From an archaeon (GTDB lineage Archaea > Nanobdellota > Nanobdellia > Woesearchaeales > SM23-78), in contig JAZDMG010000028.1 of NCBI GenBank assembly GCA_043801165.1, forward strand, positions 10,988 to 74,987: a stretch of DNA of 64,000 nt. The letters run 5' to 3'. This document shows positions 1 to 64,000 of the stretch, one piece after another. How positions within the stretch are numbered: the stretch's first letter is position 1; every line of letters starts with the position of its first letter. The notes beneath the pieces were generated by a model. That model worked only from the letters and a program-made list of their open reading frames with translations. It was not told where the DNA came from and ran no database searches. Made by a program: the position numbers and the translations under genes.

Positions 1-6
1 TTTCTA

Positions 7-414
7 TTGCAAAGAGATTACGAATATTTTAATTATGAAGACATCATGTCAAAATTCAACTCTGAAAAGATTGTAGGATTCTATTTCACGTGTCTAATCA
101 AGACGTGTAATATTAATGAACTATTCAAAGAATATCTAGACTATCTGAAAATAACAGAAGACTCTTATTTTGGATCAGCAGATAAAACAATTCTGAGCGA
201 ATTATCCTCTGAAGATAAATTAGACTTTGCTAGATTAGTTGAAAAAGAGTCAAAAAATGTCAAGGAAAAGGATTATGCAATGCATGACTTAATATATTTC
301 CAACTGGACTTAGCAAAAGAAGAGAAAGACCGCAAAAAATATCGCCAGCTCTGCGAAAAATTCATTAAAATAGTCGGTCCAGAACAAAAAGAAGAATTTG
401 ATTCTGCAGAATAG
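7..414 (+). CDS. Hypothetical protein, possibly 5'-truncated by the window edge
   Basis: The ORF track gives 135 aa. The frame stays open upstream to position 1. I recognised no motif. Confidence 0.3.
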   Translation: MQRDYEYFNYEDIMSKFNSEKIVGFYFTCLIKTCNINELFKEYLDYLKITEDSYFGSADKTILSELSSEDKLDFARLVEKESKNVKEKDYAMHDLIYFQLDLAKEEKDRKKYRQLCEKFIKIVGPEQKEEFDSAE

Positions 415-493
415 GACATTTAAAAAGAAAACAGCCGAATTCTAACAGCTGACACTTAACATCTACAAGTTGAACAATACGTTCAAACCGAAA

Positions 494-548
494 ACTATAT
501 AAATAAGTTAGTTCACCCAAGCTTAACGCTGTTGACTTAACGTCAACA
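494..548 (+). promoter_or_regulatory. Putative promoter of the grpE operon: TATA-like ctatataaat (495-504) and a perfect inverted repeat TGTTGAC-N5-GTCAACA (530-548)
   Basis: An A/T-rich TATA-like box lies about 70 nt upstream of the grpE ATG at 574. A palindrome with 7-bp arms sits between the TATA box and the ribosome-binding site aaaggagga. Confidence 0.35.
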
Positions 549-573
549 ACATTCGGTTTAAAGGAGGATACTC

Positions 574-1212
574 ATGACCAAGAACAAGCACGAGCCTGAG
601 AAGGCAACCAATGATTCTAACGCAGAAGATGCTGCCCTGGACTCAACAGGCAATGCTGCATCAGAGCAGATCAAAGAGCCAGTCCAAGATAAAGAGAAAT
701 CTCGCGAAGAAGTGCTGGAATGCCAGCTCGATGACCTCACAGATACGCTTCAAAGGCTCCAGGCTGAGTTCGAGAACTACAAGAAAAGGATAGCCCGGGA
801 CAGCATCATGATGGTGAAGTGCGCAAATGAAGATTTAATCAGGACATTGCTTCCAGTCATAGACAACTTTGAGCTGGCTTTGAAGAGCGCCAAGCAGAAG
901 GATGAATTCTACAAAGGCATGGAAATAATATATTCACAGATTAATGAGCTGCTAGAGAACAACGGCTTGAAACATATCCAATGCAAGGGGGTCAAGTTTG
1001 ACCCTTATTTTCACGAAGCTCTCCTGACAGAGGAGTCTGACAACGAACACAACACAGTCCTGGATGAGCTCCAGAAAGGCTACATGATTAATGAGAGAGT
1101 CATCAGGCATAGCAAGGTGAAGATATCAAAGAAGAGGCAAAGCAAGGAGCAGAGCAAAGGAAAAGACGACAATGAGAAAAATAATGATGATGAGAATGAA
1201 AAGATAGAATAA
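574..1212 (+). CDS. grpE: GrpE nucleotide exchange factor
   Basis: The GrpE-like segment LQRLQAEFENYKKRIARD is present. The gene is the first of a grpE-dnaK-dnaJ order, has a GGAGG ribosome-binding site and ends in a K/E-rich tail. Confidence 0.8.
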   Translation: MTKNKHEPEKATNDSNAEDAALDSTGNAASEQIKEPVQDKEKSREEVLECQLDDLTDTLQRLQAEFENYKKRIARDSIMMVKCANEDLIRTLLPVIDNFELALKSAKQKDEFYKGMEIIYSQINELLENNGLKHIQCKGVKFDPYFHEALLTEESDNEHNTVLDELQKGYMINERVIRHSKVKISKKRQSKEQSKGKDDNEKNNDDENEKIE

Positions 1213-1245
1213 ATAAAAAATCACAATTGAAAGGAGGAGAATAAA

Positions 1246-3174
1246 ATGGGAAAAGAAAAGATTATCGGAATCGATTTGGGAACAACATTCAGCGCAGTAG
1301 CAGTGCTAGAAGGCGGAAAGCCTGTCATAATAACAAATGCAGAGGGTGAGCGCATCACTCCGAGCGTCGTCTCAATGACAGAGGAGGGCGAGAGGCTTGT
1401 CGGAAGGCTTGCCAGGAACCAGGCCATAAGCAATCCAGAACATACAGTCTACAGCATAAAGAGGCATATGGGAGAGGATCACAAGTCCAAGATCTGGAGC
1501 AATGAGTTCACGCCTCAGGAGATCAGCGCCATGATCCTGCAGAAGCTGAAAACAGACGCAGAAGCCTATCTTGGACAGCCTGTGAAGAAAGCAGTCATCA
1601 CAGTGCCGGCCTATTTTGAGGACGCCCAGAGGCAAGCGACAAAGGACGCAGGAAAGATTGCAGGACTCGATGTCGTCAGGATAATCAATGAGCCGACAGC
1701 AGCCAGCCTTGCCTACGGCATGGACAAGGCCAACGCCCACACAGTGCTTGTCTTTGACTTTGGAGGAGGAACCTTCGATGTCTCAATACTCGATCTTGGA
1801 GATGGAGTGTTTGAGGTAAAGGCAACCAACGGAGACAACCACCTGGGAGGAGATGACATAGATACCATTCTCCTGAACTGGATGGCTGATGATTTCAAGA
1901 AGCAGACAGGGATTGACCTTAGAAAGGACAAGGTCTCACACCAGAGGCTAAAGGAAGCTGCTGAGAAGGCGAAGATCGAGCTTTCATCGAAGGTCAAGAC
2001 CACCATAAACCTGCCGTTCATTACAGCAGACAAGGAAGGCCCTAAGCACCTCAACATGGAGCTCACAAGGGCTAAGTTCGAGTCATTGATACAGGATATT
2101 CTTGAGAGGCTCAAGATTCCTACCCAGCTTGCGCTGAAGGACGCAAAGATCAATTCAAGCCAGATCGACAAGGTACTTCTTGTCGGCGGAAGCACAAGGA
2201 TCCCTTCGGTGCAGGAGCTTGTCAAGAACATCACTGGGAAGGAAGGCGATAAGAGCATCAACCCAGACGAGGCAGTCGCTCTTGGAGCAGCGATCCAGGG
2301 AGGAATCCTGGCAGGTGAGATAAAGGATCTTCTGCTGCTGGATGTCACTCCATTGAGCCTTGGCATAGAGACTCTTGGAGGAGTATTCACAAAGCTGATT
2401 GATAGGAACACAACTATTCCTACAAAGAAGAGCCAGGTGTTCAGCACCGCAGCTGACGGCCAGACAGCCGTCACCATCCGCGTGTTCCAAGGAGAGAGGA
2501 GCATGGCAGCTGACAATAAGCTGCTTGGTCAGTTCGACCTCGTAGGATTGCCGCCGGCGCCTAGAGGAATACCTCAGATAGAGGTATCATTCGACATAGA
2601 TGCCAACGGCATCGTCCATGTCGGGGCAAAGGACCTTGGCACTGGCAAGGAGCAGAGCATCAAGATAACAGCGACCACCAACCTGACAGAGTCAGAAATC
2701 GAGAAGATGCGCAAGGACGCAGAGTCTTTTGCATCAGATGACGCGAAGAAGAAAGAGGAAGTCGAGACCATCAACTCTGCTGACACCCTGATCTACACTT
2801 CTGAGAAGCTCTTCAAGGATTTCGAGGGCAAGGTCGACCAGAATGAGATGGATGCTGTAAAGAAGGAGATTGAGGAGCTGAAGAGCATGATGGCTCCTGA
2901 GAAGAAGGATGCTCCTGCCATCAAGAAGAAGCTTGAGACGATAAACCAGAACATCCAGCAGCTCAGCACAGAGCTCTACAAGCGAGCAGCAGAGGAGCAT
3001 GCCAAGGCCCAAGGCGGCCAGGCAGGCGGTTCAGGAACAGGAGGAAGCCATGGAGGAGCACACTCAGCGCATGCAGACCAGGGCGATGAAGGCCCAGGAG
3101 ATGCAGGGGACGACAATGTCGTTGACGCTGAGTTCGAAGAGGTCAAGCCAGACGAAAAGAAAGGAAATAAGTGA
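1246..3174 (+). CDS. dnaK: Chaperone DnaK (Hsp70)
   Basis: Hsp70 signatures [25 protein letters not shown] and [14 protein letters not shown] are present. The protein is 642 aa and has a GGAGG ribosome-binding site. Confidence 0.95.
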
Positions 3175-3214
3175 GCGCGCCTTAGCGTAACATTTAAAAC
3201 TGATGGATTAATCT

Positions 3215-4303
3215 GTGGAAAGAATGGCAGAGAAGGACTATTATAAGATACTCGGTGTTGAGAAGAATGCCTCTCAGGAGGATATAAAGAAAGCCTACAA
3301 GACCTTGGCTAAGAAACATCATCCTGATCTCAACAAGGAGCCGGGCGCTTCTGATAAGTTCAAGGAGCTCAATGAGGCAGCCTCTGTGCTAGGTGATGAG
3401 GAAAAGAGAAAACAGTATGACCAGTTCGGGACAGATGCCTTCAAGTACGCAGGCGGCCGCGGAGCCGGCTACAGCCAGGACTTCTCAGGATTTGATTTCT
3501 CTGATTTCGGGTCTGACAGGTTTGATTTTGACAGCATATTCGACAGTTTCTTCGCAGGAGGCGGAAGATCAAGAGGAAGGCGCAGCAACAAGGGCCGAGA
3601 CCTAGGATATGAATTAAAGATAACTCTTGAAGAGGCTGCCAATGGTGTCAAGAGGCAGATAAAGGTCACGAAGAACGATGTCTGCGAGAGCTGTGGTGGC
3701 AAGGGCGGCCGTGAATCAACAACATGCCCCCATTGCAGGGGCTCAGGCGCCTATAGAGAGACCAGGAGGACTCCTTTTGGCCTAATCCAGACAACAGCGA
3801 CCTGCAGGAACTGCAATGGTTCAGGAGAGATATTCAAGGAGGTCTGCAAGAGTTGCGAAGGCACTGGCCGCTTGAAGGATACCAAGACCATTGAGGTTAG
3901 CATCCCTGCTGGCATCATGGATGAGGCGAGGCTCAGGGTCAGCGGAGAAGGAGAGGCAGGATACCGAGGAGGACAGCCAGGTGATCTTTATCTGGTGATT
4001 AATGTAGAGCCCCATGATACTTTCACCAGGGAGGATGATGACATAGTCCTTGAGCTGGAGATAAGCTTTACCCAGGCAGCGCTCGGAGACAAGATAAAGG
4101 TCCCTACGATAAATGGCGAAGCCTCTCTCAAGATATCCGAGGGCACACAGCCAGGCACAGTTCTCAGGATGAAAGGAGAAGGCATCAAGCACATGCATGG
4201 CTTTGGAAGGGGAGACCAACTGGTGAAGATCAACATCAAAGTCCCCCATGGCTTGAACAAGAAGCAGGCCAAGCTGCTGAATGAGTTCGATGAAAGCCTT
4301 TAA
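3215..4303 (+). CDS. dnaJ: Chaperone DnaJ (Hsp40) with J-domain and CxxCxGxG zinc-finger repeats
   Basis: The J-domain segment DYYKILGV...HHPD is present. A G/F-rich linker follows, then four CxxCxG(x)G repeats ([32 protein letters not shown]). Confidence 0.9.
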
Positions 4304-4482
4304 TAGAGCATAGTTGCCAATGACTCGATGAAATGTGCTTAATTCTAATAGTTATTTCTTTTATGTTCTCACTCTAGAATAGAAATATTTATATACTACG
4401 TACTTGTTATTTCTTCAAGAATCGCAATCAAAGTTCAACATGGACTGATGCGGATTAATCTAAAAATTGGGAAGGTGGAAAA

Positions 4483-5649
4483 ATGAGAGCAAATTATGTG
4501 TTGGTTCTGATTATGTTGAGCATGCTGGCTATCGCTGGCTGCAAAGTCGCTTCACCAAATGTGAATGAGACCAATGGAACAGTGGTTCCTGGTGAAAACG
4601 TAACATCACCAAACAGCACAGAAGAGACCAAGGAAGTTCCTGTGGAGGCCAGCTCATCCATAACAATCGAGGCTGTCGAGGGAGACCTTGTGCAGCTCAA
4701 GCCAGTGGCTGTTGACCCTGACAATGATGTCATAACATACAGATTCACAAAGCCTTTCAATGATAATGGCAAATGGCAGACTAAAGAAGGAGATGCAGGC
4801 AAGTACCTTGTGTCCGTGACTGCCAGCGATGGAAAAGCAAACACCACTCAAGATGTGCTTGTCATAATCCACAAGGCCAACAAGGCGCCAGTGATAGAAT
4901 GCCCGCCTGAGCTCACTGCCAAGGAAGGCGATCTCATAGAGATCAAATGCAACATCTACGACCCTGAGGGCGAGAGTGTTGTTGTAGAATACTCAGGATT
5001 CATGAAATCCTCGACCTACCTGACCAACTTCAACGACGCAGGAGAATACACTGTTGTCGTGAAAGCGAAAGACAGCAACGGAAAGGCAGCAGAGAAGACA
5101 ATAAAAGTTAAGATCGCTGATGTGAACAGGGCTCCAGAGATAAAGAACATTCCTGAGACAATAAACGCCATGGAAGGAGAAGTCATAACTCTGACACCTG
5201 AGGCGGTCGATCCTGACGGCAACAAGGTGACAGTGACCTTCTCAGAGCCATTCGACAGCAAGGGAACCTGGAAGACAAAGGTCGGAGACGCAGGAACCAT
5301 CAAGGCAAGCGTCATAGCGAGCGATGGCAAGGCAACCATCAAGAAAGACTTCAATGTGGCCATATCGATGAAGAACACAGCCCCTGTGATCAAGAATATA
5401 AATGATATCACAGTCTATGAGGGCGACACCATAAAGCTGCCAATCGAAGTGACTGACAGGGAAGGCGACAAGGTCAAGGTGACAGTCAGCGGATGGATGA
5501 ACTCAGCAGAGTACACAACCACCTATGACGACGCAGGAGAATACACGGTGACTGTGGCTGCCGCAGACGGCGCCTATGAGGCAAAACAGACCTTCAAGGT
5601 CACAGTGCTTGACAAGAACAGGCCGCCAGTCTTCAAGATTCCGGCCTAA
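4483..5649 (+). CDS. Secreted lipoprotein with four tandem cadherin-like (Ig-fold) repeats of about 85 aa
   Basis: The N-terminal signal and lipobox read MLSMLAIAGC. Four repeats have the pattern EG(D/E)xv.L.p.AvDPDgd.vt..fs.pf...G.W.TK.GDAG.Y...V.ASDG....T..v.V, each ending near NkAPVI. Confidence 0.5.
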   Translation: MRANYVLVLIMLSMLAIAGCKVASPNVNETNGTVVPGENVTSPNSTEETKEVPVEASSSITIEAVEGDLVQLKPVAVDPDNDVITYRFTKPFNDNGKWQTKEGDAGKYLVSVTASDGKANTTQDVLVIIHKANKAPVIECPPELTAKEGDLIEIKCNIYDPEGESVVVEYSGFMKSSTYLTNFNDAGEYTVVVKAKDSNGKAAEKTIKVKIADVNRAPEIKNIPETINAMEGEVITLTPEAVDPDGNKVTVTFSEPFDSKGTWKTKVGDAGTIKASVIASDGKATIKKDFNVAISMKNTAPVIKNINDITVYEGDTIKLPIEVTDREGDKVKVTVSGWMNSAEYTTTYDDAGEYTVTVAAADGAYEAKQTFKVTVLDKNRPPVFKIPA

Positions 5650-5663
5650 AAGTATTTAATTAA

Positions 5664-5686
5664 ATTTTTTATTTTTCTTTTTCATA
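5664..5686 (+). terminator. Oligo-T tract downstream of the lipoprotein gene (archaeal-type terminator)
   Basis: The sequence aaattttttatttttcttttt follows immediately after the stop codon. Confidence 0.3.
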
Positions 5687-5713
5687 TAATCATGGAGTAG
5701 AGAGCAAAGGACC

Positions 5714-5998
5714 ATGGCAATACCAAAACCACAGATACCTGAAGACATGAAAGTATTTGATCTGAAAGATGCTGATCTCTGCGTCACCACATGGTACCTT
5801 CGGACCGAACTCATGAATCCCGATAGGAACAAAGGGATCCACAACCTTGAAATGCTCGTCCAGATATTCAAACAAACAGGATGCACTGACTGCGATGGCT
5901 ATAAGCCAGGCTGCTCTGCTAGACATGAACTGAAGTTTACAGAAGCCTATCAGGCATACATGGCTGCCCAGAAGCCGGCGGCGAATAAGAAATCTTAG
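5714..5998 (+). CDS. Small hypothetical protein with a CTDCDGYKPGC cysteine cluster
   Basis: A 94-aa ORF on the strand of its neighbours. I recognised no family. Confidence 0.3.
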   Translation: MAIPKPQIPEDMKVFDLKDADLCVTTWYLRTELMNPDRNKGIHNLEMLVQIFKQTGCTDCDGYKPGCSARHELKFTEAYQAYMAAQKPAANKKS

Positions 5999-6039
5999 GA
6001 TCATATCTCCCGCCCAAAGAGAAACCTTTTTTAACCAGC

Positions 6040-6056
6040 CTTCTTTCTTTTAGATT
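6040..6056 (+). promoter_or_regulatory. Candidate TATA-like element (cttttagattattg) about 25-35 nt upstream of the tRNA-like locus
   Basis: An A/T-rich box sits at the expected archaeal distance upstream of position 6080. No comparable box precedes the intact tRNA-Ser at 6203. Confidence 0.25.
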
Positions 6057-6079
6057 ATTGCGACGCCGTTTTCATTAGT

Positions 6080-6202
6080 GCCGTGGTCGCATATCAGAAA
6101 AACGAAGTTTTTCTGGGATGCAACCACTTACAACAGCGAACTGTCTGAAGTTCGCTGGAGTGAGAAATTCGAGAAACGAATTTCCCACAAAAACAAGTTT
6201 TT
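6080..6202 (+). other. tRNA-like 5' fragment region. The first 14 nt (GCCGTGGTCGCATA) are identical to the 5' end of the downstream tRNA-Ser. It holds several hairpins: CAGAAAAAC-GAA-GTTTTTCTG, CAGCGAAC-loop-GTTCGCTG, AATTCG-AGAAA-CGAATT and CAAAAAC-AA-GTTTTTG
   Basis: The acceptor 5' strand plus 8/9 (TC) plus the D-stem 5' strand (GCA) match the tRNA-Ser exactly through 6093, and the D-stem 3' strand TGC recurs at 6119-6121. Beyond that I could not fold a canonical anticodon arm. Confidence 0.35.
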
Positions 6203-6285
6203 GCCGTGGTCGCATAATCTGGTAGTGCGCCAGTCTCGAAAACTGGTTCCTTACGGAATTCTCGGTTCAAATCCGAGCCACGGCG
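6203..6285 (+). tRNA. tRNA-Ser (anticodon CGA), class II with long variable arm, no intron
   Basis: The acceptor stem is GCCGTGG/CCACGGC. The D-stem is GCA/TGC. The anticodon arm is CCAGT-CTCGAAA-ACTGG. The variable arm is TTCC-TTAC-GGAA. The T-arm is CTCGG-TTCAAAT-CCGAG. The discriminator is G. Confidence 0.8.
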
Positions 6286-6352
6286 TCGAACGAAGTGAGA
6301 CGACGCGGCTGGGCCAAAAACAAAGTGTTTTTGAGTCCGAGCCACGGCGTTT
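6286..6352 (+). other. tRNA-like 3' fragment. It ends with GAGTCCGAGCCACGGCG, identical to the T-stem 3' strand plus acceptor 3' strand plus discriminator of tRNA-Ser, followed by a TTTTTTT terminator. It also contains an AAAAAC-AAAGTG-TTTTT hairpin
   Basis: Fourteen or more nt match the tRNA-Ser 3' end. No 5' T-stem strand (CTCGG) precedes it. An oligo-T7 tract at 6346-6352 is the only terminator in the locus. Confidence 0.35.
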
Positions 6353-6364
6353 TTTTAATTCTCA

Positions 6365-7654
6365 TCAGAAGAAATCATTCAGACCGCTCTGGTTTGGCTT
6401 GGCTGGTTTGTTGACCTTCGCCTTATCTTCGCTCTCGCCATCTCCTGATTCAACCGCAGCCTCTTTGCCGTCAACGACAAGCACTCCGTATTCTCCATCA
6501 TAGCCTGGCTTGACTGTCAATCCAGCGCGCCTGTTCCTCATGATCAGGTCGACAATCTTCCTGCCGGTCACTTTCAGGAGCTCATCCTCACTCACATTAA
6601 GAAGTATATCAAACTCATCCTTGCCTGCCTTCATCACGTTGTAATACTCAGCCCAGACTTTCTTTGAACTCATGGCGCTGCCAAGCTCAAAAGACAGCAG
6701 CTCATGAAGCGGTATTATCCTGATGAATTCAGGAACATCAACAGGCTTGGCCCTGTCAGCCAACTGCTCCACCCTGTTAAGCACTCCTATGGTTAGAGGC
6801 CTCTTGCAGGCAGGGCAGATGCCTTTATTATTTGCTGATTCTTCAGGGCTCATCGACACACCACAAAGCCTATGGCCATCGAAATGGTACTTCCCATAGC
6901 TTGGATCGACCTCTATTGTCCCGGCAAGCCCTGCGCCCGTCCTGATGGCCTTCAGCAGGTTCATGTATGTCAATTCTGCCATCTCAAAAATTGTTGCTTC
7001 GCGTCCTATGCGCCAGGGCCAGAATGAGTGCAGGTCAGAGAAGCTCACAATTTTAATTCCGTCAAGCCCTGAAAGCATCCTGTTCATCTCAGGATCGCTG
7101 CTAAGGCCTGTCTCGATGGCGTGGATGTTCTTTGCTTCTGGCCCGAATGCCTCTTCAAGGCTGTCAAATCCTGTCTTGCTCCCGAATACACCGAACCACG
7201 GCGTCCAAGCATGTGCCGGGATTAATTCAATCTGGTCGCTTATCATCCTAATCTCACGTGCAAAATCAATGCATGATATGCTGAACATCGGCCTGCCGTC
7301 GTAATCAACCCTTCCCTTGCTCTTGAGGTAAGAGGTTATTTTCTCTACTATCGCGAAGTTCGGAGCGAGAACAACAAGATGGACCCGTCTTCCCTTCCCT
7401 CCCTGGGTGTATATCAGCGATATCTCGTTCTGAAGCACGAAAGGAAATCCGGCTTTGGTCCTGAGGATTCCTGTGCCGTCCTCAGCAAGCTCTGTTTTTA
7501 GTTCCTCTATCCATTTCGGATGGGAGAAATCCCCTGTGCCTAGAAGATTTACGCCTTTTATGCGCGCCCATTTCTCAAGGTTGGCTATCGTCAGTTCTGA
7601 AGAACAAGCCCTTGAATGCCTTGAATGGATGTGCAAATCTGCGATTATTTTCAT
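6365..7654 (-). CDS. EndoQ-like PHP-domain endonuclease (archaeal TIGR00375 family) with internal Cys4 zinc-binding motif
   Basis: The N-terminus reads MKIIADLHIHSRHSRA...GVNLLGTGDFSHPKWIEEL, the PHP pattern of EndoQ. A CGVS...CPACKR zinc finger is present. The 429 aa length matches the known EndoQ size. Confidence 0.65.
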   Translation of the reverse strand: MKIIADLHIHSRHSRACSSELTIANLEKWARIKGVNLLGTGDFSHPKWIEELKTELAEDGTGILRTKAGFPFVLQNEISLIYTQGGKGRRVHLVVLAPNFAIVEKITSYLKSKGRVDYDGRPMFSISCIDFAREIRMISDQIELIPAHAWTPWFGVFGSKTGFDSLEEAFGPEAKNIHAIETGLSSDPEMNRMLSGLDGIKIVSFSDLHSFWPWRIGREATIFEMAELTYMNLLKAIRTGAGLAGTIEVDPSYGKYHFDGHRLCGVSMSPEESANNKGICPACKRPLTIGVLNRVEQLADRAKPVDVPEFIRIIPLHELLSFELGSAMSSKKVWAEYYNVMKAGKDEFDILLNVSEDELLKVTGRKIVDLIMRNRRAGLTVKPGYDGEYGVLVVDGKEAAVESGDGESEDKAKVNKPAKPNQSGLNDFF

Positions 7655-7688
7655 TGGGCAAAGAACATCAAAGAAGTATTTAAAACTT

Positions 7689-10100
7689 TCATTCCTTGCT
7701 CAGCTCAGTAATCAGGAATATGAACTCCGAGAGGAAGTTGTTCTTTTCCTCGTCAGGGATGAATGTATCCAGCAGAAGCCTATCTGATTTCTTGTAGAAT
7801 CCTAACAGCAGGACCTTGAGCAGCACAGGCACTCTTGATTCCTTTGCTTTGGAATAGAAGGCTGCATCATCGAATTGGTCAGGCAGCTTGAATATTGAGG
7901 CGTAAATGCTCACTATGGCTGAATGCATCTCTTTGGGGGCGACATTGGTCCTGTTGCTTAAGCCGATCAGCTCTTCCCTATAGCTCTTGAACTCCTCTGG
8001 ATTCATCAACTGCTTCCTGCGCCCCAGAATTTTTATGACCCGACACTTCCTGCAGAACCTGTTCAGCCCAATCATCAGCATGAAGAATTTATTGTTGTCA
8101 TATAATCGTTTTGCGTACTGCGGCCTTGCAAAAACCAAGAATACATAGAACAAGAACACTCCCATTGTTATCAAGAGAATCAAGCCGAGCATGACGAACC
8201 CTAATATATAAGCCTTGAATAAATCAGCGAATGCACATTTCCTGCATGGTCCACCACAATCGGTGAATCTCTCTCCGCCGTTCTTCTTTCCATCGTCACA
8301 GGACGGGCAAGGCGCACATTTTCCGCCGCAATCAACTCCCTCTTCTCCCTGGTTCTGCAGCCCATCCGAGCAATTGCCACAGAGCTTCGGGCATGGGCCC
8401 TCGCAATCAATGCCTTTTTCTCCCTGGTTTCTCACATTATCATGGCATGATGCAAAGGTGCACATCTTGCTCCTGCAGTCAAGGCTCTCACAATCACGGC
8501 CATATTTACAGCTCTGGTTGCCCTGGCATTTTTTGCAGGAGCCGCCGCAGTCAACATCGCTCTCATTCTGGTTGAGCATGCGATCAGAGCAGCTGGGACA
8601 TGGGACACAGGGACCACCACAATCAACCTCTCCCTCACCTTGGTTCTGGATCTTGTCAGAGCAGCTGGGACATGGGACACAGGGACCACCACAATCAACC
8701 CCAGTCTCTATGCCATTCTTGATGCTGTCATTGCATGACGCAGAGTAGATGCACTGTTTTATCTCATCTGGTTTTGTCCTGTTGTCATCGCAGTCTGACA
8801 TATCATTGCATCTTCTCATCTGGAATCCCAGAGGCATGCAAGCCCCCCAAGCAGTGCAGTTCCAGTCAGGCCTGCAACCTTCAAGGTCTCCCTCGCAAAG
8901 GCCGCAGTCAAAAGAGCAGGTGGTGCAATTCTCCCCTTGACCGCAGAAATAATTTCCGCAGAACTCCTCGATGCTCATGTTGCTGAATCGCTTTATGACC
9001 TGGGAATTTATGACATCAACCTTCACTATGTTGCTCTCGGCTGTCGCATTGAACATGTCGCTTGCGATGAAGACAAAATAGGCATATCCCAGGGTTCCTG
9101 TCATCGGATCAAAAAAGACAGTGCCATCCTTTGCAAAGCTCACCCTAATCTGCGCGTAGGCCACAACAAAATCATAGCTTGGCTGCACCTGCCTGAATCC
9201 GAAGAAGAGGCGCCCTCCGTCAGGGTCGCGTATATAATCATTAAGGTCATAGGCGCTTGCTCCTGTGTCGCTGAACAAGACAAACCCAGGCACTTCATGC
9301 ACCAATACAGGAGGCCTGTTGACCTTCAAAACCTGGAACTCCCACACCTGGACTGAAGAGAGATTGTAGGAGTCAGTTATGATCACAGTGATGTTATGCA
9401 CCCCGGAAACATTAAAACCAGGAGTGAACAGCAAAGAGCTCCTGCCAGCAGATCCAACAATAGGTTGTGAATCAAAAAGCCATTCATAGGTGACGGTCTC
9501 TTCCGGATCATCAAGCTCAACCTTGACCGAGAAATTTATCGTGGCTGTCTGGTTTGTGCCGAATTCATCCAGGGCAGGCTTGGCATCAACTATCTTTGGC
9601 CTGACAAACACCTCTAAAGTGACTATCGCGGTGTCTGCGCATGAGCCTTTTACAGCCACGACCGCGATTCGCGAAGAGCCTCTGTCAGATGATTTCGGTG
9701 TGAAATCAAGCACTCCATCTCTTGAAAGGTTTATCCCTGCAAGATTCCTGCCAAGCAAAGCATAGGAATATATCACGCCTGCTTCGCCCATGTTGCTGAG
9801 GTTGAAATCATAGCTGAAAGAGACATCTTCTTTTAGCACAAATCTCTCAGGAAAGATTATCTTTGGGGTGTTGGTGATATCACAGGCTCCCTGGACCTCT
9901 TGGCATAGGATGATGATTGCACTAATCATGATTATCGCTAGCCAGGCATTCCTGCCAGAACCACACGGATGGCATATCTCGCGGCCTAAAACACTCAACC
10001 TCTTCCCTCTGATTTTAAATTTGATTAATCGTTTATCATAACACGCCATTAGAAGTATAAAAATGTAGCTATTTTCAGGCACGGAACGACAGACGGCCAC
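7689..10100 (-). CDS. Type I membrane surface protein. It has an N-terminal signal (alternative start ATG at 9928, MISAIIILCQEVQGA), a cadherin-like region with DPDGG, six or more Cys-rich 24-aa repeats (DCGGPCVPCPSCSD...NQGE), one TM helix and a cytoplasmic tail of about 150 aa
   Basis: A hydrophobic N-terminus is present. The repeats have the form (V/I)DCGG(P/S/K)C.(P/K)C(P/Q)SC.D...NQ.E. The TM segment reads FKAYILGFVMLGLILLITMGVFLFYVFLVFA. Confidence 0.5.
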   Translation of the reverse strand: MAVCRSVPENSYIFILLMACYDKRLIKFKIRGKRLSVLGREICHPCGSGRNAWLAIIMISAIIILCQEVQGACDITNTPKIIFPERFVLKEDVSFSYDFNLSNMGEAGVIYSYALLGRNLAGINLSRDGVLDFTPKSSDRGSSRIAVVAVKGSCADTAIVTLEVFVRPKIVDAKPALDEFGTNQTATINFSVKVELDDPEETVTYEWLFDSQPIVGSAGRSSLLFTPGFNVSGVHNITVIITDSYNLSSVQVWEFQVLKVNRPPVLVHEVPGFVLFSDTGASAYDLNDYIRDPDGGRLFFGFRQVQPSYDFVVAYAQIRVSFAKDGTVFFDPMTGTLGYAYFVFIASDMFNATAESNIVKVDVINSQVIKRFSNMSIEEFCGNYFCGQGENCTTCSFDCGLCEGDLEGCRPDWNCTAWGACMPLGFQMRRCNDMSDCDDNRTKPDEIKQCIYSASCNDSIKNGIETGVDCGGPCVPCPSCSDKIQNQGEGEVDCGGPCVPCPSCSDRMLNQNESDVDCGGSCKKCQGNQSCKYGRDCESLDCRSKMCTFASCHDNVRNQGEKGIDCEGPCPKLCGNCSDGLQNQGEEGVDCGGKCAPCPSCDDGKKNGGERFTDCGGPCRKCAFADLFKAYILGFVMLGLILLITMGVFLFYVFLVFARPQYAKRLYDNNKFFMLMIGLNRFCRKCRVIKILGRRKQLMNPEEFKSYREELIGLSNRTNVAPKEMHSAIVSIYASIFKLPDQFDDAAFYSKAKESRVPVLLKVLLLGFYKKSDRLLLDTFIPDEEKNNFLSEFIFLITELSKE
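8585..8700. repeat. Tandem 72-bp near-identical DNA repeat inside the surface protein gene, encoding the CGGPCVPCPSCSD units. More degenerate copies lie at about 8260-8580
   Basis: The block cagagcagctgggacatgggacacagggaccaccacaatcaacc occurs at 8585 and again at 8657. Confidence 0.8.
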
Positions 10101-10185
10101 GGCCGTCTTTGATAAAAATCCAAAACATTAATAAATGCTTCTGACCATTAGCAGATAAAAGGGAGATTTAAGAGGTGAGCGAGGA

Positions 10186-12960
10186 GTGTACTATCATAAT
10201 ATGACTTCTAAAGAGACCATCGCCGCTCTCGCAAGCTCATTAGATTCTGGATTGAGTTCGCCAGAGGCAGAGGCCAGGCTTGCAAAGTTCGGAAAGAACC
10301 GCCTTGAGATATCAAAGAAGATCACCATCTGGCACAGGCTCTTCAGCCAATTCAAGGAGCTGATGATCATAATCCTGATAATAGCAGGAGTGATTGCCGT
10401 CATAGCCAATGAGACCTTTGATGCTTCAATAATCTTTTTTATAGTCTTTGTCAACGCCCTCATCGGTGTTATCCAGGAATACAGAGCTGAGAAAGCTGTG
10501 GACGCCTTGAAAAAGATTATGTCATTGCAGGCAACTGTTATGCGGGATGGCATAGAGCGGATTATAGATGCAGATAATCTTGTCCCGGGAGACATAATCA
10601 TCCTTGAAGAGGGATCAAAGATTCCGGCTGACGCCAGGATACTTGAATCGGCCATGCTCAAAGTGGATGAGGCTATCCTGACAGGAGAGAGCGTTCCGAG
10701 GAACAAGAGCGAGAATGCCATAAAAGAGACAGAAATCGCCCTTGTAGACAACGATAACATACTATTCGCCGGCACAGTCATAAGCAGCGGCAGATGCAAA
10801 GCGATTGTCCTTGAGACTGGCATGAAAACTGAGTTTGGAAGAATAGCAGACTTGACATCTGAGATCAGGGATGAAAAAAGCCCGCTCCAGAAAGAGATGG
10901 CCAAGGCAGGAAAATTGATAGCAAAAGCTGTCCTGCTGATATGCGTGCTTGTTTTTGTGATTGGATTGCTCAAGGGAAAAGAAATCTTTGAGATGTTCCT
11001 TTTCACAATAAGCCTGGGAGTGGCAGCGGTTCCTGAAGGGCTTCCAACCACGATGACGATAGCCCTAGCCCTTGGGGTGCAGAAAATGGCAAAGAAAAAA
11101 GCCATTGTGCGTAACCTATCAAGCGTCGATACGCTCGGGAGCATCACAGTCATATGCACTGATAAGACTGGAACGCTCACAAAGAACGAAATGACAGTAA
11201 AGCAGATCTTTGTCAACAACAGGCACATCGATGTCGGCGGAGAAGGATACTCACCTGAAGGAAAGTTCATGCTTGGAAGCTCAGAGTACACGAATAAAGG
11301 CCTTATAGGCCTCCTTAGGACAGGGATGCTCTGCAACAATGCATATGTCAGGAACGAATCTGGCAGATGGACTATGATAGGCGACACCACCGAGGGAGCG
11401 CTTGTTGTGAGCGCAGAAAAGGCAGGCCTCAGGCACAAGGAGACGTGTGAAGCATATCCGCGCATATACGAGATCCCCTTCAGCAGCAACAGGAAGATGA
11501 TGATAACGATACATTCATCCTCCTGCAAAAGCAAGCGTAAAGATATAGTCGCATACATGAAAGGCGCGACAGGCGTTGTGGTTGACAAATGCTCGTTCAT
11601 AGAGATTGATGGCAAGATCAAGAAGCTGTCCTTCAGTGAGAAAGAGAAGATCAAGATGACAACCAGGAACATGTCAGAGGAAGCCATGAGAGTCCTTGCT
11701 TTTGCCTATAAGAAGCTGAAAGGCAAGGAATCAAAGGATTTCAAGTATCTGAAAGAGGAGGGTTTCGTCTTCCAAGGCCTGCAGGGGATGATGGATCCGC
11801 CAAGGGCAGAGATAAAGGATGCTGTGGCGAAGTGCAGGACGGCCGGCGTAAGGATATTTGTCATCACCGGAGACCATGGGCTGACCGCGAGGGCGATCGC
11901 GAAACAGGTCGGGCTTGCCACTGGGTCTACAAAGATAATCACAGGCCTTGAGCTCGATAAGATGAGCGAAGACGAATTGACCGCAGCCCTGAAGGAAGAG
12001 GTTATATTCGCGAGGGTGACTGCCGAGAACAAGATGAGGGTGGTAAACAGCCTTATGAAAAAAGGGGAGATAGTGGCTGTGACAGGCGACGGAGTGAATG
12101 ATGCGCCGGCAATAAAGAGGGCCAACATCGGGATTTCCATGGGCATAACAGGCACAGAAGTCAGCAAGGAAGCGAGCAAGATGATACTTGCCGACGACTC
12201 ATTTGCCACGATAGTCAACGCCATGGAGGAAGGGAGGACTATATTCGACAACATAAAGATATTCATAAAATACCTTTTCATGGGGAACGCAGTAGGCATA
12301 TTGTCCATATTTTTCACAATGATAGTCGGCCTTCCGCTTCCGTTCTTCGCATTTCATATTCTGTGGTTCAATCTCCTGACTGAGACATTACCGTCAATCG
12401 CCTTGACTAAAGAGCCGCCTGAGCACGACATCATGAGCAGGAAACCAAGAGGCAAGTCAGAGAGCATACTGACAAGGAAAGACTTTTCAGAGATAATATT
12501 CAATGCGCTGATAATGACCGTCGGAGTTCTCTGCGTATTCTACTACGGGCTGGTATCAAAGGGATGGAATGCAGGAGATATCATCAGCGGAGGGGCAAAC
12601 CCTTACTATTATGTCTACGCAACAACACTCGCATTTACAACTCTGGTCCTATACCAGCTGTTCAATGTATTCAACATAAAATCTCCGAGAAAGACAATAT
12701 TCTTTGAGGAGCTCTTAAACAACAGATGGCTTTTGTTCGCGACAGCAATCTCAATCATGCTGCAGATAGCAGTGGTCAACACGACATTCTTGAATAAGGT
12801 CTTCAGCACAGCTCCGCTGAGCCTGACTGATTGGGCAATATCAGTCATGATCGCCTCATCAATAATCTGGATCAGCGAAGGATACAAGATAGTTCTCAGG
12901 ATCAATGAGAAAAGAAAAACAACCGCCATAAGGCATTCTCCATCAGCCGCGCCAAAATAG
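10186..12960 (+). CDS. P-type cation-transporting ATPase, type IIA (Ca2+/SERCA-like)
   Basis: The phosphorylation motif VICTDKTGTLT, the PEGLP motif, the hinge VTGDGVNDAPAIKRANIGISMG and 10 predicted TM segments are present. The start may be ATG 10201 (MTSKE). Confidence 0.9.
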   Translation: MYYHNMTSKETIAALASSLDSGLSSPEAEARLAKFGKNRLEISKKITIWHRLFSQFKELMIIILIIAGVIAVIANETFDASIIFFIVFVNALIGVIQEYRAEKAVDALKKIMSLQATVMRDGIERIIDADNLVPGDIIILEEGSKIPADARILESAMLKVDEAILTGESVPRNKSENAIKETEIALVDNDNILFAGTVISSGRCKAIVLETGMKTEFGRIADLTSEIRDEKSPLQKEMAKAGKLIAKAVLLICVLVFVIGLLKGKEIFEMFLFTISLGVAAVPEGLPTTMTIALALGVQKMAKKKAIVRNLSSVDTLGSITVICTDKTGTLTKNEMTVKQIFVNNRHIDVGGEGYSPEGKFMLGSSEYTNKGLIGLLRTGMLCNNAYVRNESGRWTMIGDTTEGALVVSAEKAGLRHKETCEAYPRIYEIPFSSNRKMMITIHSSSCKSKRKDIVAYMKGATGVVVDKCSFIEIDGKIKKLSFSEKEKIKMTTRNMSEEAMRVLAFAYKKLKGKESKDFKYLKEEGFVFQGLQGMMDPPRAEIKDAVAKCRTAGVRIFVITGDHGLTARAIAKQVGLATGSTKIITGLELDKMSEDELTAALKEEVIFARVTAENKMRVVNSLMKKGEIVAVTGDGVNDAPAIKRANIGISMGITGTEVSKEASKMILADDSFATIVNAMEEGRTIFDNIKIFIKYLFMGNAVGILSIFFTMIVGLPLPFFAFHILWFNLLTETLPSIALTKEPPEHDIMSRKPRGKSESILTRKDFSEIIFNALIMTVGVLCVFYYGLVSKGWNAGDIISGGANPYYYVYATTLAFTTLVLYQLFNVFNIKSPRKTIFFEELLNNRWLLFATAISIMLQIAVVNTTFLNKVFSTAPLSLTDWAISVMIASSIIWISEGYKIVLRINEKRKTTAIRHSPSAAPK

Positions 12961-13064
12961 GATTCTTCTGCGATCAAGGCGCGCCCGGGATATGAACCAT
13001 AAAAGGAAGCATAACCCTGCTTATTCTCATAACATTTTAAAACACCAGGATAAAATAAGGTGGA

Positions 13065-14771
13065 ATGGAGAATGATTTTTTCAAGGACATCATCGATTAC
13101 GTCAAGCAGGAGAAGCCAAGCAAGGATAAGCTCTCAAAAGAGAAGATAAGGCTCTGCTCAAAGCATCACCTGAAAAAGATTCCAACTGATATAGAGATCC
13201 TTCTGCAGGCAGAAGAGCAGGATTTGACTGTCCTAAGGAGATATCTCCAGACAAAGCCGACAAGGACCATGAGCGGTGTGGCAGTTGTCGCGATAATGAC
13301 CAAGCCATTCCCGTGCCCACACGGAGCATGCGCCCAGTGCCCCGGAGGGGTGAAAAGCTTTTTCGGAGATGTGCCCCAGAGCTATACTGGCAAGGAGCCG
13401 GCCACCCTGCGGGCCATAAGAAATAACTATGACCCTTACCTACAGATATTCAACAGGCTTGAGCAATATGTTGTCCTTGGCCAGAATCCTGACAAGGTAG
13501 AGCTGATAATCATGGGAGGGACATTCCCTAGCTTCCCAGCAGATTATCAGGATGAATTCGTGACCCTGGCGTTCAAGGCCATGAATGATTTCTCAACTCT
13601 GTTCTATGGCAAGAGCGGTGGGCGCAATGGCGGTGAGCTAGATATCATGAGATTCAAGGAATTCTTTGGATTGCCTGGCGCAGTAGGCGACAGGCAAAGG
13701 GTAGAGAGCATACAAAAGAGGCTCAGCATCCTGAAGGCAAAAGGACAGAAGACACTTGAGCAGGAGCAGCGCCAGAACGAGAAGGCAAGCATACGCTGCG
13801 TTGGCCTTACCATCGAGACAAGACCAGACTATGCAAAGCTTGAGCACGCCAACAATATGCTGAGGCTCGGATGCACCCGCGTAGAGCTAGGGGTGCAGAG
13901 CATCTATGACGAGGCGCTTACACGGATAAACAGGGGGCATGATGTCGCAGAATCAATCAATGCCACAAGGACGCTCAAGGACCTTGGATTTAAGATAAAC
14001 TATCACATGATGCCAGGGCTTCCTGGAGTGAGCTATCTGCAAGACCTCGAGGGGTTGCGGCAGCTGTTCACCAACCAGAATTTCAAGCCAGACATGCTGA
14101 AGATATATCCCTGCATGGTGTTGAAAGGGACGAAACTTTTCTTGGATTGGCAGGCAGGCCGCTTCAAGCCATTGACGACAGAGCAGGCAGCCCGTCTGAT
14201 AATTGAATTCAAAAAAGATGTTCCTGAATACGTCAGGATAATGAGAGTGCAGAGGGACATTCCTACAAAGATGACAGAAGCAGGCGTCGACAGGACCAAT
14301 CTGCGGCAGCTGATCGAAGAGAGGATGAGCGAGCACGGAGTGAAATGCAGGTGCATAAGATGCCGAGAGATAGGGCTTGAGAAGATCAAGGGCAGGATAA
14401 AGCTCAAGGTGCAGGAATACGAAGCATCCCACGGAGAAGAATTCTTCATCAGCCTAGAGAACAATGATGCGCTCATAGGATTCTGCAGGCTGAGGTTTCC
14501 CTCGCAAAGCCTGCGAAAAGAGATAGCTCCTGATTCTGCATTGATAAGGGAGCTCCATGTCTACGGCAGCGCAGTGCAGATAGGCTCCAAGGGAAAAGTC
14601 CAGCACAGAGGATTCGGCAAAAGGCTCTTAGCTGAAGCCGAGCGCATCGCAAGGAAAGAAGGCAGGAAGAAGATGGTCATCATCAGCGGAGTAGGAGTTC
14701 GGGAATACTACCGAAAGCAAGGCTACAAAAGAGAAGGGCCTTATATGGTGAAGAAGATTAACAAAAGATAA
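13065..14771 (+). CDS. elp3: Elp3-family radical SAM / GNAT protein (archaeal elongator Elp3 homologue, tRNA U34 modification)
   Basis: The Cys cluster FPCPHGACAQCPGG, a radical-SAM core and a C-terminal GNAT ending ...GVGVREYYRKQGYKREGPYMVKK are present. Confidence 0.8.
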   Translation: MENDFFKDIIDYVKQEKPSKDKLSKEKIRLCSKHHLKKIPTDIEILLQAEEQDLTVLRRYLQTKPTRTMSGVAVVAIMTKPFPCPHGACAQCPGGVKSFFGDVPQSYTGKEPATLRAIRNNYDPYLQIFNRLEQYVVLGQNPDKVELIIMGGTFPSFPADYQDEFVTLAFKAMNDFSTLFYGKSGGRNGGELDIMRFKEFFGLPGAVGDRQRVESIQKRLSILKAKGQKTLEQEQRQNEKASIRCVGLTIETRPDYAKLEHANNMLRLGCTRVELGVQSIYDEALTRINRGHDVAESINATRTLKDLGFKINYHMMPGLPGVSYLQDLEGLRQLFTNQNFKPDMLKIYPCMVLKGTKLFLDWQAGRFKPLTTEQAARLIIEFKKDVPEYVRIMRVQRDIPTKMTEAGVDRTNLRQLIEERMSEHGVKCRCIRCREIGLEKIKGRIKLKVQEYEASHGEEFFISLENNDALIGFCRLRFPSQSLRKEIAPDSALIRELHVYGSAVQIGSKGKVQHRGFGKRLLAEAERIARKEGRKKMVIISGVGVREYYRKQGYKREGPYMVKKINKR

Positions 14772-14789
14772 TTGATTTACTGCAAGCGC

Positions 14790-15314
14790 TTATCTCTCAG
14801 TGATTATCCTTTTGACGTCGTACTCTCCGCGCCCTGAAAAGAACATCCTCATCTTGACAAGCTCATAGAACTCATCAAGCCCATTAAGATAAGGGCTCCA
14901 TAACCTGATCTCAGAAATAGCATTTTGCGGATCATCAGACCTGTGAAGGACGTTGCGCACAGCCTTATCCTCAAGAGTGGCTATCTCCCTGGAATCATTG
15001 CTGAACCTATGCCTGACTGTGCGCGGCGCGGCAAGATTAGGAAAGGTGTTTCCGATTTCATCCATGAATTCCTGGATAATATTCTCTCCTTCATAAATAG
15101 CACCAACAACAGGCAGGCCAGTAAACTGCTTTAATAGCCTAGGATAATGGCTTTGTCCCAGATGCACGGCATAGTGCTTCTCGATAAGTTCCCTTGGAAC
15201 ATGGGCTATATAGCCATCCTTCACCCTCGTCCCGATCTTGTCCAGCTCGTAGAGCAGCTGGAATGCGAAAGGCACATGCTCTGGCTTCACCAAGATAAGA
15301 GTCTGTTCAATCAT
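14790..15314 (-). CDS. ndk: Nucleoside diphosphate kinase-like protein
   Basis: TLILVKPEHV resembles the NDK N-terminal strand. The region NVLHRSDDPQNAISEIRLW aligns to the NDK NIIHGSDS..A..EI..WF, with HRSD where HGSD is usual. Confidence 0.55.
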   Translation of the reverse strand: MIEQTLILVKPEHVPFAFQLLYELDKIGTRVKDGYIAHVPRELIEKHYAVHLGQSHYPRLLKQFTGLPVVGAIYEGENIIQEFMDEIGNTFPNLAAPRTVRHRFSNDSREIATLEDKAVRNVLHRSDDPQNAISEIRLWSPYLNGLDEFYELVKMRMFFSGRGEYDVKRIITER

Positions 15315-15478
15315 GACTCTGGAGTGGATGCATAATTTATAAATGTTTAGAAACTAGAGAAGGTCATGACATCATCGGCACAAAAATATCCACCAGAACT
15401 ATACCCGACGGAGATCTCATCTCATCCACGCAAATTATTCGCGCTACATAAACATGTAATGAAGCGATTAGAAAACTT

Positions 15479-16900
15479 CTAATTCACATTTCTGCAAGTG
15501 CCATCGTGATATAAATACATATTCACAGAACAGGTCACACATTTCGCTCGGTAACATATCGCAGTTGAATCTGCACAATATCCAGAACCACAAGGTTCGT
15601 GACAATATCCATCAGTTCCAACGACGTATCCTGCATCTGAACATCTCGAATCACCACTGCCAGTTTGCCTTGTTTCACAATAGAAATTATTACAAATATC
15701 ATAACAGCCGCCATCATTTCCTAAAATTTGTGTTTTATCGCAATATGCATAGCATTTTCCATTTAAATAATAAGAACCCTCTGAACAATAAATGAATTGT
15801 TCATTCGCAATGGAGTTAAATGCTATTGCCATGTGATTCTGATTAGTATTTGATATCCAAGTGTTTATTCCCACTAAATTCCCATTTTTATCGAAAAGTC
15901 CTCCCCCGCTACTTCCAAAATAAGTATATGCATCGGATTCAATGGTTTTAAAGGACTTTCCAGTAGATTGTGATAGAACATCTTTAATATTATTAATTGC
16001 TCCTTCGCTTACTGAGAATTCCACAACATTTTGAGCATAAGAAGGATATCCTACCGCAGTTACTTCATCATTAATATTGAAATCAGGAGTATAACTTGCG
16101 GATTCATAATCTGAAGCTCGAGATGTTTTTATGGTTAACACAGCTAAATCAATATCAGACTCACTGAACGAAACCTTATCAACTGCGTAAATGTTTCCGT
16201 CTTGTGTTCTTACACTAATTTTTTCAGAAATTCTTTGATAACAATTTAGTTCATTGTAGTTACAATCAACGACGTGCCTATTTGTATAAACGGTCAGCTC
16301 CTCATTTTCATTAGAAGTAATGACGCCCGAACCAGTGCCTCCATTAGAAAAATAGGTACCATCAGCATTTCTTCCAACAATTTCATATTTTACCCACACA
16401 ATCGTGTTTTTTATATTGTCTAAAACATCATTTTTACATTTGCCACAATCCTGCGAACATGTAGAGCATGTCTCTCCATTATTGCAGTATCCATCTCCAC
16501 AATATAAACATCTGCCGCAATCAGCAGGGCAACTAGTGCAAGTTTCCGCAAATCCACAATATCCATTACCACAATATTCAGAACTTGTAATGGGCTCAAT
16601 ATTTGATACGGTCTCGAAGTTATTGACATCGGTCTCATTTGAAGGGTTTAATATACCAAAATACGCCAAAGTTCCTATAACTATTAATACGAATATATTC
16701 AATGCAAAAATTATACCCAAAACAATCAATATTTTCTTTAGAAGTTTACCTTTTCCACTTTTATGTATCTTATCAATTTCTTTCTGCCATCGTCCACCAT
16801 GCAATTTATAACACTTATCGCAAAGCATCGTATTGTCTTCAAAAGTCCAGAAAGTACTTGTTTTAGTTGTTCCACAATGACTACATTTGTCTTTTGGCAT
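15479..16900 (-). CDS. Membrane-anchored trypsin-like (S1/HtrA-type) serine protease. From the N-terminus it has a cytoplasmic Cys4 zinc ribbon, one TM helix, a Cys-rich extracellular module and the protease domain
   Basis: I chose the start at ATG 16900 (MPKDKCSHCGTTK...CDKC) so the gene does not overlap the tRNA. The TM reads ILIVLGIIFALNIFVLIVIGTLAYFGI. The His-box-like TNRHVV and Ser-box-like GSSGGGLF are present. Cys-rich CGxGYC repeats are present. Confidence 0.55.
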   Translation of the reverse strand: MPKDKCSHCGTTKTSTFWTFEDNTMLCDKCYKLHGGRWQKEIDKIHKSGKGKLLKKILIVLGIIFALNIFVLIVIGTLAYFGILNPSNETDVNNFETVSNIEPITSSEYCGNGYCGFAETCTSCPADCGRCLYCGDGYCNNGETCSTCSQDCGKCKNDVLDNIKNTIVWVKYEIVGRNADGTYFSNGGTGSGVITSNENEELTVYTNRHVVDCNYNELNCYQRISEKISVRTQDGNIYAVDKVSFSESDIDLAVLTIKTSRASDYESASYTPDFNINDEVTAVGYPSYAQNVVEFSVSEGAINNIKDVLSQSTGKSFKTIESDAYTYFGSSGGGLFDKNGNLVGINTWISNTNQNHMAIAFNSIANEQFIYCSEGSYYLNGKCYAYCDKTQILGNDGGCYDICNNFYCETRQTGSGDSRCSDAGYVVGTDGYCHEPCGSGYCADSTAICYRAKCVTCSVNMYLYHDGTCRNVN

Positions 16901-16984
16901 GTATACCCTCGACTTGGAATATTCGGTTCGATTTCCAACCGATGTATATATTACTTCGTTCGAATGCCCCTGCTGGGATTTGAA

Positions 16985-17087
16985 CCCAGCTCCCAAGCTC
17001 CGCAAGCTCGTATACTATTTGCTTTAGCAGCAGTTCTCTGCCGTTATCCAAGCTATACTACAGGGGCTTATGTACAGCGTTAGCGTG
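16985..17087 (-). tRNA. Intron-containing tRNA of 103 nt, tentatively tRNA-Arg (anticodon GCG), with a non-canonical intron of about 28-31 nt in the D-loop region
   Basis: On the minus strand the acceptor is GCCCCUG/CAGGGGC plus A, the T-arm is CUGGG-UUCAAAU-CCCAG and the anticodon arm is CGAGC-UUGCGGA-GCUUG. GUAU occurs twice, as D-stem strands with G-U pairs, flanking about 39 nt that is D-loop plus intron. Confidence 0.55.
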
Positions 17088-17147
17088 GGCTTATTTAAAA
17101 GCGTTTGGTATTAGAAATGTTTATAAAAGAGCAGTCAGTCATCAATA

Positions 17148-17987
17148 ATGATGACTAAATTGAAATCGTGGCTTTTGGCTGCGGCGCTCATTCTCAATCT
17201 CAACATCCCCAGCAAGCCGGCAGCTGAAGAGCGGTTTGCATCCCTAGAATCGCGGGTCCGCTTCAAAGTGGCTTTCTTTGCAGGTCATAGCGATGTGAAA
17301 GAAGCTTATGGCGCATTGAGCGCGGTAAAGATCAGTGAGAACTGCTATAACGATGCCATACTGGAAAGGATAGGCAGATATCGTGCCAGTCCAGTCTACG
17401 GCTTTGAAAGCATGCTGTTCTATTCTGATAAGCACATCTCGCTCCAGGAAAGGCCTATCCTGGCTGAAGAGAGCCAAGCAAACATCTATGTGGAGATACA
17501 CCACGATTCAGGGTCTTTAAAAAACATAAAAAACAAGCGCTGGAGAAATATGGAAGGATTCTCGGTTTATTTTCCATCAGAAGATATGGAAGGCAATCCG
17601 AACATTTTCAAAGAAGAAAGCGAAAAGCTAGCGCTGTGCATCGGGAAAGAGATCAAACAGGCAGGATTCAAGCCGTCCGACTATTACACCGCAAGGTCAG
17701 AAGAGAATGGAAAAACAATTTTTTCAGCAGATTTCGGGGTATATTCAGCCAGGTTCGATGTTTTAAAGAACGCAAAGATGCCTGCAGTCCTTGTGGAATG
17801 CGGGAACATAGTGAACCCTTACGAAGAGAAGTTGATGCAAGACCCGGGGGCACAGATGATGATCTCAGAAGCAATAATGAGAGGGATATCAAGCTACCTT
17901 GCTAGTTATCGCAAGCATTGTGATGATCTACTGATGCAATCGTTGAAGGCGCTCTCCTTCCGACGCATGGCCCGTCTAAGACAATAA
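17148..17987 (+). CDS. Secreted N-acetylmuramoyl-L-alanine amidase (Amidase_3 / AmiC-CwlV type)
   Basis: An N-terminal signal peptide is present. The Amidase_3 blocks FFAGHSD, IYVEIHHDS, GFSVYF and MPAVLVECGNIVNPYEEKLMQDPGAQMMISEAIMRGI are present. Confidence 0.7.
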   Translation: MMTKLKSWLLAAALILNLNIPSKPAAEERFASLESRVRFKVAFFAGHSDVKEAYGALSAVKISENCYNDAILERIGRYRASPVYGFESMLFYSDKHISLQERPILAEESQANIYVEIHHDSGSLKNIKNKRWRNMEGFSVYFPSEDMEGNPNIFKEESEKLALCIGKEIKQAGFKPSDYYTARSEENGKTIFSADFGVYSARFDVLKNAKMPAVLVECGNIVNPYEEKLMQDPGAQMMISEAIMRGISSYLASYRKHCDDLLMQSLKALSFRRMARLRQ

Positions 17988-18570
17988 ATCCTGCCTTTCG
18001 CAGGTTGTCCCTTACGCTCCGCGCGCAGGAATAGGTCGTCAGCACCCCGTTCTTGTTCATGTGTTTTCTTATTTCATTAAAAAAGTCTTCGGTCCAGAGC
18101 TCAGGGCATTTCTTTGGGCTGAAAGGGTCATGGAAGACCACGTCAAAGCTCTTGAGCGACTTTATGCTCTCCCGAGCATCTCCTACAACAATCTTTATGC
18201 TTATGCCCTCGTGAGAATATTCTCCGCCGCGCTCAACCGCGTCCTGTATCGCAGAATAGCTCTTGATATGAGGCTTCAAAGCAGCTATCTTCTTGAGGAT
18301 CTTCTCATCATTCTCAAGCCCCACTATATTTACAGAGCAGGCAAGATTCGCCTCAAGGATCAAGTCCAAAGCAGCCGCAGAGTTATACCCAAGGCCGAAG
18401 CATACATCAAGGATGCTTATCTCACCGGCACCAGCTCTTTCTGCAACTCCAGCAGGCCCTGCATGCTTCTTGAAAGCCTCCTCGACAGCTCCGCTCACAG
18501 AATGATAGCATTCATCATATCTCTCATTATGAAAGGTCACACTGCCATCCTTAGTCACAACTTCTTTCAT
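17902..18570 (-). CDS. SAM-dependent methyltransferase, MnmC C-terminal domain-like (DUF752)
   Basis: The segments ILDVCFGLGYN and DVVFHDPFSPKKCPELWTEDFFNEI are present. Its 3' end overlaps the amidase 3' end convergently by 86 nt. Confidence 0.5.
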   Translation of the reverse strand: MKEVVTKDGSVTFHNERYDECYHSVSGAVEEAFKKHAGPAGVAERAGAGEISILDVCFGLGYNSAAALDLILEANLACSVNIVGLENDEKILKKIAALKPHIKSYSAIQDAVERGGEYSHEGISIKIVVGDARESIKSLKSFDVVFHDPFSPKKCPELWTEDFFNEIRKHMNKNGVLTTYSCARSVRDNLRKAGFIVLDGPCVGRRAPSTIASVDHHNACDN

Positions 18571-18593
18571 CAGAAAGCGTAGAACCTATTTTT

Positions 18594-19058
18594 TTATAAA
18601 ATTAACCCTATGATGCCCAATAGCACACCAAGAACAACAAAACCAGAATGCCTGTGGATCAAGCCATAGACCTGTTTAATAGGCTTTTCCTTGATATGCT
18701 CAAACAGGTACAGTGTCCCAATCGGGAAGCCGTAAAGGAAAGCCAACGGCGCCATGATTGCAAATCCGTTGTATAGCCAAGCGAGGAAAAGCATTGGAGC
18801 CAATGACAGGTAATAGAGCGCCTCTCTCTCCTTGCTGAAACTAAATATTATCACCAGCAGCGCGATCAGCAGGACAAATACCACAGACCAGTTCTTCGCA
18901 AAGAAAACAATCAATATGGCGATGAACAGCAGGTCCTTGAGCATCTCAAAATATTTCCTGCCAGGGACCAATTCCTCTTTAGTGAAGTATCCCACCAACA
19001 ACCCGACAAATACTCCTAAAAAAACTATCAGCAGTGATACGAAGTAGCCAATCATCAT
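18594..19058 (-). CDS. Small integral membrane protein with 4-5 TM segments
   Basis: The hydrophobicity pattern supports this. I recognised no motif. Confidence 0.35.
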   Translation of the reverse strand: MMIGYFVSLLIVFLGVFVGLLVGYFTKEELVPGRKYFEMLKDLLFIAILIVFFAKNWSVVFVLLIALLVIIFSFSKEREALYYLSLAPMLFLAWLYNGFAIMAPLAFLYGFPIGTLYLFEHIKEKPIKQVYGLIHRHSGFVVLGVLLGIIGLIL

Positions 19059-19096
19059 CCAGCCAATAGATAAAGGCGTTTAAATATTTTGCGCAC

Positions 19097-19585
19097 CTAG
19101 CTGATCTTCTTCTGGCCGCAGGGTGTGCCGCTGATGTTGACATCGCCGCTGCCTATGCCAGTCCTGTTATCGATCAGCACCAGGTTTCCTTGCTCGTCTT
19201 CGTAGAATATGCAGAACTCACCCCTGATGCCGAGCTTCTCCTTGACGTCAGAGTAGTTGATCGAGACTTCGTCGCTGAAGTTCTGGAGCCTTGTGTAGTT
19301 GATGTCATCAGCGTCAAGGAAAGACAGCCCGGGATTCTTCTCCAGCTCTGCCTTGAGGCTGGCCGCTTCCTGCTGCAGCCCATTGAGCTTTGGCCCCTGC
19401 TTAGAGCTTATGGTGACATAGAATATCAATATTATTGAGATGAATATGACAACCGCCAAGAGAACGTCTATGCTCCACACCTGCGCCCTGTCCATCTCAC
19501 CATCTCTCCTTTCAGAGGATTGCTCCTTCAAAGAAACTTGTTCCTTCGCCCGCACCCTCTTTTTTGAAACCTTGTTTTTAATCAT
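19097..19585 (-). CDS. Candidate archaeal type IV pilin-like protein with a class III signal peptide. The likely start is ATG 19495 (MDRAQ|VWSIDVLLAVVIFISIILIFYV)
   Basis: The N-terminus has an R-A-Q motif followed by a hydrophobic stretch of about 22 aa, then a soluble domain. Confidence 0.35.
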   Translation of the reverse strand: MIKNKVSKKRVRAKEQVSLKEQSSERRDGEMDRAQVWSIDVLLAVVIFISIILIFYVTISSKQGPKLNGLQQEAASLKAELEKNPGLSFLDADDINYTRLQNFSDEVSINYSDVKEKLGIRGEFCIFYEDEQGNLVLIDNRTGIGSGDVNISGTPCGQKKIS

Positions 19586-19684
19586 GCATCCGCCTTTTAA
19601 ATAATTTATCCTTTTGGCACGGTAGTTTTTATATTTTCCTATCAGCCAGGCATATATTTTCCTTTAGACGACAGCTATCGAAAG

Positions 19685-19722
19685 ATTTATAAATCTTTCC
19701 TTGTTTCGTTTTATAAATTTAT
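19685..19722 (+). promoter_or_regulatory. Tandem TATA-like boxes (tttataaat, ttttataaattt) upstream of tfb
   Basis: A/T boxes lie 60-95 nt upstream of the ATG at 19780. Confidence 0.3.
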
Positions 19723-19779
19723 CGTAAGGCAAGACTGTTCATAACAAGCCTTTGTTTATACAAGCGGGGGAGTGGTCCT

Positions 19780-20700
19780 ATGACTTTCGTCAAGAAATGC
19801 CCTGAATGCGGGGGCATAAACTTATTCTGGAACAAGGAAAAAGGAGAGATAATCTGCAGAGACTGCGGTCTAGTCGTAGAGGACAAGATGGTGGACTTCG
19901 GCCAGGAATGGCGTGAGTTCGATGGAGAGAGCGCAGACAAGATGAGGCGTACAGGAGCTCCCATGAGCTACACCCAGTTCGACCAGGGACTTGGGACAGA
20001 TGTCGGAAAGAAATCAGACCTTTACAATCTAGGCGGAAAGGCCAAGAGCAAGTTCTTCAGGCTCAGGAAATGGCAGCAGAGGATCAGCACAGCCATAGAG
20101 AGGAACCTCAAGCTGGCATTGTCAGAATTGAAGAGAGTCAGCTCATATCTTAGGCTTCCGAGCAGCGTCGAGGAAGAGGCTGCAAGGATATACACTCTGG
20201 CGGTGCAGAAAGGCCTTGTCAGAGGAAGGAGCATGGAATCCGTTGTCGCAGGAGCCCTTTACGCAGCCTGCAGGCGCCATGATGTCCCGAGGACGCTTGA
20301 TGAGCTTGGAGAGTCATCCAACATCGAGAAGAAGGAGATCGGAAGGACCTATAGGTTCATCACAAGAGAGCTGGGCATCAAGATATTGCCTAGCAACCCT
20401 GCTGATTATATCCCTAGGTTCGCTTCAAGCCTGAAGCTTAATGCAGAGACCCAGAGCAAGGCAGTGGAGATCATAGAATCAGCGCAGAATGTTGAGTTGA
20501 CCTCTGGCAGAGGACCGACAGGAATCGCTGCCGCGGCGCTCTACGTGGCTGCTCTCATCAACGGAGAGAAAAAGACCCAGCGGGAAGTGGCTGACGTCGC
20601 AGGAGTGACAGAGGTCACCATCAGGAACCGCTACAAGGAGCTGCTCGAGAGGCTTAAGCTTGACAAGGAGATAAAGAAGGTCAAGAAGAAGAAGGCTTGA
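19780..20700 (+). CDS. tfb: Transcription initiation factor TFB (TFIIB homologue)
   Basis: An N-terminal Zn ribbon CPECGG...CRDCGLV, a B-finger/linker and two cyclin-fold repeats are present. The protein is 306 aa. Confidence 0.95.
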   Translation: MTFVKKCPECGGINLFWNKEKGEIICRDCGLVVEDKMVDFGQEWREFDGESADKMRRTGAPMSYTQFDQGLGTDVGKKSDLYNLGGKAKSKFFRLRKWQQRISTAIERNLKLALSELKRVSSYLRLPSSVEEEAARIYTLAVQKGLVRGRSMESVVAGALYAACRRHDVPRTLDELGESSNIEKKEIGRTYRFITRELGIKILPSNPADYIPRFASSLKLNAETQSKAVEIIESAQNVELTSGRGPTGIAAAALYVAALINGEKKTQREVADVAGVTEVTIRNRYKELLERLKLDKEIKKVKKKKA

Positions 20701-20704
20701 TTTA

Positions 20705-21028
20705 TCAAATTTTTATTATCTTTTTTGCCTTTATTACCACACCTTCCTTCTCTAGAAGTGATATTTTCTCTGCTATTGCTTTGCCGCAGCTCTTGCCTTT
20801 GAACCCACCAATCCTTCCGCCGCTGCCCACCACCCGATGGCAAGGCACTTCCGGCGCAAATGGATTTTTCCGAAGAGCTTGGCCAACAGCCCGCGGGCTG
20901 GCGCCGAGCTTCTTTGCGATGGCTCCATAAGTAGTCACCTTGCCGAGCGGTATCTTGCTCACGACAGAATAGACCTTCATCTGGAAGCTAGATACTTTCT
21001 GAGATTTAGCCTTCTCTTTCCAGCTCAT
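20705..21028 (-). CDS. Methylated-DNA-protein-cysteine methyltransferase (MGMT/Ogt) DNA-binding domain protein
   Basis: The active-site PCHRVV and the helix-turn-helix AIAKKLGASPRAVGQALRKNP are present. Confidence 0.75.
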   Translation of the reverse strand: MSWKEKAKSQKVSSFQMKVYSVVSKIPLGKVTTYGAIAKKLGASPRAVGQALRKNPFAPEVPCHRVVGSGGRIGGFKGKSCGKAIAEKISLLEKEGVVIKAKKIIKI

Positions 21029-21945
21029 TTGAATCCTTGCCAGTATCGCTCTGCCTCTGCTAGTTTTCCTGGCGTCGTGGTATCAAACCACTGTCCTGAG
21101 AAGACATAGCCTATGAGCTTCTCCTGCATCGCCAGCTTTGGAAAGACATCCTGCTCCAGCATAGAGAATCCTTCGGGCACTGCTTTCAGGACTTCTGGCT
21201 CCAGGATATAAAGGCCGGCATTGATCAGCTTGCTTGGCGAGTTCTCCTTGCTCGGCTTTTCGATGAAGGCCATTATTTTCTGGCCATTCATGACAGCCAC
21301 TCCGTAGCTTGATGGGTTCTCTGTCGTAGTCAGGGCTATGGTTGCTGCGCCTTTGTTCTTTCGATGGAAAGCGAACATGTCCTCCAGGTCTATATCTTTC
21401 AGCTCATCACCATTCATCAATAGGAATGTGTCATCAATCATCCCTTTCAAAAGGTTAAGTGGGCCGCCGGTCCCTAGGGGTGATTCTTCTTCGATATATG
21501 TTATGTTCACTCCGAATTGTCTCCCATCACCGAAATAATCACGGATGTGTTCGCCTTTTGATCCGATACTGATGATTATGTTCTTTATGTCGTACTCTTT
21601 TAGGAGATTTATGTTGTGCTCAAGAAGAGGCCTGTCCTGGACCCTTATCATTGGCCTAGGGATTATGCTTCCATTTGCTCTTGATTTATCGATTGGGCCG
21701 CCGGCGAGTATCACTGCCTTTGAGGGCTTATTCCCTCCCAATGCTTTTGCCAGCAGAAGCTCGATGGCGTGGCTCCTGTTCTTCACGTCAGCGTTATTTA
21801 CCGTCTTATCGACTTTCTCAAGAATGCCTCTTTCCAATGTCAATGTCACTCTCTCTTTCATAGCATTAACCCCCTTATTTTTTTTAAGGGAGGCGTCTCG
21901 TCTATTTAAATATTTGGATTCGTATGACAAAGTATGATGATTCAT
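21025..21945 (-). CDS. Sugar-phosphate nucleotidyltransferase fused to an N-terminal ribbon-helix-helix (RHH, CopG-like) domain. The likely start is ATG 21861 (MKERVTLTLE)
   Basis: The RHH reads RVTLTLERGILEKVDK...RSHAIELLLAKAL. The NTP-transferase segments KAVILAGGPIDKSRANG and PLGTGGPL are present. Confidence 0.65.
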   Translation of the reverse strand: MNHHTLSYESKYLNRRDASLKKNKGVNAMKERVTLTLERGILEKVDKTVNNADVKNRSHAIELLLAKALGGNKPSKAVILAGGPIDKSRANGSIIPRPMIRVQDRPLLEHNINLLKEYDIKNIIISIGSKGEHIRDYFGDGRQFGVNITYIEEESPLGTGGPLNLLKGMIDDTFLLMNGDELKDIDLEDMFAFHRKNKGAATIALTTTENPSSYGVAVMNGQKIMAFIEKPSKENSPSKLINAGLYILEPEVLKAVPEGFSMLEQDVFPKLAMQEKLIGYVFSGQWFDTTTPGKLAEAERYWQGFK

Positions 21946-21985
21946 AATATTTAAATATTAGTTCACACATACAATCTTTTGATCC

Positions 21986-22030
21986 GGAAAAAAATCAAAA
22001 AACCCGAAATCATTTCGGATCATTAGGGGG
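21986..22030 (-). terminator. Hairpin CCGAAATGATTTCGG followed by GTTTTTTGATTTTTTT on the minus strand, downstream of the mtaB-like gene
   Basis: A 7-bp stem plus T-runs lie in the correct orientation for the minus-strand gene ending at 22219. Confidence 0.35.
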
Positions 22031-22218
22031 TGGACAAGATGGAGGAACTCTGTTCCGAAGGCCCTCTTGAGATAGAGCTCGACGAGATTGAAGGAAAAGA
22101 TCCTGCCAGGGCAAAATTCATCAGAGGGTATCTGAAAGCGACAACATAGGTTGCTCAGAAGATAAATCGCAAAAACGTATTATGGATGAAATCATAGGCA
22201 GATTTATTGCATATCGGC

Positions 22219-23481
22219 TCATATAGGCGTCGCTTCTAGATAAAATTGTTCTGCCTTCACAACCTTGACCATGACCTTCTGTCCAAGAGAGAGTTTTGCG
22301 TTCTTTATGACAACCTGCTTGTAATAATCATTGTGACCAGCCCAGCTCCCATCCTTTCCCATCTCATCGATTATTACTTCACCTTGCCAGCCAATCCATT
22401 CGGCATTGGTTATGACCTTCCGATAAAGCATCGATAGCCTGAGGCTTCTGCTCTTGGCGACATTGTTAGGTAACATCTTGAGTTTCTTGGCAGGCGTCCC
22501 TGGCCTTGGATAGAATTTTGTTATGTTGATGACCGGAATCCTGAGCTTCTCAAGCAGGGCACAGGTATCTTCGAACTCCTGGTCAGTCTCAGAAGGGAAA
22601 CCAACAATCACATCTGTGGCCAGGGTGATGTCTGGTATCGCTTCACGAAGCTTCTTGACAAGAAAAACAAAATCAGCAACAGAGTATTTCCTGTTCATCA
22701 TCTTCAGTATACGGTCATTGCCGCTCTGGAGCGGAAGATGGACGAATTTGAACACCCGCGGATGCTTGAGGATATCAATCAATCCGCCGATGAATTCGAG
22801 CGCATGGTCAGGGTTTATCATCCCTATGCGCACAATATAATCCCCTTTGATCTCCAGAAGCTCTTTCATCAGCTCAGGCAGCGACAAGCCGATGTCCTTG
22901 CCATAGGCCCCATTATCCTGGCTTGTGAGCCATATCTCCTTCACACCTTCCTTGACAGCTGTCTTGAACTGCTGCTTTATCGCCTCAGGATCATAGCTCA
23001 CAAGGCTTCCCCTCGCATGGCGGGTCTTGCAATAGCTGCACTCTCCTAGGCATCCTGCGCAGATCGGGATGATCTCAACAGCCGGATTCCGTCTTATCTT
23101 CGGCAAGTTCAATCTAGGATTCTTCCCATGAGCTATCAGCCTGACAACGCCTCCGGCAATGGCCTCTTCAACAACTTCAGCTATCTGGCTTATGTTGTCA
23201 ACTCCCAGGATTGAGATGTCAATAAGTTTCTTATTCATAGGATCTGCCTGGGAGACGCAACCAGCAACAACAACAAATTTTCCAGCAGCCCTGGCTTTTT
23301 CCAATTCAAAAAAGAACCTCTTCTCAGGGTTGTCCTTGACAGTGCAGGTGTTGAAGATTATTATCTGAGCTTGGTCAGCTGATTCTACAATGATGTGGCC
23401 TGCTTCCAGGAGCAGCCCTGCCATTACTTCGCTGTCAGATTGGTTCAATGTGCAGCCGAATGTCCTGATGAAAATCTTCAT
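22219..23481 (-). CDS. tRNA methylthiotransferase, MiaB/MtaB family (radical SAM + TRAM)
   Basis: The MTTase N-domain FGCTLNQSDSE, the radical SAM CAGCLGECSYCKT and a C-terminal TRAM-like domain are present. Confidence 0.8.
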   Translation of the reverse strand: MKIFIRTFGCTLNQSDSEVMAGLLLEAGHIIVESADQAQIIIFNTCTVKDNPEKRFFFELEKARAAGKFVVVAGCVSQADPMNKKLIDISILGVDNISQIAEVVEEAIAGGVVRLIAHGKNPRLNLPKIRRNPAVEIIPICAGCLGECSYCKTRHARGSLVSYDPEAIKQQFKTAVKEGVKEIWLTSQDNGAYGKDIGLSLPELMKELLEIKGDYIVRIGMINPDHALEFIGGLIDILKHPRVFKFVHLPLQSGNDRILKMMNRKYSVADFVFLVKKLREAIPDITLATDVIVGFPSETDQEFEDTCALLEKLRIPVINITKFYPRPGTPAKKLKMLPNNVAKSRSLRLSMLYRKVITNAEWIGWQGEVIIDEMGKDGSWAGHNDYYKQVVIKNAKLSLGQKVMVKVVKAEQFYLEATPI

Positions 23482-23540
23482 GATCGAAAGAAGGATTGTT
23501 TGATTAATAAAGTTTGTTCATGACCGCAAAGCCATGATTC

Positions 23541-24965
23541 CTATCTGAAGTCTTCCAGAACAAGATCAACGACATCCTCTCTCCAGCCGACATTCATAAG
23601 AGTGTCTTTTATGTTCTTCAGGCTCAGCCCTTTGTCAAGGCAGGCCTGCACAAAGCCATCAAGCTTATCAATATTTTCATCCACCGTATGCACATCATGC
23701 ATCACCACATCTACTGCGTGCTCATCCCATCCGATGCTTAGCAACTCTTCTCTTATATCAGAGTCGTCTGCTCCTTTTCGCACCCTTGACTCTATCAATC
23801 GCTCGGCCTCCTCGACCTTGAAATAGGGAACTATAAGGTCTTTTCTTATCATCAGTACCTTTCCCGCGCCTTTGCCGCTCGATTCAGCAACTGCCAAAGT
23901 CCTCTGGGCATCCCTCTTCTTGAGGATGACTGACCCCACAAGGACTAATCCTCCGATGGCCAGGAGGAATAGCAACGGCAAGAGCATCTTGCTGCCCGTG
24001 CCTCCGTATTCGCCAGAGACAGGAGAAAAATCATCCTTTTGTTCATCGCTGCCTTGCTCAGCCACAACTCCTCCGGTGGGAGTTGTCTCAGGGACCTTTG
24101 TCTTCACCGCATCGAACAGTGCGATGGTCCTGAAATCATCTGAGTTCACGCTTTCCCTGATGTAATAGGTGAAGCTCTTGCTCTCGTCCTCCTTTAGGGT
24201 TGGGACAGACCATTCAAGCAGCGGGTCTGTGGAGATCATCCTTGGCTTCTTATCAACGAAAATCAATGATGAAGAAGATGATACTATGCTCTTAGGTATG
24301 AGCTCTATTATCCTCAGATCATAGAGGTCGTATAATGCCCTGACAGTTATCGTCACCCTGGTCCTACGGACCTGAGCAGCTGAGTTCGCATACACCGTCC
24401 TTATCACAAAGGTCTCAACTTTGTGATCCAAGCCTACTGCGCCTAATTTTCCTGAATTCATCCCTGAGATCAGGGAGCTGATGTAATCCTTTGCAGCCTG
24501 GTCAGGGCTGAGGTCGAGCCAAGGCGCCAGTCCGCTGGCATCCAAGAGCCTGCTGGAGGTCAAGAAAGTATTCAGCCTCTCGGCCTTCATCTTGTCAGAT
24601 GGCAATGAATCATAGCCTAGCTCCTTAGGAGAGATTGTGTTCAACAGCTGGTCAAGATTGTCAATCTTCACAGGCTGGCTCTTGTTAGAGTTGTTGACCT
24701 TGATAAAGCCGCCTCCACCGCCGCCTCCACCGCCAGAAGAAGGGAGCGAGAATATCACTGTAAGTATGCTTGATATGTTGGCATTGAAGTTTCCGTTATC
24801 ATTGTTAACTGTCAATGTTCCGTTGACGCCTGTGATCGCATCAGCTGATACAGCGGCTGAGCTAGACAACAGGACTAGCATCATGCAGAATCCTATAAAG
24901 TGCTCTTTCTTCAAAAAAACAACCCTCGCATCATCTTGTTTAAAAGTGACTGGCAAACCGCTCAT
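23541..24965 (-). CDS. Cell-surface protein with signal peptide, Gly9 tract and C-terminal TM anchor. It is co-transcribed with the upstream beta-helix protein (4-nt overlap)
   Basis: An N-terminal hydrophobic signal MMLVLLSSSAAVSA, the tract SSGGGGGGGGGF and the anchor LLPLLFLLAIGGLVLVGSVILKK are present. Confidence 0.4.
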   Translation of the reverse strand: MSGLPVTFKQDDARVVFLKKEHFIGFCMMLVLLSSSAAVSADAITGVNGTLTVNNDNGNFNANISSILTVIFSLPSSGGGGGGGGGFIKVNNSNKSQPVKIDNLDQLLNTISPKELGYDSLPSDKMKAERLNTFLTSSRLLDASGLAPWLDLSPDQAAKDYISSLISGMNSGKLGAVGLDHKVETFVIRTVYANSAAQVRRTRVTITVRALYDLYDLRIIELIPKSIVSSSSSLIFVDKKPRMISTDPLLEWSVPTLKEDESKSFTYYIRESVNSDDFRTIALFDAVKTKVPETTPTGGVVAEQGSDEQKDDFSPVSGEYGGTGSKMLLPLLFLLAIGGLVLVGSVILKKRDAQRTLAVAESSGKGAGKVLMIRKDLIVPYFKVEEAERLIESRVRKGADDSDIREELLSIGWDEHAVDVVMHDVHTVDENIDKLDGFVQACLDKGLSLKNIKDTLMNVGWREDVVDLVLEDFR

Positions 24966-27900
24966 GGCGTATCAAACAGGCCCCAGCCATAGCTCCCAGA
25001 ATACGCCCCTGCGCTAAGCCCAGTGTAAGGTGTGATGAACAATGAGACGTTCCCTGCGTATATCTGGCTGTACATATTATACTGAGGCATCTCTGAAGCT
25101 GAAAATAATGACATGTTGAATGTCTGGGCGTTGGCGTATGTGAAGCTGTTGCTTATGTTCAGTCTTGCAGTATCGTTGCCTATCTTGGCATAGCTTATGT
25201 CATAGATGTTCACGCCGCTTGTCAAGTTCATGAAGAACCTAATGAAAGGATAGCCCTTGCTCATCATGGTGAATGTGAATATGATTTCGCTCCCACCGAT
25301 GGTCCCGGTCGCGTAGGCAGCCCCGACTATTGTCGGCACTATAGCAGGCACTGAAGATATCTGGGTTGTGTTAGTGTAGTTGTGGTTGTAAATATCATAG
25401 CAAAGAGCAGATAAGTTCCAGGTGCCCATTGGCAGGTAAAGCCCCTGGCAGAGTGTCGAGAAGCTCAAGGTAGAGTTGAAGCTCCCGTTCAACCATCGCA
25501 TGGAAGCGTTGTCAGACTTTTCAATCCTGTAGGTGCAGTTGCTGAAGTTCAGGTCGTATGCCAAGCCGCTCGCAGTGAAGTTCTGCGCAGAGACGAATGC
25601 GGTGGCGCTGAGTGAGACAGCTGGATACTCACAGGCTACGCTTGCGCCTGATGCAAAAGTATCGTTCAGGAGAGGGCAAAAGTCTACTGCATAGCCTGCA
25701 GGAGTAGCGTCCTCGTCATCCTGGATGCTGGCGTTGTCGATGAAATATGCCCAAGTGCTCCCCCAGTAGTTGTTCTCAGCTGTTATGTTGATGTCCTGAG
25801 AGTTGATCAGATCATAGTTGGTGTTATCATAAATGTCATTGTAGGATATGTTGTTGGTTGTTGAGGAACCTTGCAATATCAAGCCGTCCGCGTTAAACTT
25901 TATGCTGTTATTCACAATGGTGCTTCCATTGCTATTGAAGAAAGACAGCCCGTACTGGCTGCCGCCATGCACGATATTGTTCGATATGCGGCAGTTATAG
26001 GTTGAAACTAAATTGAAGCCATAACTGTTGAGGGATAGGTTGTTATTCCTTATAGAGCAGTTGTCTGCATACTGCAGGATAACTCCGTCAGCACTCGCAT
26101 TGAAGAACGAATCCTCAATAGTTGCGTTGAATGAACGATAAACATAGACCGCGAAGCCAGTCCATATGAAGCTGTTGTTCCTTATGGCGGTGTTGTTCGA
26201 GTCGGTAAGATATATTCCGCCCATTGAGTTCAAGCTGAAGTTATTTGATGCATTGATGACATTGTTTTCGGACAAGTTCAAGAACATGCCGTAATAAGCA
26301 CTGGAGCGGATGATGTTGCCTGAGAAGGTGTTTGAGTCAGAATCCACCAAATAGACGCTGTTGTTGTCAGTGTTATTAATTATGCATCTAGAGATAGTGT
26401 TGCTGTTTGATTGCATCATATCAATCCCGACATCAGGCCCGCCAGTTACGCTTACATTGTATATTGTTGAACCAGATGCGTTGCAGAGGCGTATTCCTCT
26501 GCCCCAATTAGTGTCTATTCCTGAAACGGTAAAATCAGATAGGGTTATGTTGCTAGAATTGAGTATCCCTATGAACGCAACATCTGCTGAGAATGACTTG
26601 TCGTGGTCATTCATATATGTGACTATGGGCATCCCGCCCATGATATTTCCAATTCCTGAGAAATTCTGCATACAATCCAACAGATTAAGGACCACCCAAT
26701 CAAGCTTGCCATCAGATAAATTATTGCCGACAAAATTATTGTATGTCGAGTCCGCTATGTAGATCCCGCTGGTGTTCATGAAAAGGTTATTTGCAAAAAA
26801 GCTTCGGCTGACGTTTAGCATAAACAACCCGCTTGCGGAAGAGTTGGTGGTGTTGGTCGCGTTGACAGTAATATTAGCTGAATCCCTCAAGAATATGCTG
26901 TGGCCGCTGGAAGTTCCATTCACGCTTGATGAACTGATAAAATTGTCTCTTGCGAACCAAAGATAAAACCCATAACCATCGATGCCGATAATGTTCTGTC
27001 CTTTGAAAACATTGCTGTTTCCATTGAAAACATACAGTCCTCCAACGCTGTTCTGAAGAATGTTGTTGTTGAAGCTGCTAGAGTTGGTATTATTCAGGTA
27101 AATTCCCCGCGCAAGGCTTGATGATATGTTTGTGCCATTCACTGTTATTGAAACCGACTCTGAAAGTCGAATTCCATCAGAACCAGAGACATTCACTGCC
27201 GAATTCAAAATGTTGTTAGAACGGGAAGATACGATATATATCCCTTCTTCTTCCGAATCAAAGATACTGCTTTCTGCGATACTGTTGTTATGCCCACCCC
27301 CAACATATATTCCTTTGAACATCGATTCGTACACTATGTTGTTGTTGAAACTCGTGTAATTCGAGGAATTGAATACGACACCGATGTTACTGAATGATAT
27401 GTTCGTGTCATTGATCGTGTTTCCTGCAGAAGTCTCAATTACCAGTCCGTGAGATGTGACATAGTCCCGCCCGCTGTCATTGATGTAAGCACGCAGAACA
27501 TTGTTGTTATTTGACCCTGAAAAGAGGTGGAAGCCGTGGCTCCCTGAGCGCAGAACCTTGCAGTCACTGAAATTATTGCCATCGCTGCCGACTATGAAGA
27601 ACCCTCTCAATGTCGAATTGGTCATTATATCATTTGAAAAAGTGCTTGTGTCAGCCCCGTTCAGGTAAACTGCGTTGTTGGCCGAGTCAGTCACATTGGT
27701 ATTATTCACTATGTTGTTCGCTGAGTTGACTATTTCTATGCCGTTTGTGAGGCTGCTGTTTATGAGACTACTATCAATAACATTGTTATCTGAACCGGTT
27801 CCGATAAAGAAGCCACGCGTTCCGGAAGAGTATACCTTAACTGCTGAAAAGAAGTTATTGTCGCTGTCCGAGGTAAGATAAAAACCGGCATACGAATCAT

Positions 27901-28519
27901 TTGTGATTATATTATTGAATTCGCTGCCGTCACAATTACTTAAGGAAATCCCTTCCATATCAAAATTGCTTACATTAACATTATTAACTTGCACATCACG
28001 AACGTCAGATAATATAATCCCCTCTCCTAATCCACCACTAGCGAAGCTATCATTAATGGTGACATTAGTTGAGTTATAAACAGAATAAGCAACCATATAA
28101 TTTATTATGCCACATCTTTTAATCGTGACATTATCACTAGAATTAGTATATATCCCCTGGCTGCCAGGAGCATATACAATCTGATTGAAAACAGAATTAT
28201 CGCAGTCAAGTATTATATCATCCTTGAGAATGAAGATGGTGCCGTTTCCACCAACATCGGTTATATTAAAATTAGCTGTCTGGTTTAAAGTATAGACTCC
28301 GCTCTGGTTGATTATTATCGTATTATCAGTGCTGTTGCTGTTTACCAGAGCAGACGTGAAGTTAGAAGCATTATAGGGGCAGACCAGAGGTGAATTGCAC
28401 ACGTAGATGTCAGCTGCGCTCGCAAGGCTCATCGCCATAAGAACAAAAACGACAACAACTAGCGAGAGCGTAGCCCTCTTGGAATAACCCACCTCAACCA
28501 TCCTGATTACAACCACCAC
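24962..28519 (-). CDS. Giant (1185 aa) secreted protein made of right-handed parallel beta-helix (PbH1/NosD-like) repeats, very rich in N-x-S/T sequons. Candidate S-layer or adhesin protein
   Basis: An N-terminal signal/TM MVVVIRMVEV...LVVVVFVLMAMSLASA is present. Dozens of repeats with NN.I....GI.L..S.NN.I.NN.I periodicity are present. The composition is N/S/T/G-dominated. Confidence 0.55.
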   Translation of the reverse strand: MVVVIRMVEVGYSKRATLSLVVVVFVLMAMSLASAADIYVCNSPLVCPYNASNFTSALVNSNSTDNTIIINQSGVYTLNQTANFNITDVGGNGTIFILKDDIILDCDNSVFNQIVYAPGSQGIYTNSSDNVTIKRCGIINYMVAYSVYNSTNVTINDSFASGGLGEGIILSDVRDVQVNNVNVSNFDMEGISLSNCDGSEFNNIITNDSYAGFYLTSDSDNNFFSAVKVYSSGTRGFFIGTGSDNNVIDSSLINSSLTNGIEIVNSANNIVNNTNVTDSANNAVYLNGADTSTFSNDIMTNSTLRGFFIVGSDGNNFSDCKVLRSGSHGFHLFSGSNNNNVLRAYINDSGRDYVTSHGLVIETSAGNTINDTNISFSNIGVVFNSSNYTSFNNNIVYESMFKGIYVGGGHNNSIAESSIFDSEEEGIYIVSSRSNNILNSAVNVSGSDGIRLSESVSITVNGTNISSSLARGIYLNNTNSSSFNNNILQNSVGGLYVFNGNSNVFKGQNIIGIDGYGFYLWFARDNFISSSSVNGTSSGHSIFLRDSANITVNATNTTNSSASGLFMLNVSRSFFANNLFMNTSGIYIADSTYNNFVGNNLSDGKLDWVVLNLLDCMQNFSGIGNIMGGMPIVTYMNDHDKSFSADVAFIGILNSSNITLSDFTVSGIDTNWGRGIRLCNASGSTIYNVSVTGGPDVGIDMMQSNSNTISRCIINNTDNNSVYLVDSDSNTFSGNIIRSSAYYGMFLNLSENNVINASNNFSLNSMGGIYLTDSNNTAIRNNSFIWTGFAVYVYRSFNATIEDSFFNASADGVILQYADNCSIRNNNLSLNSYGFNLVSTYNCRISNNIVHGGSQYGLSFFNSNGSTIVNNSIKFNADGLILQGSSTTNNISYNDIYDNTNYDLINSQDINITAENNYWGSTWAYFIDNASIQDDEDATPAGYAVDFCPLLNDTFASGASVACEYPAVSLSATAFVSAQNFTASGLAYDLNFSNCTYRIEKSDNASMRWLNGSFNSTLSFSTLCQGLYLPMGTWNLSALCYDIYNHNYTNTTQISSVPAIVPTIVGAAYATGTIGGSEIIFTFTMMSKGYPFIRFFMNLTSGVNIYDISYAKIGNDTARLNISNSFTYANAQTFNMSLFSASEMPQYNMYSQIYAGNVSLFITPYTGLSAGAYSGSYGWGLFDTP

Positions 28520-28646
28520 CTATGAGAGCATTTCAATCGTCATACTATTTAAACTTTTCGACAGACTCGCGTCTGCGCTTTTTTCGTAAATTATTTAAAT
28601 GATGCAGTCAATCAGAACGTTATAAAAAGGAGGGAGGCGTTTCTTT

Positions 28647-29684
28647 ATGGCTGATGATGCGAATCTATCTGATGACATCAGCAAGTTCGATCCTGAGAAC
28701 CTCAGGCAGGACATCCTTCAGCTTCCGCTCCAGGCAGAGCAGGGATACAAGCTTGTCGAAGCCCTGGATCTTAATGCCGTAAAGGGAACCTATTCAAGCG
28801 TCATAATATCAGGGATGGGCGGCTCTGCGATCGCAGGCCTTGTCCTGCAGAGCTACCTAGCAGATGATAGCATCAAGCTGTTTGTCAATCAGGATTACAT
28901 CCTTCCGAAATGGGCTGACAAGAGCACATTGGTCATAGTCAGCTCCTATTCAGGCAACACAGAGGAGGCCATAAGCGTCTTCAAGGAGGCCAGGAGAAAG
29001 GAGTGCGGCCTGATTGTTGTGAGCATCGGCGGAAAGCTTGAGGAATACGCCAAGATACCGCGCCTGCCAGTGGTAATTTTGCCATCAGGCTATCCCCCGC
29101 GGACCGCGATGGGCATCATGTTCTTCGCCATGCTGAGGCTGCTTGAGCGCCTCAGGCTTGTTGAGAGCAAGGCAAGGGAAGTCCTCAGGATCAGGGAAGA
29201 GCTCAAGGGCCAGCTGCCGATGCTTGAGAGGAACGCCATCGCGCTTTCAGAGAAGTTCGTCAACAGGATCCCACTCATATACACAAGCACGCGGTTCAAG
29301 CCAATAGGGTATAGGTGGAAATGCGATTTCAATGAGAACTCAAAGCGTCTGGCATTCAACAATGTCTTCTCTGAGATGAACCATAACGAAGGCGAGGCAT
29401 TTGAGAACATAATCGGCAACTTCCATGCGATTATCCTGAGGTTCGAAGAGGACAATAGGAGGATTCAGCAAAGGATGAATCTCACCAAAGACATCATCCT
29501 GAAGAAAGGAGTGCCTGTCACAGACATAGGAGTAAGAGGCCCTTCAATGTTGAGCAAGATATTCTCAGCCATAATGCTTGGAGACCTGACATCATACTAC
29601 CTTGCCATAAGATTGAAGACTAATCCGAACCGTTATAATTTCATCGAAGATTTCAAGAAAAGCCTCGGTCCCTATGTCGGCTGA
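28647..29684 (+). CDS. Bifunctional phosphoglucose/phosphomannose isomerase (archaeal SIS-domain PGI/PMI)
   Basis: The SIS motifs VIISGMGGSAIAG and VIVSSYSGNTEE are present. The length is about 345 aa. A GGAGG ribosome-binding site is present. Confidence 0.65.
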   Translation: MADDANLSDDISKFDPENLRQDILQLPLQAEQGYKLVEALDLNAVKGTYSSVIISGMGGSAIAGLVLQSYLADDSIKLFVNQDYILPKWADKSTLVIVSSYSGNTEEAISVFKEARRKECGLIVVSIGGKLEEYAKIPRLPVVILPSGYPPRTAMGIMFFAMLRLLERLRLVESKAREVLRIREELKGQLPMLERNAIALSEKFVNRIPLIYTSTRFKPIGYRWKCDFNENSKRLAFNNVFSEMNHNEGEAFENIIGNFHAIILRFEEDNRRIQQRMNLTKDIILKKGVPVTDIGVRGPSMLSKIFSAIMLGDLTSYYLAIRLKTNPNRYNFIEDFKKSLGPYVG

Positions 29685-29805
29685 GCAGAGCTTCTCATCA
29701 AAGGATAAGCAAAAGCTTTATATACTTGTAAATAAAACAGGAACTTAAAAATTATAATCGACAAGAAAACCCGGTTCAACAGCCGGACAAAGGAGGGGAC
29801 TCAGA

Positions 29806-30231
29806 ATGAAGTTTTTTTCACTGAAAAGATTCAAGACAAAGAATTATGATGAGGATGATAATCTACAGGCTGAGGATGAATATGTTGAGCTTAACTCAGA
29901 GGCAGAGCATACCAAGGGCACAAAAATCATTGTCAGGCCTTTTGTTATGAACGACTTCTCAGACATCAAGCCGATCCTCGACACCCTGAGAGAAGGCAAC
30001 ACCATTGTCCTTGTAAACATCAAGCCTCTCAAGGAGAAGGACCTGGTTGAGCTCAAGAGAGCAGTCAACAAGCTCAAGAAGACCTGCGATGCCATCGAAG
30101 GCGACATAGCTGGCTTCGGTGACGACTACATCGTCATCACACCAAGCTTCGCCCAGATCTACAGATCAAAGGGCATGGGCAATCCGATCAAGGAGAACCT
30201 AGGCAGCGGAGAAGAGTTCGAAGCCGAATAA
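29806..30231 (+). CDS. sepF: Cell division protein SepF homologue
   Basis: A C-terminal SepF/DUF552 core is present: IVRPFVMNDFSDIKPILDTLREGNTIVLVNIKPL...AVNKLKKTCDAIEGDIAGFGDDYIVITPSFAQI. Confidence 0.7.
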   Translation: MKFFSLKRFKTKNYDEDDNLQAEDEYVELNSEAEHTKGTKIIVRPFVMNDFSDIKPILDTLREGNTIVLVNIKPLKEKDLVELKRAVNKLKKTCDAIEGDIAGFGDDYIVITPSFAQIYRSKGMGNPIKENLGSGEEFEAE

Positions 30232-30430
30232 AATCTTTTAATTATTATATTTCTATTCTTATCTTTTGTTTATTCCATCACTGCTTGGCATCAATAGCTT
30301 TGCAAGAACAAGATTCTCGACGGTTCCAAATCATCGTTTTAAAAATATATCTGTGAAGCAAAACAAGCATCGCTGATTAGTATTTTGCAAAACAACAAAG
30401 TATAAAAAGCAATGAACCAAGAAACAGTTT

Positions 30431-31018
30431 ATGCCGAAGAAGAAAGAGTCTCGAGAAGAAAAAAAGAAACCAACAAAAGATACCGAGGAGAAAGGCAGCG
30501 ATGCGCCAGCCATGATTAGCGGAGAGCCATGTCCCTTCTGCCATCAGAAGACACTGACATTGATGGAAGCAGAGGTTGACGTCCCATACTTCGGCAAGAC
30601 ATACATATTCTCAATGGACTGTTCCAACTGCAAATACCATAAGGCTGATGTCGAGTCAGCTGATGAGAACCGCGAGCCTGTGAAATTCACCCTCGAGATA
30701 AGCTCAGAAGAAGATATGAAGATAAGGATCATCAAGTCATCAAACGCAATGATAAAGATACCGCACATCGGCAACATAGAGCCTGGCGAAGCCTCAAACG
30801 GATATATCACCAATGTGGAAGGCATACTGCAGAGGATGAAGAAGCAGATCGAGACCCTCAGGGACGACGCAGAGGAAGAAGATAAGAAGAAAGCAAAGAA
30901 CATGCTCAAGAAGCTCATGCGGGTCATGTGGGGCCAGGAAAAGCTCAAGATGATACTGGAAGACCCGACAGGCAACTCAGCCATAATCTCTGACAAGGTA
31001 GTCAAGAGCAAGCTGTGA
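30431..31018 (+). CDS. ZPR1-type zinc-finger protein (archaeal ZPR1 homologue)
   Basis: The motifs CPFCH...CSNCKYH are followed by an A-domain beta-sandwich (FTLEISSEEDMKIRIIKSSNAMIKIP...EPGEASNGYITNVEGIL). Confidence 0.55.
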   Translation: MPKKKESREEKKKPTKDTEEKGSDAPAMISGEPCPFCHQKTLTLMEAEVDVPYFGKTYIFSMDCSNCKYHKADVESADENREPVKFTLEISSEEDMKIRIIKSSNAMIKIPHIGNIEPGEASNGYITNVEGILQRMKKQIETLRDDAEEEDKKKAKNMLKKLMRVMWGQEKLKMILEDPTGNSAIISDKVVKSKL

Positions 31019-31037
31019 GCTCATAACAAAGCTATTG

Positions 31038-31559
31038 TCAAAGATATACCTTGAACTTCTCAGATATGCGCTTTCTAAGGCCCATCAAGAAATCATAGTA
31101 GCCCTGGCGCAGATCAACCTGTCTTCCCTGGTCTTGCTGCTGCCTGGGAACATCATAAGCGGCTGAGCCCATGATTGTCGCGATGTCATCAAGCGGTATC
31201 TTTTTGGAACTGAAATACATCAAGGCATCATATACAAAATTCATGGTGAATATCTCACCCTCGCCCAAAATCCTTAGGTTTGTGTTACCCAACAACTCAT
31301 CTTTTGGTTCATGATGCGATCTCACCAATGGACATATGGAATCTCGCATCAATTTCTCGAGTCCGGAATGTATGGCGTTAGCCTCAAGTTTCTTGAAATA
31401 ATTTGATCTGTTAGTGCCTTGGTTGTAAACGTCCTTATTCCTGTCCTTGTTGTTGACTACTGCGATCATTATCGCATATCCTACTATGGTCTCAGGAACA
31501 TTTCTTGATTTCGCAAAATTCAATAAATCAGTAAGCGTTTTTGTCATTTTCACTCTCAC
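31038..31559 (-). CDS. Hypothetical protein. Its start overlaps the PhoH2 stop by 4 nt, so it is likely co-transcribed
   Basis: A 173-aa ORF. I recognised no family. Confidence 0.4.
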   Translation of the reverse strand: MRVKMTKTLTDLLNFAKSRNVPETIVGYAIMIAVVNNKDRNKDVYNQGTNRSNYFKKLEANAIHSGLEKLMRDSICPLVRSHHEPKDELLGNTNLRILGEGEIFTMNFVYDALMYFSSKKIPLDDIATIMGSAAYDVPRQQQDQGRQVDLRQGYYDFLMGLRKRISEKFKVYL

Positions 31560-33322
31560 AGGTCATTTGCTAGCTTGGCAACTACCGATCTCTTTACAAC
31601 ATCTCTTGGAAGCCTTACATGGCCGTATACTTCTCTTCCAGGAAGCCTGTCAATCAGATGTGCAAGGCCTGAATTCCTCTCAGTTATGTAGCTGAAATCT
31701 CTCTTACTCCTAGAGGTGGCTACCTGAGCCAAGTCACCTAGGAACACAAGTTTTGAGCCTTCGCCGCACCTACCGACGCAGAGCCTCACAAGATCCCGGG
31801 TAAGCAGCTGAGTCTCGTCTATTATCACAAACTGGTTACGCCAGGTATTGCCAGCTTCATAGGTTATGGGAAAGTATTCTATCAGGTCGCCTTCGAACAT
31901 ATGTATCATCTGTATCGCTTTCTCTCTATAGACTCGGCCCAGGGCTCTGTCATAGACGCAGAACATCTCCTTGAAATTGCTTATCGCTGGCTGGATGAGA
32001 GGGTTCATCTTTTCCCTCAAGTCTCCCTTGAGGAAGCCTAATCCTTCGTCTGCGGTGACCACTGGCTTGATGTACTTTATTGAGTCGTATTTGCCTCTCA
32101 TCACCTCTAAAAGACCAAGCAGCAGAGCAAAATATGTCTTGCCTGTCCCGGCCGAACCATCAACAGTCATCACCTCAACCTTCCTGTCCATCAGAAGAGC
32201 AATGTAGGGTATCTGCTCAGCAATCGGCATTATGAGATTGTTGATCTTGAGATCAATCCTCAGTTTCTCCAGGTCGTCAAAGACATCTCTTTTATCGCTG
32301 TCAGACAAATCATGCTGCGACTTCCTTCGATTATCACGCTTCTTACTGGTCCTATTCTCACGGTCGGCGGCAGCTTGACCTTTGAAAAGCGTTCTTTCAA
32401 GCTCTTCCTTACGACAGTAAGCCATGAACTCCATTACCGATGGCTGCGAATTATGCTCTGATAATCTCTTACTCAAGAATCCATACGATGTTACAGGCCT
32501 GAAATTGAATTCGCTCGCCCCACGCCCCTTAAGAATGTAATAAACAGCATTATTTTCTTGTCCTTCATTTGCGAAGCACAACACCTGGTTTGGTTTAGGT
32601 TTCATCCCAACCAATTCAGTTACCTCATCAACAGCTAAGGTGAACTCTATCTGTTTGGCAACCCGAGCTCCTATCTGACCTTGAGGAACAGGATGGTATG
32701 TTATCCCTTTGTAAAGCTGATGCGAATCCCTGACATTCTCGAATTCAAAATCTTGGGTCTCGATGCCCTTCAGCCTTGCTTGTGTCCTAGCGTTTCTGTC
32801 TGCGCTAACAAATATCACCTGGTCACGTGGCCTTCTCCTTATCAGAGACATCACTTGGAAGATGATTCTGTCGTCATTATTTGCGAAAGGAATGCCTTTT
32901 GTCATGAAATCGGCTTCGTTGTGCTCAGAGAAGAAAACATCCGCTTTATTTTGTAGGTTAATGCGCGAGTTGAGCCTTCCATAACGGTCTTTAGGCCCTG
33001 TCCTGCGCCAGCCCCAATTGCTTCCGACAGTAACAGGCATGTCAGTAGTCATATCCTCCAGATGAGATAATGCTCTCCTGGCAAGCACTGCCTTATACTC
33101 ATAGTTAAGCTCAGAAGTCTTGCTTAGATGGTCGAGCTCTCTCTGGACAATATCGCAAAGCACCACATCGTTTGGCCTTTGGTCCCACTGCAGCCCCTTA
33201 TGCTCCAACGTCTCAAGAAAAGCTTTTTGCGCCTTGTCATCAGGTATCTCAGATCCAGTAAGTATGTGCAAAGCATCAGGATTAAGCATCAATACGTTTG
33301 TGTCAGGAACATATACTTTCAT
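31556..33322 (-). CDS. PhoH2-type protein: N-terminal PIN domain + inserted domain of about 200 aa + C-terminal PhoH-like P-loop ATPase
   Basis: The PIN reads YVPDTNVLM...DDRII. The Walker A reads VDGSAGTGKTYFAL. The Walker B/DExx reads VIIDETQ. The 588 aa length exceeds typical PhoH2. Confidence 0.65.
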   Translation of the reverse strand: MKVYVPDTNVLMLNPDALHILTGSEIPDDKAQKAFLETLEHKGLQWDQRPNDVVLCDIVQRELDHLSKTSELNYEYKAVLARRALSHLEDMTTDMPVTVGSNWGWRRTGPKDRYGRLNSRINLQNKADVFFSEHNEADFMTKGIPFANNDDRIIFQVMSLIRRRPRDQVIFVSADRNARTQARLKGIETQDFEFENVRDSHQLYKGITYHPVPQGQIGARVAKQIEFTLAVDEVTELVGMKPKPNQVLCFANEGQENNAVYYILKGRGASEFNFRPVTSYGFLSKRLSEHNSQPSVMEFMAYCRKEELERTLFKGQAAADRENRTSKKRDNRRKSQHDLSDSDKRDVFDDLEKLRIDLKINNLIMPIAEQIPYIALLMDRKVEVMTVDGSAGTGKTYFALLLGLLEVMRGKYDSIKYIKPVVTADEGLGFLKGDLREKMNPLIQPAISNFKEMFCVYDRALGRVYREKAIQMIHMFEGDLIEYFPITYEAGNTWRNQFVIIDETQLLTRDLVRLCVGRCGEGSKLVFLGDLAQVATSRSKRDFSYITERNSGLAHLIDRLPGREVYGHVRLPRDVVKRSVVAKLANDL

Positions 33323-33440
33323 CCTAGTTACCCCTTAATAACTTTGTTAGGTATGATCTATTTATAATCATTTCGAAATGTATCCATTACCAAATGGTTA
33401 ATTTATTCTTGATATGTTGCGTAATATTTAAATACTAAGT

Positions 33441-33644
33441 ATGCCAGTATACCTTTTGCAACAACAAAAATATACTTGTAACGGTGATATGAGCATGTGT
33501 GAACATAATCTTAATGGTATCTGTTTCGATCCTGCAAGAAAGACAAAAGGGTTGGTGGCGACCAAATGCGACCTATGCCCGAAGCAGAATTTTGTCGAAG
33601 CGCCTGATCCTGAGAAGGAATACATACACCCGGTCTTCAGATAG
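33441..33644 (+). CDS. Small Cys-rich hypothetical protein
   Basis: A 67-aa ORF with the Cys pattern C..M.C......C......C.LC. Weak support. Confidence 0.25.
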   Translation: MPVYLLQQQKYTCNGDMSMCEHNLNGICFDPARKTKGLVATKCDLCPKQNFVEAPDPEKEYIHPVFR

Positions 33645-33661
33645 GCGATGCTAAAGCCAAA

Positions 33662-34402
33662 CTAATTGAGCCTGCTCATCTTTCCTATCTTGCCGAAGGC
33701 ATAGGTCTTGTCAGCAACGACAAAAGCCTCAAAGTCATCTAAGTTCTTTAGGAAAGGGCTGAGAAGCTTTTCCTGCAGCACATCAGTGCCTTCTGTGACG
33801 AAATTGAAGCTCGGCACCACTATGAGGTTCTTGCGCCCATATTTACCGCGAAGAAAGCACTTATATCTCTCGATGCGAGCAGAATCCCTGATGCCGATGG
33901 CTGGATGCTCATGGCCGATGATCATTGTCTTTGCCTTCTTGAACACAGCACTCTTTACAGGCATCAGCTTATCACCGTGGCACAACAGCACATCGCCAAT
34001 AGATAAGCTCTCTCTAAGCTCAACCTCTTTCCTGCGGGCAATAGGGCCCAGGATCTTGTCATGGTTGCCTTTCAGGATTACCACCCGCGTCTTTGCTGTC
34101 AGATAATCAAGCAAGGAAAGAGCATCCTTCCATTCCTGCCTTGAGATTGTCCCAAACTCATGCTTGACATCACCAAGCAGGACAATGAGCTCCGGCTTCA
34201 CCTCGCGCATAATCTTCTCAAGGTTCTGCATCATCTCCTTGAAATAGACTCTGGGCACAAGAAGGCCGCCCCTGTTAAGAGCCTCTTCATAGCCTATGTG
34301 CAAATCCCCGACCACAAGAGTTCTCTCTTTCTCAAGAAACAAAGCTAACCCGACAATCCTAATATTGGGCAGAATATACATTATAGTAAGTGACTGCGGC
34401 AA
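33662..34402 (-). CDS. Calcineurin-like metallophosphoesterase. The likely start is ATG 34381
   Basis: The motifs VVGDLHIG, LLGDVKHEF, GNHD and GHEH are present. Confidence 0.65.
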   Translation of the reverse strand: MPQSLTIMYILPNIRIVGLALFLEKERTLVVGDLHIGYEEALNRGGLLVPRVYFKEMMQNLEKIMREVKPELIVLLGDVKHEFGTISRQEWKDALSLLDYLTAKTRVVILKGNHDKILGPIARRKEVELRESLSIGDVLLCHGDKLMPVKSAVFKKAKTMIIGHEHPAIGIRDSARIERYKCFLRGKYGRKNLIVVPSFNFVTEGTDVLQEKLLSPFLKNLDDFEAFVVADKTYAFGKIGKMSRLN

Positions 34403-34414
34403 GATTTAAAAACA

Positions 34415-34636
34415 TTATTGATTCATGACGCCGATGCAGACCTTCCTGTTGGCGCCGCAGCCAGGGCAGACATAAACCTGAAACTTGCTGTTGCTCATCA
34501 TGAGAGTGCCCTTCTTCTGCATCGTCTTCTTGCACTTCTCGCAAACCACGTTGTCCTTGTCCATTTCAATTCCTCCCTGATGGCTTTCTAGGCTAAACTT
34601 ATATTTAAAGTTAATGCAGTGCTGCTCACAAACCAA
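34415..34636 (-). CDS. Small zinc-ribbon protein. The likely start is ATG 34564, giving 49 aa (MDKDNVVCEKC...CPGC)
   Basis: A Cys4 ribbon with two CxxC pairs about 25 aa apart. Confidence 0.4.
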   Translation of the reverse strand: MVCEQHCINFKYKFSLESHQGGIEMDKDNVVCEKCKKTMQKKGTLMMSNSKFQVYVCPGCGANRKVCIGVMNQ

Positions 34637-34713
34637 GCCCGGGGTTATCTCTCTGGAGTGATGATAATATTTATAAACAATCCCTTCCTCCCTTTGGATA
34701 CAAGGAACACAAC

Positions 34714-35760
34714 ATGGAAATCTCAGACATCATAGCAGAAATAAGCCGCCTCAACCACAGAGGAATCGAATTGGCTGACAAAGCCATGTTCAAAGAAGCT
34801 GCTAACCAACATTCTAAGGCCGTGGATTTGGCAGCCGCCCAAATGCCAAAGATGAATCTAAACCCGGATTATTTCCTGTTTTCAATCTCAAGATTAGTAT
34901 ATGTCACTAGATCCAGTAGAATGGATTGTGCATCAACCATGCCTATGTTAGAAGGGGCACTCAAAATCACTGCTGATGACAGAGCAGCAATCAAGCCAGA
35001 GAATAGAACGTTCTTCGGAGAGGCCACCATCAAAGAAGAGATGGCGCTCCTGCGGAGATTCTTCCCCGCAAAAGGAGATGAGCTCAACGATTACCTGAAA
35101 TCACAGAACATGACCCAAAGAGTCATAGGCTTGTTCTCAGAAGCATCCAAAAACATAAACCGGCTTGAGATAGAAAGCCAACCATACAGAGACTCAAGGC
35201 TGCTGAGAGCCTACGGCCTCATGGCACCAATCAGCCTCAAGGTCGCAGAAAGGATGCCGAACAAGAAGGAAAAGGAACAGGAGATAAGAAAAGCAATCCA
35301 ATGGGCGGATCAGGAGCTGCAAGCAAGATTGAAGACAGGCGAAAACAAAGGCATGAACCTGGCCAACGCATATCACTCTCTGGGCTTGGCGCAAGCCACT
35401 GCCTTCAAAGAAGCAATCACCAGAGGCGATGGGAGCACATCATTATACGAGGCATGTATGACCTACTATAAGGCAAGAACAAATCTCATATTTGCTCAGG
35501 ATCTCGCATCGAAAGCCGATAATCATATGGTCGCTTCGGTCGTTGAACTAAGGATGGCTTGGCTAGAGCTGGATGCATGTAACCCGAACGGCGGGAAGAT
35601 AATGCGAGGCTTGATGGATTCTGTTTTCAAGGCGCAGGAAAATCCGAAATCAGCATGGGGGCCTCTTCTGCGCCAGGAGCTGCAGCCTCAGATGCATGAT
35701 GTCTGCCAGAAACTAGACAAGACATATCTCCAGAGATACCAGAACATGTATCGAGCATAG
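34714..35760 (+). CDS. Hypothetical alpha-helical protein
   Basis: A 348-aa ORF with no motif I recognised. Confidence 0.4.
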   Translation: MEISDIIAEISRLNHRGIELADKAMFKEAANQHSKAVDLAAAQMPKMNLNPDYFLFSISRLVYVTRSSRMDCASTMPMLEGALKITADDRAAIKPENRTFFGEATIKEEMALLRRFFPAKGDELNDYLKSQNMTQRVIGLFSEASKNINRLEIESQPYRDSRLLRAYGLMAPISLKVAERMPNKKEKEQEIRKAIQWADQELQARLKTGENKGMNLANAYHSLGLAQATAFKEAITRGDGSTSLYEACMTYYKARTNLIFAQDLASKADNHMVASVVELRMAWLELDACNPNGGKIMRGLMDSVFKAQENPKSAWGPLLRQELQPQMHDVCQKLDKTYLQRYQNMYRA

Positions 35761-35840
35761 TTATACCCGAGAAAAAAATAATAGCCCCGCCCAAATCCTG
35801 TTTTATCGACGAGAAAAAGACAAGTAGTTTATGGTCAATC

Positions 35841-36701
35841 TTATTTCGTTGCTGCATACTTGAAATTCACATCACGTTGTTCAGCTGGAAGTTGATACCC
35901 ACCGCATTCAAAGGGATAAGCAAGCACTCCGCTTGGAAAATCCGCATCAGGGCTATAGCATTTCCAGTAAAAGAATGAGCTTGGTTGGATCCAATGAAGA
36001 TAAGGATTTCCTTCTTTAACAGTCGGATTTATTGATGTATTTGATACTTTGAAACAAAAAGAAGCAAAAGTGTGTGTGCCAACACTGCCGGCATATCCAA
36101 TCAATTCTCCGCGTTTTACTGTAAATCCAATTAATGCTTTGCATGCAGATGCTTTGCCTTCTTTTGTTATGTAATCATCAAATGCAAAGAAAAGGTGTCC
36201 CTGAGCTTGGCTACTGTCATACAACTCTTCAGATTCACTACAATCTGGATTTTGATAGTGTCCAAGCAACAGTGGCGAGCTGTATAAATGATAAGTCTTA
36301 ATAATCATACCTGGCCAATCAGGACTGACAGACTCAAAGTATAACACCACATCATTAAATGGGGTGATTTTTTGTCCGTCTACAATCTTATATTCTGCAT
36401 TATTATTTTGAAAGCCTACTAATACCATATCAATAGGTGCAAGTAAAGGTGTTCCATGCGCTAGTTCGAATTCTATTCCACATTTAGTAGCATAAGGCTT
36501 CGAATATTTACTGCCACTTTTTGGGCCAAGCGTGATTATATTAGGGTCAGCATCGCCAGTATATGCTTCCGTATGCGTATTGATACCGACCATGCTGGAT
36601 GGCGGCGAGGTAATCACGGATGCACTCGTATTAGGCACTGGAATAGGTAGAGAAGGAGGGGTTTTGTTGAATATTTTTTCAAAAATTCTACTCGGATTCA
36701 C
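35841..36701 (-). CDS. LytM/M23-like peptidase-fold protein, possibly degenerate. The ORF starts at GTG. An upstream ATG (36765) with a signal anchor is in the +1 frame across an A10 tract
   Basis: LAHGTPLLAPIDMVLVG resembles the M23 block G.D...GTPV.A...G.V. VKRGELIGYAGSVGTHTF resembles the M23 block V..G..IG.VG.TG..TGPH. No HxH motif is seen. Removing one A from the A10 tract gives MKKKFIVLILILVFVIGIFYAVNPSRIFE in frame. Confidence 0.45.
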   Translation of the reverse strand: MNPSRIFEKIFNKTPPSLPIPVPNTSASVITSPPSSMVGINTHTEAYTGDADPNIITLGPKSGSKYSKPYATKCGIEFELAHGTPLLAPIDMVLVGFQNNNAEYKIVDGQKITPFNDVVLYFESVSPDWPGMIIKTYHLYSSPLLLGHYQNPDCSESEELYDSSQAQGHLFFAFDDYITKEGKASACKALIGFTVKRGELIGYAGSVGTHTFASFCFKVSNTSINPTVKEGNPYLHWIQPSSFFYWKCYSPDADFPSGVLAYPFECGGYQLPAEQRDVNFKYAATK

Positions 36702-37139
36702 GGCATAAAAGATGCCAATAACAAATACTAGAATTAGAATTAAAACTATGAATTTTTTTTTTCATAACATCTAACTTAATATTAGTGTTTATATATTTAC
36801 TTAAAAACGCGTAGTTTTATTTTAGACTTGGAATTCTTATTAGCCCCAATCTTTGACTTAAAAGTATAGTAGCCCCGCTCGGACTTTCGCCAGCCTTTTC
36901 TAAAAAAGGTTGTTTCGAACCGAGGTCCCAGGACATTCTCAGCCAGAACAGACGTCCACGGCTTCCAAAATCCCGGATGACTGGTCTAAAAACAGAGTTT
37001 TTGGACTTTCAAAAATCTCTGATTTTTGTTTGACCACTACACCACGGGGCTATAACGCAGATGTTGGAAGCTATGCTTTATAAATCTTTTTGGGCGAAAA
37101 ACAAAAAACTATAAATAAGCTCGGCCGTTTCTTTGGCAG

Positions 37140-39218
37140 ATGATCATACGTTCTCTGAGGATGCGGAACATACGCTCGTACATTGATGAGGCCATCAGCT
37201 TTCCAGAAGGCACCGTCCTCCTGTCAGGGGATATCGGCAGCGGAAAGACAACAATACTCTTGGCCATTGAATTCGCTGTCTTCGGGATAATGAAAGGGGT
37301 GCTCTCAGGAGGCGCCCTCCTACGCCACGGCGCCAACAGCGGCTCTGTGGAGCTCAGCCTAAGGATTGGAGAGCAGGAAGTGCTGATCAAGAGGACATTG
37401 AAAAGGACAGCTCTAGGAGTGGCCCAGGACTCCGGCAGCATAATGGTGAACGGCAAGCCATTCGAGGGCACTCCCCAGGAGATAAAATCAAAGGTGCTGG
37501 AGCTCATAGGCTATCCTGAATCGCTCCTTAACAAGTCAAAATCGCTCATATTCAGGTACACAGTGTTCACGCCGCAGGAAGAGATGAAACGCATACTCTT
37601 TGAGACCAAGGATGAGCGCCTTGACATACTGAGGCATCTGTTCAACATCGACAAGTATAAGCGCATAAGGGATAACGCAGGGCTCTATTCAAGAGAACTA
37701 AGGAGCAGGATAAACGCCCTCCAGGGGAAGCTTGAGGCGCTCCCAGCCAAGAGAAACGAGCTCAAGGCTTATGATTCTGAGATTGAAATCATAAAATCAT
37801 CGCTCCAGGAGCAGGAGAGCATCCTAAAGAAGAGTAAGACTGAGGTTGAAACTGCGAACAGAGCATATGAACTGCTGCAGAAAGAGCTTGAGCATATGCA
37901 TAGGATAGAGCGGGAATTCGCAGTAAAGAAGAGCGAACAGCTCTCGCTGGCGAAGCAGTTGGAGCGGAAAGAGGCAGAGATAGCAAGGACAGGCAAAGCC
38001 ATTGAGGAATCATTGAAGCTCCTTGAAGGATTTGACATCTCAAGGGCAGAGGATATCAGGCAGAAGACCCTGGAGAAGAAGCAGGAGCTAAGGGCGATAG
38101 AGCAAAAGCTCTCTGAGCTGACCTATAAGAGATCTGAGTTTGCCACAAGGAAAAAAGCTGCTGAGGAGCTCCTGAAGAAGATAAGCTCGCTTGATGAATG
38201 CCCGACCTGCCTGCAGAAAGTGACTCAGGAGCATCTTGACAGGATACATTCAAAGGAACAGGTGCTGATCAAGGCATGTGAGACCAACATTGAAAAGATT
38301 GATGAGATTGATAAAAGATTCTCTGGAAGGAAGGAATCTATCAACAGCGAGCTGGATCTCTTCTCAAAAGGGGAACGTGAGATCGAGGCGAAGAAAGCAA
38401 GATTTGAGTCCCTGGATGAGAAGCGCAGCCAGAAAGCACAGATGGAACATGAACTGATAGAGCTCAGGGAATCATTAACCAAGACAAACAAGGAGGTTGC
38501 TGCGCTGGCCGCCGCTCAAGATCAGAACAAAGACAAGAGAGAGTCCGCTGAAAAGGCAAAGAAAGAGCTTGATCGCCAAAAAGAAGGATCATATCTTATC
38601 GAAAAGGTAATTGTTGAGAGAAAGACCAAGCTTGAGACCATCAGCTCAGTGATGCAGAGACTGAAGAACGAGATCAAATCACTTGAGCATGATGAGGCAG
38701 GCCTGAATCATCTAAGGGACAACCGCGGCTGGATCGAAGATAGGTTCATCCCGCTGGCAGACCTGCTTGAGAAGAGCATCCTCGCAAGGATACATGGAGA
38801 GTTCAATTCATTCTTCCAGGAATGGTTTGATATACTGCTTGAAGAAGAGACGGTGAGCGTGAGGCTCGATGACTATTTCTCTCCAGTAATAGAGCAGAAC
38901 GGCTATGAGACCTGGCTGGAGAACCTATCCGGCGGTGAGAGGACCAGCATAGCGTTGGCATATAGGCTGGCGCTGAACAAGGTGATAAATGACTTCCTGA
39001 ACAGCATAAGGACCAAAGGCCTCATAATACTTGATGAGCCGACAGAAGGGTTTTCATCAGAGCAGCTCGAGAAAGTCAGGGAGGTCCTGAACCAGGCAAA
39101 CATGAAGCAGACCATCATAGTCAGCCACGAAGCCAAGATGGAAAGCTTCGTAGACCACATAATAAGAATCTCAAAGCAAGGCCACATAAGCAAGGTTGCC
39201 AATGCCTGTCAGCCCTAG
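37140..39218 (+). CDS. rad50: Rad50/SbcC-family ATPase with coiled coil and CPTC zinc hook
   Basis: The N-terminus reads MIIRSLRMRNIRSY...GDIGSGKTTIL, giving the Walker A. The central coiled coil carries LDECPTCLQKV. The signature LSGGERTSIALAYRLAL and the Walker B/D-loop LIILDEPTEGF are present. Confidence 0.75.
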   Translation: MIIRSLRMRNIRSYIDEAISFPEGTVLLSGDIGSGKTTILLAIEFAVFGIMKGVLSGGALLRHGANSGSVELSLRIGEQEVLIKRTLKRTALGVAQDSGSIMVNGKPFEGTPQEIKSKVLELIGYPESLLNKSKSLIFRYTVFTPQEEMKRILFETKDERLDILRHLFNIDKYKRIRDNAGLYSRELRSRINALQGKLEALPAKRNELKAYDSEIEIIKSSLQEQESILKKSKTEVETANRAYELLQKELEHMHRIEREFAVKKSEQLSLAKQLERKEAEIARTGKAIEESLKLLEGFDISRAEDIRQKTLEKKQELRAIEQKLSELTYKRSEFATRKKAAEELLKKISSLDECPTCLQKVTQEHLDRIHSKEQVLIKACETNIEKIDEIDKRFSGRKESINSELDLFSKGEREIEAKKARFESLDEKRSQKAQMEHELIELRESLTKTNKEVAALAAAQDQNKDKRESAEKAKKELDRQKEGSYLIEKVIVERKTKLETISSVMQRLKNEIKSLEHDEAGLNHLRDNRGWIEDRFIPLADLLEKSILARIHGEFNSFFQEWFDILLEEETVSVRLDDYFSPVIEQNGYETWLENLSGGERTSIALAYRLALNKVINDFLNSIRTKGLIILDEPTEGFSSEQLEKVREVLNQANMKQTIIVSHEAKMESFVDHIIRISKQGHISKVANACQP

Positions 39219-39282
39219 ACTTATCGGCAACAAAAGATTTAAATACTCTTCTTGCAACAAATAGCTCAACAAAAACATCATA

Positions 39283-40419
39283 TTGATGGGAGATAAGGTG
39301 GCATTGATGAGCAAAGTAAGATTAGTATCGATTTTTCTGATAATATTTTTATTGGCGGCTACAAACGCACTTGCGGTAAGCGTAGTGCTGAAATCGCCTT
39401 CAAACAACTCAAAGATATCAACATCAAGACAGGATTTCATCTTCAGCTTTGACAATTACCAGGACATCTTGAACTGCACGTTGTTCATTGACAGCCAGCC
39501 AAAGAGAGTCATGAACAGCCTCATCAAGGTTCAGGATAATAAGATAGCAACAGAACTTGAAGATGGGGAGCATGCATGGTTCATACGTTGCTACGATTCA
39601 AGCAGCCTTGAGATTAATTCTGAGAGCAGGGCGCTTACGGTCGGATTGACAATGATAACCAAAGAAGGCTATGAAACATTATACAATAACAACGGATTCA
39701 GGAGCTACCTGATAACACTTTTCCAAGGTCAGAAGCCAATAACCCTGCCGCCAATGAAAGGAGGTGAGGACATCAGGCTAAAGATCAATAGCGACATACA
39801 TTACATAGACGTCCTGAAGATGGGAGCCACGACCAACTCCAGTTTCGTGGAGATTAGAGACAGGAGCAATGAGAAGAAATACAGATTGCTACTGACTGAG
39901 AGCGTGAATCTTGATCTTGACAATGATAAAAAAATCGATGCAACCATCAAGATTGTTGATATCAAGAGAGGAGTCGACGCATACTTCATAGTTACGCCCT
40001 ACCCTGAGGGACAGGCTCAGATAACAACGCCGGAGACATCAGAACCGGCAACAGAAACAAATGTTTCTTCAGACCAAACCACAACAATCACACCAGATCA
40101 GGGCCAGGCAAATGAAGAGGAGACCGACAGCCAGGAGCCACAGCAGACAGAACAACCTGCGGAGCAATCCTCTGAAGATCTGGAGAACAGCACACCAGCA
40201 ATCATAATAGCAATTATCGTTGCGGCGATAATAATCGCGGCAGTGGTAATATTTTCCAGCCGCAAAAAATGTAAAAAACCTGGAAAGAAAGAAGGCCGAA
40301 AAACACAAGAGCACAAACCAGCTCCTGATCAAGAGCATGAAACCAATGCTCTTGAGAGCAAAAAAGACGAAGAAGAGAAGTTTGATATAATAAAAAGCGC
40401 AGGAAAGAGAAAAAGATGA
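39283..40419 (+). CDS. Secreted surface protein, paralogue A: signal peptide, conserved domain of about 90 aa, T/E/Q-rich linker and C-terminal TM anchor
   Basis: The signal reads IFLIIFLLAATNALA. The anchor reads AIIIAIIVAAIIIAAVVIF. The N-domain is homologous to the next gene. Confidence 0.45.
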   Translation: MMGDKVALMSKVRLVSIFLIIFLLAATNALAVSVVLKSPSNNSKISTSRQDFIFSFDNYQDILNCTLFIDSQPKRVMNSLIKVQDNKIATELEDGEHAWFIRCYDSSSLEINSESRALTVGLTMITKEGYETLYNNNGFRSYLITLFQGQKPITLPPMKGGEDIRLKINSDIHYIDVLKMGATTNSSFVEIRDRSNEKKYRLLLTESVNLDLDNDKKIDATIKIVDIKRGVDAYFIVTPYPEGQAQITTPETSEPATETNVSSDQTTTITPDQGQANEEETDSQEPQQTEQPAEQSSEDLENSTPAIIIAIIVAAIIIAAVVIFSSRKKCKKPGKKEGRKTQEHKPAPDQEHETNALESKKDEEEKFDIIKSAGKRKR

Positions 40420-41153
40420 AAAAAAGAACAAGAAACGAAGTTTTTTTCGTACTCGTTGTGCTGGGACTAATACTTCTACTGACCGACAGGGATATATCTG
40501 TGAATGGCAGGGCAATCCAGGACATACAAGGGATAACCCTTGTTTCACCATCAGATAACACCCAGACCAAGAACGGCAACATCTTCTTCACATTCAAATA
40601 CAATCCCGAGACTAGTATGAAGAGCTGTTCGTTGATGATTGATGAGAAACCGGCTCGGATCATGGATACATTGCTCTCAGCATACAGCACCAGGATGCAG
40701 GCAGAGTTGGCTCCTGGAGAATATCATTGGGGTATAGCATGCATAGACTCTGATGATTTTGAGATTAAATCAGAAAGAAGAAACATCATCATCCTGCCTG
40801 AGGGAGAAAATCCTATCCAAGTCGATTATTTCTTCAACAAGCCAGGGACGAAATATACTTTCGAGCTAAAAGAAAATTTGGACTTGAACCTTGAGAACCT
40901 GGTGCCAAACGACGTCATCATCGCAAAAAGAGACAAGAGCTCATACGAGACAACAGTGCTCAGGATCAACCAGGATTACTCAAAGGACACCGATTCGATC
41001 GAGCTCATGATAATGCCTGGCACAAAAAGGGTCAAGATTAACAGGGGCGAATCACTGAAGGTTGATTTCAACAACGACGGCCTTTCGGATGTCACCTTAA
41101 CGCTCGTGAAAGTCTCATATAAAAGAGCATTCTTGAACATCAGGACTGACTGA
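40416..41153 (+). CDS. Secreted protein, paralogue B of the upstream gene (4-nt overlap)
   Basis: The signal reads VFFVLVVLGLILLL. The shared pattern L.SPS.N.......F.F.......C.L.ID..P...M......EL..GE..W.I.C.DS...EI.SE.R is present. Confidence 0.45.
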   Translation: MKKRTRNEVFFVLVVLGLILLLTDRDISVNGRAIQDIQGITLVSPSDNTQTKNGNIFFTFKYNPETSMKSCSLMIDEKPARIMDTLLSAYSTRMQAELAPGEYHWGIACIDSDDFEIKSERRNIIILPEGENPIQVDYFFNKPGTKYTFELKENLDLNLENLVPNDVIIAKRDKSSYETTVLRINQDYSKDTDSIELMIMPGTKRVKINRGESLKVDFNNDGLSDVTLTLVKVSYKRAFLNIRTD

Positions 41154-41303
41154 AAAAATAAAGCTATATAAAGGAGCGATTGATTCTTCGAATAAAGCTG
41201 TATTATGGGGCTGTAGTATCACCCTTAGAACCTAATTCTGGCTTATACAAACAATGCAGTACAAATGCATTACAAAGTATAAAAATGCTGACCTCCACAC
41301 GGA

Positions 41304-41732
41304 ATGAGAGGAGGTTGGAAGATGATAGACCCATTTGAAAGGACGAGATATATCAAAAACATTGTGCAGATGATATATCCTAAAATATCTCATGAGGAGC
41401 TGAATACCTGCATTCAAAGGATAGCAAAGCACAAGTATAGGAAGCAGATGAAGCTGTCTGAGAAAGAGAGCGTCATATGTGATTTGCTGCTTCAACACCA
41501 GATAAAGCCAGCTACAGCGTATCTCTGGTACAAGGTCCGTAACCTTCCGGCTTATTTACAGCAAGAGATCAGAGACCGAAAGCTGAGCATGACAGAAGCT
41601 TTCCAGAAGAACCTTGAAAGCAACAAGCCAATCCAGGTGCTGGGTGAAGAGCTTGGCAAGGAGATCCAGGAATACGTGAATGAACTGGCCAAGAGAGACT
41701 TCTTGAGGGGTGATGACTATGCAATTCAATGA
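41304..41732 (+). CDS. Hypothetical protein upstream of and overlapping the integrase. Possibly an excisionase or regulator-like protein
   Basis: A 142-aa ORF that overlaps the integrase start by 23 nt. Confidence 0.3.
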   Translation: MRGGWKMIDPFERTRYIKNIVQMIYPKISHEELNTCIQRIAKHKYRKQMKLSEKESVICDLLLQHQIKPATAYLWYKVRNLPAYLQQEIRDRKLSMTEAFQKNLESNKPIQVLGEELGKEIQEYVNELAKRDFLRGDDYAIQ

Positions 41733-42651
41733 TCAGGCTCCTGAAGAGCTGTATTCTCAGATAAAAGACAATAAGATGTCTCAAAGGCAGAAAAGATTCA
41801 TCATACAAGCTTTGAAAGAGCAAGGTTTCAAGGTCAAGAAGCAGCAAAAGAAATGGGTCCAGAGAAATAGAGGTAAGCTTCCCTTCAAACCGTCTGACCT
41901 GCCAAGAATCTTTGAGAACATGGACAATCTTAACGTCAGAATGGCCTCATTGGTCGCCCTTGTGACCGGCACAAGGAGGGCTGAGACTGTTGAGATCCTA
42001 AAGAAGAACATTGACCTTGAAGAATGCCGGATTAGGCTTGAGATAACCAAGAAAGGAGTGCCCCAAGACGTCTACTTCCCACAGTCATTCGCGCCCCTCT
42101 TACGGAAATGGTGCCATTACACCAGGGATAGCCCTTTTTTGCTGCCTCACAGGCTAACACCTAACAAGCCCATATGCCTTGCCTCGCTCAATTCTGGGCT
42201 TTCTAAGGCCCTAAAAAAGGCAGGGATGGCAGAAGCCATGTACGTCAAGGAAAACGGGCATACGGTCCAGAAATACGGCTTTCATAGCTTCAGGAAGTTC
42301 TTCTGCAGTATGCTCGTCAACAACGGGGTAAAGCCAGAGGTGGCAAGGATCCTTATGAGGCACGAAAAGGTAGAGCTGACTTTGAAGGTTTACACCCACT
42401 TAGGCAGAAAGACCCTAAACCAGGCCATGGAAAGGATAGACCCAATGTCAAGTTTTGGACTCAAAGAACCAAGACAACAAGACACCCCAAAAACACCCCA
42501 AATAGGCCAACAATTCGCAAACCAGAGCATACTGCTCTTCAACGACTACAGGAATGGAAAGATAAACAAGGAGGAGTATGAACAGAGCAAACAGGAATTA
42601 ATAAGTTTACAAAAAGTGTTTGATAATCACACCAATAATGAAATTCAATAG
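41710..42651 (+). CDS. Tyrosine recombinase / phage-type integrase
   Basis: The C-terminal catalytic box HSFRKFFCSMLVNNGVKPEVARILMRHEKVELTLKVYTH gives the R..H..R..Y pattern. The N-terminal segment LVALVTGTRRAE is present. Confidence 0.8.
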   Translation: MMTMQFNDQAPEELYSQIKDNKMSQRQKRFIIQALKEQGFKVKKQQKKWVQRNRGKLPFKPSDLPRIFENMDNLNVRMASLVALVTGTRRAETVEILKKNIDLEECRIRLEITKKGVPQDVYFPQSFAPLLRKWCHYTRDSPFLLPHRLTPNKPICLASLNSGLSKALKKAGMAEAMYVKENGHTVQKYGFHSFRKFFCSMLVNNGVKPEVARILMRHEKVELTLKVYTHLGRKTLNQAMERIDPMSSFGLKEPRQQDTPKTPQIGQQFANQSILLFNDYRNGKINKEEYEQSKQELISLQKVFDNHTNNEIQ

Positions 42652-42659
42652 CGAATAGG

Positions 42660-43187
42660 TTAAAATTTATCTGGAAAAATAATTTTGTGATTATCAAATA
42701 ATGGATCCTTTGGAACATTCATAGCCTTGTACATCTCGCTTAATAAAAATATTATTGAGAAAGAAGCGACGAAAAAAGTGATTTGAGGGTATGCTGGTTT
42801 GTTGTCTTTTGAAAGTATATCACGCATTTTCTTATCAAGAGAGATATCGCCTAAAGTAAAAAACCTATCCATGGTTTTCTTAGGTATCGTGTCTTTTTTT
42901 ATAATACCGTGAGCAAAGTCATTTCTAATTTTATTTACCAGGATTATCCTATTATATAATGTTTTTCTATCTTCAAAAAAACCTAAAGAATCAAGGAGTC
43001 TAACTTTACTCATAAAAGATTTTAAATGTTCGTTCTCAAAAATCACTTTTGAATTTTTAAAATATTTTTCAATAATCTTATCAATCAAGTATTCTATATT
43101 CAAGTGAAGAAATAAAACATGAAGTCTAATATCATCAATTTTTCTCAACTCTGCAACAACATCAGTGTAATATGCCCTGAAATCCAT
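42660..43187 (-). CDS. HEPN-like (Abi / DUF4145-like) protein with Rx4H motif (RNDFAHG)
   Basis: NKIRNDFAHG matches the HEPN Rx4-6H signature. It is the second gene of a 2-gene minus-strand pair in an AT-rich island. Confidence 0.4.
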   Translation of the reverse strand: MDFRAYYTDVVAELRKIDDIRLHVLFLHLNIEYLIDKIIEKYFKNSKVIFENEHLKSFMSKVRLLDSLGFFEDRKTLYNRIILVNKIRNDFAHGIIKKDTIPKKTMDRFFTLGDISLDKKMRDILSKDNKPAYPQITFFVASFSIIFLLSEMYKAMNVPKDPLFDNHKIIFPDKF

Positions 43188-43200
43188 TCACAATCCCTCG

Positions 43201-43659
43201 CTATTGTTTTTCAAATTCGCGTATATACTCCTTAGTTCTCTTTAAAGTATATCTGGCAAGTTCCAAGCTTTTTTTTATTTCTTTGATATCTTCCTCGTGC
43301 TCAGGTAACAACTTTTGCAATTCTGACAAACTTCTTTCTGCCAGGATGTCATTAATTTTTATTTTCCAAAATAGGATGCCTTGCTTCCTTCTTTTTGCTG
43401 CTCTTTTCACAGATTGACTTAGTGAAGCTGCTGCTCTTTGCAGAGGGGCGGATTCAAATTGTTCAGTGGGTTGATAAATTATTCTTCCGTACTCATCTGC
43501 TGTGCAGATTAAAGAGCCGTTATTGACACATAAACTTTTAGTATCCCACTTCAAGTATTTTAGAGCTTTTGAAGGTACAGCGAGAGCATAACTGGCTTTA
43601 GAAGGGTCTTTATGTGGTTTGAATTGGAGTTTTAGTTTTCTTTTGTATAACTCGAACAT
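43201..43659 (-). CDS. Hypothetical protein, upstream partner of the HEPN-like gene (13-nt gap)
   Basis: A 152-aa ORF. The N-terminal region may form a beta-barrel-like DNA-binding fold (AbrB-like?). This is uncertain. Confidence 0.3.
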   Translation of the reverse strand: MFELYKRKLKLQFKPHKDPSKASYALAVPSKALKYLKWDTKSLCVNNGSLICTADEYGRIIYQPTEQFESAPLQRAAASLSQSVKRAAKRRKQGILFWKIKINDILAERSLSELQKLLPEHEEDIKEIKKSLELARYTLKRTKEYIREFEKQ

Positions 43660-43753
43660 AATATTAGGTAATACTAAGCCGTATATAAAATTTCCCTATC
43701 GGGAAGAAAAAAGTCCCGATTGCGATATAAACACGTAGTAATATCGGTTTATC

Positions 43754-43897
43754 ATGCAAGAGATAATAACCTTCAAAATCAGCAAAGAGATAAAAAAAGA
43801 AATTCTTCAGAGGGCAAAAGAAGAAGAAAGAAATCTTTCTGAGCTCTGTCGATTATTAATAAAAAATCATCTCAGAGATAAAAATGGCAAAAAGTAG
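43754..43897 (+). CDS. Small ribbon-helix-helix (CopG-like) protein of about 47 aa. It is not in the ORF track
   Basis: MQEIITFKISKEIKKEILQRAKEEERNLSELCRLLIKNHLRDKNGKK gives a beta-strand then two helices. It overlaps the next ORF by 14 nt. Confidence 0.4.
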   Translation: MQEIITFKISKEIKKEILQRAKEEERNLSELCRLLIKNHLRDKNGKK

Positions 43898-44078
43898 AAC
43901 TATACAATTTCGATGTACAAAATCTCAGTTCGAGCGCATTCAGAATAAGAAGGAGGCTTTAGGTTATACTAAACTTTCTGATTTTCTTAGGGATTTGACC
44001 CTAAAAGACGAATTAGCATCATATTCTCTCATCAGAGAGATACACCAACGAGTGGTGGGAGGTAACAACAAGGGTTGA
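43884..44078 (+). CDS. Second small RHH-like protein
   Basis: IQFRCTKSQFERIQNKKEALGYTKLSDFLRDL gives an RHH pattern. Confidence 0.4.
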   Translation: MAKSRTIQFRCTKSQFERIQNKKEALGYTKLSDFLRDLTLKDELASYSLIREIHQRVVGGNNKG

Positions 44079-44273
44079 TAAGTTTTGAGAGGGATTGATA
44101 ACGGCCAGGTTTCAATGGGTCGTTATCATCCTTCTTTTATAAATTTTGTACTGAATTTGATTTGAGCCTATTAGGAGGCTATTGAATAATTTGTTGAGTT
44201 TAGGTTTTTCATGAAATCTAAACTAAATCAAACATGACTGTAAGAAACGAATTGAAAATTAGGAGGAGGTATT

Positions 44274-44594
44274 ATGAAGAATAACAGCGATCGAATAGTA
44301 TCAGTAAATCTCAGCCATAAGGCCATGTACGGGTTGATCCATGCAGGCATTATTGATGGCAGGGATAAGAACGTAAGAGAAGGTTCCGATATCAGCTTAT
44401 CAAGGTTTATAAGCGACTTGGTGGAGAGATATGTAACTGATAATGTCAAGGAGGCTCTCATTAATTACTATCAAGTCCGAATTGAGGAAGGGAATAACCG
44501 GCAGGAGGATATTGCCAATCAGAACAGACAATTTGCTGAAAAAATTAAGAAAATCAAAGAGAAATCAAGGGAGGACGATGATGAGCACAGATAA
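44274..44594 (+). CDS. Hypothetical protein on the island
   Basis: A 106-aa ORF with a charged C-terminus. Confidence 0.3.
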   Translation: MKNNSDRIVSVNLSHKAMYGLIHAGIIDGRDKNVREGSDISLSRFISDLVERYVTDNVKEALINYYQVRIEEGNNRQEDIANQNRQFAEKIKKIKEKSREDDDEHR

Positions 44595-45051
44595 ACAAGT
44601 TGAGGCTAATAGGAAGAACGCTCAAAAAAGCACCGGGCCTGAAGATTGCGATAGGTCCAAGTATAACGCAGTCAAATATGGCTTGACATCAATCAGTCAT
44701 TTTTCAAAAGAGGAAGAATCAACCATAAATGACATATACAACGATTTAGGTCAAATACTCACACCTAAAGATAAGCTTCAAGAGTTTCTCTTGGGCAGAA
44801 TGGCGCTGTATATGTGGCGGCTTCAGAAATCATCTCAAATTGAACAAAAACAGTTCAAGAACTCATTAATAGATTCACAGAATAAACAGGGCAATAAAGA
44901 TAAACAATTCATTCAGGAAATTCAAGGGCGTAAACCTAATATAACTGGTGAGAATATAGACACCAATATTGACTTGATTATGAGATATGAATCTACCAAT
45001 GAGAACAGATTGATTAGGCTTGTTAAGTTCTTCAAAGAGCTACAAACATAA
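44443..45051 (+). CDS. Hypothetical protein. The likely start is ATG 44578 (MMSTDKQ)
   Basis: An ORF whose upstream part overlaps the previous gene. Confidence 0.3.
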   Translation: MSRRLSLITIKSELRKGITGRRILPIRTDNLLKKLRKSKRNQGRTMMSTDKQVEANRKNAQKSTGPEDCDRSKYNAVKYGLTSISHFSKEEESTINDIYNDLGQILTPKDKLQEFLLGRMALYMWRLQKSSQIEQKQFKNSLIDSQNKQGNKDKQFIQEIQGRKPNITGENIDTNIDLIMRYESTNENRLIRLVKFFKELQT

Positions 45052-45298
45052 AATTGGCTTCGTTTAGCAAAAAAACCATCAAAAACGGTTAAAGAGAAGA
45101 CCAAATAAGGGCACTTACAAGCAACGTATAAGCTCGAGACAAGCACGAGGATTTCATAAAAAACCTGACAAACTGGACACTTGAAAAGGGGCACCAAAAC
45201 ATAGCTTAGGACAGTGACTGCGTTTCACAAAAACATGCTTGTTTTAATCTACTCACTCAAAATTTTGCATTATTAACGATCAATAGTGCCATTCCGTC

Positions 45299-45592
45299 TT
45301 AGTTCCCTTCTTGTGTTTCTCTTGCTTTCCAGTAGCATTCTTCGTAGTTTGTTGCTTTGTTTTCGAATAAGCATTTTTCTTGTGTTTCTTGGAAGTCTTC
45401 TGCGTTTATTAACTCATCTACACAGTACATTAGCGTAGCGTTGACTTTTGTCAGCTCATCTTTTGTTCTCCTCGTTTCTTTGTCGGTTAATAACACAAAT
45501 CCTACAAGAAGCAAAATCCCTACTGCAAATGCAATACTTAGTGCTTTCCAGTTGATTCCTTTTGCTTTCATCATTATCGACCCCCATACCAT
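45299..45592 (-). CDS. Small membrane protein with one TM
   Basis: The TM reads WKALSIAFAVGILLLVGFVLLT. Confidence 0.3.
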   Translation of the reverse strand: MVWGSIMMKAKGINWKALSIAFAVGILLLVGFVLLTDKETRRTKDELTKVNATLMYCVDELINAEDFQETQEKCLFENKATNYEECYWKARETQEGN

Positions 45593-45628
45593 AGAACTTA
45601 ATCATAGTTTTTAAATTTTCTTATGTTG

Positions 45629-47866
45629 CTACTTAAAGTCTTGCGTGGCGACATAGTAAAGCCCATCATAAGCCACACCCACGCCGATAACATCGTATTG
45701 TGGGTTCAAAATGTTACTTCTGTGCCCGGGGCTATCCATCCAGGAAGAAACTTGGGCGCGAGCTATGCTGTCCGGGTTAGAAGAAACATACCCTATGCCT
45801 TGGACGTTGCCTGTTGGCATTTTTCCTATGTTTTCGGCAACACCGATTGAATAAGATCCTCCTCCCAGAGATTTGTAAGCGTTATAACCGGCCCTGGCGG
45901 CTCTGGCACTCGGATCCTCGCCTTTCAGATTGGTATGTGCAAAGAAGTCATTCTCAACCATGTCCAGGCTGTGTGCTCTGGCTATATCTGCTAATTTATC
46001 ATCCCATGTTAAGGCTCTTAAACCTTGGCTTTTTCTTTCTGCGTTGGTGTATTCAAAAATGGCCTGTTCAACCTCTTTTGTTCTGTTAGAAACAGGCTGC
46101 GGAGGCGCTGTTATCTCTTCAAATGTCGTCTTCACTGCTTCGGAGCCGCTTTTAGCGATCTCAGAAACGTCATCAGCAATTTTAGATCCTTTTTCCTTTA
46201 GCTTCATCTCTTTTATTCCTGTAGAAATAGAATCAAAGAATGATGAAATCCCAATCCAAACCTTATCTAAAGAGAAGTTCCCCTTTTTAGGCTCATCTTT
46301 AAGCACTTCTTCAACAGATTCTTCCTTCGGGATCAATGTTATCTCTCTCGTTACGGTTGTGGTCTGCTTTTCGGCTGGCACAATCTCAGAAACAGTTAAT
46401 TCAACCCCGGGATATTTCCTGCTTAACACGCCAGTTATCTTGTAAACGTCTTTGGTGGTTCCTTTCTTGACGAACAATGCCTTTTGTTCTTGAGTAAGCA
46501 TTCTCAAAGGGATGCTCCTCCCAACATCATCTACTACAGAATCAACATATACGCCTCCTTGTTTAGTTCCTTCGATATCATTTTGGAGATAACCTTTCAA
46601 AATGACCTCTTTCTTATCGTATTCAGCCCAATTTACAAGGTATTCCCTCAAAGAAATCTCAACAGGAACCGCCTCCGTAATGGTTGTTCTTGTAGGCTCT
46701 TGCTTGGTATCGTTAGTTGAAACGGCATCCTGTGTCTTTGGCTGCATTAAAAAGACTATCAGAACGGCAACAGCTATGAGAACTAAAACAATTATAAGCG
46801 AGGTGAGTGCTGCTTTTAGCAGATTCGTATAATTCCGCGATCTTTTCTTAATCGGTTCTGATGCAGTCTGTTCTTGGTTAGCTTGGACTCCTTTTTCTGA
46901 TTCGCATTCGGTCTTCAATTGATATGATTCAGTGATTTTCTCTGGAATACCATAAAGTTTTGAACATCTGTGTTCCTCTGCGCGTTTGTGTTCTTCACAG
47001 AAATGTTCGTGACAATATCGGCATTCATAGGAGTGTTTTTTTAAGTCTTTATTGCAGGAATAGCATTTTTTCAGAATGGCCACGGGTTTCTTATCGTAAG
47101 TTATAAGCTCAGATTTCTTCACCTTGCCTTGCTTGACAGGATTACTCTCTCTTTCAATTGTCGGATACTTTGTAAGATCAATTGTTATTTGACGTTTCGA
47201 ATTATCAAGAATTTTGCCGAGGTTTTTTGAATATCTTTCGCTTTCTTCTTTTTTTTCAATTTGAAGTTTAAGGGCGTACTCTGTACAAGGATGGCCTCCT
47301 TTGTCTTCATCATTCAATCGATCTATTGCAGAAGGGTTATTGAAGTTTCTGAGGTAAGGATGTTTAGCTCTTACATGCTCTTCGCAAAAGAACAACTTGC
47401 AGTAGGGACATTGATGAAGAACTCTCCTTTTACGGCATCGAGCGTCATTACACTTAGAGCGGTCATCTCTATACGGATGTTCTGGCTTGGTTTTCTCTTC
47501 CTTAACATTTCCACCCCCGTGATATACGCCGCCAGGAGGTCTCCATATACGTTGACTTGTTGTTTCCATCTCGTTATAGAACGCAGTTGAATGATTATTT
47601 TCAAAGAGGTGCATGGTCTCATGAATGGCAGTTTCCCTGATCTCTTCGTTGCTTAACCTTTGTAAAATAGCCTTCCTGATACAGATAATGCCTAAATGAA
47701 CATGTATATGAGCTACTTGATCATTGCCGCCAAAAGGACAATCACCATCCCAAAACTCCACACGAGGAGGTTCTAAACCCCTGCTCTTTGAAGCTTCCGC
47801 AACATACTTCAGGAACAAGACTTGTTTATCGCTCATAATACGTCCAATGAATTCCCGACTATCCAT
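45629..47866 (-). CDS. Multidomain membrane protein: N-terminal zincin-like metalloprotease motif (HETMHLFENNH), two AN1-type zinc fingers, one TM helix, an extracellular linker and a C-terminal CAP/SCP (PR-1-like) domain
   Basis: The motif is HExxHx5H. The AN1 pattern Cx2Cx10Cx2Cx4Cx2Hx5HxC occurs twice. The TM reads LIIVLVLIAVAVLIVFLM. The CAP blocks HTN, GENI and GHRSNIL...IGVGVAYDG are present. Confidence 0.5.
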   Translation of the reverse strand: MDSREFIGRIMSDKQVLFLKYVAEASKSRGLEPPRVEFWDGDCPFGGNDQVAHIHVHLGIICIRKAILQRLSNEEIRETAIHETMHLFENNHSTAFYNEMETTSQRIWRPPGGVYHGGGNVKEEKTKPEHPYRDDRSKCNDARCRKRRVLHQCPYCKLFFCEEHVRAKHPYLRNFNNPSAIDRLNDEDKGGHPCTEYALKLQIEKKEESERYSKNLGKILDNSKRQITIDLTKYPTIERESNPVKQGKVKKSELITYDKKPVAILKKCYSCNKDLKKHSYECRYCHEHFCEEHKRAEEHRCSKLYGIPEKITESYQLKTECESEKGVQANQEQTASEPIKKRSRNYTNLLKAALTSLIIVLVLIAVAVLIVFLMQPKTQDAVSTNDTKQEPTRTTITEAVPVEISLREYLVNWAEYDKKEVILKGYLQNDIEGTKQGGVYVDSVVDDVGRSIPLRMLTQEQKALFVKKGTTKDVYKITGVLSRKYPGVELTVSEIVPAEKQTTTVTREITLIPKEESVEEVLKDEPKKGNFSLDKVWIGISSFFDSISTGIKEMKLKEKGSKIADDVSEIAKSGSEAVKTTFEEITAPPQPVSNRTKEVEQAIFEYTNAERKSQGLRALTWDDKLADIARAHSLDMVENDFFAHTNLKGEDPSARAARAGYNAYKSLGGGSYSIGVAENIGKMPTGNVQGIGYVSSNPDSIARAQVSSWMDSPGHRSNILNPQYDVIGVGVAYDGLYYVATQDFK

Positions 47867-47898
47867 CTTAAATCAATCCCTCAAATCAATTACCCGAT

Positions 47899-48210
47899 TC
47901 ATCGCATCTTATAAGGTATCCTCTTCTTCTCCAATAATATTTTCCTTATTTTCTGGCGAATCCAATGACCACGATAAGTCCATGGTTTATATGTAACATG
48001 ACTGGAATCAATAGCAATCCTGACGAGTTCGTTTTTTGTTGGAGCGCGACCATATTTTCGCTCGAATTTGCTGATCAACCTATTGAAGTCCCTGTTAGCT
48101 CTGACAATCATGCTCCGGGGGAGAAGAGGCTTTTTAGGTCTTGGAAATAACAGACTTCTTATCCAAAAAAATATTCCTCTAAGAAAACCTTTTCTACGGT
48201 AGCGTCTCAT
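47899..48210 (-). CDS. Small basic hypothetical protein
   Basis: A 103-aa R/K-rich ORF. Confidence 0.3.
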   Translation of the reverse strand: MRRYRRKGFLRGIFFWIRSLLFPRPKKPLLPRSMIVRANRDFNRLISKFERKYGRAPTKNELVRIAIDSSHVTYKPWTYRGHWIRQKIRKILLEKKRIPYKMR

Positions 48211-48296
48211 GTTTTACTAACAGCACCCCCTAAAAGCGCAGAAGTCTTTTTTAGCTTATAAACATTAGCAAAAAAACTAAGAAAACAAAAAATTCT

Positions 48297-48509
48297 CTAC
48301 GGTTGTTTGGCAGTTTGTATCGCGTATAAAACCAACACCAGAGCTAATGCTCCCCCAAGCTTTTCATAATTAAGATTTATATTAAATACGATAGATATAA
48401 AGATAATAAAGAAAAATATTGAGAGTATCAAAAGAACAGTCTTTATTCTCTTTTTCCTCAACCAGCTCTCATCTCGTTCTATTCCCTTCTTACTTCGGCT
48501 CATAATCAA
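48297..48509 (-). CDS. Small membrane protein
   Basis: 70 aa with one TM. Confidence 0.25.
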   Translation of the reverse strand: MIMSRSKKGIERDESWLRKKRIKTVLLILSIFFFIIFISIVFNINLNYEKLGGALALVLVLYAIQTAKQP

Positions 48510-48585
48510 ATAAGTATATGAGCCTGCTTAATAAAGTTTATTACTGGGAAAAGAATTAAATATTAGCTTAGAGTATCTCAAATAA

Positions 48586-49101
48586 ATGAGCAAAAAAGGC
48601 ATAAGATTCAAAGCTAAATACGAAAACAGAATTGCAGAAGAATGTGAAATTAAAGAAACACGAGATGGTTCTAAAATTATCATTCCAAAGAAGGAAAATA
48701 GTGACGGACTTCATGCATCATTACACCCTTCAGGAATTTTTAATCTTAGCTCTGGCAAAAGTTATGTCTATGATTTTCTTAACAACCCGAAATTAAAAGA
48801 ATTCGTTGAAAAAAGAGTAAACGATCTTGAAAAGATTGATTGTCCTATCTTTGCCATCATTTTAGATTTAAGAGATATTAAAAAATATGCATCTATAAAG
48901 GACAACGAGCACATCGTTGATTTTGATGCCTATTTCATGGAATCAGAACAAGTAGAAATCCAAAATGATGATTTTAGTTTTGTTTTGAAATATAATGAAC
49001 CATTCTATGAAATAATTGTATTTGATGAGGAATTAAATGCATTTTATGCTGCGAAGAACAAACCAGGTTATGGCATGCCTTTAAATCCAAAAAAAGATTA
49101 A
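48586..49101 (+). CDS. Hypothetical protein
   Basis: A 171-aa ORF in an AT-rich segment. Confidence 0.35.
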   Translation: MSKKGIRFKAKYENRIAEECEIKETRDGSKIIIPKKENSDGLHASLHPSGIFNLSSGKSYVYDFLNNPKLKEFVEKRVNDLEKIDCPIFAIILDLRDIKKYASIKDNEHIVDFDAYFMESEQVEIQNDDFSFVLKYNEPFYEIIVFDEELNAFYAAKNKPGYGMPLNPKKD

Positions 49102-49177
49102 CTGTAGCGTGGAGAACCGATTGAATCTAACCAGGCCATGTAATTGAGCTTATCAGTATTACGAGAAACAACGAAGT

Positions 49178-49513
49178 TTATTTAGGCCCTTTCGGTAAGA
49201 AGTATCCAAATAACCAGAGAATCGTTAAGATAGCACCCATAAGGATAAACGGATGCCCGGAGAGTTTTCCAGCGAGCCAAGAAATCCAGTTTATCTCAGT
49301 CGGCACAACGTTATCAACTATGTAACCCGTGGTTCTATCCAGATTCTCATCTGACTTATTAGGATTGCCAAAATCAACACTATTGATAAATATAATGGCT
49401 CCGATGCCAGCTATCACTGCTACAATAGTCAGAAAGATTGTTGGTATATCCTCAATCCAGTCCATAAGATTAGGTGATGGGATATTCATACTTAAAGATA
49501 TCGGGAGCACCAA
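49178..49513 (-). CDS. Small membrane protein with 3 TM segments
   Basis: The hydrophobicity pattern supports this. Confidence 0.3.
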   Translation of the reverse strand: MVLPISLSMNIPSPNLMDWIEDIPTIFLTIVAVIAGIGAIIFINSVDFGNPNKSDENLDRTTGYIVDNVVPTEINWISWLAGKLSGHPFILMGAILTILWLFGYFLPKGPK

Positions 49514-49684
49514 TGATATGAATTGTACCTTAAAACCCTGTCCAACCTACAAACGATAAAGTTTTAAAAGAGTACTATCCTCTTGAGGCTTAGAATACTG
49601 TGTGGAGTTAGCCAAAAGCGCTTATTTCAGCTGATTTAGGCGCTGTAAGGCCGGGATTAGGAAAATACTGTCCACAGTACATTT

Positions 49685-49758
49685 GGGGCTGTAGTGTAGC
49701 TTGGCTATCACTGGCGCTTGGGGTGTGTCCAACCGGAGTTCAAATCTTCGCAGCCCCA
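49685..49758 (+). tRNA. tRNA-Pro (anticodon GGG), tentative
   Basis: The acceptor is GGGGCUG/CAGCCCC plus A. The D-arm is GUGU..UCAC. The anticodon arm is GGCGC-UUGGGGU-GUGUC with two G-U pairs. The variable loop has 4 nt. The T-arm is CGGAG-UUCAAAU-CUUCG. Confidence 0.6.
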
Positions 49759-49926
49759 CTTAATCTTTTTGCCAAGGCAAAAACATTAATGAAAAAACTA
49801 GTGCAGGACTTTCGCCTATCGGCGAAGTCCTGCTCCTCATGTGCTACCGAGCAGCAGACTGCGAGTGTAGTGCCTTTCCCTCAAGGCTTTCATAAAGGCT
49901 TGGTTTACATCTTCGCAGCCCCACTT
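49744..49926. repeat. Direct repeat of the tRNA-Pro 3' end (ATCTTCGCAGCCCCACTT at 49744-49761 and 49909-49926). A 14-bp-stem hairpin (49803-49833) lies between the copies
   Basis: The 18-nt copies are identical. Both are followed by T-runs. Confidence 0.7.
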
Positions 49927-49980
49927 TTTTCTCATTTTGTTCAGATAGATTTAAGAATGATAACTACCTCCCGATAGTGA

Positions 49981-50694
49981 ATGATGATAAGGATGATGAT
50001 TGAATCTGGAAAGAGCAAATACTGCTCGTTGACAGACAAGATATACGAAGCTATGCGAGAGAACAAGCCATACCGGGACCGACAGTTCGAAGAACTGATC
50101 AGCCACCCAATAGGTTACGTCAAGGCAGTATACAATGACCTGAAGACAGACCCTAAAGTAAATAGAGATATCGCGTCAGTATTGGCGGTGCTGCCAATCA
50201 CCACTCCGCTCTATGCAAAGATCGAAACATCATACGGGCACTCATCAGTATTAGTATCTATGAAATCAAGGGCCATATCTGCGGCCATTTTATACGCAAT
50301 GATATCCTTAGGCATGGAAGGAAGAGAGCGGGAGCATAAAAAATACAACATCACAAATGAATCTTCAAAAATTAGGAGAACAGTGGTGGATATAGGTTAT
50401 ATCGTGAAAGTCTTGTTTCCCATAAGGATCGCAACATACATCGTAGCAGGTGAGACCAACCCGAAAAAGATAATTCTGAACTCCCTTATGATAACAGGGA
50501 TCGGGTGCTTAGCAGGGCCGCCCCTATTGCGAGTGATAGATTGTTTCAAGGATCTTGTCGGGGTTGATGATACAGGGACTCTGCCCGCTAGAATAAAACA
50601 AAGATCAAAGCGATTCAAAAGAAACCTGACCCTGGCCTACATGGCAGCAGGACTGGCAGCAACAACCATAGTCTACGCCATGGCAACAAAATAA
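49981..50694 (+). CDS. Hypothetical membrane protein
   Basis: A 237-aa ORF with several hydrophobic segments. Confidence 0.35.
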   Translation: MMIRMMIESGKSKYCSLTDKIYEAMRENKPYRDRQFEELISHPIGYVKAVYNDLKTDPKVNRDIASVLAVLPITTPLYAKIETSYGHSSVLVSMKSRAISAAILYAMISLGMEGREREHKKYNITNESSKIRRTVVDIGYIVKVLFPIRIATYIVAGETNPKKIILNSLMITGIGCLAGPPLLRVIDCFKDLVGVDDTGTLPARIKQRSKRFKRNLTLAYMAAGLAATTIVYAMATK

Positions 50695-50835
50695 AGCCCT
50701 CGCAGGCCTCCAACCTAATATTCTAAGCTTCCAAAGCCAATAGGAGCACCACTGCCAAATAGAAAGGTATTTAAAGAAGGAATCTCATGGAGGTATCTAG
50801 GTTAGTTAAACGTTGGTTAAGGAGGATAGGAGAGC

Positions 50836-52290
50836 ATGGTCAACAATAGGAAATTAGTTCCGTTAATCGCCATCTTAACTATTTTTGTTGTTCTATCAAT
50901 GGCTTCAGTGTCTGCCTTCAGCTATTTCGTCTACGTGACCAACAACACAATCACCAAAGACGAATCAGCCACCTTCAACATTCTGGTCAAAAACACTTTA
51001 GACCAGCAGGATTATTTCACAATAAGCACAAGGGACGTCAACTGGGTGGCGACCACCACTCCTTCATCAAGCAAGATAGGCCCCAATCAAGAGGTGGAGT
51101 TCCTGCTTGAGCTTAAGCCAAAGCAGCATGTAAGTGAAGGAAAGACATACTTTGTCCCCATAAGAATTAAATCTGAGATAACCGGATTCTTCTATGAAGA
51201 ACGCGAGAAGTTCGCGGTCTATGTTGTCTCACCAAACCTCAAATCAGGAATCTACACCCCGACAATCACTCCTTCTGTCGTGATAGCGAAGACAGTAGAC
51301 CCGAGAGAGAAACTATCTGTTAAAGTCAACCTATGGAATAGGAATCCAAGAGAGCTCAAGGGATTGCACATCACGATAAACGGCCAGGAATTCAGCCAGT
51401 CATACACGACTGACCTGCTGCCGCTAGAGGACAAGACCAACGAGATACTATTCGGCGTCAGCCCATTCCTTGCACCAGGCAAGAGAACGCTCGTATTGAC
51501 TGTGCGATTTGAAAATAAGACCATAGCCGAATCAACAACAGAATACGAAATACTAGGCTATGTTGAGATGAAAGAGACCGCAAAAAAAGAGAATTCTATT
51601 TTCAGATCAGTAGAGACCTTTAGCATATATAACAACGGGAACCTCGAGGGTGTCGCTGAGCACAAGATCAGCATGAACCTATTCCAAAGGCTTTTCACCA
51701 AGGTAACACCTGATGCAAGAAAGGAGAAGGGAGACGACGGCAAATCCTACTATGTGGTCAGGGAAAACCTTGCTACACAGAAATACCTAAACATCAAGAT
51801 GGTCACAGACCATAGGCTGTTGGTCACAATAATCCTGCTGATAATCATAAGCACAGCACTCTACTTTGTATTCAGAAGCCCAATAATCGTGGTTAAGAAC
51901 GCAGAGCCCCTGGGAAGGACAACAGACGGCCTAAGCGAGATAAAGGTAAGGCTTTACCTGAAGAACAGGTCAAAGAAGTCTATAAACCACATAAGGATAA
52001 CTGACAGCATACCAAGCATCGTGGACATAGAGAAGAACAAACACATCGGCTCGATGGACCCGGTCAACATAAGCAAAAGCAGGAATGGAACGCTGGTGCG
52101 ATGGGAATTCGACGCACTCGAAGCATATGAGGAGAGGATAATAGCGTATACCATAAAGTCAAAGCTGAAGCTTGTTGGCGGGATAAGATTACCTAGTGCC
52201 AGGGCTAGATTTGACACCAAAAAAGGTAATGAGCGGGTGACCCACTCAAACAACATCAATCTCATACATAATGAACCGCCTGTCGAGTGA
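50836..52290 (+). CDS. Secreted/anchored surface protein (signal peptide, TM near residue 330, DUF11-like C-terminal region)
   Basis: The signal reads LVPLIAILTIFVVLSMASVSA. The TM reads LLVTIILLIIISTALYFVF. Confidence 0.4.
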   Translation: MVNNRKLVPLIAILTIFVVLSMASVSAFSYFVYVTNNTITKDESATFNILVKNTLDQQDYFTISTRDVNWVATTTPSSSKIGPNQEVEFLLELKPKQHVSEGKTYFVPIRIKSEITGFFYEEREKFAVYVVSPNLKSGIYTPTITPSVVIAKTVDPREKLSVKVNLWNRNPRELKGLHITINGQEFSQSYTTDLLPLEDKTNEILFGVSPFLAPGKRTLVLTVRFENKTIAESTTEYEILGYVEMKETAKKENSIFRSVETFSIYNNGNLEGVAEHKISMNLFQRLFTKVTPDARKEKGDDGKSYYVVRENLATQKYLNIKMVTDHRLLVTIILLIIISTALYFVFRSPIIVVKNAEPLGRTTDGLSEIKVRLYLKNRSKKSINHIRITDSIPSIVDIEKNKHIGSMDPVNISKSRNGTLVRWEFDALEAYEERIIAYTIKSKLKLVGGIRLPSARARFDTKKGNERVTHSNNINLIHNEPPVE

Positions 52291-52372
52291 ACATTTCTTT
52301 ATTTTTTTATTAGCCCCTTATTTTAAAACCAAAATTTTATAAACTCCTAACTTTTTCAGCAGAGTAGACCAC

Positions 52373-52495
52373 CCCGCCTAGCTCAACGGCAGAGCGTTCG
52401 GCTGTAGATGTTGCTGGACAGACCCGTAGCGGTCATGGATGAAAAGCAACCAGCCGAGCCCGAAAGGTTCCTGGTTCAAATCCGGGGGCGGGGAT
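52373..52495 (+). tRNA. tRNA-Tyr (anticodon GTA) with a canonical 51-nt intron after position 37
   Basis: The acceptor is CCCCGCC/GGCGGGG plus A. The D-arm is GCUC-AACGGCA-GAGC. The anticodon arm is UUCGG-CUGUAG[intron]C-CCGAA. The T-arm is CCUGG-UUCAAAU-CCGGG. Confidence 0.75.
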
Positions 52496-52524
52496 TCGAA
52501 TTATTTAAGGTATGGAGGAGAAAT

Positions 52525-53058
52525 ATGCCAAAAACAAAGGAAAAAACAACCAAGACAAAGGATTCGAAAGCAGAAGAAAAGGTAAAAAAAGGGGATTCTG
52601 TAAAAGTTCACTATACAGGAACATTTGATGATGGAACAGTCTTTGACAGCTCTGAGAAGAGAGGAGAGCCGCTTGCTTTCCAGGTAGGATCAAAGCAGCT
52701 GATAAAAGGGTTCGATGATGCGATGATCGGGATGAAGAAAGGGGATGAGAAGAAGGTAAAGCTAAACTCCTCTGAGGCCTACGGCGATCCCAATCCTGAG
52801 CTGATAAAGAAGGTCCCGCGTGAGAGGCTTCCGCCAGAACCAGAGCCACAGATAGGCATGATGCTGGTTCTTAGCTCACCGCAAGGAATGCAGCTTCCGG
52901 CCAAGATAATCGCTGTTGATGAGAAAGAGATCACGATTGACCTCAACCATCCGCTGGCAGGAAAGACCTTGAATTTCACCATAAAACTGGTAGAAATAAG
53001 CAAGGATGCTCCGTCCTGCTGCGGACATGATCATGGCGATTGCCACGACTGCCATTAA
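52525..53058 (+). CDS. FKBP-type peptidyl-prolyl isomerase, SlyD-like, with IF domain and C-terminal His/Cys metal-binding tail
   Basis: The FKBP core VKVHYTGTFDDGTVFDSS and LIKGFDDAMIGMKKGD is present. The tail reads CCGHDHGDCHDCH. A GGAGGAG ribosome-binding site is present. The start was taken at ATG 52525. Confidence 0.8.
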   Translation: MPKTKEKTTKTKDSKAEEKVKKGDSVKVHYTGTFDDGTVFDSSEKRGEPLAFQVGSKQLIKGFDDAMIGMKKGDEKKVKLNSSEAYGDPNPELIKKVPRERLPPEPEPQIGMMLVLSSPQGMQLPAKIIAVDEKEITIDLNHPLAGKTLNFTIKLVEISKDAPSCCGHDHGDCHDCH

Positions 53059-53077
53059 GAACAATCTTTTTATTTTT

Positions 53078-53704
53078 TTAATGCATTTTTTCAATCCGCC
53101 ATAGGCCTACGCGGATATGCTCTATGCGCTGCTTATGGTGGGGCATGCTCTTCTTCAGGGGAAAATTATACTCCCTGTAATGGGTCTTCCTGAAACCATT
53201 ACCATCAACCAGGCGATCAATAAACAGCTTGGTGCTGGCCTTATGGAATGAGTATATGATTGGCGCGATACCCATCGCTTTCATGAGGAATACTGAATCC
53301 GCGTTTTCCTTCTTTGTGCCAAAAGGAGGATTCATGAAAACAACATCAGCGGGGCTATCAAAAGAGGATATGTCCGAATTGACAAATACGACATTGAGAT
53401 TACGCCCAATCTCATTTTCTAGATGCCTTTTGTTTGCTTTGGCGAGCTCCAGCGCTTTAGGGTCAATATCAACCAGATAAGCCTTCTTGGCACCCAAAAC
53501 AAGAGCTCCCAGCCCAAGGATGCCTGTGCCAGCGCCCAAATCAGCCACTACCTTGCCATCAAGATCACCAAGCATATTAGCAAACCATAACGCGTCTCCG
53601 GCTACCTCAGAATCAGTCGGATACTGCTCCAGAAGCATGTCTGGACTCTCAAAAGACTGCAGTCTTGATAATAAAACACTAATCTCCTTCTTGGACATAG
53701 GCAA
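53078..53704 (-). CDS. SAM-dependent N6-adenine RNA methyltransferase (METTL5 / COG2263-like)
   Basis: Motif I VADLGAGTGILG, the acidic loop LVDID and motif IV FMNPPFG are present. Confidence 0.65.
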   Translation of the reverse strand: MPMSKKEISVLLSRLQSFESPDMLLEQYPTDSEVAGDALWFANMLGDLDGKVVADLGAGTGILGLGALVLGAKKAYLVDIDPKALELAKANKRHLENEIGRNLNVVFVNSDISSFDSPADVVFMNPPFGTKKENADSVFLMKAMGIAPIIYSFHKASTKLFIDRLVDGNGFRKTHYREYNFPLKKSMPHHKQRIEHIRVGLWRIEKMH

Positions 53705-53768
53705 TAGGTATGTGCGGCCATTAAAAAATGTTATGATAGGGACGAGACCAAAACAAAAAGCTTTTTAA

Positions 53769-54335
53769 ATGAATCCCCACTCAAGCCATCCTGCGACTGG
53801 GGTGAATAATATATTCAATTTTTTAGGCAACACCAAGGACAAAGAGAGCGCAAAGCTTGTGGATAACATAAAAAAGGCGTTCAAGGCAGTGAAAACAGAG
53901 CTCGATGACCATCTGGAAGCTGTCAACCAGAACACCGATGATATCCAAGAGGTTCACAGCATACTCACCGAGCTAGATGCCAAGATTAATAAGCTTTCTG
54001 AAAGGATTGATGAACTGGGGTGCATCATCGCACCAAAAAAGCCCAAGAAGCTTGACGTGAAGCTGACCCCAAGGGAACAAGAGGTTTTCATGGCTTTATA
54101 TGTGGGGAAAGGCCTAACGCTAACCGGTATGGGAAAGCAGCTTAGCTTCACCACTGACATGATCAACATGTATCTCTTCAACCTGATATCCAAAGGAATA
54201 CCAATCCAGAAAGAGCTTGTTGATGATGTATTGGTTTTTAGCCTTGATTCTGAATTCAAAGAGCTCCAGGCCCGCCGCAATGTGCTGGAAATCGATCCGC
54301 GTATCGCCAAGCAGATGGCCTCCCAGGACATCTGA
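53769..54335 (+). CDS. Hypothetical protein with a C-terminal HTH-like segment
   Basis: A 188-aa ORF. LTPREQEVFMALYVGKGLTLTGMGKQL looks like an HTH. Confidence 0.3.
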   Translation: MNPHSSHPATGVNNIFNFLGNTKDKESAKLVDNIKKAFKAVKTELDDHLEAVNQNTDDIQEVHSILTELDAKINKLSERIDELGCIIAPKKPKKLDVKLTPREQEVFMALYVGKGLTLTGMGKQLSFTTDMINMYLFNLISKGIPIQKELVDDVLVFSLDSEFKELQARRNVLEIDPRIAKQMASQDI

Positions 54336-54359
54336 GAAAAACGAGCTGAAAAAAACACT

Positions 54360-54619
54360 TGTTTTTGATTAACGATTCACCATAGAATTGCTTAAAAGTT
54401 TTAGAATTACTATAATCTATATTTTATAGATACTCAAAAAGAAACGATTTTTGATTAAATAATTTAGTATTGTAAAAGCAATACATTGTTTACACAATAA
54501 TAAAACATGATATCTTTGATTAAATGTTTTAGACATCAAATAGTATAAGAATAAACTAAAAGTTTTAGAATGATTGAATTAAGATAGATTATGCGTGATG
54601 ATTTTATTGACGAGAAAAA
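54360..54619. promoter_or_regulatory. AT-rich repeat region downstream of the xerA-like gene with repeated TTGATTAAAT (x3) and AAAAGTTTTAGAAT (x2) motifs and dif-like palindromes (ATCTATA-TTT-TATAGAT at 54410-54426, TTTAGTATTG-TAAAAG-CAATACATTG at 54463-54488)
   Basis: The motifs and palindromes can be read directly from the sequence. Confidence 0.3.
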
Positions 54620-55453
54620 TCACAACAGATCAAGCGGGCTGACAACCCCTTTAATGTTCTCCTTTGATACGCGGGTGTATATCTGGGTGGTCTGAAGGTT
54701 AGAATGGCCCAGTAATTCCTGGATGACTCTTATGCTGACGCCTGCTTCAAGAAGGTGCGTCGCAAAACTGTGCCTGAGCTTGTGCGGAGTTACCCTCTTC
54801 TTTATGCCTGCTCTCTTGCCGGCGGCAGAGACAATCTTCTGGACATTCCGTGCAGATAGGGCCCTGCCCTGCTTATTGCTAAAAATCAGCCCGGATGATA
54901 TCTTCTCCTTGGAAGAATATCTCTTAAACGATTCAATCAGCTCCTTAGATAACAAGGTTATCCTGTCTTTTTTTCCCTTTCCTTGGCGGACAATGCACAG
55001 GTTTTCACCAAAATCAATATCCTCAGTCTTAAGATTAATGCACTCGCTGATCCTAAGCCCTGCAGAATACATGAATTCAATTAAAAGACGGCTCTTAGGG
55101 TTGAGACAAGCGTCAAGAAGGGCTTTGATCTCTGGCTTTGACAGGACTGGAGGGAATTTGCGATGTATCTTCGGAGTTTTAATCGCGGAAAAGCCTCTCC
55201 TAAGGATCTGGTTATAGAAAAAAAGGAGAGATGACCTGACCAATGCCACCGAACTTGGAGATAGCTTCCTATCGGCGATTAGATAGGCCAGATAACTCTT
55301 TATATCATCTTCATCAACCAAGGCAGATTCTTTCTTTATATAGACAAGAAAACGAGCGTTATGGCTCATATAAGCCTTTACAGTCTCCTGGCTGAACCCT
55401 CGTATCTTCAGTTCAGTCTCTAGCTTCTTCAGCTCGCTTTCAGGCATATCCAT
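54620..55453 (-). CDS. xerA: Tyrosine recombinase XerA/XerC/XerD-like
   Basis: The C-terminal box HKLRHSFATHLLEAGVSIRVIQELLGHSNLQTTQIYTRV is present. The N-terminal SAM-like core-binding domain is present. The protein is 277 aa. Confidence 0.8.
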   Translation of the reverse strand: MDMPESELKKLETELKIRGFSQETVKAYMSHNARFLVYIKKESALVDEDDIKSYLAYLIADRKLSPSSVALVRSSLLFFYNQILRRGFSAIKTPKIHRKFPPVLSKPEIKALLDACLNPKSRLLIEFMYSAGLRISECINLKTEDIDFGENLCIVRQGKGKKDRITLLSKELIESFKRYSSKEKISSGLIFSNKQGRALSARNVQKIVSAAGKRAGIKKRVTPHKLRHSFATHLLEAGVSIRVIQELLGHSNLQTTQIYTRVSKENIKGVVSPLDLL

Positions 55454-55456
55454 TAC

Positions 55457-55708
55457 CTAGAAAATCCTCCTTGAATGCCACCGGATCTTCCAGAGCCTAT
55501 AGGCTGTGGCCCAGAGTATGAATCCTGCTGCCACAAGAATCACGTTCGCTATTATCTGGGGAATCTTAACATTCCAAGCTATTACTCCGAACTCAGAGAG
55601 CAAGTTGTACCCTCCCAGGACAATTGCCAGTAATCCCACAAAAAACTCTTTTGTTATCACACCACTGCTTTCACGGTTATCGTGATGCCCTTCCTGTTGT
55701 TTTGTCAT
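55457..55708 (-). CDS. Small membrane protein (2 TM)
   Basis: An 83-aa ORF. It is the gene immediately downstream of the xerA-like gene (3 nt apart). Confidence 0.3.
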   Translation of the reverse strand: MTKQQEGHHDNRESSGVITKEFFVGLLAIVLGGYNLLSEFGVIAWNVKIPQIIANVILVAAGFILWATAYRLWKIRWHSRRIF

Positions 55709-55854
55709 TATTCCACCTCAAAGGCTTTTTTGCTGTTTTGGTCAGCTAAAACGCTGACTTTTGCATAAAATTCACTCACAAGCTTCGCATAATAGTCATT
55801 ATACGAACCCTATTATTTAAACTTTTTGGACACTTACATCGATTACTGGAATGG

Positions 55855-56496
55855 TCAATACCTATTGAACCAATGGCTCACACCATCTCCCAGGAGGTTC
55901 TTGAAAGATAACGATCTTACAACCTTGCCATCACCAGAGCCAGCATATGCCCCTGCCCTGCTCAGCTCCTCCTCCTCGCTTAGTTCTGTATTAAGCTCCT
56001 CTTGGCAGCTTTCATGGACCTGGGCGAGTTTTGCATAGAGCACTTGGCTGAGCTTGCAGAAGCCTGCAGCCTCGTTGTACAGCTCATTAAGCTCTGCCAT
56101 AAGATCCCTTAGCTGGTGAAGCTGAGCTTGCGAAAGATGTATCTTCTCCTGGCTTTTCCTATGCACCGACTGCATCAGGCGATCAATATCCTCATATCGT
56201 TTCTCCCTCAACAGGGCCTTTATGTCTTCTATGAGACCCAACATGCTAGATTCCGTCTTCCTTCTCTGCCTGAGGGTCTCCAGCATAATTTTATCGGCCT
56301 TCTTCATCACCTTGAAGAACCGCTTCATCTGTTCTGCCTGCGAGAGGGCTTTTTCAAGCTGGGTAGAGGTGGTTATTATGTTTTCCTGCTGGGACTGTAT
56401 GAAGTCAAGCTCGTCACTGATATATTTGGAAGTAAGATTAAACGCTTCGGGCTCTTCTACCGGTTCAGTTTCCTGTGTTTTTACGAATTGTACCAT
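55855..56496 (-). CDS. Hypothetical coiled-coil protein
   Basis: A 213-aa ORF with E/Q/K-rich heptad-like segments. Confidence 0.35.
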   Translation of the reverse strand: MVQFVKTQETEPVEEPEAFNLTSKYISDELDFIQSQQENIITTSTQLEKALSQAEQMKRFFKVMKKADKIMLETLRQRRKTESSMLGLIEDIKALLREKRYEDIDRLMQSVHRKSQEKIHLSQAQLHQLRDLMAELNELYNEAAGFCKLSQVLYAKLAQVHESCQEELNTELSEEEELSRAGAYAGSGDGKVVRSLSFKNLLGDGVSHWFNRY

Positions 56497-56537
56497 ATTC
56501 TAAAGGTTTTAAGCAAAAATTACAACTTTTAACATAA

Positions 56538-56918
56538 TTACTGTTTCTTTTTCTGTCTCCCGCGCACCAGGGTTGACCTTTCCACTGGCAGGCGCGGGAT
56601 CCTGTCCTTCAGGCCGTAAAAGTAATTTCCAAATAAAGCATACATGTTTTCAATCTCTGATTTCCCTTCCCTTGTCAGCACGTACATCTTCTTCCGCCCA
56701 TCCCTCTTGTAAGAGATCAGCTTCCTCTTTCGCAATCGCTTAAGCGCAGGATAGATGGTCCCGGGCGTCAAAGAGTTGCCTTTCCGTCTACCCATCCTCT
56801 TTGAAAGCTCGTCGCCACAGAGGCTGCTGAGGTTCAGCTCATGGAGGATCAGAAACGACAGAAAACCCTTGAGCTCCATCCTTTCTCCGTCGGGAATACC
56901 TTTAATCAGCTTAGGCAT
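56538..56918 (-). CDS. PadR-family winged-helix transcriptional regulator
   Basis: The wHTH reads LKGFLSFLILHEL...GDELSKRM...LTPGTIYPALKRLRKRKLISYKRD. Confidence 0.65.
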   Translation of the reverse strand: MPKLIKGIPDGERMELKGFLSFLILHELNLSSLCGDELSKRMGRRKGNSLTPGTIYPALKRLRKRKLISYKRDGRKKMYVLTREGKSEIENMYALFGNYFYGLKDRIPRLPVERSTLVRGRQKKKQ

Positions 56919-57645
56919 GGATTATCACTGTCGAAACTGATTTATATACTTATTGGTGATAAGATATATATTCTAAACAATATATAATTTATACAATATG
57001 TTGTTTGTACTATTAATAATATAAGCAATATATTGTTTGAACAATATAATGAAAATTTTGGTTTCAATCAATTGCGAATTTTTGATCCAAAAATCAAAGA
57101 AACCGATGGATTCGCAGGGGTAAAAAAAAAAAGCAGACCAGCAAAGGAAAATTGAAAGACCGGATCAAGCACAAATTGCCAAAAAAACCACGAGATTAGA
57201 AGAAAATGAGCACAGGAACATCGAGAGCGGGAATTTGTAGGCAGGAGCGCAAAAAAGACCCTTCGGAAACCTTCAAAGACCAAAAAAAGAAGAAAAGGCT
57301 TTACGCCTTTGATGAAGACAAAAGCCTAAAGGCAAAAGTGATCCTGACATCAGATAGAACCGCCTTTTTGCACAAAAAAAAGAAAAAACCACGAGATTCG
57401 TGGAAAACCTGAGAACAGCATCAACTTGACTGACAATACAAGCAATCATGGCAGGCGAGGCCAAGAACAGGATTTTACAAAGAAGAGCTGCAGGAGCCCT
57501 AACAAGAAGGCCGATCGACAGCATCCGAGCCTGGGAAATCAAAAGATTTCATAAAAACCATCAGGTCAAGAGGATATCGATGGATGATACTGGATGTGTT
57601 TTTTAGAAAGATTTATATATCTCAACTTCAAGGGAGGAATTAAGG

Positions 57646-58743
57646 ATGGAAACGGGTAAGATAGGAGTGAGAGAGAAAAAATACCTTGTCTATGCTCTTC
57701 TGGCGTTAATCCTCATCCCGAACGCTTTTGCTTATTTCAACAGCGGCATTTCCATATTAGATAAACCCATGACTACGTTCTTTGGGCTGTTCAACATCCA
57801 GGCCCTGAGAACAAATCCTATGATCCAGGATGGTTTTGTTATCTTTGTCATATTCATGAGCGTGTTCGCGGCAGCCAACACAGGCTTGAAAAAAGTTTTC
57901 AAGGATGATCATCGGGCTGCGGGCATAATCAGCTTTGCCGTCGCTGCAAGCGGCGCATTCCTGATGCCTATGCAGTGGCTTCGGGCAACCGGAGGATTAT
58001 TATCAACACTGGTTTATATCCTGATTTTTGGAGGATTATCCTACCTAGCAGTCACCGGTCTGAGCAAGGACAAGGATGGAAAGCCAAGCTGGCCTAAGAA
58101 TGTGGTTGGCCTCGTTCTTGTGATGTTCCTTTTGATGGCTAATGAATCATTCTCGATGAGCGTCGGCCTGAATCCAGAGCAGAGTCTGATGCAGGGCACT
58201 GTTGTGACCTGGATGACCGCATTGTTGGGCGCATTGATAATTGTCAAAATCGTCCAGATGATGAAGAGCTTCGGTAGCGAAGTGCCGGCACCAGCGGTGC
58301 CTCCTCCGGGAGGACCAGTACCCCCGGCAGGGCCTGCACCACCGGGAGGTCCGGCCGTTCCGGTTACGCCTCCGAACATCAGGGATGGCCTTAACCGTCT
58401 TGCTAGGCTCGTGACCCAACTGAACACAACCAGCCCCAGGGTAATAGCTGAAGGCAATGCGATATTGCAAACAATCAACACCCGCGGCCGCGGAGCAGTC
58501 AATGCTGCTGACCAGAACCTTTTCAATGATGACTTGACTAATCTGGCCAATGTCATCAGGAATACTCACGCCGAGATTGAGGGCATAGTGACTGACCATG
58601 ATTTTGCCAGCATCACAGCAGCAGATCAGCTCCAATTCGCGCATCTATCAACAGCGTTCCTTCATACGGAGCTGAACCTTTTCAGATACATTAACGAGTT
58701 TGCTCATAGATCAGCTCATGGAGGAGGGCCATTTACTCCCTGA
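57646..58743 (+). CDS. Polytopic membrane protein (about 5-6 TM) with Pro-rich linker (PAPAVPPPGGPVPPAGPAPPGGPAVPVTPP) and C-terminal soluble helical domain
   Basis: The hydrophobicity pattern and low-complexity P/G/A tract support this. Confidence 0.4.
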   Translation: METGKIGVREKKYLVYALLALILIPNAFAYFNSGISILDKPMTTFFGLFNIQALRTNPMIQDGFVIFVIFMSVFAAANTGLKKVFKDDHRAAGIISFAVAASGAFLMPMQWLRATGGLLSTLVYILIFGGLSYLAVTGLSKDKDGKPSWPKNVVGLVLVMFLLMANESFSMSVGLNPEQSLMQGTVVTWMTALLGALIIVKIVQMMKSFGSEVPAPAVPPPGGPVPPAGPAPPGGPAVPVTPPNIRDGLNRLARLVTQLNTTSPRVIAEGNAILQTINTRGRGAVNAADQNLFNDDLTNLANVIRNTHAEIEGIVTDHDFASITAADQLQFAHLSTAFLHTELNLFRYINEFAHRSAHGGGPFTP

Positions 58744-58748
58744 TAAAT

Positions 58749-59657
58749 ATGACTGAAAATCTGATGCCGCCGGAAAGTGAAACACCAAAAGGAGTCTCAT
58801 TCAACGAGTTCATACACCATGCGATCATTGAGACTATCAGACTGCTCGAGACCGCTGAAGCGAAGATGAGCAATAATGATGCCAAGAAGATACTGAAAAC
58901 GTATATCGAACACGCAAGGAAAAAGTTGGCAGAAGAACATGGAAAGACACGTGTTGTCCAGCCTCCCAAAACAGCACCTGAAAAGGATAAGACACCTGGC
59001 GGTTCTGAGCCGGTTCCACTCCCAAAAGTGGTCCCTATAACTGAAGAGGCTAGAAAAGAAATAGCTAATGCTGTTAGGTACGTTGAAGATATACTGGCTA
59101 AGCTAAGCGTTCAGAAGGAAGCATTGATCACAAAAAAAATACCAGGTTCATCTGCACTCGGCTGGCTTGACGCTGATGTTGCTGTGAAGATTCTCGAGAA
59201 TCTTGCCTTGATTAAAAATAAGCTAAAGGAAAAGCCGCGGATTATTAGAAGTGATGGGACTACAGACCAATTCGAGAATTTCGTAGGAAATGAAGCGATG
59301 CTAATCTACCTATTGATGGTGCTCGCAATTCACAAAGGCAAGGTCGATAATATACCTCCGGCTTTCAGAGAAGAAAATCAATTCGAACAAGCACGCGGCA
59401 TGTTTGGCGATGCGAGATACGCCGCATTAGTTTCAATGCGAATCGATGAAGCAAAATCAATACTTGACGCCTTCATTCAACGTCTTCAGGACAGGATTGA
59501 TAGGACAAGAAAGCAGCTCAATATTATTGTAGCTAATCCTAGAAGTGGTTATAGAACTAAGAAAAAAATCAAAGCGAAGGATATCAAACAAATGAAAAGT
59601 GTAAAAGTAGTAAAAAAGTTGGAAATAAAGGATTTGAAGGCTAAAAAGAATAAATAA
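58749..59657 (+). CDS. Hypothetical protein (operon gene 2)
   Basis: A 302-aa ORF that lies 5 nt after the previous stop. Confidence 0.35.
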   Translation: MTENLMPPESETPKGVSFNEFIHHAIIETIRLLETAEAKMSNNDAKKILKTYIEHARKKLAEEHGKTRVVQPPKTAPEKDKTPGGSEPVPLPKVVPITEEARKEIANAVRYVEDILAKLSVQKEALITKKIPGSSALGWLDADVAVKILENLALIKNKLKEKPRIIRSDGTTDQFENFVGNEAMLIYLLMVLAIHKGKVDNIPPAFREENQFEQARGMFGDARYAALVSMRIDEAKSILDAFIQRLQDRIDRTRKQLNIIVANPRSGYRTKKKIKAKDIKQMKSVKVVKKLEIKDLKAKKNK

Positions 59658-59691
59658 CTTGCGATTGAATTATTTAAGGAAGGTGATTTAA

Positions 59692-60588
59692 ATGACAGGA
59701 CGAGCAACTCTTGCTTATAGGGAACTCAAGTTTAGATTAAAAATCCAGAACTTCATTGGAAACATAGACAGGAATGGTATCCGCGTAGCACATAACAAAA
59801 TTGCAAAATTAGATAAATTTATCGAAAAATATGGAAAGATAGCTATTGATCTTGATAAACAGGTTAAGAATCTAGCTGCTGAGGGAGTGGAGAAAGATTT
59901 TATTCAATTGAACAAAATATACCGCGATGAGTTCCAGATCGTGGACGAAGCGTTCATATCAATCATACTTACTCTCAGGAGAGAGTTTATCAGGCTGAAA
60001 AAAATTCATCAACTGGAAAAGAATAAGGAGACTAAAGACAAAGAAGAAGAGATAATGATGGAATTCACGAAGTTGAATGATGTGTTTGCTAATATGCAAC
60101 AATTTGACTCATTCACACCTCAGTTTTCGGATGTAATCACCAAACTCAAGGAGACTGAACATAGACTTAACATGATGAATGGCCAGATCGAGGCAAGAAA
60201 GATATTCAAAGAAGAAAAGAAAGTGAAAAAGGATGAAAAAAAGGAATTAAGAGCCAGTAATCCTAAAAAGGTTAATAAAGCTGTGGAAATAGAAAAAGCT
60301 GATCTCGGAAAGCTCGGGAATGACCTTTCAGGATACTTGAAATTTATCCGTGATTCACTCAATATCTTGATAAGATTTATGCAGATGGAATGGGACAAAC
60401 ATGAGAAAGACCTCAGGGGTTTCCTTACGCTACTTGACCAGGGAGAAGGCCATGCAAAGTATCCCCTCCCGTATTATAACATCATAAAGAAGGAATACGA
60501 AAAAACAGAAACAAAGGTCAAGGAATCTAAAGAAGATATTACTGATGCATTAAGGGCACTGACCCAGAGCATAATACGAAGCAGGTGA
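59692..60588 (+). CDS. Hypothetical coiled-coil protein (operon gene 3)
   Basis: 298 aa, K/E-rich. Confidence 0.35.
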   Translation: MTGRATLAYRELKFRLKIQNFIGNIDRNGIRVAHNKIAKLDKFIEKYGKIAIDLDKQVKNLAAEGVEKDFIQLNKIYRDEFQIVDEAFISIILTLRREFIRLKKIHQLEKNKETKDKEEEIMMEFTKLNDVFANMQQFDSFTPQFSDVITKLKETEHRLNMMNGQIEARKIFKEEKKVKKDEKKELRASNPKKVNKAVEIEKADLGKLGNDLSGYLKFIRDSLNILIRFMQMEWDKHEKDLRGFLTLLDQGEGHAKYPLPYYNIIKKEYEKTETKVKESKEDITDALRALTQSIIRSR

Positions 60589-61013
60589 TTACTATGAACT
60601 TTTTAAACTCAAAAAAAGGATTTTTCATGAGCGGGAGGGATTGGATTAGCTTTTTTATCGGCATCGTCCTTTTCCTTATCGGGATTGTCCCGCTGCTCAA
60701 GCAGTTCAAGGTGCTTGGCTTCGGCCTGCCTAGCTTCCTCAACGGATTGATGGCCCAGATCTTCTTCTGGATCATCGCCATCGCAGGAGTGTATATCATC
60801 GTCGATGGCCTGATAGAGCCGGCTGGCCATGCTTTGCACATATTCCTGATGGTCCTTGGGCTTATCTTTGTGATAGTCGGTCTTGTCCCAATACTGAACA
60901 AGTTTGGCGTGATTCATCTGAACCTCTCGTTCCTGGCCAATCTTGTGGTGTATAATAGCATAATAACCATCGAAGGGCTTATGCTCATGACCGCTGGCTT
61001 CACCATGAGATAA
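60585..61013 (+). CDS. Small 4-TM membrane protein (operon gene 4, 4-nt overlap)
   Basis: The hydrophobicity pattern supports this. Confidence 0.35.
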   Translation: MITMNFLNSKKGFFMSGRDWISFFIGIVLFLIGIVPLLKQFKVLGFGLPSFLNGLMAQIFFWIIAIAGVYIIVDGLIEPAGHALHIFLMVLGLIFVIVGLVPILNKFGVIHLNLSFLANLVVYNSIITIEGLMLMTAGFTMR

Positions 61014-61063
61014 TAGACTATTTTCTTTTTATCTTATCATGAATTAAAGAAAAGCCTGAGAAA

Positions 61064-61318
61064 TCACTGAATCTTTACTTTCTTTCCGACTGCTTGGCCT
61101 GGCATCCCTGTCTCAAAGATAACTCGGACTGCGCCTTTGCTTCCATGGGCAGATGCTATCTCTCCAGTCATATCCTTCTTCCCGGTGTTATAGACTACTT
61201 TCTTGCCTATGAGCTTAGCAGCTTTCTCCCTGCTGTCAACGCCGTCCACAAGCACTATCATGTGGTTTGGTGCTGGCTTTGTCCTGCTCATCCTGAAGTT
61301 GCTTATTACGCCTTCCAT
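61064..61318 (-). CDS. rpl35ae: Ribosomal protein L35Ae (eL33)
   Basis: The segment HMIVLVDGVDSREKAAKLIGKKVVYNTGKKDMTGEIASAHGSKGAVRVIFETGMPGQAVGKKV is present. The start was taken at ATG 61318. Confidence 0.7.
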   Translation of the reverse strand: MEGVISNFRMSRTKPAPNHMIVLVDGVDSREKAAKLIGKKVVYNTGKKDMTGEIASAHGSKGAVRVIFETGMPGQAVGKKVKIQ

Positions 61319-61544
61319 TTTATGCTCTTGGATTGGCATGTGATTTAAAAAGGTTATGTTTTGCAGGCAGCCCATTTATAAATGCCCATCCTTCGGGTGA
61401 AAAACACTATTTTGTCGTCTATGATTGTTGCTCTGTTATGAAAAATCAAAATCGAAAAGTTTAAATATTAGCACTACCATTATACTTTTTACCATACCAA
61501 TTGTGTGAATCGTGTATAAGCTTGCAACTTGAGGTGTTAGAACA

Positions 61545-62102
61545 ATGGATAGTGTAGAGCAAACAATAAGAATGAATAATCTTTCTAAAGAGCTCAGGAA
61601 ATACGGCTTCGCGCAGAGTTCTCAGGAAGCCATCTCCCAGGCAGGAGAGATCTATGGAGCCGGCAACAGGGAAGAAGTGAGCGCTGAGATTGAAGCGGTA
61701 CAGATGACCCGCGCCCAACTCAATGAGCTTACCAACAGGATGCAGCGCCTCTGGGTCTTCAAGGAGAATGCTGACCAAAAAGTCGGCATCATCGCAGACC
61801 AGGTCGTCAAGGTCACCGACAAGCTAAATGAATTGATCAAATCGATCAGCCTGATTGAGATGAACCAGGCCGTCTTTGACAAGAAACTTAATACTCTTAG
61901 AGACAATGCGGGGGATTCGCCAAGACATGAATCCAAATCATATGAAAGAGGATCTTATGATAGAGAAGAATCAAGACACGTCGAGGAGTCCTCAACTCGG
62001 GAAAGAGAGGCATCAAAGAAGCTGGACAAACCCATCGATAGGAATGGGGTTGCTCCAGCAGATGTGAGCATACAGAAGATATTTTATTGTGGGAACAAGT
62101 AG
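61545..62102 (+). CDS. Hypothetical protein
   Basis: A 185-aa ORF with a charged C-terminus. Confidence 0.35.
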   Translation: MDSVEQTIRMNNLSKELRKYGFAQSSQEAISQAGEIYGAGNREEVSAEIEAVQMTRAQLNELTNRMQRLWVFKENADQKVGIIADQVVKVTDKLNELIKSISLIEMNQAVFDKKLNTLRDNAGDSPRHESKSYERGSYDREESRHVEESSTREREASKKLDKPIDRNGVAPADVSIQKIFYCGNK

Positions 62103-62301
62103 CTCAGCAGTTCCTATTCGTGACCAGAACCAGTTGGCGCGCTATGCGCCATTGATATGCCCGTAGCTCTCAGGCTAAAATCGGAGCGCTGCGCCAAACC
62201 AAAGCGCAGGGCTGCTCGGGAGTTATGTCACATAGTATTGCAGAGAAATCACAGCTAATCTGAGTAAGAAGAAGGGGTTTCCTACTCAAGGAGCTCCTTT
62301 T

Positions 62302-63132
62302 TCAAACTCTTTCATATTCTTCTTTCATCAAGGCAGCGTCTTCTTCGATGTTCGGGCTTTCGCTGATGACTATGCCTGCGCATCTGTGCTCTCGCAGGGC
62401 TTTCATCAGCGCCTTATAGTCCATGTCAGACTCTCTTAACTCAAGATGGTTCCTTTCTCCTTTATCGGAGTATTGTATTCCTGATATGTGTATATGCATG
62501 TTTTTCAGCGCCTCTTTTCCAAGCCCGGTTTCAACCTTAGACAGCAAATCCTTGAATTCAGGCAATGTATTGAATTTTCCTCCGCTCCTGGCGTGGATAT
62601 GAGAGAAATCTATGCATGGCAGAACGCCTTCTATCTCCTGGCTTAGCTTGATCAGCTCGTCCATGTCTCCGAACTGGGATGCTTTGCCTGTGGTTTCTGG
62701 CCTCACCCAGAGCTTTATGCCCTCATTTGAGATGGTTCGCATAATGCTTTTCATCTGGCTTTTAACGGTCTCAAAGACTCTTTCCTTTGGCACTCCGACA
62801 TAATACGCTGCGTGGAATGTTATGCTGTAGGCTCCGCACAGGTTTGCAATCCTGGCAGTATCCAGAATCCTCTTTACGCTTGCTTCTGTGATGGCCTTGT
62901 CATGAGAATTTAGGTTGATGTAATAGGGACTATGCGCAGTGAGAAGTACATTGTTTCTCTCAGCCAGGATCCTAACTTGCCTGGCAGTCTCAGGAGCCAT
63001 TCTTACTCCACGGACAAATTCCAGTTCCATGCCGCCTAATCCTAGCTTTCTGACTTGCAGTACGCCGTCAGGTGTGCTCCTGCTCTTGGCGCTCAAAGGC
63101 ACTCCTGCTGTTCCGAATAAAAGCTTATCCAT
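62302..63132 (-). CDS. nfo: Endonuclease IV (Nfo, AP endonuclease family 2, TIM barrel)
   Basis: The segments LLTAHSPYYINL, ITFHAAYY and CIDFSHIHARSGG and the spacing of metal-binding His/Asp/Glu residues support the call. Confidence 0.75.
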   Translation of the reverse strand: MDKLLFGTAGVPLSAKSRSTPDGVLQVRKLGLGGMELEFVRGVRMAPETARQVRILAERNNVLLTAHSPYYINLNSHDKAITEASVKRILDTARIANLCGAYSITFHAAYYVGVPKERVFETVKSQMKSIMRTISNEGIKLWVRPETTGKASQFGDMDELIKLSQEIEGVLPCIDFSHIHARSGGKFNTLPEFKDLLSKVETGLGKEALKNMHIHISGIQYSDKGERNHLELRESDMDYKALMKALREHRCAGIVISESPNIEEDAALMKEEYERV

Positions 63133-63274
63133 CCAATAATCCCTTATGAGCGTTTTGCGTCTTTGTTTTAATATTTTTCCACTACAAAAAAGGGAAGATT
63201 TATATATGAAACATCACAGGAATTGACTTATTAAGCTCAAGAAGTTAAAAAACTTCTTTGTGAGGTGAATTCCA

Positions 63275-63421
63275 ATGACAGAAGGATATTGTGTGAAATG
63301 TAAGAAGAAAGTAGAGATGCTGAATGGACAGGAAGTCGTGAATGCAAAGGGCAGGAAGATGATGAAAGGAAAATGCCCCAACTGCAGCACAACTGTCTGT
63401 AGGATTATGGGTAATGCTTAA
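63275..63421 (+). CDS. Small zinc-ribbon protein of 48 aa (MTEGYCVKCKKKVEM...GKCPNCSTTVC). It is not in the ORF track
   Basis: A GAGGTGA ribosome-binding site lies 7 nt upstream. Two Cys pairs give Cx2C...Cx2C. Confidence 0.4.
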   Translation: MTEGYCVKCKKKVEMLNGQEVVNAKGRKMMKGKCPNCSTTVCRIMGNA

Positions 63422-63497
63422 GATATTCATATTTTTTCTTTTTATTTTCTGAGCAAAACTGAAACATTTATATCTTGAGGGAGCGTACGCCTGCCCT

Positions 63498-63818
63498 ATG
63501 AGTGGCTCAATTCTGCGCATAAGCCTTGTCAATTCTATCTATTTCAGCGCAGCTTCCTTCATAGTGATCTGGATTGCGGGTGCGCTTTATGAATTCCTTG
63601 AGAAGACGCCTGGCCGGCTTGACCAGGGGATAATCATAATGATTGTGCTTGGGCTCATCCTTATCATGTTCTTCCTTGCCATGGTCAACATCCTTATTGT
63701 GGAGCATGAGAAGACAAGGCTGCGCTTGTATCAGAAGCTTGCTGGAGTCGGCATCTTCTTTTTGGTTTCAGCTGTAATCCTTTCAATTCTCGGAGTCCTT
63801 TTCTGGTTCCCGATCTGA
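63498..63818 (+). CDS. Small membrane protein (3 TM)
   Basis: A 106-aa hydrophobic ORF. Confidence 0.3.
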   Translation: MSGSILRISLVNSIYFSAASFIVIWIAGALYEFLEKTPGRLDQGIIIMIVLGLILIMFFLAMVNILIVEHEKTRLRLYQKLAGVGIFFLVSAVILSILGVLFWFPI

Positions 63819-64000
63819 GGGGTTGTCAGATAGGGATAGGTAATCTGTCTTTTTCTTGCGTTGATCGAGGTCTATCTTTGCTAACACCATCTGGTGCATC
63901 CTCTTGAGGAATTCAAGCCTGTCTTCAATCTTCATTATGTCAGAATAGCCCATGGCAACAAGGTTGAAGGCAAAGGGGCTTGGGAGCTCTGTGAATATCT
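63787..64000 (-). CDS. C-terminal fragment of a gene that continues beyond the window end
   Basis: An open frame runs from the window edge (...IFTELPSPFAFNLVAMGYSDIMKIEDRLEFLKRMHQMVLAKIDLDQRKKK...) to the stop at about 63787. Confidence 0.2.

What the first reader, a model, noticed from the sequence alone, without database searches (positions are those of the whole stretch)
6040..6352. An intact tRNA-Ser(CGA) is nested between fragments duplicating its own 5' and 3' termini, with three AAAAAC-N-GTTTTT hairpins, in one promoter-terminator unit
Positions 6080-6093 repeat the first 14 nt of the tRNA-Ser, covering the acceptor 5' strand, 8/9 and the D-stem strand. Positions 6336-6352 repeat its T-stem 3' strand, acceptor 3' strand and discriminator, followed by the only oligo-T terminator in the locus. 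The intervening 120-nt upstream block has the D-stem 3' strand TGC and a 21-nt hairpin exactly where a D-loop intron would sit. It also has an 8-bp helix with an 8-nt loop where an anticodon/BHB intron structure could sit. A TATA-like box precedes 6080 but not the intact tRNA. This could be a second tRNA-Ser isoacceptor with multiple large introns, possibly one that contains a whole tRNA gene. It could be a split or tri-split tRNA. It could be a pseudo-tRNA left by a duplication or integration event. Any of these is unusual.
Basis: seen in the sequence. Interest (0 to 1): 0.7.

Follow-up and report, generated by a model that had tools for sequence, protein, structure and literature searches.

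The report
tRNA-Ser gene flanked by end stubs
A normal serine tRNA gene of a DPANN-type archaeon lies between short leftover copies of its own first and last 14 bases; these are most likely scars of DNA insertions at both ends of the gene, not a nested, multi-intron or split tRNA.

Summary
Exact 15-nt direct repeats (6079-6093 = 6202-6216; 6272-6286 = 6336-6350) bracket an intact tRNA-Ser(CGA) at 6203-6285, and three AAAAAC-N-GTTTTT hairpins are present. The nested, multi-intron or split-tRNA reading is not supported. No second tRNA body exists. No bulge-helix-bulge (BHB) splice motif can form in the required register. Any splice would only recreate the inner tRNA.

The outer 5' stub sits at the spacing from a TATA-like box that two other tRNAs in this window show. 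The outer 3' stub carries the T7 terminator.

The same window holds a full-size example. tRNA-Pro has an 11-nt 5' stub, then a tyrosine integrase and an 8.5-kb low-GC block, then the intact gene, a 147-nt insert, and an 18-nt 3' stub with T6.

Related metagenomic tRNA-Ser loci show 0, 1 or 2 five-prime stubs, all ending at tRNA position 13-15, with unrelated spacers.

Three things stay unexplained: why most inserts are tiny (46-147 nt), why they are hairpin-rich, and why the stubs sit inside long palindromes. A transposon-like 15-bp target duplication remains a live rival.

Verdict: a new member of a known kind, of modest interest.

The parts
6048..6055 (+). TATA-like box TTTTAGAT, 24 nt upstream of fragment A; probably the native tRNA-Ser promoter
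   Evidence: Sequence. The box lies at -32..-25. tRNA-Gln (TTTATAAA 37084-37077) and tRNA-Arg (TTTTAAAT 17100-17093) of this window have theirs at -33..-26. Promoter function is inferred.
6079..6093 (+). Outer 5' stub ('fragment A'): T plus tRNA positions 1-14, identical to 6202-6216
6083..6127 (+). Long imperfect palindrome or hairpin (H_A). It pairs stub positions 4-14 with ATGCAACCAC. Its apex is AAAAAC-GAA-GTTTTT (6098-6112).
   Evidence: I1, 86% complementary. (dG -23.2 kcal/mol, z -6.2).
6094..6201 (+). Insert X (108 nt), with no ORF. It contains hairpins at 6134-6157 and 6160-6188. Its ends are inverted-repeat-like: AAAAAC-N-GTTTTT-(C/G)TGGGA at 6098-6118 against 6183-6202.
   Evidence: No other copy in the window or in the loci fetched by then. 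No similarity to the LAGLIDADG regions of relatives.
6203..6285 (+). Intact, intron-less tRNA-Ser(CGA), anticodon at 6237-6239, CCA not encoded. This is the working gene.
   Evidence: ARAGORN. Rfam 56.8 bits, full-length model match. Cloverleaf centroid.
6287..6335 (+). Insert Y (49 nt). It begins with the trailer motif (T)CGAACGAAGT. It then carries an imperfect inverted copy of the 3' stub and the AAAAACA-AAG-TGTTTTT hairpin (6316-6332).
6298..6352 (+). Long hairpin (H_C) that pairs essentially the whole 3' stub with 6298-6311
   Evidence: dG -26.7, z -3.3..
6336..6350 (+). Outer 3' stub ('fragment C'): tRNA positions 60-73 plus T, identical to 6272-6286
6350..6356 (+). T7 run; probably the native terminator of the tRNA-Ser gene
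   Evidence: Outer 3' stubs are followed by oligo-T in every comparable locus. A homologous GGCG-T6-A-TTC junction lies next to the EndoQ stop codon in relative L081.
6365..7654 (-). Endonuclease Q gene, convergent with the tRNA locus. It was used as the synteny anchor.
   Evidence: P0001 is 100% identical and named 'endonuclease Q family protein'.

Best explanation
The working gene is the inner, contiguous tRNA-Ser(CGA) at 6203-6285. The two outer pieces are the original 5' and 3' ends of that gene. They still sit next to its native promoter (TATA-like box 6048-6055) and its native terminator (T7 at 6350-6356).

Two separate site-specific DNA insertions displaced them, one at each end of the gene. 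Each insertion rebuilt the gene end and left a 15-nt direct repeat, as attL/attR cores do when an integrative element enters a tRNA gene. What now lies between the repeats (X, 108 nt; Y, 49 nt) is either a heavily deleted remnant or an element that was always miniature.

Inferred, not shown: transcription starts near 6080 and runs through X, the tRNA and Y to the T7 run. The inner tRNA is released by 5'-leader and 3'-trailer processing (RNase P or an equivalent, and tRNase Z), and CCA is added. The stubs are locked in local hairpins (6083-6127 and 6298-6352), so they do not compete for the acceptor strands. The T5 runs inside the leader may terminate part of the transcripts.
For: 1. Repeats. 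The repeats are exact, 15 nt each, and confined to the tRNA termini.

2. Promoter and terminator. The outer 5' stub lies at the same TATA-to-+1 spacing as tRNA-Gln and tRNA-Arg of this window. The inner start at 6203 has no TATA at that distance. In all five loci with a 3' stub that I compared, the stub is followed by oligo-T and the intact gene is not.

3. Positive control in the same window. tRNA-Pro(GGG) at 49685-49759 has these parts:
- an 11-nt 5' stub at 41207-41217 with an upstream TATA-like box;
- then a tyrosine integrase at 41710-42651 (PF00589 1e-19; phrog_1 integrase 6e-29);
- then a low-GC block at 42.5-49.5 kb (0.29-0.41 mostly, against 0.43-0.47 in the flanks);
- then the intact gene, a 147-nt insert and an 18-nt 3' stub followed by T6.

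4. Recurrence with unrelated spacers. Counts of 5' stubs are: L082 one (15-16 nt), L088 one, L090 two, L032 one, L087 and L091 none. L032 also carries a diverged 58-nt 5' pseudo-copy and a 26-nt 3' stub. All 5' stubs end at tRNA position 13-15.

5. The stubs track each genome's own tRNA. The window has GCCGTGG/CCACGGC and L081/L082 have GCCGCGA. Together with the unrelated spacers this implies repeated independent events at the same site.

6. Some stubs are decaying or come from another allele. The L081 3' stub has 2 mismatches in the T-stem. The L082 3' relic CCGTGGCG belongs to a different acceptor allele. The L032 58-nt copy has paired differences in its anticodon stem.

7. Frequency. Of 45 ARAGORN tRNA calls in 753 kb of fetched DNA, 7 have a copy of at least 12 nt of their own end within 500 nt.

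8. Published model. The integration model for tRNA fragments in archaea is described in PMC3293823 and in bioRxiv 10.1101/2022.07.05.498093.
Against: - No integrase or any ORF lies between the Ser repeats.
- X and Y have no copies elsewhere in the window or the loci fetched by then.
- No viral contig carries the tRNA ends.
- By my tally over the loci examined, about 11 of 13 inserts are only 46-147 nt. That is not the broad size range expected from random decay of kilobase-sized elements.
- A 14-15-nt identity segment is short. Archaeal att sites cited in the papers read are 44 bp.
- The stubs are embedded in long palindromes topped by A5/T5 hairpins. A simple att model does not predict this.
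- The 11-nt Pro stub alone is not statistically strong (BLAST E 0.79). Its weight comes from its position next to the integrase.
- There are no transcript data.
Confidence: 0.55

Rival explanations
1. Transposon-type insertion. A casposase-like or other enzyme made 15-bp staggered cuts and inserted small hairpin-ended DNA segments. Gap repair then duplicated the 15-bp target (a target site duplication, TSD). X and Y would be miniature non-autonomous elements rather than decayed integrative elements.
For: - Both repeats are exactly 15 nt.
- The two targets are mirror images about the acceptor-stem inverted repeat. The + strand reads TCCGAG-CCACGGC-GT. The - strand of the 5' repeat reads TATGCGA-CCACGGC-A (read). 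One enzyme could therefore have hit both ends.
- X has inverted-repeat-like ends, about 17 of 21 positions (I6).
- The A. boonei casposase makes a 15-bp TSD at the 3' end of tRNA-Pro, next to the T-loop (PMC5137440).
- The inserts are consistently small.
Against: - Y and the Pro insert have no terminal inverted repeats (read).
- X, Y and the Pro insert share no sequence, so they are not copies of one element family.
- Repeat lengths in other loci range from 11 to 26 nt or more, and some carry mismatches or long diverged tRNA segments (L032, L088). That fits attP/attB homology better than a TSD.
- No Cas1 or PolB was found among the roughly 45 larger ORFs of the window that I scanned, whereas two tyrosine recombinases were.
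Confidence: 0.17
2. Local rearrangement without a mobile element. Tandem duplication of the tRNA gene, slippage or template switching (fold-back synthesis) occurred, followed by internal deletions. This left a 5' stub from one copy, an intact middle copy and a 3' stub from a third.
For: - Both stubs sit in long quasi-palindromes (6083-6127, 6298-6352), a typical product of fold-back template switching.
- L088 looks like a tandem duplication of the promoter plus the first 14 nt.
- L090 has three tandem 5' copies.
Against: - It needs several precise deletions that happen to end at the same tRNA position (13-15) in different lineages.
- It does not explain foreign-allele stubs (L082 3' relic, L032 58-nt copy).
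- It does not explain the integrase-linked Pro case in the same window.
Confidence: 0.13
3. The outer pieces are real exons of a tRNA-Ser gene whose 'introns' include the inner copy (nested or multi-intron), or the locus is a split tRNA. The mature tRNA would start at 6080 and end at 6349 after cleavage by the splicing endonuclease.
For: - The TATA box is placed for a start at 6080, with the same spacing as at tRNA-Gln and tRNA-Arg. If this archaeon made leaderless tRNAs and lacked RNase P, the inner 5' end could not be formed.
- The genome does carry tRNAs with D-loop and T-loop introns.
- The stubs are identical to the inner ends.
Against: - No BHB exists in any register that yields a tRNA, although the same scan finds the Gln T-loop BHB.
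- The central helices would lie in identical, non-palindromic repeats.
- There is no second anticodon arm or T arm.
- The spliced product would equal the contiguous inner gene.
- In relatives the stubs vary in number (0-2), decay, or come from other alleles.
- In L081 and L091 a LAGLIDADG ORF abuts the tRNA 5' end, so long leaders must be processed in this clade.
Confidence: 0.04
4. The leader and trailer are selected RNA elements. Possibilities are an attenuator built from the T5-containing hairpins, or decoy or chaperone structures that control tRNA-Ser(CGA) output. The stubs would be functional parts of them.
For: - The leader and trailer segments fold far better than shuffles, with z from -3.3 to -6.2.
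- A hairpin that closes on the D-stem strand follows the 5' stub in several lineages and covaries: GCAT...ATGC in the window and L090, GCTT...AAGC in L082.
Against: - Spacer sequences and lengths are unrelated between lineages.
- Stubs are absent from L087, L091 and the 5' side of L081.
- There is no Rfam match.
- The palindromes can arise mutationally.
Confidence: 0.08

Closest known systems
Partial tRNA genes (attL/attR direct repeats) left by integrative elements in archaeal tRNA genes. Examples: SSV1 and pNOB8-type elements, the 5' fragment tRNA-Thr-F of Caldiarchaeum subterraneum (PMC3293823), and Thermococcaceae examples (bioRxiv 10.1101/2022.07.05.498093).
   Same: There is one intact gene plus a short direct repeat of its terminus. 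The displaced stub keeps the native flank. 5' or 3' termini are the usual targets. The tRNA-Pro locus of this window shows the full form, with an integrase.
   Different: At tRNA-Ser both ends are affected at once. The repeats are only 15 nt, against the 44 bp cited in those papers. The DNA between them is 108 and 49 nt with no gene. The stubs sit in long palindromes.
Casposon integration (Aciduliprofundum boonei casposase; PMC5137440)
   Same: It makes a 15-bp target site duplication at the 3' end of a tRNA gene next to the T arm. Mini-elements and short duplexes can be inserted in vitro.
   Different: No casposase or PolB was seen in the window. Y has no terminal inverted repeats. The duplication here covers 14 nt of the tRNA, whereas 5 nt overlap in A. 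boonei. A second event lies at the 5' end.
Multi-intron, split and tri-split archaeal tRNAs (Nanoarchaeum equitans and Caldivirga maquilingensis, named from my own knowledge; reviewed in PMC3218864 and PMC4090602, which appeared in search results but which I did not read)
   Same: Pieces of a tRNA are separated by non-tRNA sequence in a lineage rich in non-canonical introns. Three tRNAs with introns are present in this window.
   Different: There is no BHB at the junctions, an uninterrupted copy is present, there is no separate anticodon-bearing piece, and there are no complementary leader and trailer sequences for trans-splicing.

Membership tests
Archaeal intron-containing tRNA (spliced by the BHB endonuclease) | A bulge-helix-bulge (or relaxed BHB) motif at both exon-intron junctions, in a register that yields a cloverleaf | tested here: not met
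   The scan recovers the tRNA-Gln T-loop BHB (TTCG/CGAA, bulges AA|A and AG|T). It finds no BHB that joins a 5' exon ending within the 5' repeat (up to 6093) to the matching point before 6217, or one ending at 6271-6286 to the matching point in 6336-6351. At the 59/60 register the central helix would be TTCA/TTTG, which gives 2 of 4 pairs.
Archaeal intron-containing tRNA (spliced by the BHB endonuclease) | The gene is interrupted, so no contiguous functional copy exists at the locus | tested here: not met
   A contiguous 83-nt tRNA-Ser(CGA) scores 56.8 bits.
Split or tri-split tRNA | Separate pieces that together supply all tRNA arms, joined through complementary flanks that form a BHB | tested here: not met
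   The outer pieces supply only positions 1-14 and 60-73. No extra anticodon arm or T arm is found at Rfam E<=10. No suitable BHB is found.
att-site remnants of an integrative element in a tRNA gene | [quoted passage not shown] | tested here: met
att-site remnants of an integrative element in a tRNA gene | An integrase or other element genes between the repeats | tested here: not met
   X (108 nt) and Y (49 nt) carry no ORF. The feature is met for tRNA-Pro in the same window.
att-site remnants of an integrative element in a tRNA gene | Related genomes show the unoccupied site or differently occupied sites | tested here: met
   L087 and L091 have no stubs. L081 has about 830 nt with a 230-aa ORF between the tRNA and its 3' stub. 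L082, L088, L090 and L032 have other spacers. These relatives are distant: EndoQ identity is 71-81% for L081, L082 and L091, and unknown for the DNA-pattern loci.
att-site remnants of an integrative element in a tRNA gene | A matching attP on a free element or virus | tested here: not met
   No exact match to the tRNA ends in IMG/VR. The search required exact matches of 20-27 nt, so it is only a weak test.
Casposon or transposon insertion | A target site duplication of fixed length (14-15 bp for casposons) | tested here: met
   Both Ser repeats are 15 nt. Other loci vary from 11 to 26 nt.
Casposon or transposon insertion | Terminal inverted repeats on the inserted DNA | tested here: inconclusive
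   X has them: 6098-6118 against 6183-6202, about 17 of 21 positions. Y and the Pro insert do not (read).
Casposon or transposon insertion | A casposase (Cas1) and PolB in the genome | tested here: inconclusive
   None was found among the roughly 45 larger ORFs of the 64-kb window that I scanned. The rest of the genome was not available.

The most novel reading that the evidence does not exclude
The tiny, hairpin-rich inserts may not be decayed proviruses. They may instead be products of a dedicated process in DPANN-type archaea that repeatedly inserts short palindromic DNA at fixed points of tRNA genes (after position 13-15 and at about position 59/60) and duplicates about 14-15 nt of the tRNA terminus. 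Each event would leave a stub-insert-gene arrangement. After loss of the inner duplicate, such an arrangement could become a non-canonical D-loop or T-loop intron or a split gene. That would make these loci caught intermediates of tRNA intron gain and gene fragmentation.
Probability: 0.15. Interest if true: 0.65.

Novelty: new member of a known kind. Interest (0 to 1): 0.3.

Why it matters
As it stands, this is mainly an annotation lesson. In intron-rich DPANN genomes, short copies of tRNA ends next to an intact gene look like exotic nested or split tRNAs. Here they behave like insertion scars, and the intact inner gene is the one to annotate.

The finding has some wider value. The same arrangement recurs at tRNA-Ser in several uncultured lineages, always breaking at tRNA position 13-15. 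The inserts are unusually small and palindromic. If a specific enzyme makes them, they would bear on how archaeal tRNA genes acquire non-canonical introns and become fragmented, which the papers read here (PMC3293823) describe as unresolved.

Tried and rejected
1. Hidden second tRNA. An Rfam scan of 5900-6500 at E<=10 gave only the known tRNA and a chance snoRNA hit.

2. Outer-exon splicing. My own BHB scan, with the intron-bearing Gln, Arg and Tyr genes of the window run alongside, found no hit in a usable register. The scan is permissive and lists many chance motifs, so only the register test is informative.

3. X or Y as multi-copy miniature elements. BLAST against the window and the 90 loci fetched by then found no other copy and no similarity among X, Y and the Pro insert.

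4. X as a remnant of the LAGLIDADG gene that occupies the same place in L081 and L091. Local alignment scores were no better than shuffles.

5. A viral or plasmid attP. Three exact-pattern scans of IMG/VR found nothing.

6. Synteny through EndoQ in GTDB representative genomes. The best hit is 64% identical and the tRNA neighbourhood is not conserved. Closer relatives had to come from the protein search and contig look-ups.

7. C/D or H/ACA guide RNAs in X. I saw no box C and no pseudouridylation pocket on inspection, and Rfam found nothing.

8. Assembly artefact. This is unlikely, because 14-15-nt repeats are shorter than the k-mers assemblers commonly use and the same layout appears in independent assemblies.

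9. The exact EndoQ protein is not indexed for contig look-up, so no strain-level variants of this locus could be examined.
Full report
**What is there.** Positions 6203-6285 encode a complete, intron-less tRNA-Ser(CGA). ARAGORN calls it and Rfam RF00005 scores it 56.8 bits over the full model. CCA is not encoded.

Two exact 15-nt direct repeats bracket the gene. TGCCGTGGTCGCATA occurs at 6079-6093 and 6202-6216; this is one T plus tRNA positions 1-14. TCCGAGCCACGGCGT occurs at 6272-6286 and 6336-6350; this is positions 60-73 plus one T. The 14-mers occur nowhere else in the window, against chance expectations of 0.05 and 0.15 matches.

Three AAAAAC-N-GTTTTT palindromes lie at 6098-6112, 6189-6202 and 6316-6332. 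The window holds five such sites against 0.12 expected. A T7 run follows the outer 3' copy at 6350-6356. A TATA-like TTTTAGAT at 6048-6055 lies 24 nt before the outer 5' copy.

**Organism and context.** The locus lies between a 94-aa ORF and a convergent endonuclease Q gene at 6365-7654. A dnaK-dnaJ cluster lies upstream. The closest EndoQ homologues are from Woesearchaeota, Pacearchaeota and Nanoarchaeota MAGs (best 64%). The protein database holds the identical sequence from an NCBI 'archaeon' MAG, and relatives at 81%, 77% and about 71% identity.

The genome is rich in non-canonical tRNA introns that the standard finders miss:
- tRNA-Gln(UUG) at 37051-36870 (-) has D-loop, anticodon-loop and T-loop introns.
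- tRNA-Arg(GCG) at 17067-16965 (-) has a D-loop intron.
- tRNA-Tyr at 52372-52494 has a canonical-position intron.

**Test of the nested, multi-intron or split reading.**
- Rfam at E<=10 finds no second tRNA-like body in 5900-6500. The upstream block is a series of plain hairpins with no anticodon arm or T arm.
- I wrote a BHB scan with this geometry: outer helix, 4-bp central helix, 3-nt bulge cut after its second base, on both strands. It recovers the Gln T-loop intron (TTCG/CGAA, bulges AA|A and AG|T, 30-nt intron). It finds no motif in the Ser locus whose cuts would join fragment A to position 15, or position 59 to fragment C.
- This follows from geometry. The central helices would lie inside the direct repeats, which are identical and not self-complementary. 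At the one boundary register (59/60) the helix would be TTCA/TTTG.
- Any such splice would only reproduce the inner tRNA, so there is no second isoacceptor to be made.

**What the relatives show.**
- L081/L089 (EndoQ 81%). A frameshifted LAGLIDADG ORF runs into the 5' end of an orthologous tRNA-Ser(CGA) that has D-loop and anticodon-loop introns. About 830 nt with a 230-aa ORF follow the gene. Then comes CTCCGTTCCGCGGCG plus T6 next to the EndoQ stop codon. This is a 3' stub with two T-stem mismatches, in the same place as fragment C.
- L082-L084 (77%). A 15-16-nt 5' stub GCCGCGATCGCTTAA lies 46 nt before the gene. Downstream lies a relic, CCGTGGCG|TCGAAAAC, of a different acceptor allele, preceded by another AAAAAC-N-GTTTTT hairpin.
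- L091 (71%). An intact LAGLIDADG ORF overlaps the tRNA 5' end. There are no stubs.
- Loci found through the tRNA's variable and T arms in metagenomes. L087 is plain. L088 has a duplicated promoter plus the first 14 nt. L090 has two upstream copies of the first 13 nt.
- L032, a Woesearchaeota MAG contig. It has a 14-nt 5' stub, a diverged 58-nt 5' pseudo-copy with paired anticodon-stem differences, the intact gene, and a 26-nt 3' stub.

All 5' stubs end at tRNA position 13-15. The spacers are unrelated in sequence and length, and each stub matches its own genome's tRNA. Outer 3' stubs are followed by oligo-T and the intact genes are not. Rfam calls only one tRNA-Ser at each of the stub-bearing loci L003, L032, L088 and L090.

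In 753 kb of fetched DNA, 7 of 45 ARAGORN tRNA calls carry a copy of at least 12 nt of their own end within 500 nt. One of the seven is bacterial: L080, which carries bacterial rRNA.

**A full-size example in the same window.** tRNA-Pro(GGG) at 49685-49759 has the same stub-gene-stub layout:
- Its first 11 nt recur at 41207-41217, behind a TATA-like box.
- A tyrosine integrase follows immediately at 41710-42651.
- A block at 42.5-49.5 kb then follows, with GC mostly 0.29-0.41 against 0.43-0.47 in the flanks.
- After the gene come a 147-nt insert and an 18-nt 3' stub followed by T6.

This is the classic signature of an integrative element in a tRNA gene. It shows that such events occur at tRNA 5' ends in this genome and leave the native upstream region with a short stub.

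**Best explanation.** The outer pieces are the original ends of the tRNA-Ser gene. They were displaced by two insertion events that each rebuilt the gene end and left a 15-nt direct repeat. The inner gene is the functional one.

The promoter spacing supports this. The TATA 8-mer lies at -32..-25 before fragment A and at -33..-26 before tRNA-Gln and tRNA-Arg. There is none at that distance before 6203.

Transcription from about 6080 to the T7 run is inferred, not shown, and so is processing of a 123-nt leader and a trailer of about 65 nt. The presence of long leaders in this clade is supported indirectly by the LAGLIDADG-tRNA arrangement in L081 and L091.

Both stubs are buried in stable hairpins: 6083-6127 (dG -23.2, z -6.2) and 6298-6352 (dG -26.7, z -3.3). 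These hairpins would keep the stubs from competing with the acceptor stem. From general knowledge of archaeal termination at oligo-T, the T5 runs in the leader may terminate part of the transcripts.

**What remains unexplained.** The Ser inserts carry no genes and have no other copies. No attP-bearing element was found. By my tally over the loci examined, about 11 of 13 inserts are only 46-147 nt.

The two Ser repeats are both exactly 15 nt and are mirror images about the acceptor-stem inverted repeat: TCCGAG-CCACGGC-GT, and on the other strand TATGCGA-CCACGGC-A. This pattern, together with X's inverted-repeat-like ends, resembles the 15-bp target duplication made by a casposase at a tRNA 3' end (PMC5137440).

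Against that rival, Y lacks terminal inverted repeats, repeat lengths elsewhere vary from 11 to 26 nt, some stubs are diverged or foreign alleles, and the window holds two tyrosine recombinases but no Cas1 or PolB among the ORFs scanned. The long palindromes around the stubs could reflect template-switch mutation or selection for sequestration. I cannot decide between these.

**Comparison with what is known.** The closest described phenomenon is the partial tRNA gene left at the border of an integrated element. The model for Caldiarchaeum tRNA-Thr includes a 5' fragment upstream of the reconstituted gene and links such events to intron gain and gene splitting (PMC3293823). Such fragments are reported as a pervasive source of mis-annotated tRNAs in Archaea (bioRxiv 10.1101/2022.07.05.498093). 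The Ser locus meets the repeat and flank criteria. It fails the 'element genes between the repeats' criterion, so I file it as a remnant-type member of this kind rather than a demonstrated provirus border. It is not a member of the intron-containing or split tRNA families, because their defining BHB feature was tested and not met.

**Verdict.** This is a new member of a known kind, with interest 0.3. A modest chance (about 0.15) remains that the small palindromic inserts mark a dedicated tRNA-end insertion process relevant to tRNA intron origin.

Noticed in passing
window 36870-37051 (-): tRNA-Gln(UUG) with three introns (D-loop, anticodon loop, T-loop 59/60). ARAGORN and Rfam both missed it at gathering score. 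The T-loop intron has a textbook BHB (UUCG/CGAA, bulges AA|A and AG|U). The D-loop intron carries two A5/T5 palindromes, including 36988-37002.
   Followed up: partly
window 16965-17067 (-): tRNA-Arg(GCG) with a D-loop intron of about 29 nt. Both finders missed it. A TATA box TTTTAAAT lies at -33..-26.
   Followed up: partly
window 41207-49926: A probable 8.5-kb integrated element in the 5' end of tRNA-Pro(GGG). It has an 11-nt 5' stub (41207-41217), a tyrosine integrase (41710-42651) and a low-GC block of cargo ORFs that includes a 745-aa CAP-domain protein. The intact tRNA is at 49685-49759. A 147-nt insert follows, then an 18-nt 3' stub (49909-49926) running into a T6.
   Followed up: partly
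window 6286-6296 and 16953-16963 (-): The 11-mer TCGAACGAAGT occurs exactly twice in the window. Both copies lie within 1 nt of a tRNA discriminator base (inner tRNA-Ser and tRNA-Arg). tRNA-Tyr is followed by TTCGAA. This may be a shared 3'-trailer signal or a shared insertion border.
   Followed up: partly
L081 5304-6012 (-), L089, L091 5910-6629 (-): A LAGLIDADG homing-endonuclease ORF lies directly upstream of tRNA-Ser(CGA) and reads into it. Its stop codon falls in the tRNA D-loop: TAA at positions 13-15 in L081 and TAG at 16-18 in L091. This is the same region where the 5' stubs of other lineages end. It may be an endonuclease that targets the tRNA-Ser gene.
   Followed up: partly
L032 931-1300 (+): A Woesearchaeota tRNA-Ser(UGA) locus. 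In order it has a 14-nt 5' stub, a diverged 58-nt 5' pseudo-copy, the intact gene with a 14-nt intron, and a 26-nt 3' stub. A repeated hairpin CTGTAYACAAAATCAAAGATTTTGTTRTA lies on both sides of the intact gene.
   Followed up: partly
L090 1962-1725 (-) and L088 491-638 (+): L090 has three tandem copies of the first 13 nt of tRNA-Ser(UGA). Each of the two stubs is followed by a hairpin closed by GCAT/ATGC. L088 has a tandem duplication of the TATA-like promoter plus the first 14 nt. ARAGORN mis-calls the L090 gene as an intron-containing tRNA-Ala.
   Followed up: partly
L080 about 8050-8560 (-): On a bacterial contig that carries bacterial 23S and 5S rRNA, tRNA-Gly(GCC) is preceded by a copy of its promoter plus 46 nt. 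A 3' part-copy with an insertion in the T-loop follows it. Rfam also calls the upstream part-copy as a weak tRNA (38 bits).
   Followed up: no
window 6061-6069 / 6280-6288: A perfect 9-nt inverted repeat (CGACGCCGT / ACGGCGTCG) lies between the region just upstream of fragment A and the inner tRNA 3' end plus 3 nt of trailer. It is probably chance, since it lies upstream of the inferred transcription start.
   Followed up: no
window 8584-8700: A 45-nt exact tandem-type direct repeat with 72-nt spacing lies inside the 803-aa Ig-like (Big_9) ORF at 7689-10100 (-).
   Followed up: no
window 54351-54366 and 54620-55453 (-): The fifth AAAAAC-N-GTTTTT palindrome lies just after a stop codon. It is followed by an AT-rich intergenic region and a Xer-like tyrosine recombinase (PF00589 2e-50 plus the SAM-like N-terminal domain).
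   Followed up: no

Follow-up and report, generated by a model that had tools for sequence, protein, structure and literature searches.

The amidase gene described here lies in a 64-kb window, by which we mean the whole stretch of DNA that was analysed, and encodes a single-domain protein of the Amidase_3 family placed between a divergent tRNA-Arg(GCG) gene and a convergent methyltransferase gene. The host is a Woesearchaeota/Nanoarchaeota-type archaeon: the TFB encoded at 19780-20700 shares 85-94% of its residues with proteins assigned by name to Ca. Woesearchaeota or Nanoarchaeota, and ELP3 and intron-bearing tRNAs are also found in the window. The amidase is already present in the database (P0001, 'MAG: N-acetylmuramoyl-L-alanine amidase [archaeon]'). 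The features are collected in Table 1. Among the window ORFs scanned we found no further murein hydrolase gene, and no SLT lytic transglycosylase is encoded in the 64 kb.

Table 1. Features of the amidase locus and of the LytM-like gene in the same window.
Feature	Position	Strand	Basis and remarks
tRNA-Arg(GCG) gene	16965..17067	-	divergent from the amidase; Rfam evalue mode, fold, ARAGORN after deletion, orthologues
D-loop insert of about 29 nt, putative non-canonical intron	17019..17047	-	borders +/- about 3 nt; orthologue alignment
TTTATAAA, archaeal TATA-box-like element	17120..17127	+	20 nt before the amidase ATG; read from sequence
Amidase_3 (N-acetylmuramoyl-L-alanine amidase) CDS	17148..17987	+	279 aa, second Met at codon 2; ORF, Pfam, AF2, Foldseek
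Predicted export signal, aa 1-26	17148..17225	+	K-rich n-region, 14-aa hydrophobic core, PAA/EE
Amidase catalytic domain, aa 39-252	17262..17903	+	invariant columns, profile alignment, model secondary structure
Zn ligand H47	17286-17288	+	
Zn ligand E64	17337-17339	+	
Zn ligand H118	17499-17501	+	
Catalytic E217	17796-17798	+	
C-terminal tail, basic and specific to the lineage, aa 253-279, net +5	17904..17987	+	coordinates, charge
Methyltransf_30 (MnmC-like SAM methyltransferase) gene	17902..18570	-	Pfam 105 bits; convergent syntenic anchor
Degenerate LytM-like protein, earlier called 'M23-like'	35841..36701	-	Pfam, phmmer, AF2, Foldseek

The catalytic blocks of Amidase_3 that a preliminary description had recognised in this ORF are real. 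Pfam PF01520 matches residues 45-248 with 82.1 bits (cut-off 27, E 6.4e-23), the alignment covering positions 5-173 of the 174 in the model, and the ORF has no frameshifts or internal stops. The three zinc ligands, whose absence the preliminary description had named as one outcome that would speak against it, are all present: H47 (in the context G46-H47), E64 and H118 (in H118-H119-D-S) are, like the catalytic E217, invariant or nearly so in alignments of 7, 80 and 12 relatives, and in a profile alignment these residues fall on the GH, E, IH and LvE blocks of CwlV (1JWQ) and 4RN7. The AF2 model is confident (pLDDT 91.6, pTM 0.84), and all 33 PDB entries matched by it in Foldseek at E <= 0.001 are Amidase_3 peptidoglycan amidases, with a target TM of 0.71-0.87 for the single-domain targets and with Rv3717/Ami1, AmiA, 4RN7 and CwlV as the best matches. 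A search for cell-wall-binding domains, also proposed at the outset, yielded none in the amidase by Pfam at E <= 1, where Amidase_3 is the sole real domain; a BNR_2 match, under its Pfam cut-off, was dismissed as chance.

The closest structural counterpart, Rv3717/Ami1 of Mycobacterium (PDB 4LQ6, 4M6G, 7AGM; Foldseek E 3.5e-15, target TM 0.75), is likewise a single-domain Amidase_3 protein without a wall-binding module, has the same H/E/H plus E active site, and resembles the archaeal model in its variable region, where residues 172-201 form a loop and a beta-hairpin instead of a blocking helix. The two proteins are, however, only 19-21% identical, and Rv3717 is a bacterial periplasmic autolysin that acts on its producer's own wall, whereas the producer of the archaeal enzyme has no murein. 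The fold and the catalytic residues are also those of E. coli AmiA, AmiB and AmiC, which have the dLytM activators EnvC and NlpD, but the archaeal protein has no AMIN domain, and its residues 172-203 contain no predicted helix long enough to act as a block. It stays under every NCBIfam equivalog or exception cut-off tested, with 42, 31 and 27 bits for AmiA, AmiB and AmiC (cut-offs 400, 532 and 700, short by a factor of about ten or more), 45 bits for CwlD (cut-off 222) and 40.6 bits for the Rv3717 model NF038140 (cut-off 335). With the Amidase_3 lysins of phages and Gram-positive bacteria (CwlV 1JWQ, C. difficile 4RN7, CD27L, PlyPSA) it shares the core fold and the motif blocks; in contrast to the SIHxN of these lysins, its subfamily carries the motif IHHDS, has longer loops at 121-136, 144-154 and 172-198, and is some 35-40 residues longer from H118 to the last strand.

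The amidase begins with MMTKLK followed by SWLLAAALILNLNI and by PSKPAA, after which comes EE. The protein has no hydrophobic segment other than this stretch, which was modelled by AF2 as a helix (residues 3-16) at lower pLDDT. Read by eye, the pattern is that of a signal peptide with a candidate cleavage site before EE, and the close relatives each carry a Sec, a twin-arginine (RRxF) or a lipobox signal. An intact murein-type amidase in a DPANN archaeon, as originally described, is thus what domain, residues and fold establish, and the N-terminal pattern suggests that it is exported. Upstream, the TATA-like element, which has a comparable A/T counterpart before the amidase orthologue in locus L088, would be a promoter element, and its position would imply a leaderless or near-leaderless mRNA. 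At the other end, most close relatives stop near aa 252, and the additional tail arises where the reading frame runs antisense into the last part of the convergent methyltransferase gene (an overlap of 86 nt); the methyltransferase residues in this region are conserved. In spite of its net charge the tail does not qualify as a membrane-active amphipathic helix, as its hydrophobic moment is at most 0.33.

The tRNA gene reported next to the amidase was confirmed, even though neither ARAGORN, in default or intron mode, nor Rfam at its gathering score calls a tRNA there. A 7-bp acceptor stem, a T-arm and an anticodon arm with GCG can be recognised, the region folds into a cloverleaf-like structure (z -3.4), and the Rfam tRNA model gives 22.7 bits in evalue mode. 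What hides the gene from the programs is an insert of 29 nt in the D-loop: in a deletion scan, ARAGORN calls tRNA-Arg(GCG) once a segment of the D-region is removed, and alignment with the intron-less tRNA of L174 places the insert there, although an ATA repeat blurs its borders by about 3 nt. We consider the insert a putative intron, although no BHB splice motif was demonstrated at it. Orthologues of this tRNA occur in L088, L089, L090, L091, L174 and L175, and in L088-L090 they have introns at the canonical 37/38 site instead of the D-loop.

Adjacency to a tRNA had been read as a mark of horizontal acquisition, and a comparison of related loci does not bear this out for any recent event. The order tRNA-Arg, amidase, Methyltransf_30 is also found in L088 and L175, and L174 has tRNA-Arg, amidase and a gene of 154 aa. 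Between the window's methyltransferase and those that border the amidase slot in L088, L089-L091 and L175, identity is 59-63% (63% in L088, 60% in L175), while the amidases are 33-40% identical. The synteny sought in relatives is therefore present in three other assemblies, but it is not universal: the slot between the tRNA and the methyltransferase is empty in L090 and L091, and in L089 the gene of an unrelated membrane protein occupies it. Because syntenic relatives with a TFB 94% identical to the window's lack the amidase, the gene is dispensable. In GC, GC3 and codon usage it does not stand out from the rest of the window (z 0.2, 0.07 and -1.25). None of the signs of a tRNA-targeted integrative island was found: no copy of the tRNA-Arg 3' end and no att-like repeat in the window, no integrase within several kb (the nearest recombinases are at 41.7 and 54.6 kb) and a composition z of about 0. 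A 17-nt repeat at 15337 and 17111, considered as an integration signature, merely represents two TATA-like promoter elements. A phage donor, or a phage endolysin, was also rejected, since tblastn against 50,697 GenBank phage records gave no match to the amidase and IMG/VR contained only two matching loci, at 34% identity. On the far side of the tRNA, the gene of a trypsin-like protease (15479-16903) stands out strongly by its low GC (GC3 0.25, z -2.6) and is missing from the relatives.

The amidase is a divergent sequence: it shares 42% identity with the nearest cluster representative, and among 1.8 billion proteins only 5 match at E <= 1e-30. A word-indexed homology search returned 7 matches, and the DPANN relatives were found by an exhaustive search of representatives. 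That the gene is of bacterial ancestry, as had been supposed, agrees with a scan of GTDB in which the best 80 loci were bacterial without exception; the window's own genome is not among the matches listed, and the scan is no gauge of how frequent the gene is in archaea. In a neighbor-joining tree with 200 bootstraps, the nearest neighbours are the syntenic amidases (P0009, P0011 and P0013), in a small clade shared in 65-79% of bootstraps, so that the phylogeny proposed in the preliminary description supports the shallow syntenic group but singles out no bacterial donor. The DPANN group appears nested within the mainly bacterial IHHDS subfamily. Since the deep nodes have no support (12.5% for a clade of 42 members), neither the direction nor the number of transfers is proven by this tree, and a sister relation to a Desulfobacterota-type clade, with 1% bootstrap, was dropped.

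The archaeal nature of the relatives is apparent from their names (P0041 Woesearchaeota, P0064 Nanoarchaeota) and their surroundings, such as an MCM with intein in L084, and eIF6, prefoldin and TFB in L086, which is named Nanoarchaeota; L085 shares with the window a lineage-specific protein that is 55% identical. In four of these DPANN loci (L084, L086, L093 and L096) the amidase adjoins a gene for an exported SLT lytic transglycosylase with a QES/VES catalytic motif. The two genes are joined by an ATGA start/stop junction in L084 and L086 and overlap in L093 and L096, the order being reversed in the latter, and in L086 a gene for an OmpA-family protein follows directly after the amidase. The link to other murein-directed genes that had been suspected in the window is therefore found in its relatives, and the coupling of SLT to the amidase supports bacterial murein as the substrate.

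We consider it probable that the gene encodes an exported zinc amidase acting on bacterial murein, anciently acquired and vertically kept in a sublineage of Woesearchaeales. The protein would be a functional zinc-dependent N-acetylmuramoyl-L-alanine amidase which, once across the archaeal membrane, would act on peptidoglycan of bacteria, in intact walls or in released muropeptides, and cut its MurNAc-L-Ala amide bond. Because the archaeon itself makes no murein, such a substrate must come from bacteria, whether host, prey or wall debris. The gene would have descended from the IHHDS subfamily and entered the sublineage long ago, in the slot between tRNA-Arg(GCG) and the methyltransferase gene; since then it would have passed down by vertical descent while its sequence diverged fast, and some relatives would have lost it or never had it.

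A purely nutritional enzyme, stripping peptides off free muropeptides or necromass for import without any attack on living cells, is a less likely reading, in which an auxotrophic DPANN cell could import amino acids and amino sugars. The single catalytic domain without a binding module is consistent with it, as are the best structural match (Rv3717/Ami1), the loop and hairpin modelled in place of a blocking helix, and the presence of another secreted degradative enzyme, the trypsin-like protease, nearby. In a bacterial homologue locus (L004), moreover, the amidase lies between an OPT oligopeptide transporter and a NamZ exo-muramidase, and given this context and the likeness to Rv3717, scavenging of fragments fits at least as well as attack. 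However, Rv3717, also without a wall-binding domain, is itself able to lyse many kinds of cell wall (PMC3852659), the window shows no transporter for MurNAc or for peptides, and the lipobox-anchored versions of the relatives, paired with SLT and an OmpA-like protein, suggest action at a cell-cell interface.

It is quite improbable that the enzyme serves the archaeon's own envelope, in the manner of an autolysin, on a murein-like or pseudomurein-like polymer or another N-acyl-amide-linked glycan. One sublineage has long retained the gene without loss of any catalytic residue, export is predicted as in bacterial autolysins, and the old archaeal clade that the preliminary description had associated with pseudomurein or another substrate is partly seen. 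Nevertheless, there is no murein- or pseudomurein-synthesis gene among the approximately 48 window ORFs scanned, absence from close syntenic relatives would be odd for a wall-maintenance enzyme, and the SLT and OmpA-family domains of the partners in relatives are both murein-specific. Furthermore, nearly all archaeal peptidoglycan hydrolases fall outside the pseudomurein-making classes (Strock et al., PMC12352652).

Drift to a non-murein substrate, or decay, is highly improbable. The distance to the nearest representative and the few matches in the database would agree with it, and so would an evolution much faster than that of the neighbours, the C-terminus running into the antisense of the next gene and the scores under all equivalog cut-offs, but the four catalytic residues and the blocks around them are conserved across the group, the fold is predicted with confidence, the frame is unbroken and the promoter-like element is intact. 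The reading as a recent arrival (a bacterial or phage lysin carried by a tRNA-targeted genomic islet, or by a piece of bacterial DNA placed here through an error of assembly or binning) is largely refuted and has equally little chance of being right: the variable slot, the outlying protease missing from relatives and the mostly bacterial subfamily would favour it, but they are outweighed by the same gene order in three independent assemblies with flanks 60-63% identical, the native composition and archaeal TATA-like element, the lack of an att duplicate and of a nearby integrase, the near absence from phage collections and the distance to the closest bacterial sequence among the matches listed, which is about 35% identical.

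To our knowledge, the experimentally characterised DPANN archaea all depend on archaeal hosts, and bacterial hosts for some Woesearchaeota have so far been argued from GH23 genes and pore-forming toxins. It is conceivable, though rather doubtful, that one sublineage of Woesearchaeales cuts murein directly at the site of contact with a bacterial host, by means of a conserved kit of exported proteins (the fast-evolving amidase, with SLT and an OmpA-like murein-binding protein in sisters); if so, the kit would mark out genetically those DPANN archaea that are parasites of bacteria and not of archaea.

Anti-bacterial wall hydrolases in archaea are already published, both as a concept and with a first experimental proof (Vigneron 2022; Strock 2025), and the present locus leaves the overall picture of archaeal peptidoglycan hydrolases unchanged. 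The GH23 lytic murein transglycosylases of Woesearchaeota (AR20; Vigneron et al. 2022, PMC9723730) come from the same archaeal group and have the same inferred target, and relatives of our amidase overlap or are start/stop-coupled with a gene of this SLT/GH23 type; yet GH23 cuts a glycan bond and the amidase an amide bond, and the word 'amidase' occurs 0 times in that paper, where such a partner is unmentioned. The modular archaeal hydrolases of Strock et al. 2025 (PMC12352652) have, as proposed here, a bacterial ancestry and a murein-cleaving domain; they include Woesearchaeales LysM+Amidase_3 (MBW2966008.1) and LysM+SLT proteins, about a third have a recognised export signal, Nanoarchaeota are prominent among them, and they are read as anti-bacterial tools, archaeal peptidoglycan hydrolases having killed bacteria in experiments. 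That survey required a wall-binding domain, which our amidase does not have, and its genes are patchy and enriched on plasmids and small contigs, whereas the amidase is chromosomal and syntenic in four lineages. What the locus adds is a second, well-preserved class of murein enzyme that was invisible to the 2025 survey, old and vertically kept in one sublineage, with a two-gene SLT-amidase cassette in sister lineages.

The preliminary description had combined the amidase with an M23-like protein at 35.8 kb into a predatory or episymbiotic arsenal. The idea, which we can only infer, had already been published (PMC9723730, PMC12352652), and its second member is only a degenerate LytM-like protein. 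The ORF matches Pfam M23 with 17.6 bits, below the 28.7 cut-off, its best PDB match by phmmer has E 0.07, the HxxxD/HxH zinc-ligand positions are not conserved among 30 homologues, and an A10 run breaks its 5' end, which looks frameshifted. We therefore rejected its identity as an M23 peptidase, and it does not qualify as a further hydrolase; it lies 18 kb from the amidase. The signals that do remain are weak but consistently LytM-like, the top 13 Foldseek matches of a low-confidence AF2 model (pLDDT 47) being all LytM/M23. Under the doubtful kit reading above, this widely found degenerate LytM-like protein might be a partner or activator of the amidase.

The protein encoded by the amidase gene matches the Pfam family Amidase_3 (PF01520) with an E-value of 6.4e-23 and 82.1 bits (cut-off 27), and a Pfam search detected in it neither a second domain nor a cell-wall-binding domain. 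Its active-site residues (H47, E64, H118 and E217) are invariant or nearly so in three alignments, with 6, 79 and 11 relatives, and in a profile from 80 sequences they fall on the GH, E, IH and LvE blocks of CwlV and 4RN7. The same 80-sequence alignment was the input for an AlphaFold2 model, which is confident (pLDDT 91.6, pTM 0.84). All 33 Foldseek matches in the PDB at E <= 0.001 are peptidoglycan amidases of the Amidase_3 family, led by Rv3717/Ami1, AmiA, 4RN7 and CwlV. The protein scored far below every cut-off of the curated orthologue groups CwlD, AmiA, AmiB, AmiC and Rv3717. Profile alignment revealed that the motif IHHDS replaces SIHxN and that ~35-40 additional residues lie between H118 and the last strand, and the protein is a divergent member of an IHHDS-marked Amidase_3 subfamily. 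A search of cluster representatives (1.84 billion) gave E <= 1e-30 for only five, the top one 42% identical; the sequence itself is already deposited as 'MAG: N-acetylmuramoyl-L-alanine amidase [archaeon]'. The N-terminus consists of MMTKLK, a 14-residue hydrophobic core and PSKPAA/EE; this segment is the sole hydrophobic stretch of the protein and a separate helix in the model. All close relatives have a signal of the Sec, twin-arginine (RRxF) or lipobox (L-x-G/S-C) type, and the window amidase is predicted to be exported. The preliminary description of a secreted murein amidase in an archaeal genome is confirmed. Its interpretation is supported in part: a DPANN archaeon does carry a murein enzyme with bacterial ancestry, whereas a recent tRNA-linked acquisition and an M23 partner did not find support.

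Features of the window and of compared loci (positions are those of the window unless a locus, L, is named)
Feature	Position	Strand	Evidence or remark
Secreted surface proteins	4483-5649	+	
	7689-10100	-	
	24962-28519	-	
429-aa ORF	6365-7654		
Trypsin_2 protease	15479-16903	-	
tRNA-Arg(GCG)	16965-17067	-	Rfam evalue mode, fold, ARAGORN after deletion, orthologue alignment
D-loop insert	~17019-17047	-	29 nt
Putative promoter element	17120-17127		
Amidase_3 CDS	17148-17987	+	279 aa ORF
Amidase/Methyltransf_30 overlap	17902-17987		86 nt
TFB	19780-20700	+	
LytM-like ORF	35841-36701	-	weak Pfam, PDB and fold signals
Tyrosine recombinase	41710-42651		
tRNA-Pro(GGG)	49685-49759		
Repeat of tRNA-Pro 3' end	49903-49926		24 nt, 92%
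tRNA-Tyr(GTA)	52372-52494	+	canonical 51-nt intron
Tyrosine recombinase, XerA/XerC type	54620-55453	-	171 bits
SLT + Amidase_3 cassettes	L084 7123-8852; L086 7150-8873 + 8936-9910; L093 2671-4490; L096 1009-2695		
Amidase homologue	L004 5896-6714		beside NamZ and OPT transporter

The host is archaeal: its TFB shares 85-94% identity with proteins that bear the names Candidatus Woesearchaeota, Nanoarchaeota or Nanoarchaeia, and ELP3, a ZPR1-type protein and tRNAs with introns are likewise encoded in the window. A scan of ~48 window ORFs turned up no gene for murein synthesis, and it is well established that archaea other than the pseudomurein-making methanogens lack murein. The window also encodes large secreted surface proteins of the adhesin-like kind typical of DPANN, one of 1185 aa with six Beta_helix/NosD repeats and others that are Big_9/PKD/cadherin-like; homologues of the plus-strand one and of the 429-aa ORF adjoin the amidase in another locus, L085.

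In four DPANN loci (L084, L086, L093 and L096) the amidase gene directly adjoins a gene for an SLT lytic transglycosylase, whose product carries its own export signal and an E-S catalytic motif. The two genes are joined by an ATGA start/stop junction in L084 and L086, where the SLT domain scores above the Pfam cut-off; in L093 and L096, where it was identified through homology to those two, the ORFs overlap, and in L096 the gene order is reversed. In L086 an exported OmpA-family (murein-binding)/VWA protein is adjacent, followed by TFB. This linkage points to murein as the substrate of the amidase group. No SLT gene lies near the window amidase within 64 kb. In the AlphaFold2 model a loop plus hairpin occupies the region in which the E. 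coli division amidases have their blocking helix. The closest structural relative, Rv3717, is single-domain like the window amidase and nonetheless acts on many cell walls (PMC3852659). We consider it probable that the window protein is exported and acts as a murein amidase on bacterial wall material, a combined reading that covers both the breaching of living bacteria and the use of debris. Pure scavenging, in which the enzyme would be used to harvest peptides from debris, seems unlikely.

The adjacency to a tRNA had suggested a horizontal acquisition. The gene order in the window is tRNA-Arg(-), amidase(+), Methyltransf_30(-), 154-aa(-), 162-aa(-) and TFB(+). The tRNA, amidase and methyltransferase recur in the same order in L088 (methyltransferase 63%, amidase 38-40% identical to the window) and L175 (60% and 33%), and in L174 the tRNA and amidase are followed by a homologue of the 154-aa gene. 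The amidases of these loci (P0009, P0013 and P0011, respectively) are the nearest neighbours of the window amidase in a neighbour-joining tree, in a small clade found in 65-79% of 200 bootstraps. In L090 and L091 (TFB 94%, methyltransferase 59% identical) the tRNA abuts the methyltransferase and the slot is empty, and in L089 it is occupied by an unrelated multi-pass membrane protein. The amidase gene is ordinary for the window in GC (0.461, z 0.2), GC3 (0.525, z 0.07) and codon usage (z -1.25), and neither a repeat of the tRNA-Arg end in the window nor an integrase near the amidase was found. The recurring synteny, native composition and lack of such a repeat or integrase speak against a recent tRNA-linked event; the adjacency is conserved synteny, not a scar. 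The most economical history is a single old insertion at a change-tolerant slot and vertical descent with fast divergence, with loss or prior divergence in some branches.

The gene directly 3' of the tRNA-Arg encodes a trypsin-like (Trypsin_2) protease that is rich in Cys and has a TM segment and, near its N-terminus, a CxxC motif resembling a zinc ribbon. In base composition this gene stands far outside the range usual for the window (GC 0.35, GC3 0.25, z -2.6); it is missing from the syntenic relatives L088-L091, and is a better candidate than the amidase for recent acquisition.

The tRNA next to the amidase proved real, and unusual. ARAGORN (with and without introns) and Rfam at gathering score reported no tRNA near the amidase gene because of a D-loop insert, delimited by alignment with orthologues from five related assemblies. 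An acceptor stem of 7 bp, a perfect T-arm and a GCG anticodon arm can be recognised in the sequence, which reaches 22.7 bits as a tRNA in Rfam evalue mode and folds four-armed (z -3.4); with a D-region segment deleted, ARAGORN calls tRNA-Arg(GCG). The orthologues have a canonical 37/38 intron in L088, L089 and L090 and no intron in L174, and therefore the intron position moved within one orthologous tRNA. A BHB motif could not be demonstrated for the D-loop insert.

Among GTDB species representatives the best 80 loci are all bacterial, with Spirochaetales (35% identity) followed by Burkholderia, Bradyrhizobium, Verrucomicrobiota and Desulfobacterota; two word-search matches have outer-membrane beta-barrel and TonB-receptor genes close by, and this context marks them as bacterial too. 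In an exhaustive search the closest sequences sit in archaeal contexts: L084 has an MCM with intein; L086, named Nanoarchaeota, has eIF6, prefoldin and TFB; L085 has in common with the window a lineage-specific protein (55% identical); and L087 is probably archaeal because of its RIO1-type kinase. P0041 is named Woesearchaeota and P0064 Nanoarchaeota. A few bacterial sequences are interleaved with these, namely P0140, which adjoins a class A PBP gene, the P0072 cluster, which contains a Desulfomonilaceae MAG, and L004, a Spirochaetales MAG. Bacterial ancestry stands, and no donor can be named, since the deep nodes lack bootstrap support (the 42-member clade has 12.5% and a bacterial sister 1%). 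Phages, the other source that had been considered, were rejected by phage database searches. L004 holds the closest bacterial homologue; its OPT oligopeptide transporter is split, and NamZ is an exo-beta-N-acetylmuramidase. These neighbours suggest that the bacterial members of the subfamily take part in muropeptide recycling.

On the basis of GH23 genes and of pore-forming toxins, and with reference to the earlier AR20 genome, Vigneron et al. 2022 proposed predatory Woesearchaeota; amidases are not mentioned in their paper (PMC9723730). Strock et al. 2025 surveyed 3,706 archaeal genomes and catalogued modular peptidoglycan hydrolases in 175 of them, Nanoarchaeota being prominent. Proteins of the types LysM+SLT and LysM+Amidase_3 from Woesearchaeales are on their list, and two haloarchaeal enzymes killed a bacterium (PMC12352652). 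Their filter made a wall-binding domain obligatory (PMC12352652), so single-domain proteins like the window amidase, which differs from their modular hydrolases in having no such domain, were left out. To the known archaeal hydrolases we thus add a clade of single-domain amidases that is syntenic and vertically inherited, and an SLT-amidase cassette that recurs.

The preliminary description had paired the amidase with an M23-like protein at 35.8 kb, and this second hydrolase did not hold up. The ORF scores 17.6 bits against Peptidase_M23, under the 28.7 cut-off, and its match to a PDB M23 chain has E 0.07. Across 30 homologues the positions of the HxxxD and HxH ligands vary, and in the window the frame is disrupted by an A10 run that closely follows the likely ATG (36765), where 9 A's would restore the N-terminal anchor. 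Its AlphaFold2 model is poor (pLDDT 47), and the 13 best fold matches are all LytM/M23 domains, which makes a LytM-like fold plausible; a role as a degenerate-LytM partner is speculation. Identity within the family is 62-97% across 514 hits, and the MAGs concerned bear the labels Nanoarchaeota, Chloroflexota, Planctomycetota, SAR202 and 'bacterium'; this high cross-domain conservation possibly reflects a mobile or viral origin, or mis-binning. The family protein has ~300 aa and is membrane-anchored (35841-36765 in the window), with a GC3 of 0.30 (z -2.1).

Upstream of the amidase, TTTATAAA lies 20 nt 5' of the ATG, the spacing of an archaeal TATA box before a leaderless mRNA, and would be a putative promoter element; the L088 orthologue has a comparable one. 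The last 27 residues of the protein form a basic tail (net +5, weak hydrophobic moment) that is missing from most close relatives and is encoded on the strand opposite the conserved 3' end of the methyltransferase gene, which runs convergently. We take this tail for read-through, not for a functional module. In L088 the two genes overlap by 23 nt and in L175 by 69 nt.

Elsewhere in the window, a tyrosine recombinase precedes a block of low GC (42.6-49.1 kb; 0.28-0.42 in its genes) in which most ORFs lack a Pfam match, the exception being a CAP/zf-AN1/metallopeptidase-like protein of 745 aa. The end of the block is marked by tRNA-Pro(GGG), whose 3' end recurs 165 nt downstream, and 41710-49926 is possibly an integrated element or its remnant. 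A second recombinase and an intron-bearing tRNA-Tyr(GTA) are also present.

Follow-up and report, generated by a model that had tools for sequence, protein, structure and literature searches.

A ten-A run places the start codon of a conserved archaeal anchored-protein gene one base out of register

In the 64,000-nucleotide stretch of archaeal DNA analysed here (the window), a gene for an anchored surface protein of this tiny, DPANN-type archaeon carries ten A residues directly behind its ATG start codon, at the position of three lysine codons in relatives (AAA AAA AAA in the two whose run is an uninterrupted A9), and the one surplus base sets the ATG out of register with the rest of the gene. 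Comparison with those relatives indicates that A9 (ATG AAA AAA AAA TTC..., 307 aa) is the working, conserved form, so that the extra base is an ordinary slip of one position, whether real or technical, and not a programmed switch. Our best guess, which we hold tentatively, is a genuine replication-slippage allele in the sampled population, very recent or still polymorphic. The comparative data decide against programmed recoding and old pseudogenisation, but not between an artefact and a fresh mutation.

Start codon, A-run and reading frames

An earlier, sequence-only reading of this locus had described an ATG at 36765 followed by ten A on the minus strand, a 25-aa dead-end peptide, a main ORF opening with a GTG, and, with A9, a product in which a signal anchor is in frame with the downstream domain. 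Each of these descriptions held (Table 1). There are exactly ten A residues (36762-36753), and translation from the ATG gives the 25-aa peptide and ends at 36688. The first canonical start of the long ORF (35841-36701, 286 aa) is a GTG at 36701-36699, which is codon 22 (Val), the final codon of the anchor. Deletion of one A yields a 307-aa protein, MKKKFIVLILILVFVIGIFYAVNPSRIFE..., as written.

Table 1. Features of the locus, with positions in the window
Feature	Position	Strand	Basis or remark
tRNA-like gene, 182 nt, probably tRNA-Gln with several introns	36870..37051	(-)	upstream boundary
TATATAAA box, -30 to -23 from the ATG	36788..36795	(-)	read from sequence; probable archaeal TATA box
ATG start codon	36763..36765	(-)	common to all close orthologues; displaced one base from the rest of the gene here
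A10 homopolymer (T10 on + strand)	36753..36762	(-)	followed by TTCATAG
25-aa dead-end ORF, MKKKIHSFNSNSSICYWHLLCRESE and stop	36688..36765	(-)	ATG read through A10
Body frame, three lysine codons to TAA stop	35841..36761	(-)	residues 2-307 of the A9 protein
Hydrophobic N-terminal membrane anchor FIVLILILVFVIGIFYAV, residues 5-22	36699..36752	(-)	translation; conservation
Pro/Ser/Thr-rich low-confidence linker, about residues 33-60	36585..36668	(-)	AF2 pLDDT, alignment
Internal ATG, Met58	36591..36593	(-)	start of 250-aa protein MFH0870220.1, locus tag V1866_04140
Beta-rich domain, M23/LytM-like fold, about residues 90-260	35985..36497	(-)	AF2, Foldseek

The displaced element is the ATG alone. 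The three lysines, the anchor, the linker and the domain share one intact frame (tblastn 36761-35844, 100% identity, residues 2-307), which reads TGA-AAA-AAA-AAA-TTC... and is thus preceded by an in-frame TGA at 36764-36762. A second ATG, at 36770-36768, lies in the body frame, but its next codons are TTA TGA. We considered read-through or recoding of this TGA and rejected it, since TGA is the most frequent stop in the window (25/57 ORFs), which closes the upstream-ATG route. In a first-order Markov simulation 0.56 runs of at least 10 nt were expected per window, against 2 observed, and a run of this length is unremarkable from composition alone. The non-random aspect is that the displaced anchor is the family's conserved N-terminus.

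Upstream of the gene, about 40 nt around the TATATAAA box are nearly identical in three relatives (L001, L002 and L085), and by what is generally known of archaeal promoters the spacing from box to ATG suggests an mRNA that is leaderless or nearly so. The ATG lies 104 nt downstream of the tRNA-like gene, an order also present in L001 and L002, and in L085 and L086 the same acceptor-end motif stands about 120 nt upstream of the gene. For the multi-intron tRNA itself, brute-force splicing and ARAGORN gave many mutually inconsistent solutions. The gene region has a GC content of 36-39% vs 45-50% in its flanks, and its neighbourhood differs in each genome examined. Low GC and a variable neighbourhood are features of an accessory gene, the loss of which is tolerable. 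No compensating paralogue was found within the window, and no relatives were found in viral contigs.

Orthologues and selection on the gene

We compared 13 archaeal-type alleles at the DNA level, the window included, and only the window was out of frame (0/12 others). In alignment with L001, L002 and L003 the one-base gap was unique to the window, and the archaeal-type relatives all begin M-[KRIGM]x3-F-I-V-L-I-L in frame. That the A9 translation represents a real protein was borne out by the closest homologues, which are 307 aa long, align over 100% of its length and carry the same K/R-rich anchor in frame (96% identity for the protein P0001). More than 450 proteins make up the family, which has no Pfam family of its own; they share 55-96% identity and come from DPANN archaea, uncultured bacteria and marine lineages. 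Among 66 evaluable orthologous loci, 63 had an in-frame anchor or lipoprotein signal, three were cut by a contig end and none was frameshifted; the three N-terminally cut loci examined (L021, L042, L060) all stop at a contig end and gave no evidence of a frameshift. Short members of 252-253 aa starting MEGINTH, considered as parallel frameshifts, begin at a conserved internal Met.

The run itself is variable. It is uninterrupted and at least 9 nt long in only 3/13 alleles, the window and the two in-frame A9 relatives (L001 and L085), and is interrupted in the other ten by K/R/I/G/M codons (A7 in L020, AAG AAA AAA in L086, runs of at most 5 in eight alleles). At codons 2-4, K, R, I, G and M all occur, even between proteins at least 90% identical, with MIKRF, MKGKF, MKRKF, MRKRF and AAG AAA AAA as examples. 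The sequence-only reading had named orthologues that lack the tract and start elsewhere as a refutation. Half of this applies: most do lack it, but they use the same start codon.

This variability bears on programmed frameshifting, which had also been proposed. A10 would then be the normal state, and full-length protein would depend either on obligatory slippage during transcription or on efficient +1/-2 frameshifting by ribosomes. RNA polymerases and ribosomes are prone to slip on runs of A (PMC5009743), and the probable 5' end of the transcript would lie just a few nucleotides away from the tract. However, an out-of-frame arrangement was found in none of the 63 informative loci and none of the 12 other archaeal-type alleles, and the slippery sequence is not conserved. 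The 25-aa zero-frame product is simply anchor DNA read in the wrong frame. To rescue A10, 1 nt must be lost or 2 nt gained, whereas slippage on A/T runs mostly adds 1 nt, and a transcriptome-wide study reported no frame-restoring events in Buchnera pseudogenes (PMC5574713). On these comparative data programmed recoding appears close to refuted, and we regard it as extremely improbable.

A second possibility is that the annotated product is real, an anchorless cytoplasmic protein made from the GTG (286 aa) or from Met58 (250 aa). The likely public record, MFH0870220.1, does call the 250-aa version, as a 'hypothetical protein' with no pseudogene flag in its name, and the window translation 36593-35841 matches protein P0121 at 100% identity. 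On the other hand, an anchor or a lipoprotein signal stands at the N-terminus of every informative family member, neither the GTG nor Met58 has a Shine-Dalgarno-like sequence in front of it, and the 250-aa call drops the conserved motif VPNTSAS.ITSPP. A truncated product would also leave the intact upstream coding sequence for KKK and anchor as an unexplained coincidence. We therefore consider it very improbable. The public annotation looks wrong, in that a 307-aa surface protein with an anchor is concealed by the call from Met58; it should either mark the gene as frameshifted or give it in corrected A9 form.

Comparison of the window (as A9) with L002 gave a dN/dS of 0.12, from 27 synonymous and 13 non-synonymous differences. 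On the window branch, 8 synonymous and 3 conservative non-synonymous changes were specific to it (P=4e-4 against neutrality). No internal stop and no second indel were present, and the gene showed no sign of a decaying pseudogene, whether as relaxed selection or as extra lesions. Strong purifying selection acts on the gene to the present day, and because the window branch is still constrained, any inactivation is very recent. An old pseudogene and a conserved recoding site are both excluded.

Phase variation, likewise raised by the sequence-only reading, would make A9/A10 a contingency switch that reversibly toggles surface-protein export in archaeal populations. The repeat is placed as in simple-sequence-repeat (SSR) phase variation, directly after the ATG with A9 in frame and A10 out, at the extreme 5' end of a surface-protein gene, which is the classic position (PMC2831843). 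Among relatives both states occur, ON as the A9 of L001 and L085 and OFF as the A10 of the window, and a reversible switch would predict a low dN/dS alongside an OFF allele. The locus also shares a hypermutable 5' coding repeat, frame-based on/off control and a surface protein with the SSR contingency loci of Neisseria, Haemophilus, Campylobacter and Mycobacterium (PMC5084427, PMC10334774, PMC11868660). In those pathogens, however, tracts are conserved among strains and vary in length within populations, whereas in the present family most relatives interrupt the tract, and it is not maintained. The free replacement of lysine codons in close relatives is the opposite of a tract kept for mutability. 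There is no sign of selection for the run, and since the window prefers AAG for lysine (59%), the run is not a genome-wide style either. Moreover, the ON and OFF alleles come from different lineages and not from one population: the gene sequences of the A9 relatives differ from that of the window by at least 6% in nucleotides (about 94% identity or less) and derive from different samples. A DNA pattern with fixed flanks and free tract length had no match in metagenome_contigs, and in genome_contigs it matched only the A9 relative.

The interruptions of the tract and the separate lineages weaken the phase-variation idea, and a limited literature search found no SSR switch demonstrated in archaea. 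A reversible slipped-strand switch of the display of this M23-fold protein, possibly softened by polymerase slippage at a leaderless mRNA start, is in our view improbable. If true, it would be, within the limits of that search, the first simple-sequence contingency locus documented in archaea, and the switched protein might mediate contact with a host cell wall; a tract that truly varied in the population would be a rare hint of contingency-type regulation in this domain.

Origin of the tenth A

It is also quite possible, though short of an even chance, that the organism itself carries A9 in a normal gene and that the tenth A entered through sequencing, polishing or the assembly consensus. In that case the annotation pipeline would then have called the truncated protein from Met58. 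The homopolymer sequencing error suggested earlier is thus still live: the gene is otherwise perfect and constrained to the tip of its branch, and both relatives with an uninterrupted run have A9 in the same sequence context. No other homopolymer in the window's coding regions is as long as this A10. The sole other run of at least 10 nt, an A11 at 57122-57132, offers no counter-example. We considered it as an internal control, but the surrounding region (56990-57640) had no Pfam hit or credible Rfam hit and has lysine-rich fragments in three frames but no recognisable gene; it is probably non-coding, and the A11 is therefore uninformative on errors in coding regions.

Against an artefact, no further indel signature marks the assembly. 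Each of the window's 75 coding homopolymers of 6-8 nt is in frame, ORFs of up to 1185 aa are unbroken, and neither other split genes nor other homopolymer-linked frame breaks were found across the 64 kb. Were the data short reads at normal coverage, a 10-mer would usually be called correctly. Such a clean window is still compatible with a single error at its one coding 10-mer. A 246-aa Metallophos ORF (33662-34402), after which comes a 339-nt gap, was considered as a second broken gene and looks complete; no frame-shifted continuations were seen in the other large gaps of the window.

Under our preferred explanation, a recent replication slip, the extra A would be present in the cells and not in the consensus alone. 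An unprogrammed +1 slippage at a mutable, non-conserved homopolymer would have put the ATG one base out of register. Ribosomes starting at this ATG, probably at the 5' end of a leaderless mRNA, would stop after 25 codons, and the body frame offers no canonical start or Shine-Dalgarno-like motif for translation of the anchor. Because the ATG frame dead-ends and the body frame lacks a usable start, the exported protein would be absent, or present in traces by way of rare A9/A12 transcripts or rare +1/-2 ribosome slips; any such rescue would probably be at a low level. Against a real allele, the family is conserved (55-96% identity across archaea and bacteria) to a degree that would let a null version become the majority form only under drift, a bottleneck or relaxed need. 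The clean assembly counts in favour of a real base, and A/T runs of about 9 or more are known hot spots of polymerase slippage (PMC5009743, PMC5574713). Two further observations count against a real allele: the tract, as the longest coding homopolymer of the window, is its likeliest site of a miscall, and zero relaxed constraint is what an artefact predicts, so that a real mutation would be extremely young. A 5' A-run of lysine codons is where a consensus error is likeliest and, equally, a true hot spot of mutation; this locus is a clean worked example.

A close counterpart is inlA of Listeria monocytogenes, where changes of +/-1 in a 5' poly(A) tract within N-terminal lysine codons give an 8-aa product, and where expression of the protein is stable in lineages whose tract is interrupted (Orsi, Bowen & Wiedmann 2010, PMC2831843). 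In both genes the A-run arises from N-terminal lysine codons of a secreted or surface protein, few codons past the ATG, and a +/-1 change leaves a short dead-end peptide (8 aa in inlA, 25 aa here) with loss of the exported protein. In inlA, however, the length change is repeated within one species and reversion has been measured, whereas the present case is one read-unverified sequence from a metagenome assembly; the tract is A7 there and A9/A10 here, and the host here is an archaeon.

Poly(A)-tract frameshifts partially rescued by transcriptional slippage are known from the reduced genomes of Buchnera and Blochmannia (cited in PMC5009743; transcriptome in PMC5574713). The present organism is likewise of a small-genome, host-dependent type with an A-run of about 10 in an otherwise intact, constrained gene, and polymerase infidelity on the run could yield minority in-frame mRNAs. 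Unlike in those bacteria, the required change (-1 or +2 nt) is of the less common kind, and the genome, at 44% GC, has no extreme A+T content and favours AAG as its lysine codon. A limited literature search found no characterisation of archaeal RNA polymerase slippage on such runs.

The encoded protein

The gene product is a membrane-anchored, outward-facing protein composed of KKK and a hydrophobic anchor, a Pro/Ser/Thr linker and a domain of M23 fold. In the AF2 model (mean pLDDT 77) residues 2-22 form a helix, and pLDDT reaches 88-95 across the beta-rich domain. The anchor is kept in archaeal-type orthologues, and lipoprotein-type signals take its place in bacterial ones. Between anchor and domain, the linker has pLDDT below 50 at residues 33-35, 46-56 and 59-67 and holds the conserved VPNTSAS.ITSPP motif; IFNKTPPSLPIPVPNTSASVITSPPSSMVGINTHTEAYTGDADPNIITLGPK is a stretch within residues 23-57, upstream of Met58.

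The label 'M23-like' or 'LytM-like' given by the sequence-only reading appears to hold at the level of the predicted fold only. In Foldseek searches against PDB, residues ~90-260 resembled M23/LytM domains and no other fold: the top 33 matches were all M23/LytM-type (E from 3.4e-4 to 4e-2), including zoocin A (E=3.4e-4), LytM, lysostaphin and EnvC. TM-scores were about 0.5 on the target and about 0.25 on the query, and because these scores are modest we regard the domain as a distant relative. At the sequence level, Pfam PF01551 scored 17.3 bits vs a gathering threshold of 28.7 (E=0.0056, half of the model covered), and the family profile matched M23 entries among PDB sequences at a non-significant E=0.29-0.41. 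In HMMER alignments neither HxxxD nor HxH is conserved in the family. The His of HxxxD falls on a gap or on a variable C/H/R/T position and its Asp on a variable Glu; HxH aligns with S-F-C, with family variation [SPAD]-F-[CRQAG].

The predicted fold agrees with that of M23/LytM domains including the degenerate, non-catalytic EnvC and DipM (PDB 5kvp, 2b0p, 4qpb, 4bh5, 7qrl), an extracytoplasmic location is common to both, and the loss of motifs parallels that in degenerate activator-type LytM domains. Unlike in these, the domain here is larger, its sequence match lies under the Pfam threshold, and it occurs in an archaeon, a host that lacks murein. The M23 hydrolases so far reported from archaea are modular and carry wall-binding domains (PMC12352652); the present protein has none. 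As a fold resembling M23 without the M23 catalytic motifs, the family may merit a study of its own; H64, D112, H159, H257, C208 and E286 are invariant across it.

Reading frames at the start of the gene

Direct reading and translation of the minus strand bore out the arrangement described for the gene: an ATG followed by ten A residues, a 25-aa dead end, and a long ORF with only a GTG start. The sequence runs ...GTTAGATGTT ATG AAAAAAAAAA TTCATAGTTTTAATT..., and with A10 the ATG frame is closed after 25 codons (MKKKIHSFNSNSSICYWHLLCRESE*). With one A removed, ATG and long ORF join into a single frame that encodes a 307-aa anchored protein (MKKKFIVLILILVFVIGIFYAVNPSRIFEK...), so the A9 product reconstructed by the sequence-only reading was correct. 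Register is lost at the ATG only, and the body frame (TGA AAA AAA AAA TTC...) keeps the three lysines, the anchor and the rest intact. In tblastn, the A9 protein matched the window DNA over residues 2-307 at 100% identity in a single frame, and no further stop or indel was found in the window gene under the A9 reading. A second ATG upstream (36770) lies in the body frame and is followed by TTA TGA; read-through from it is not a credible route, because TGA ends 25 of the 57 window ORFs. Runs of at least 10 nt are not rare by composition (0.56 expected per window, two observed), and the A10 observation is meaningful owing to the sequence on both sides of the run.

Coordinates of the features discussed (positions in the window)
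Feature	Position	Strand	Basis or sequence
ATG start codon	36765-36763	minus	direct sequence reading
A10 homopolymer, exactly ten A	36762-36753	minus	direct sequence reading
Long ORF, 286 aa, first canonical start GTG	35841-36701	minus	
tRNA-like gene, 182 nt	36870-37051	minus	AGCCCCGTGGTGTAGTGGTCAA ... CTCGGTTCGAA[30-nt insert]TCCGAGCGGGGCTA
T-loop insert of tRNA-like gene	36884-36913	minus	
tRNA-Pro(GGG)	49685-49759	plus	ARAGORN; not in Rfam list at gathering threshold
tRNA, intron-containing, 123 nt	52372-52494	plus	Rfam; absent from ARAGORN output
PadR-like gene	56538-56918	minus	
Stretch without clean ORF, about 650 nt	56990-57640		
AT-rich block with CAATATATTG-type palindromes	56990-57060		
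A11 homopolymer	57122-57132		
A8 homopolymer	57374-57381		
365-aa ORF	57646-58743	plus	

Origin and consequence of the extra A

We compared the start region in 13 archaeal-type alleles at the DNA level, window included. The window (ATG + A10) is out of frame, and the others are in frame. ATG + A9 + TTCATAG was found in L001 (MAG archaeon DeMMO2_15) and L085 (from a Logan assembly; this allele and the window gene share 94% nt identity), ATG ATA AAA AAA (A7) in L020 and ATG AAG AAA AAA (A6) in L086, while eight other alleles carry ATA AAA AGG, AAA AGA AAA, AAA GGA AAA, AGA ATA AAA, AGG AAG AGA or CGG ATG AAA. The orthologues thus gave a divided answer: the tract is uninterrupted, as A9, in L001 and L085 and broken in 10 of the 13, and the gene starts with ATG in all 13. 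When promoter and 5' coding region were aligned across four loci, one single-base gap appeared, unique to the window. Because N-termini differ within the 90%-identity protein cluster (MIKRF, MKGKF, MKKKF, MRKRF, MKRKF), the three codons after the ATG are free to vary provided that basic character is kept, and the homopolymer arises now and then as a by-product and is not maintained. In the window, this mutable, non-conserved run is longer by one base.

Across orthologous loci, a hydrophobic N-terminal segment is in frame with the body in 63 of 66 evaluable cases, the other three ending at a contig edge; none of the 66 has a frameshifted gene start. Since the tract varies and the relatives are all in frame, a conserved frameshift or slippage site is excluded, the locus fails the conservation tests of programmed recoding sites, and the programmed frameshifting proposed earlier is barely credible. 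Adaptive phase variation, also proposed, is unlikely: the non-conserved run opposes a long-maintained contingency tract, the locus fails the tract-conservation test of classical contingency loci, and we found no positive evidence for a selected switch.

The gene itself is under constraint. Against its closest full-length relative (L002), the A9 reading shows 27 synonymous and 13 non-synonymous changes (dN/dS 0.12). At sites where L002, L085 and L086 agree, window-only substitutions number eight synonymous and three non-synonymous (S230T, V259I, D288G; neutral expectation 78% non-synonymous, P(<=3 of 11) = 4e-4). With no other lesion present, these values indicate that the gene was functional along essentially all its own branch. 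The working gene is the A9 form, and the frame break is unreal, very young or reversible.

An unreal break, with the extra A a single miscall from sequencing or assembly at the sole coding 10-mer, is a serious possibility short of even odds. It fits a perfect gene, strong constraint up to the branch tip, a tract that is the longest coding homopolymer of the window, and the A9 state of both relatives with an uninterrupted run. Against it stands the clean assembly elsewhere in the window. A greedy ORF map placed 86% of the window in long unbroken ORFs (largest 1185 aa), none of the 75 intra-ORF homopolymers of 6-8 nt breaks the frame, and no other split genes were found in the window; the record is therefore not from unpolished indel-prone technology. 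The second run of at least 10 nt, the A11, is of no use as a control because its 650-nt stretch contains no recognisable gene or RNA. We lean tentatively, at slightly under an even chance, towards a genuine recent or polymorphic allele, counting for it the otherwise clean assembly, the known high mutability of A9 runs and accessory-gene traits (low GC relative to the flanks, differing neighbours). Whether made by the cell or by sequencing/assembly, the event is an ordinary one-base slip at a lysine-codon A-run of an otherwise healthy gene. In bacteria, slippage grows exponentially as A/T runs lengthen, with single-base insertions as the main outcome (PMC5574713; review PMC5009743). The closest precedent is the 5' poly(A) tract of Listeria inlA. 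The gene encodes a secreted surface protein whose N-terminal lysine codons form the tract, and a change of one base in either direction gives an 8-aa product; the study also reports enrichment of A/T tracts at gene 5' ends, both in bacteria and across 18 archaeal genomes (PMC2831843).

A TATATAAA box lies at -30 to -23 from the ATG and is conserved in L001, L002 and L085. At the usual archaeal promoter spacing, this position suggests that transcripts begin at or beside the ATG. Ribosomes on A10 transcripts would then start at a 5'-terminal AUG and halt after 25 codons. No ribosome-binding-site-like sequence was found before the GTG or before Met58, an internal ATG, and a product from either would be without the export signal present in every family member. 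Because of the 25-codon stop and the lack of a usable start or export signal downstream, the A10 allele would be null, or very leaky at best. Rescue would need either mRNA that has lost one A or gained two, or a +1/-2 ribosome slip. The closest model for a leaky allele is the poly(A) frameshifts of Buchnera and Blochmannia with slippage rescue (PMC5009743); in Buchnera pseudogenes, frame-restoring slippage events were not detected (PMC5574713).

The 90%-identity cluster of the closest homologue includes the 250-aa MFH0870220.1, 'MAG: hypothetical protein V1866_04140 [archaeon]', encoded on a 90,761-bp contig. It equals the window translation at 36593-35841 minus (Met58 to stop) at 100% identity and is very probably the public annotation of the window gene. 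Starting at the internal ATG, it lacks both anchor and linker as well as the conserved motif VPNTSAS.ITSPP, and its name carries no pseudogene or frameshift flag. That such a truncated protein is the true product is very improbable, as it would lose the export signal of the family. The public annotation seems to need correction, with the anchored 307-aa gene hidden behind the 250-aa entry.

The window (36675-36810) and L001 (10035-10180) share about 94-100% identity in the promoter and the first ~90 nt of the gene, although overall protein identity is only 68%. In the anchor segment, four loci hardly differ even at synonymous sites. The 5' identity could come from recombination or mosaicism, or from nucleotide-level constraint on the mRNA 5' end.

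An M23-like fold in a widespread family

More than 450 homologues of the A9 protein were found at E<=1e-3, all annotated 'hypothetical', the best being full length at 96%, 85% and 79% identity. Archaeal-type members, from MAGs labelled Nanoarchaeota, Woesearchaeota, Micrarchaeota or 'archaeon', begin M-[K/R-rich]x3 and then FIVLILI.VFVIGIFY; in bacterial-type members the signal resembles that of a lipoprotein (...LLGAC..., ...LLAACGG...).

The description as M23-like held for the fold and failed on the Pfam threshold and the catalytic motifs. An AlphaFold2 model built with a 41-sequence alignment (mean pLDDT 77, pTM 0.77) has an N-terminal helix (residues 2-22), a disordered Pro/Ser/Thr linker and a confident beta-rich domain (pLDDT 88-95 at residues about 100-250). 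Top Foldseek matches in the PDB were exclusively M23/LytM-type domains: zoocin A (3.4e-4), then LytM, lysostaphin, EnpA, LytU, DipM and EnvC, with TM-scores of about 0.5 on the target. PF01551 scored 17.3 bits, below its threshold of 28.7, no NCBIfam match was obtained for the A9 protein, and the family profile reached E about 0.3 against PDB sequences. At the HxxxD site, His is a gap or variable residue and Asp is aligned to a variable Glu; the HxH site is [SPAD]-F-[CRQAG]. None of the invariant residues (H64, D112, H159, H257, C208, E286) coincides with the M23 catalytic motifs. The protein is thus probably not a canonical M23 zinc peptidase, and may act in binding or regulation as a LytM-type domain, or use other invariant residues. 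Recently described archaeal M23 hydrolases, some in Nanoarchaeia, are modular with wall-binding domains (PMC12352652); the window protein has none.

GC is 36-39% in the window gene against 45-50% in the flanks. Each genome has different genes beside it, and this suggests that the family has spread horizontally. Its conservation is unusually high (55-96% identity, >450 members), and its hosts are DPANN archaea, unclassified 'bacterium' MAGs, Dehalococcoidia, Planctomycetota and many marine metagenomes. For this domain, none of the members has a Pfam family (CARDB, in one member, was the sole match), and no relatives were found on viral contigs. In three bacterial-type loci (L026, L033, L084), an in-frame lipoprotein-type signal (...INLK...LLLVACGG...) has no ATG, GTG or TTG between it and the preceding upstream stop, which suggests that these organisms begin translation there at a non-canonical codon, for example ATT or ATA. 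The locus points to an uncharacterised, highly conserved M23-fold family common to DPANN archaea and uncultured bacteria.

Other features of the window

Between the PadR-like gene and the 365-aa ORF, the stretch without a clean ORF contains the longest homopolymer of the window (A11), an A8, AAAAAACCACGAGATT twice, the AT-rich block and lysine-rich ORF fragments in three frames. It had no Pfam match and no credible Rfam match, and could be a degraded gene, an RNA of a new kind or a regulatory or origin-like region.

In the window the M23-fold gene lies directly downstream of the tRNA-like gene, an order shared by L001 and L002; in L085 and L086 the tRNA's acceptor-end motif recurs about 120 nt ahead of the M23-fold gene. 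The L001 copy (9816-9933) has one intron and is called by ARAGORN with introns allowed; if the intron is placed canonically, the anticodon is CTG (Gln). The 182-nt window copy, missed by default ARAGORN and by Rfam, seems to have two or three insertions, one inside the T-loop, and resembles the multi-intron tRNAs of the DPANN type; hand reading suggests a candidate tRNA-Gln(UUG). The tRNA annotation of this genome depends on the tool.
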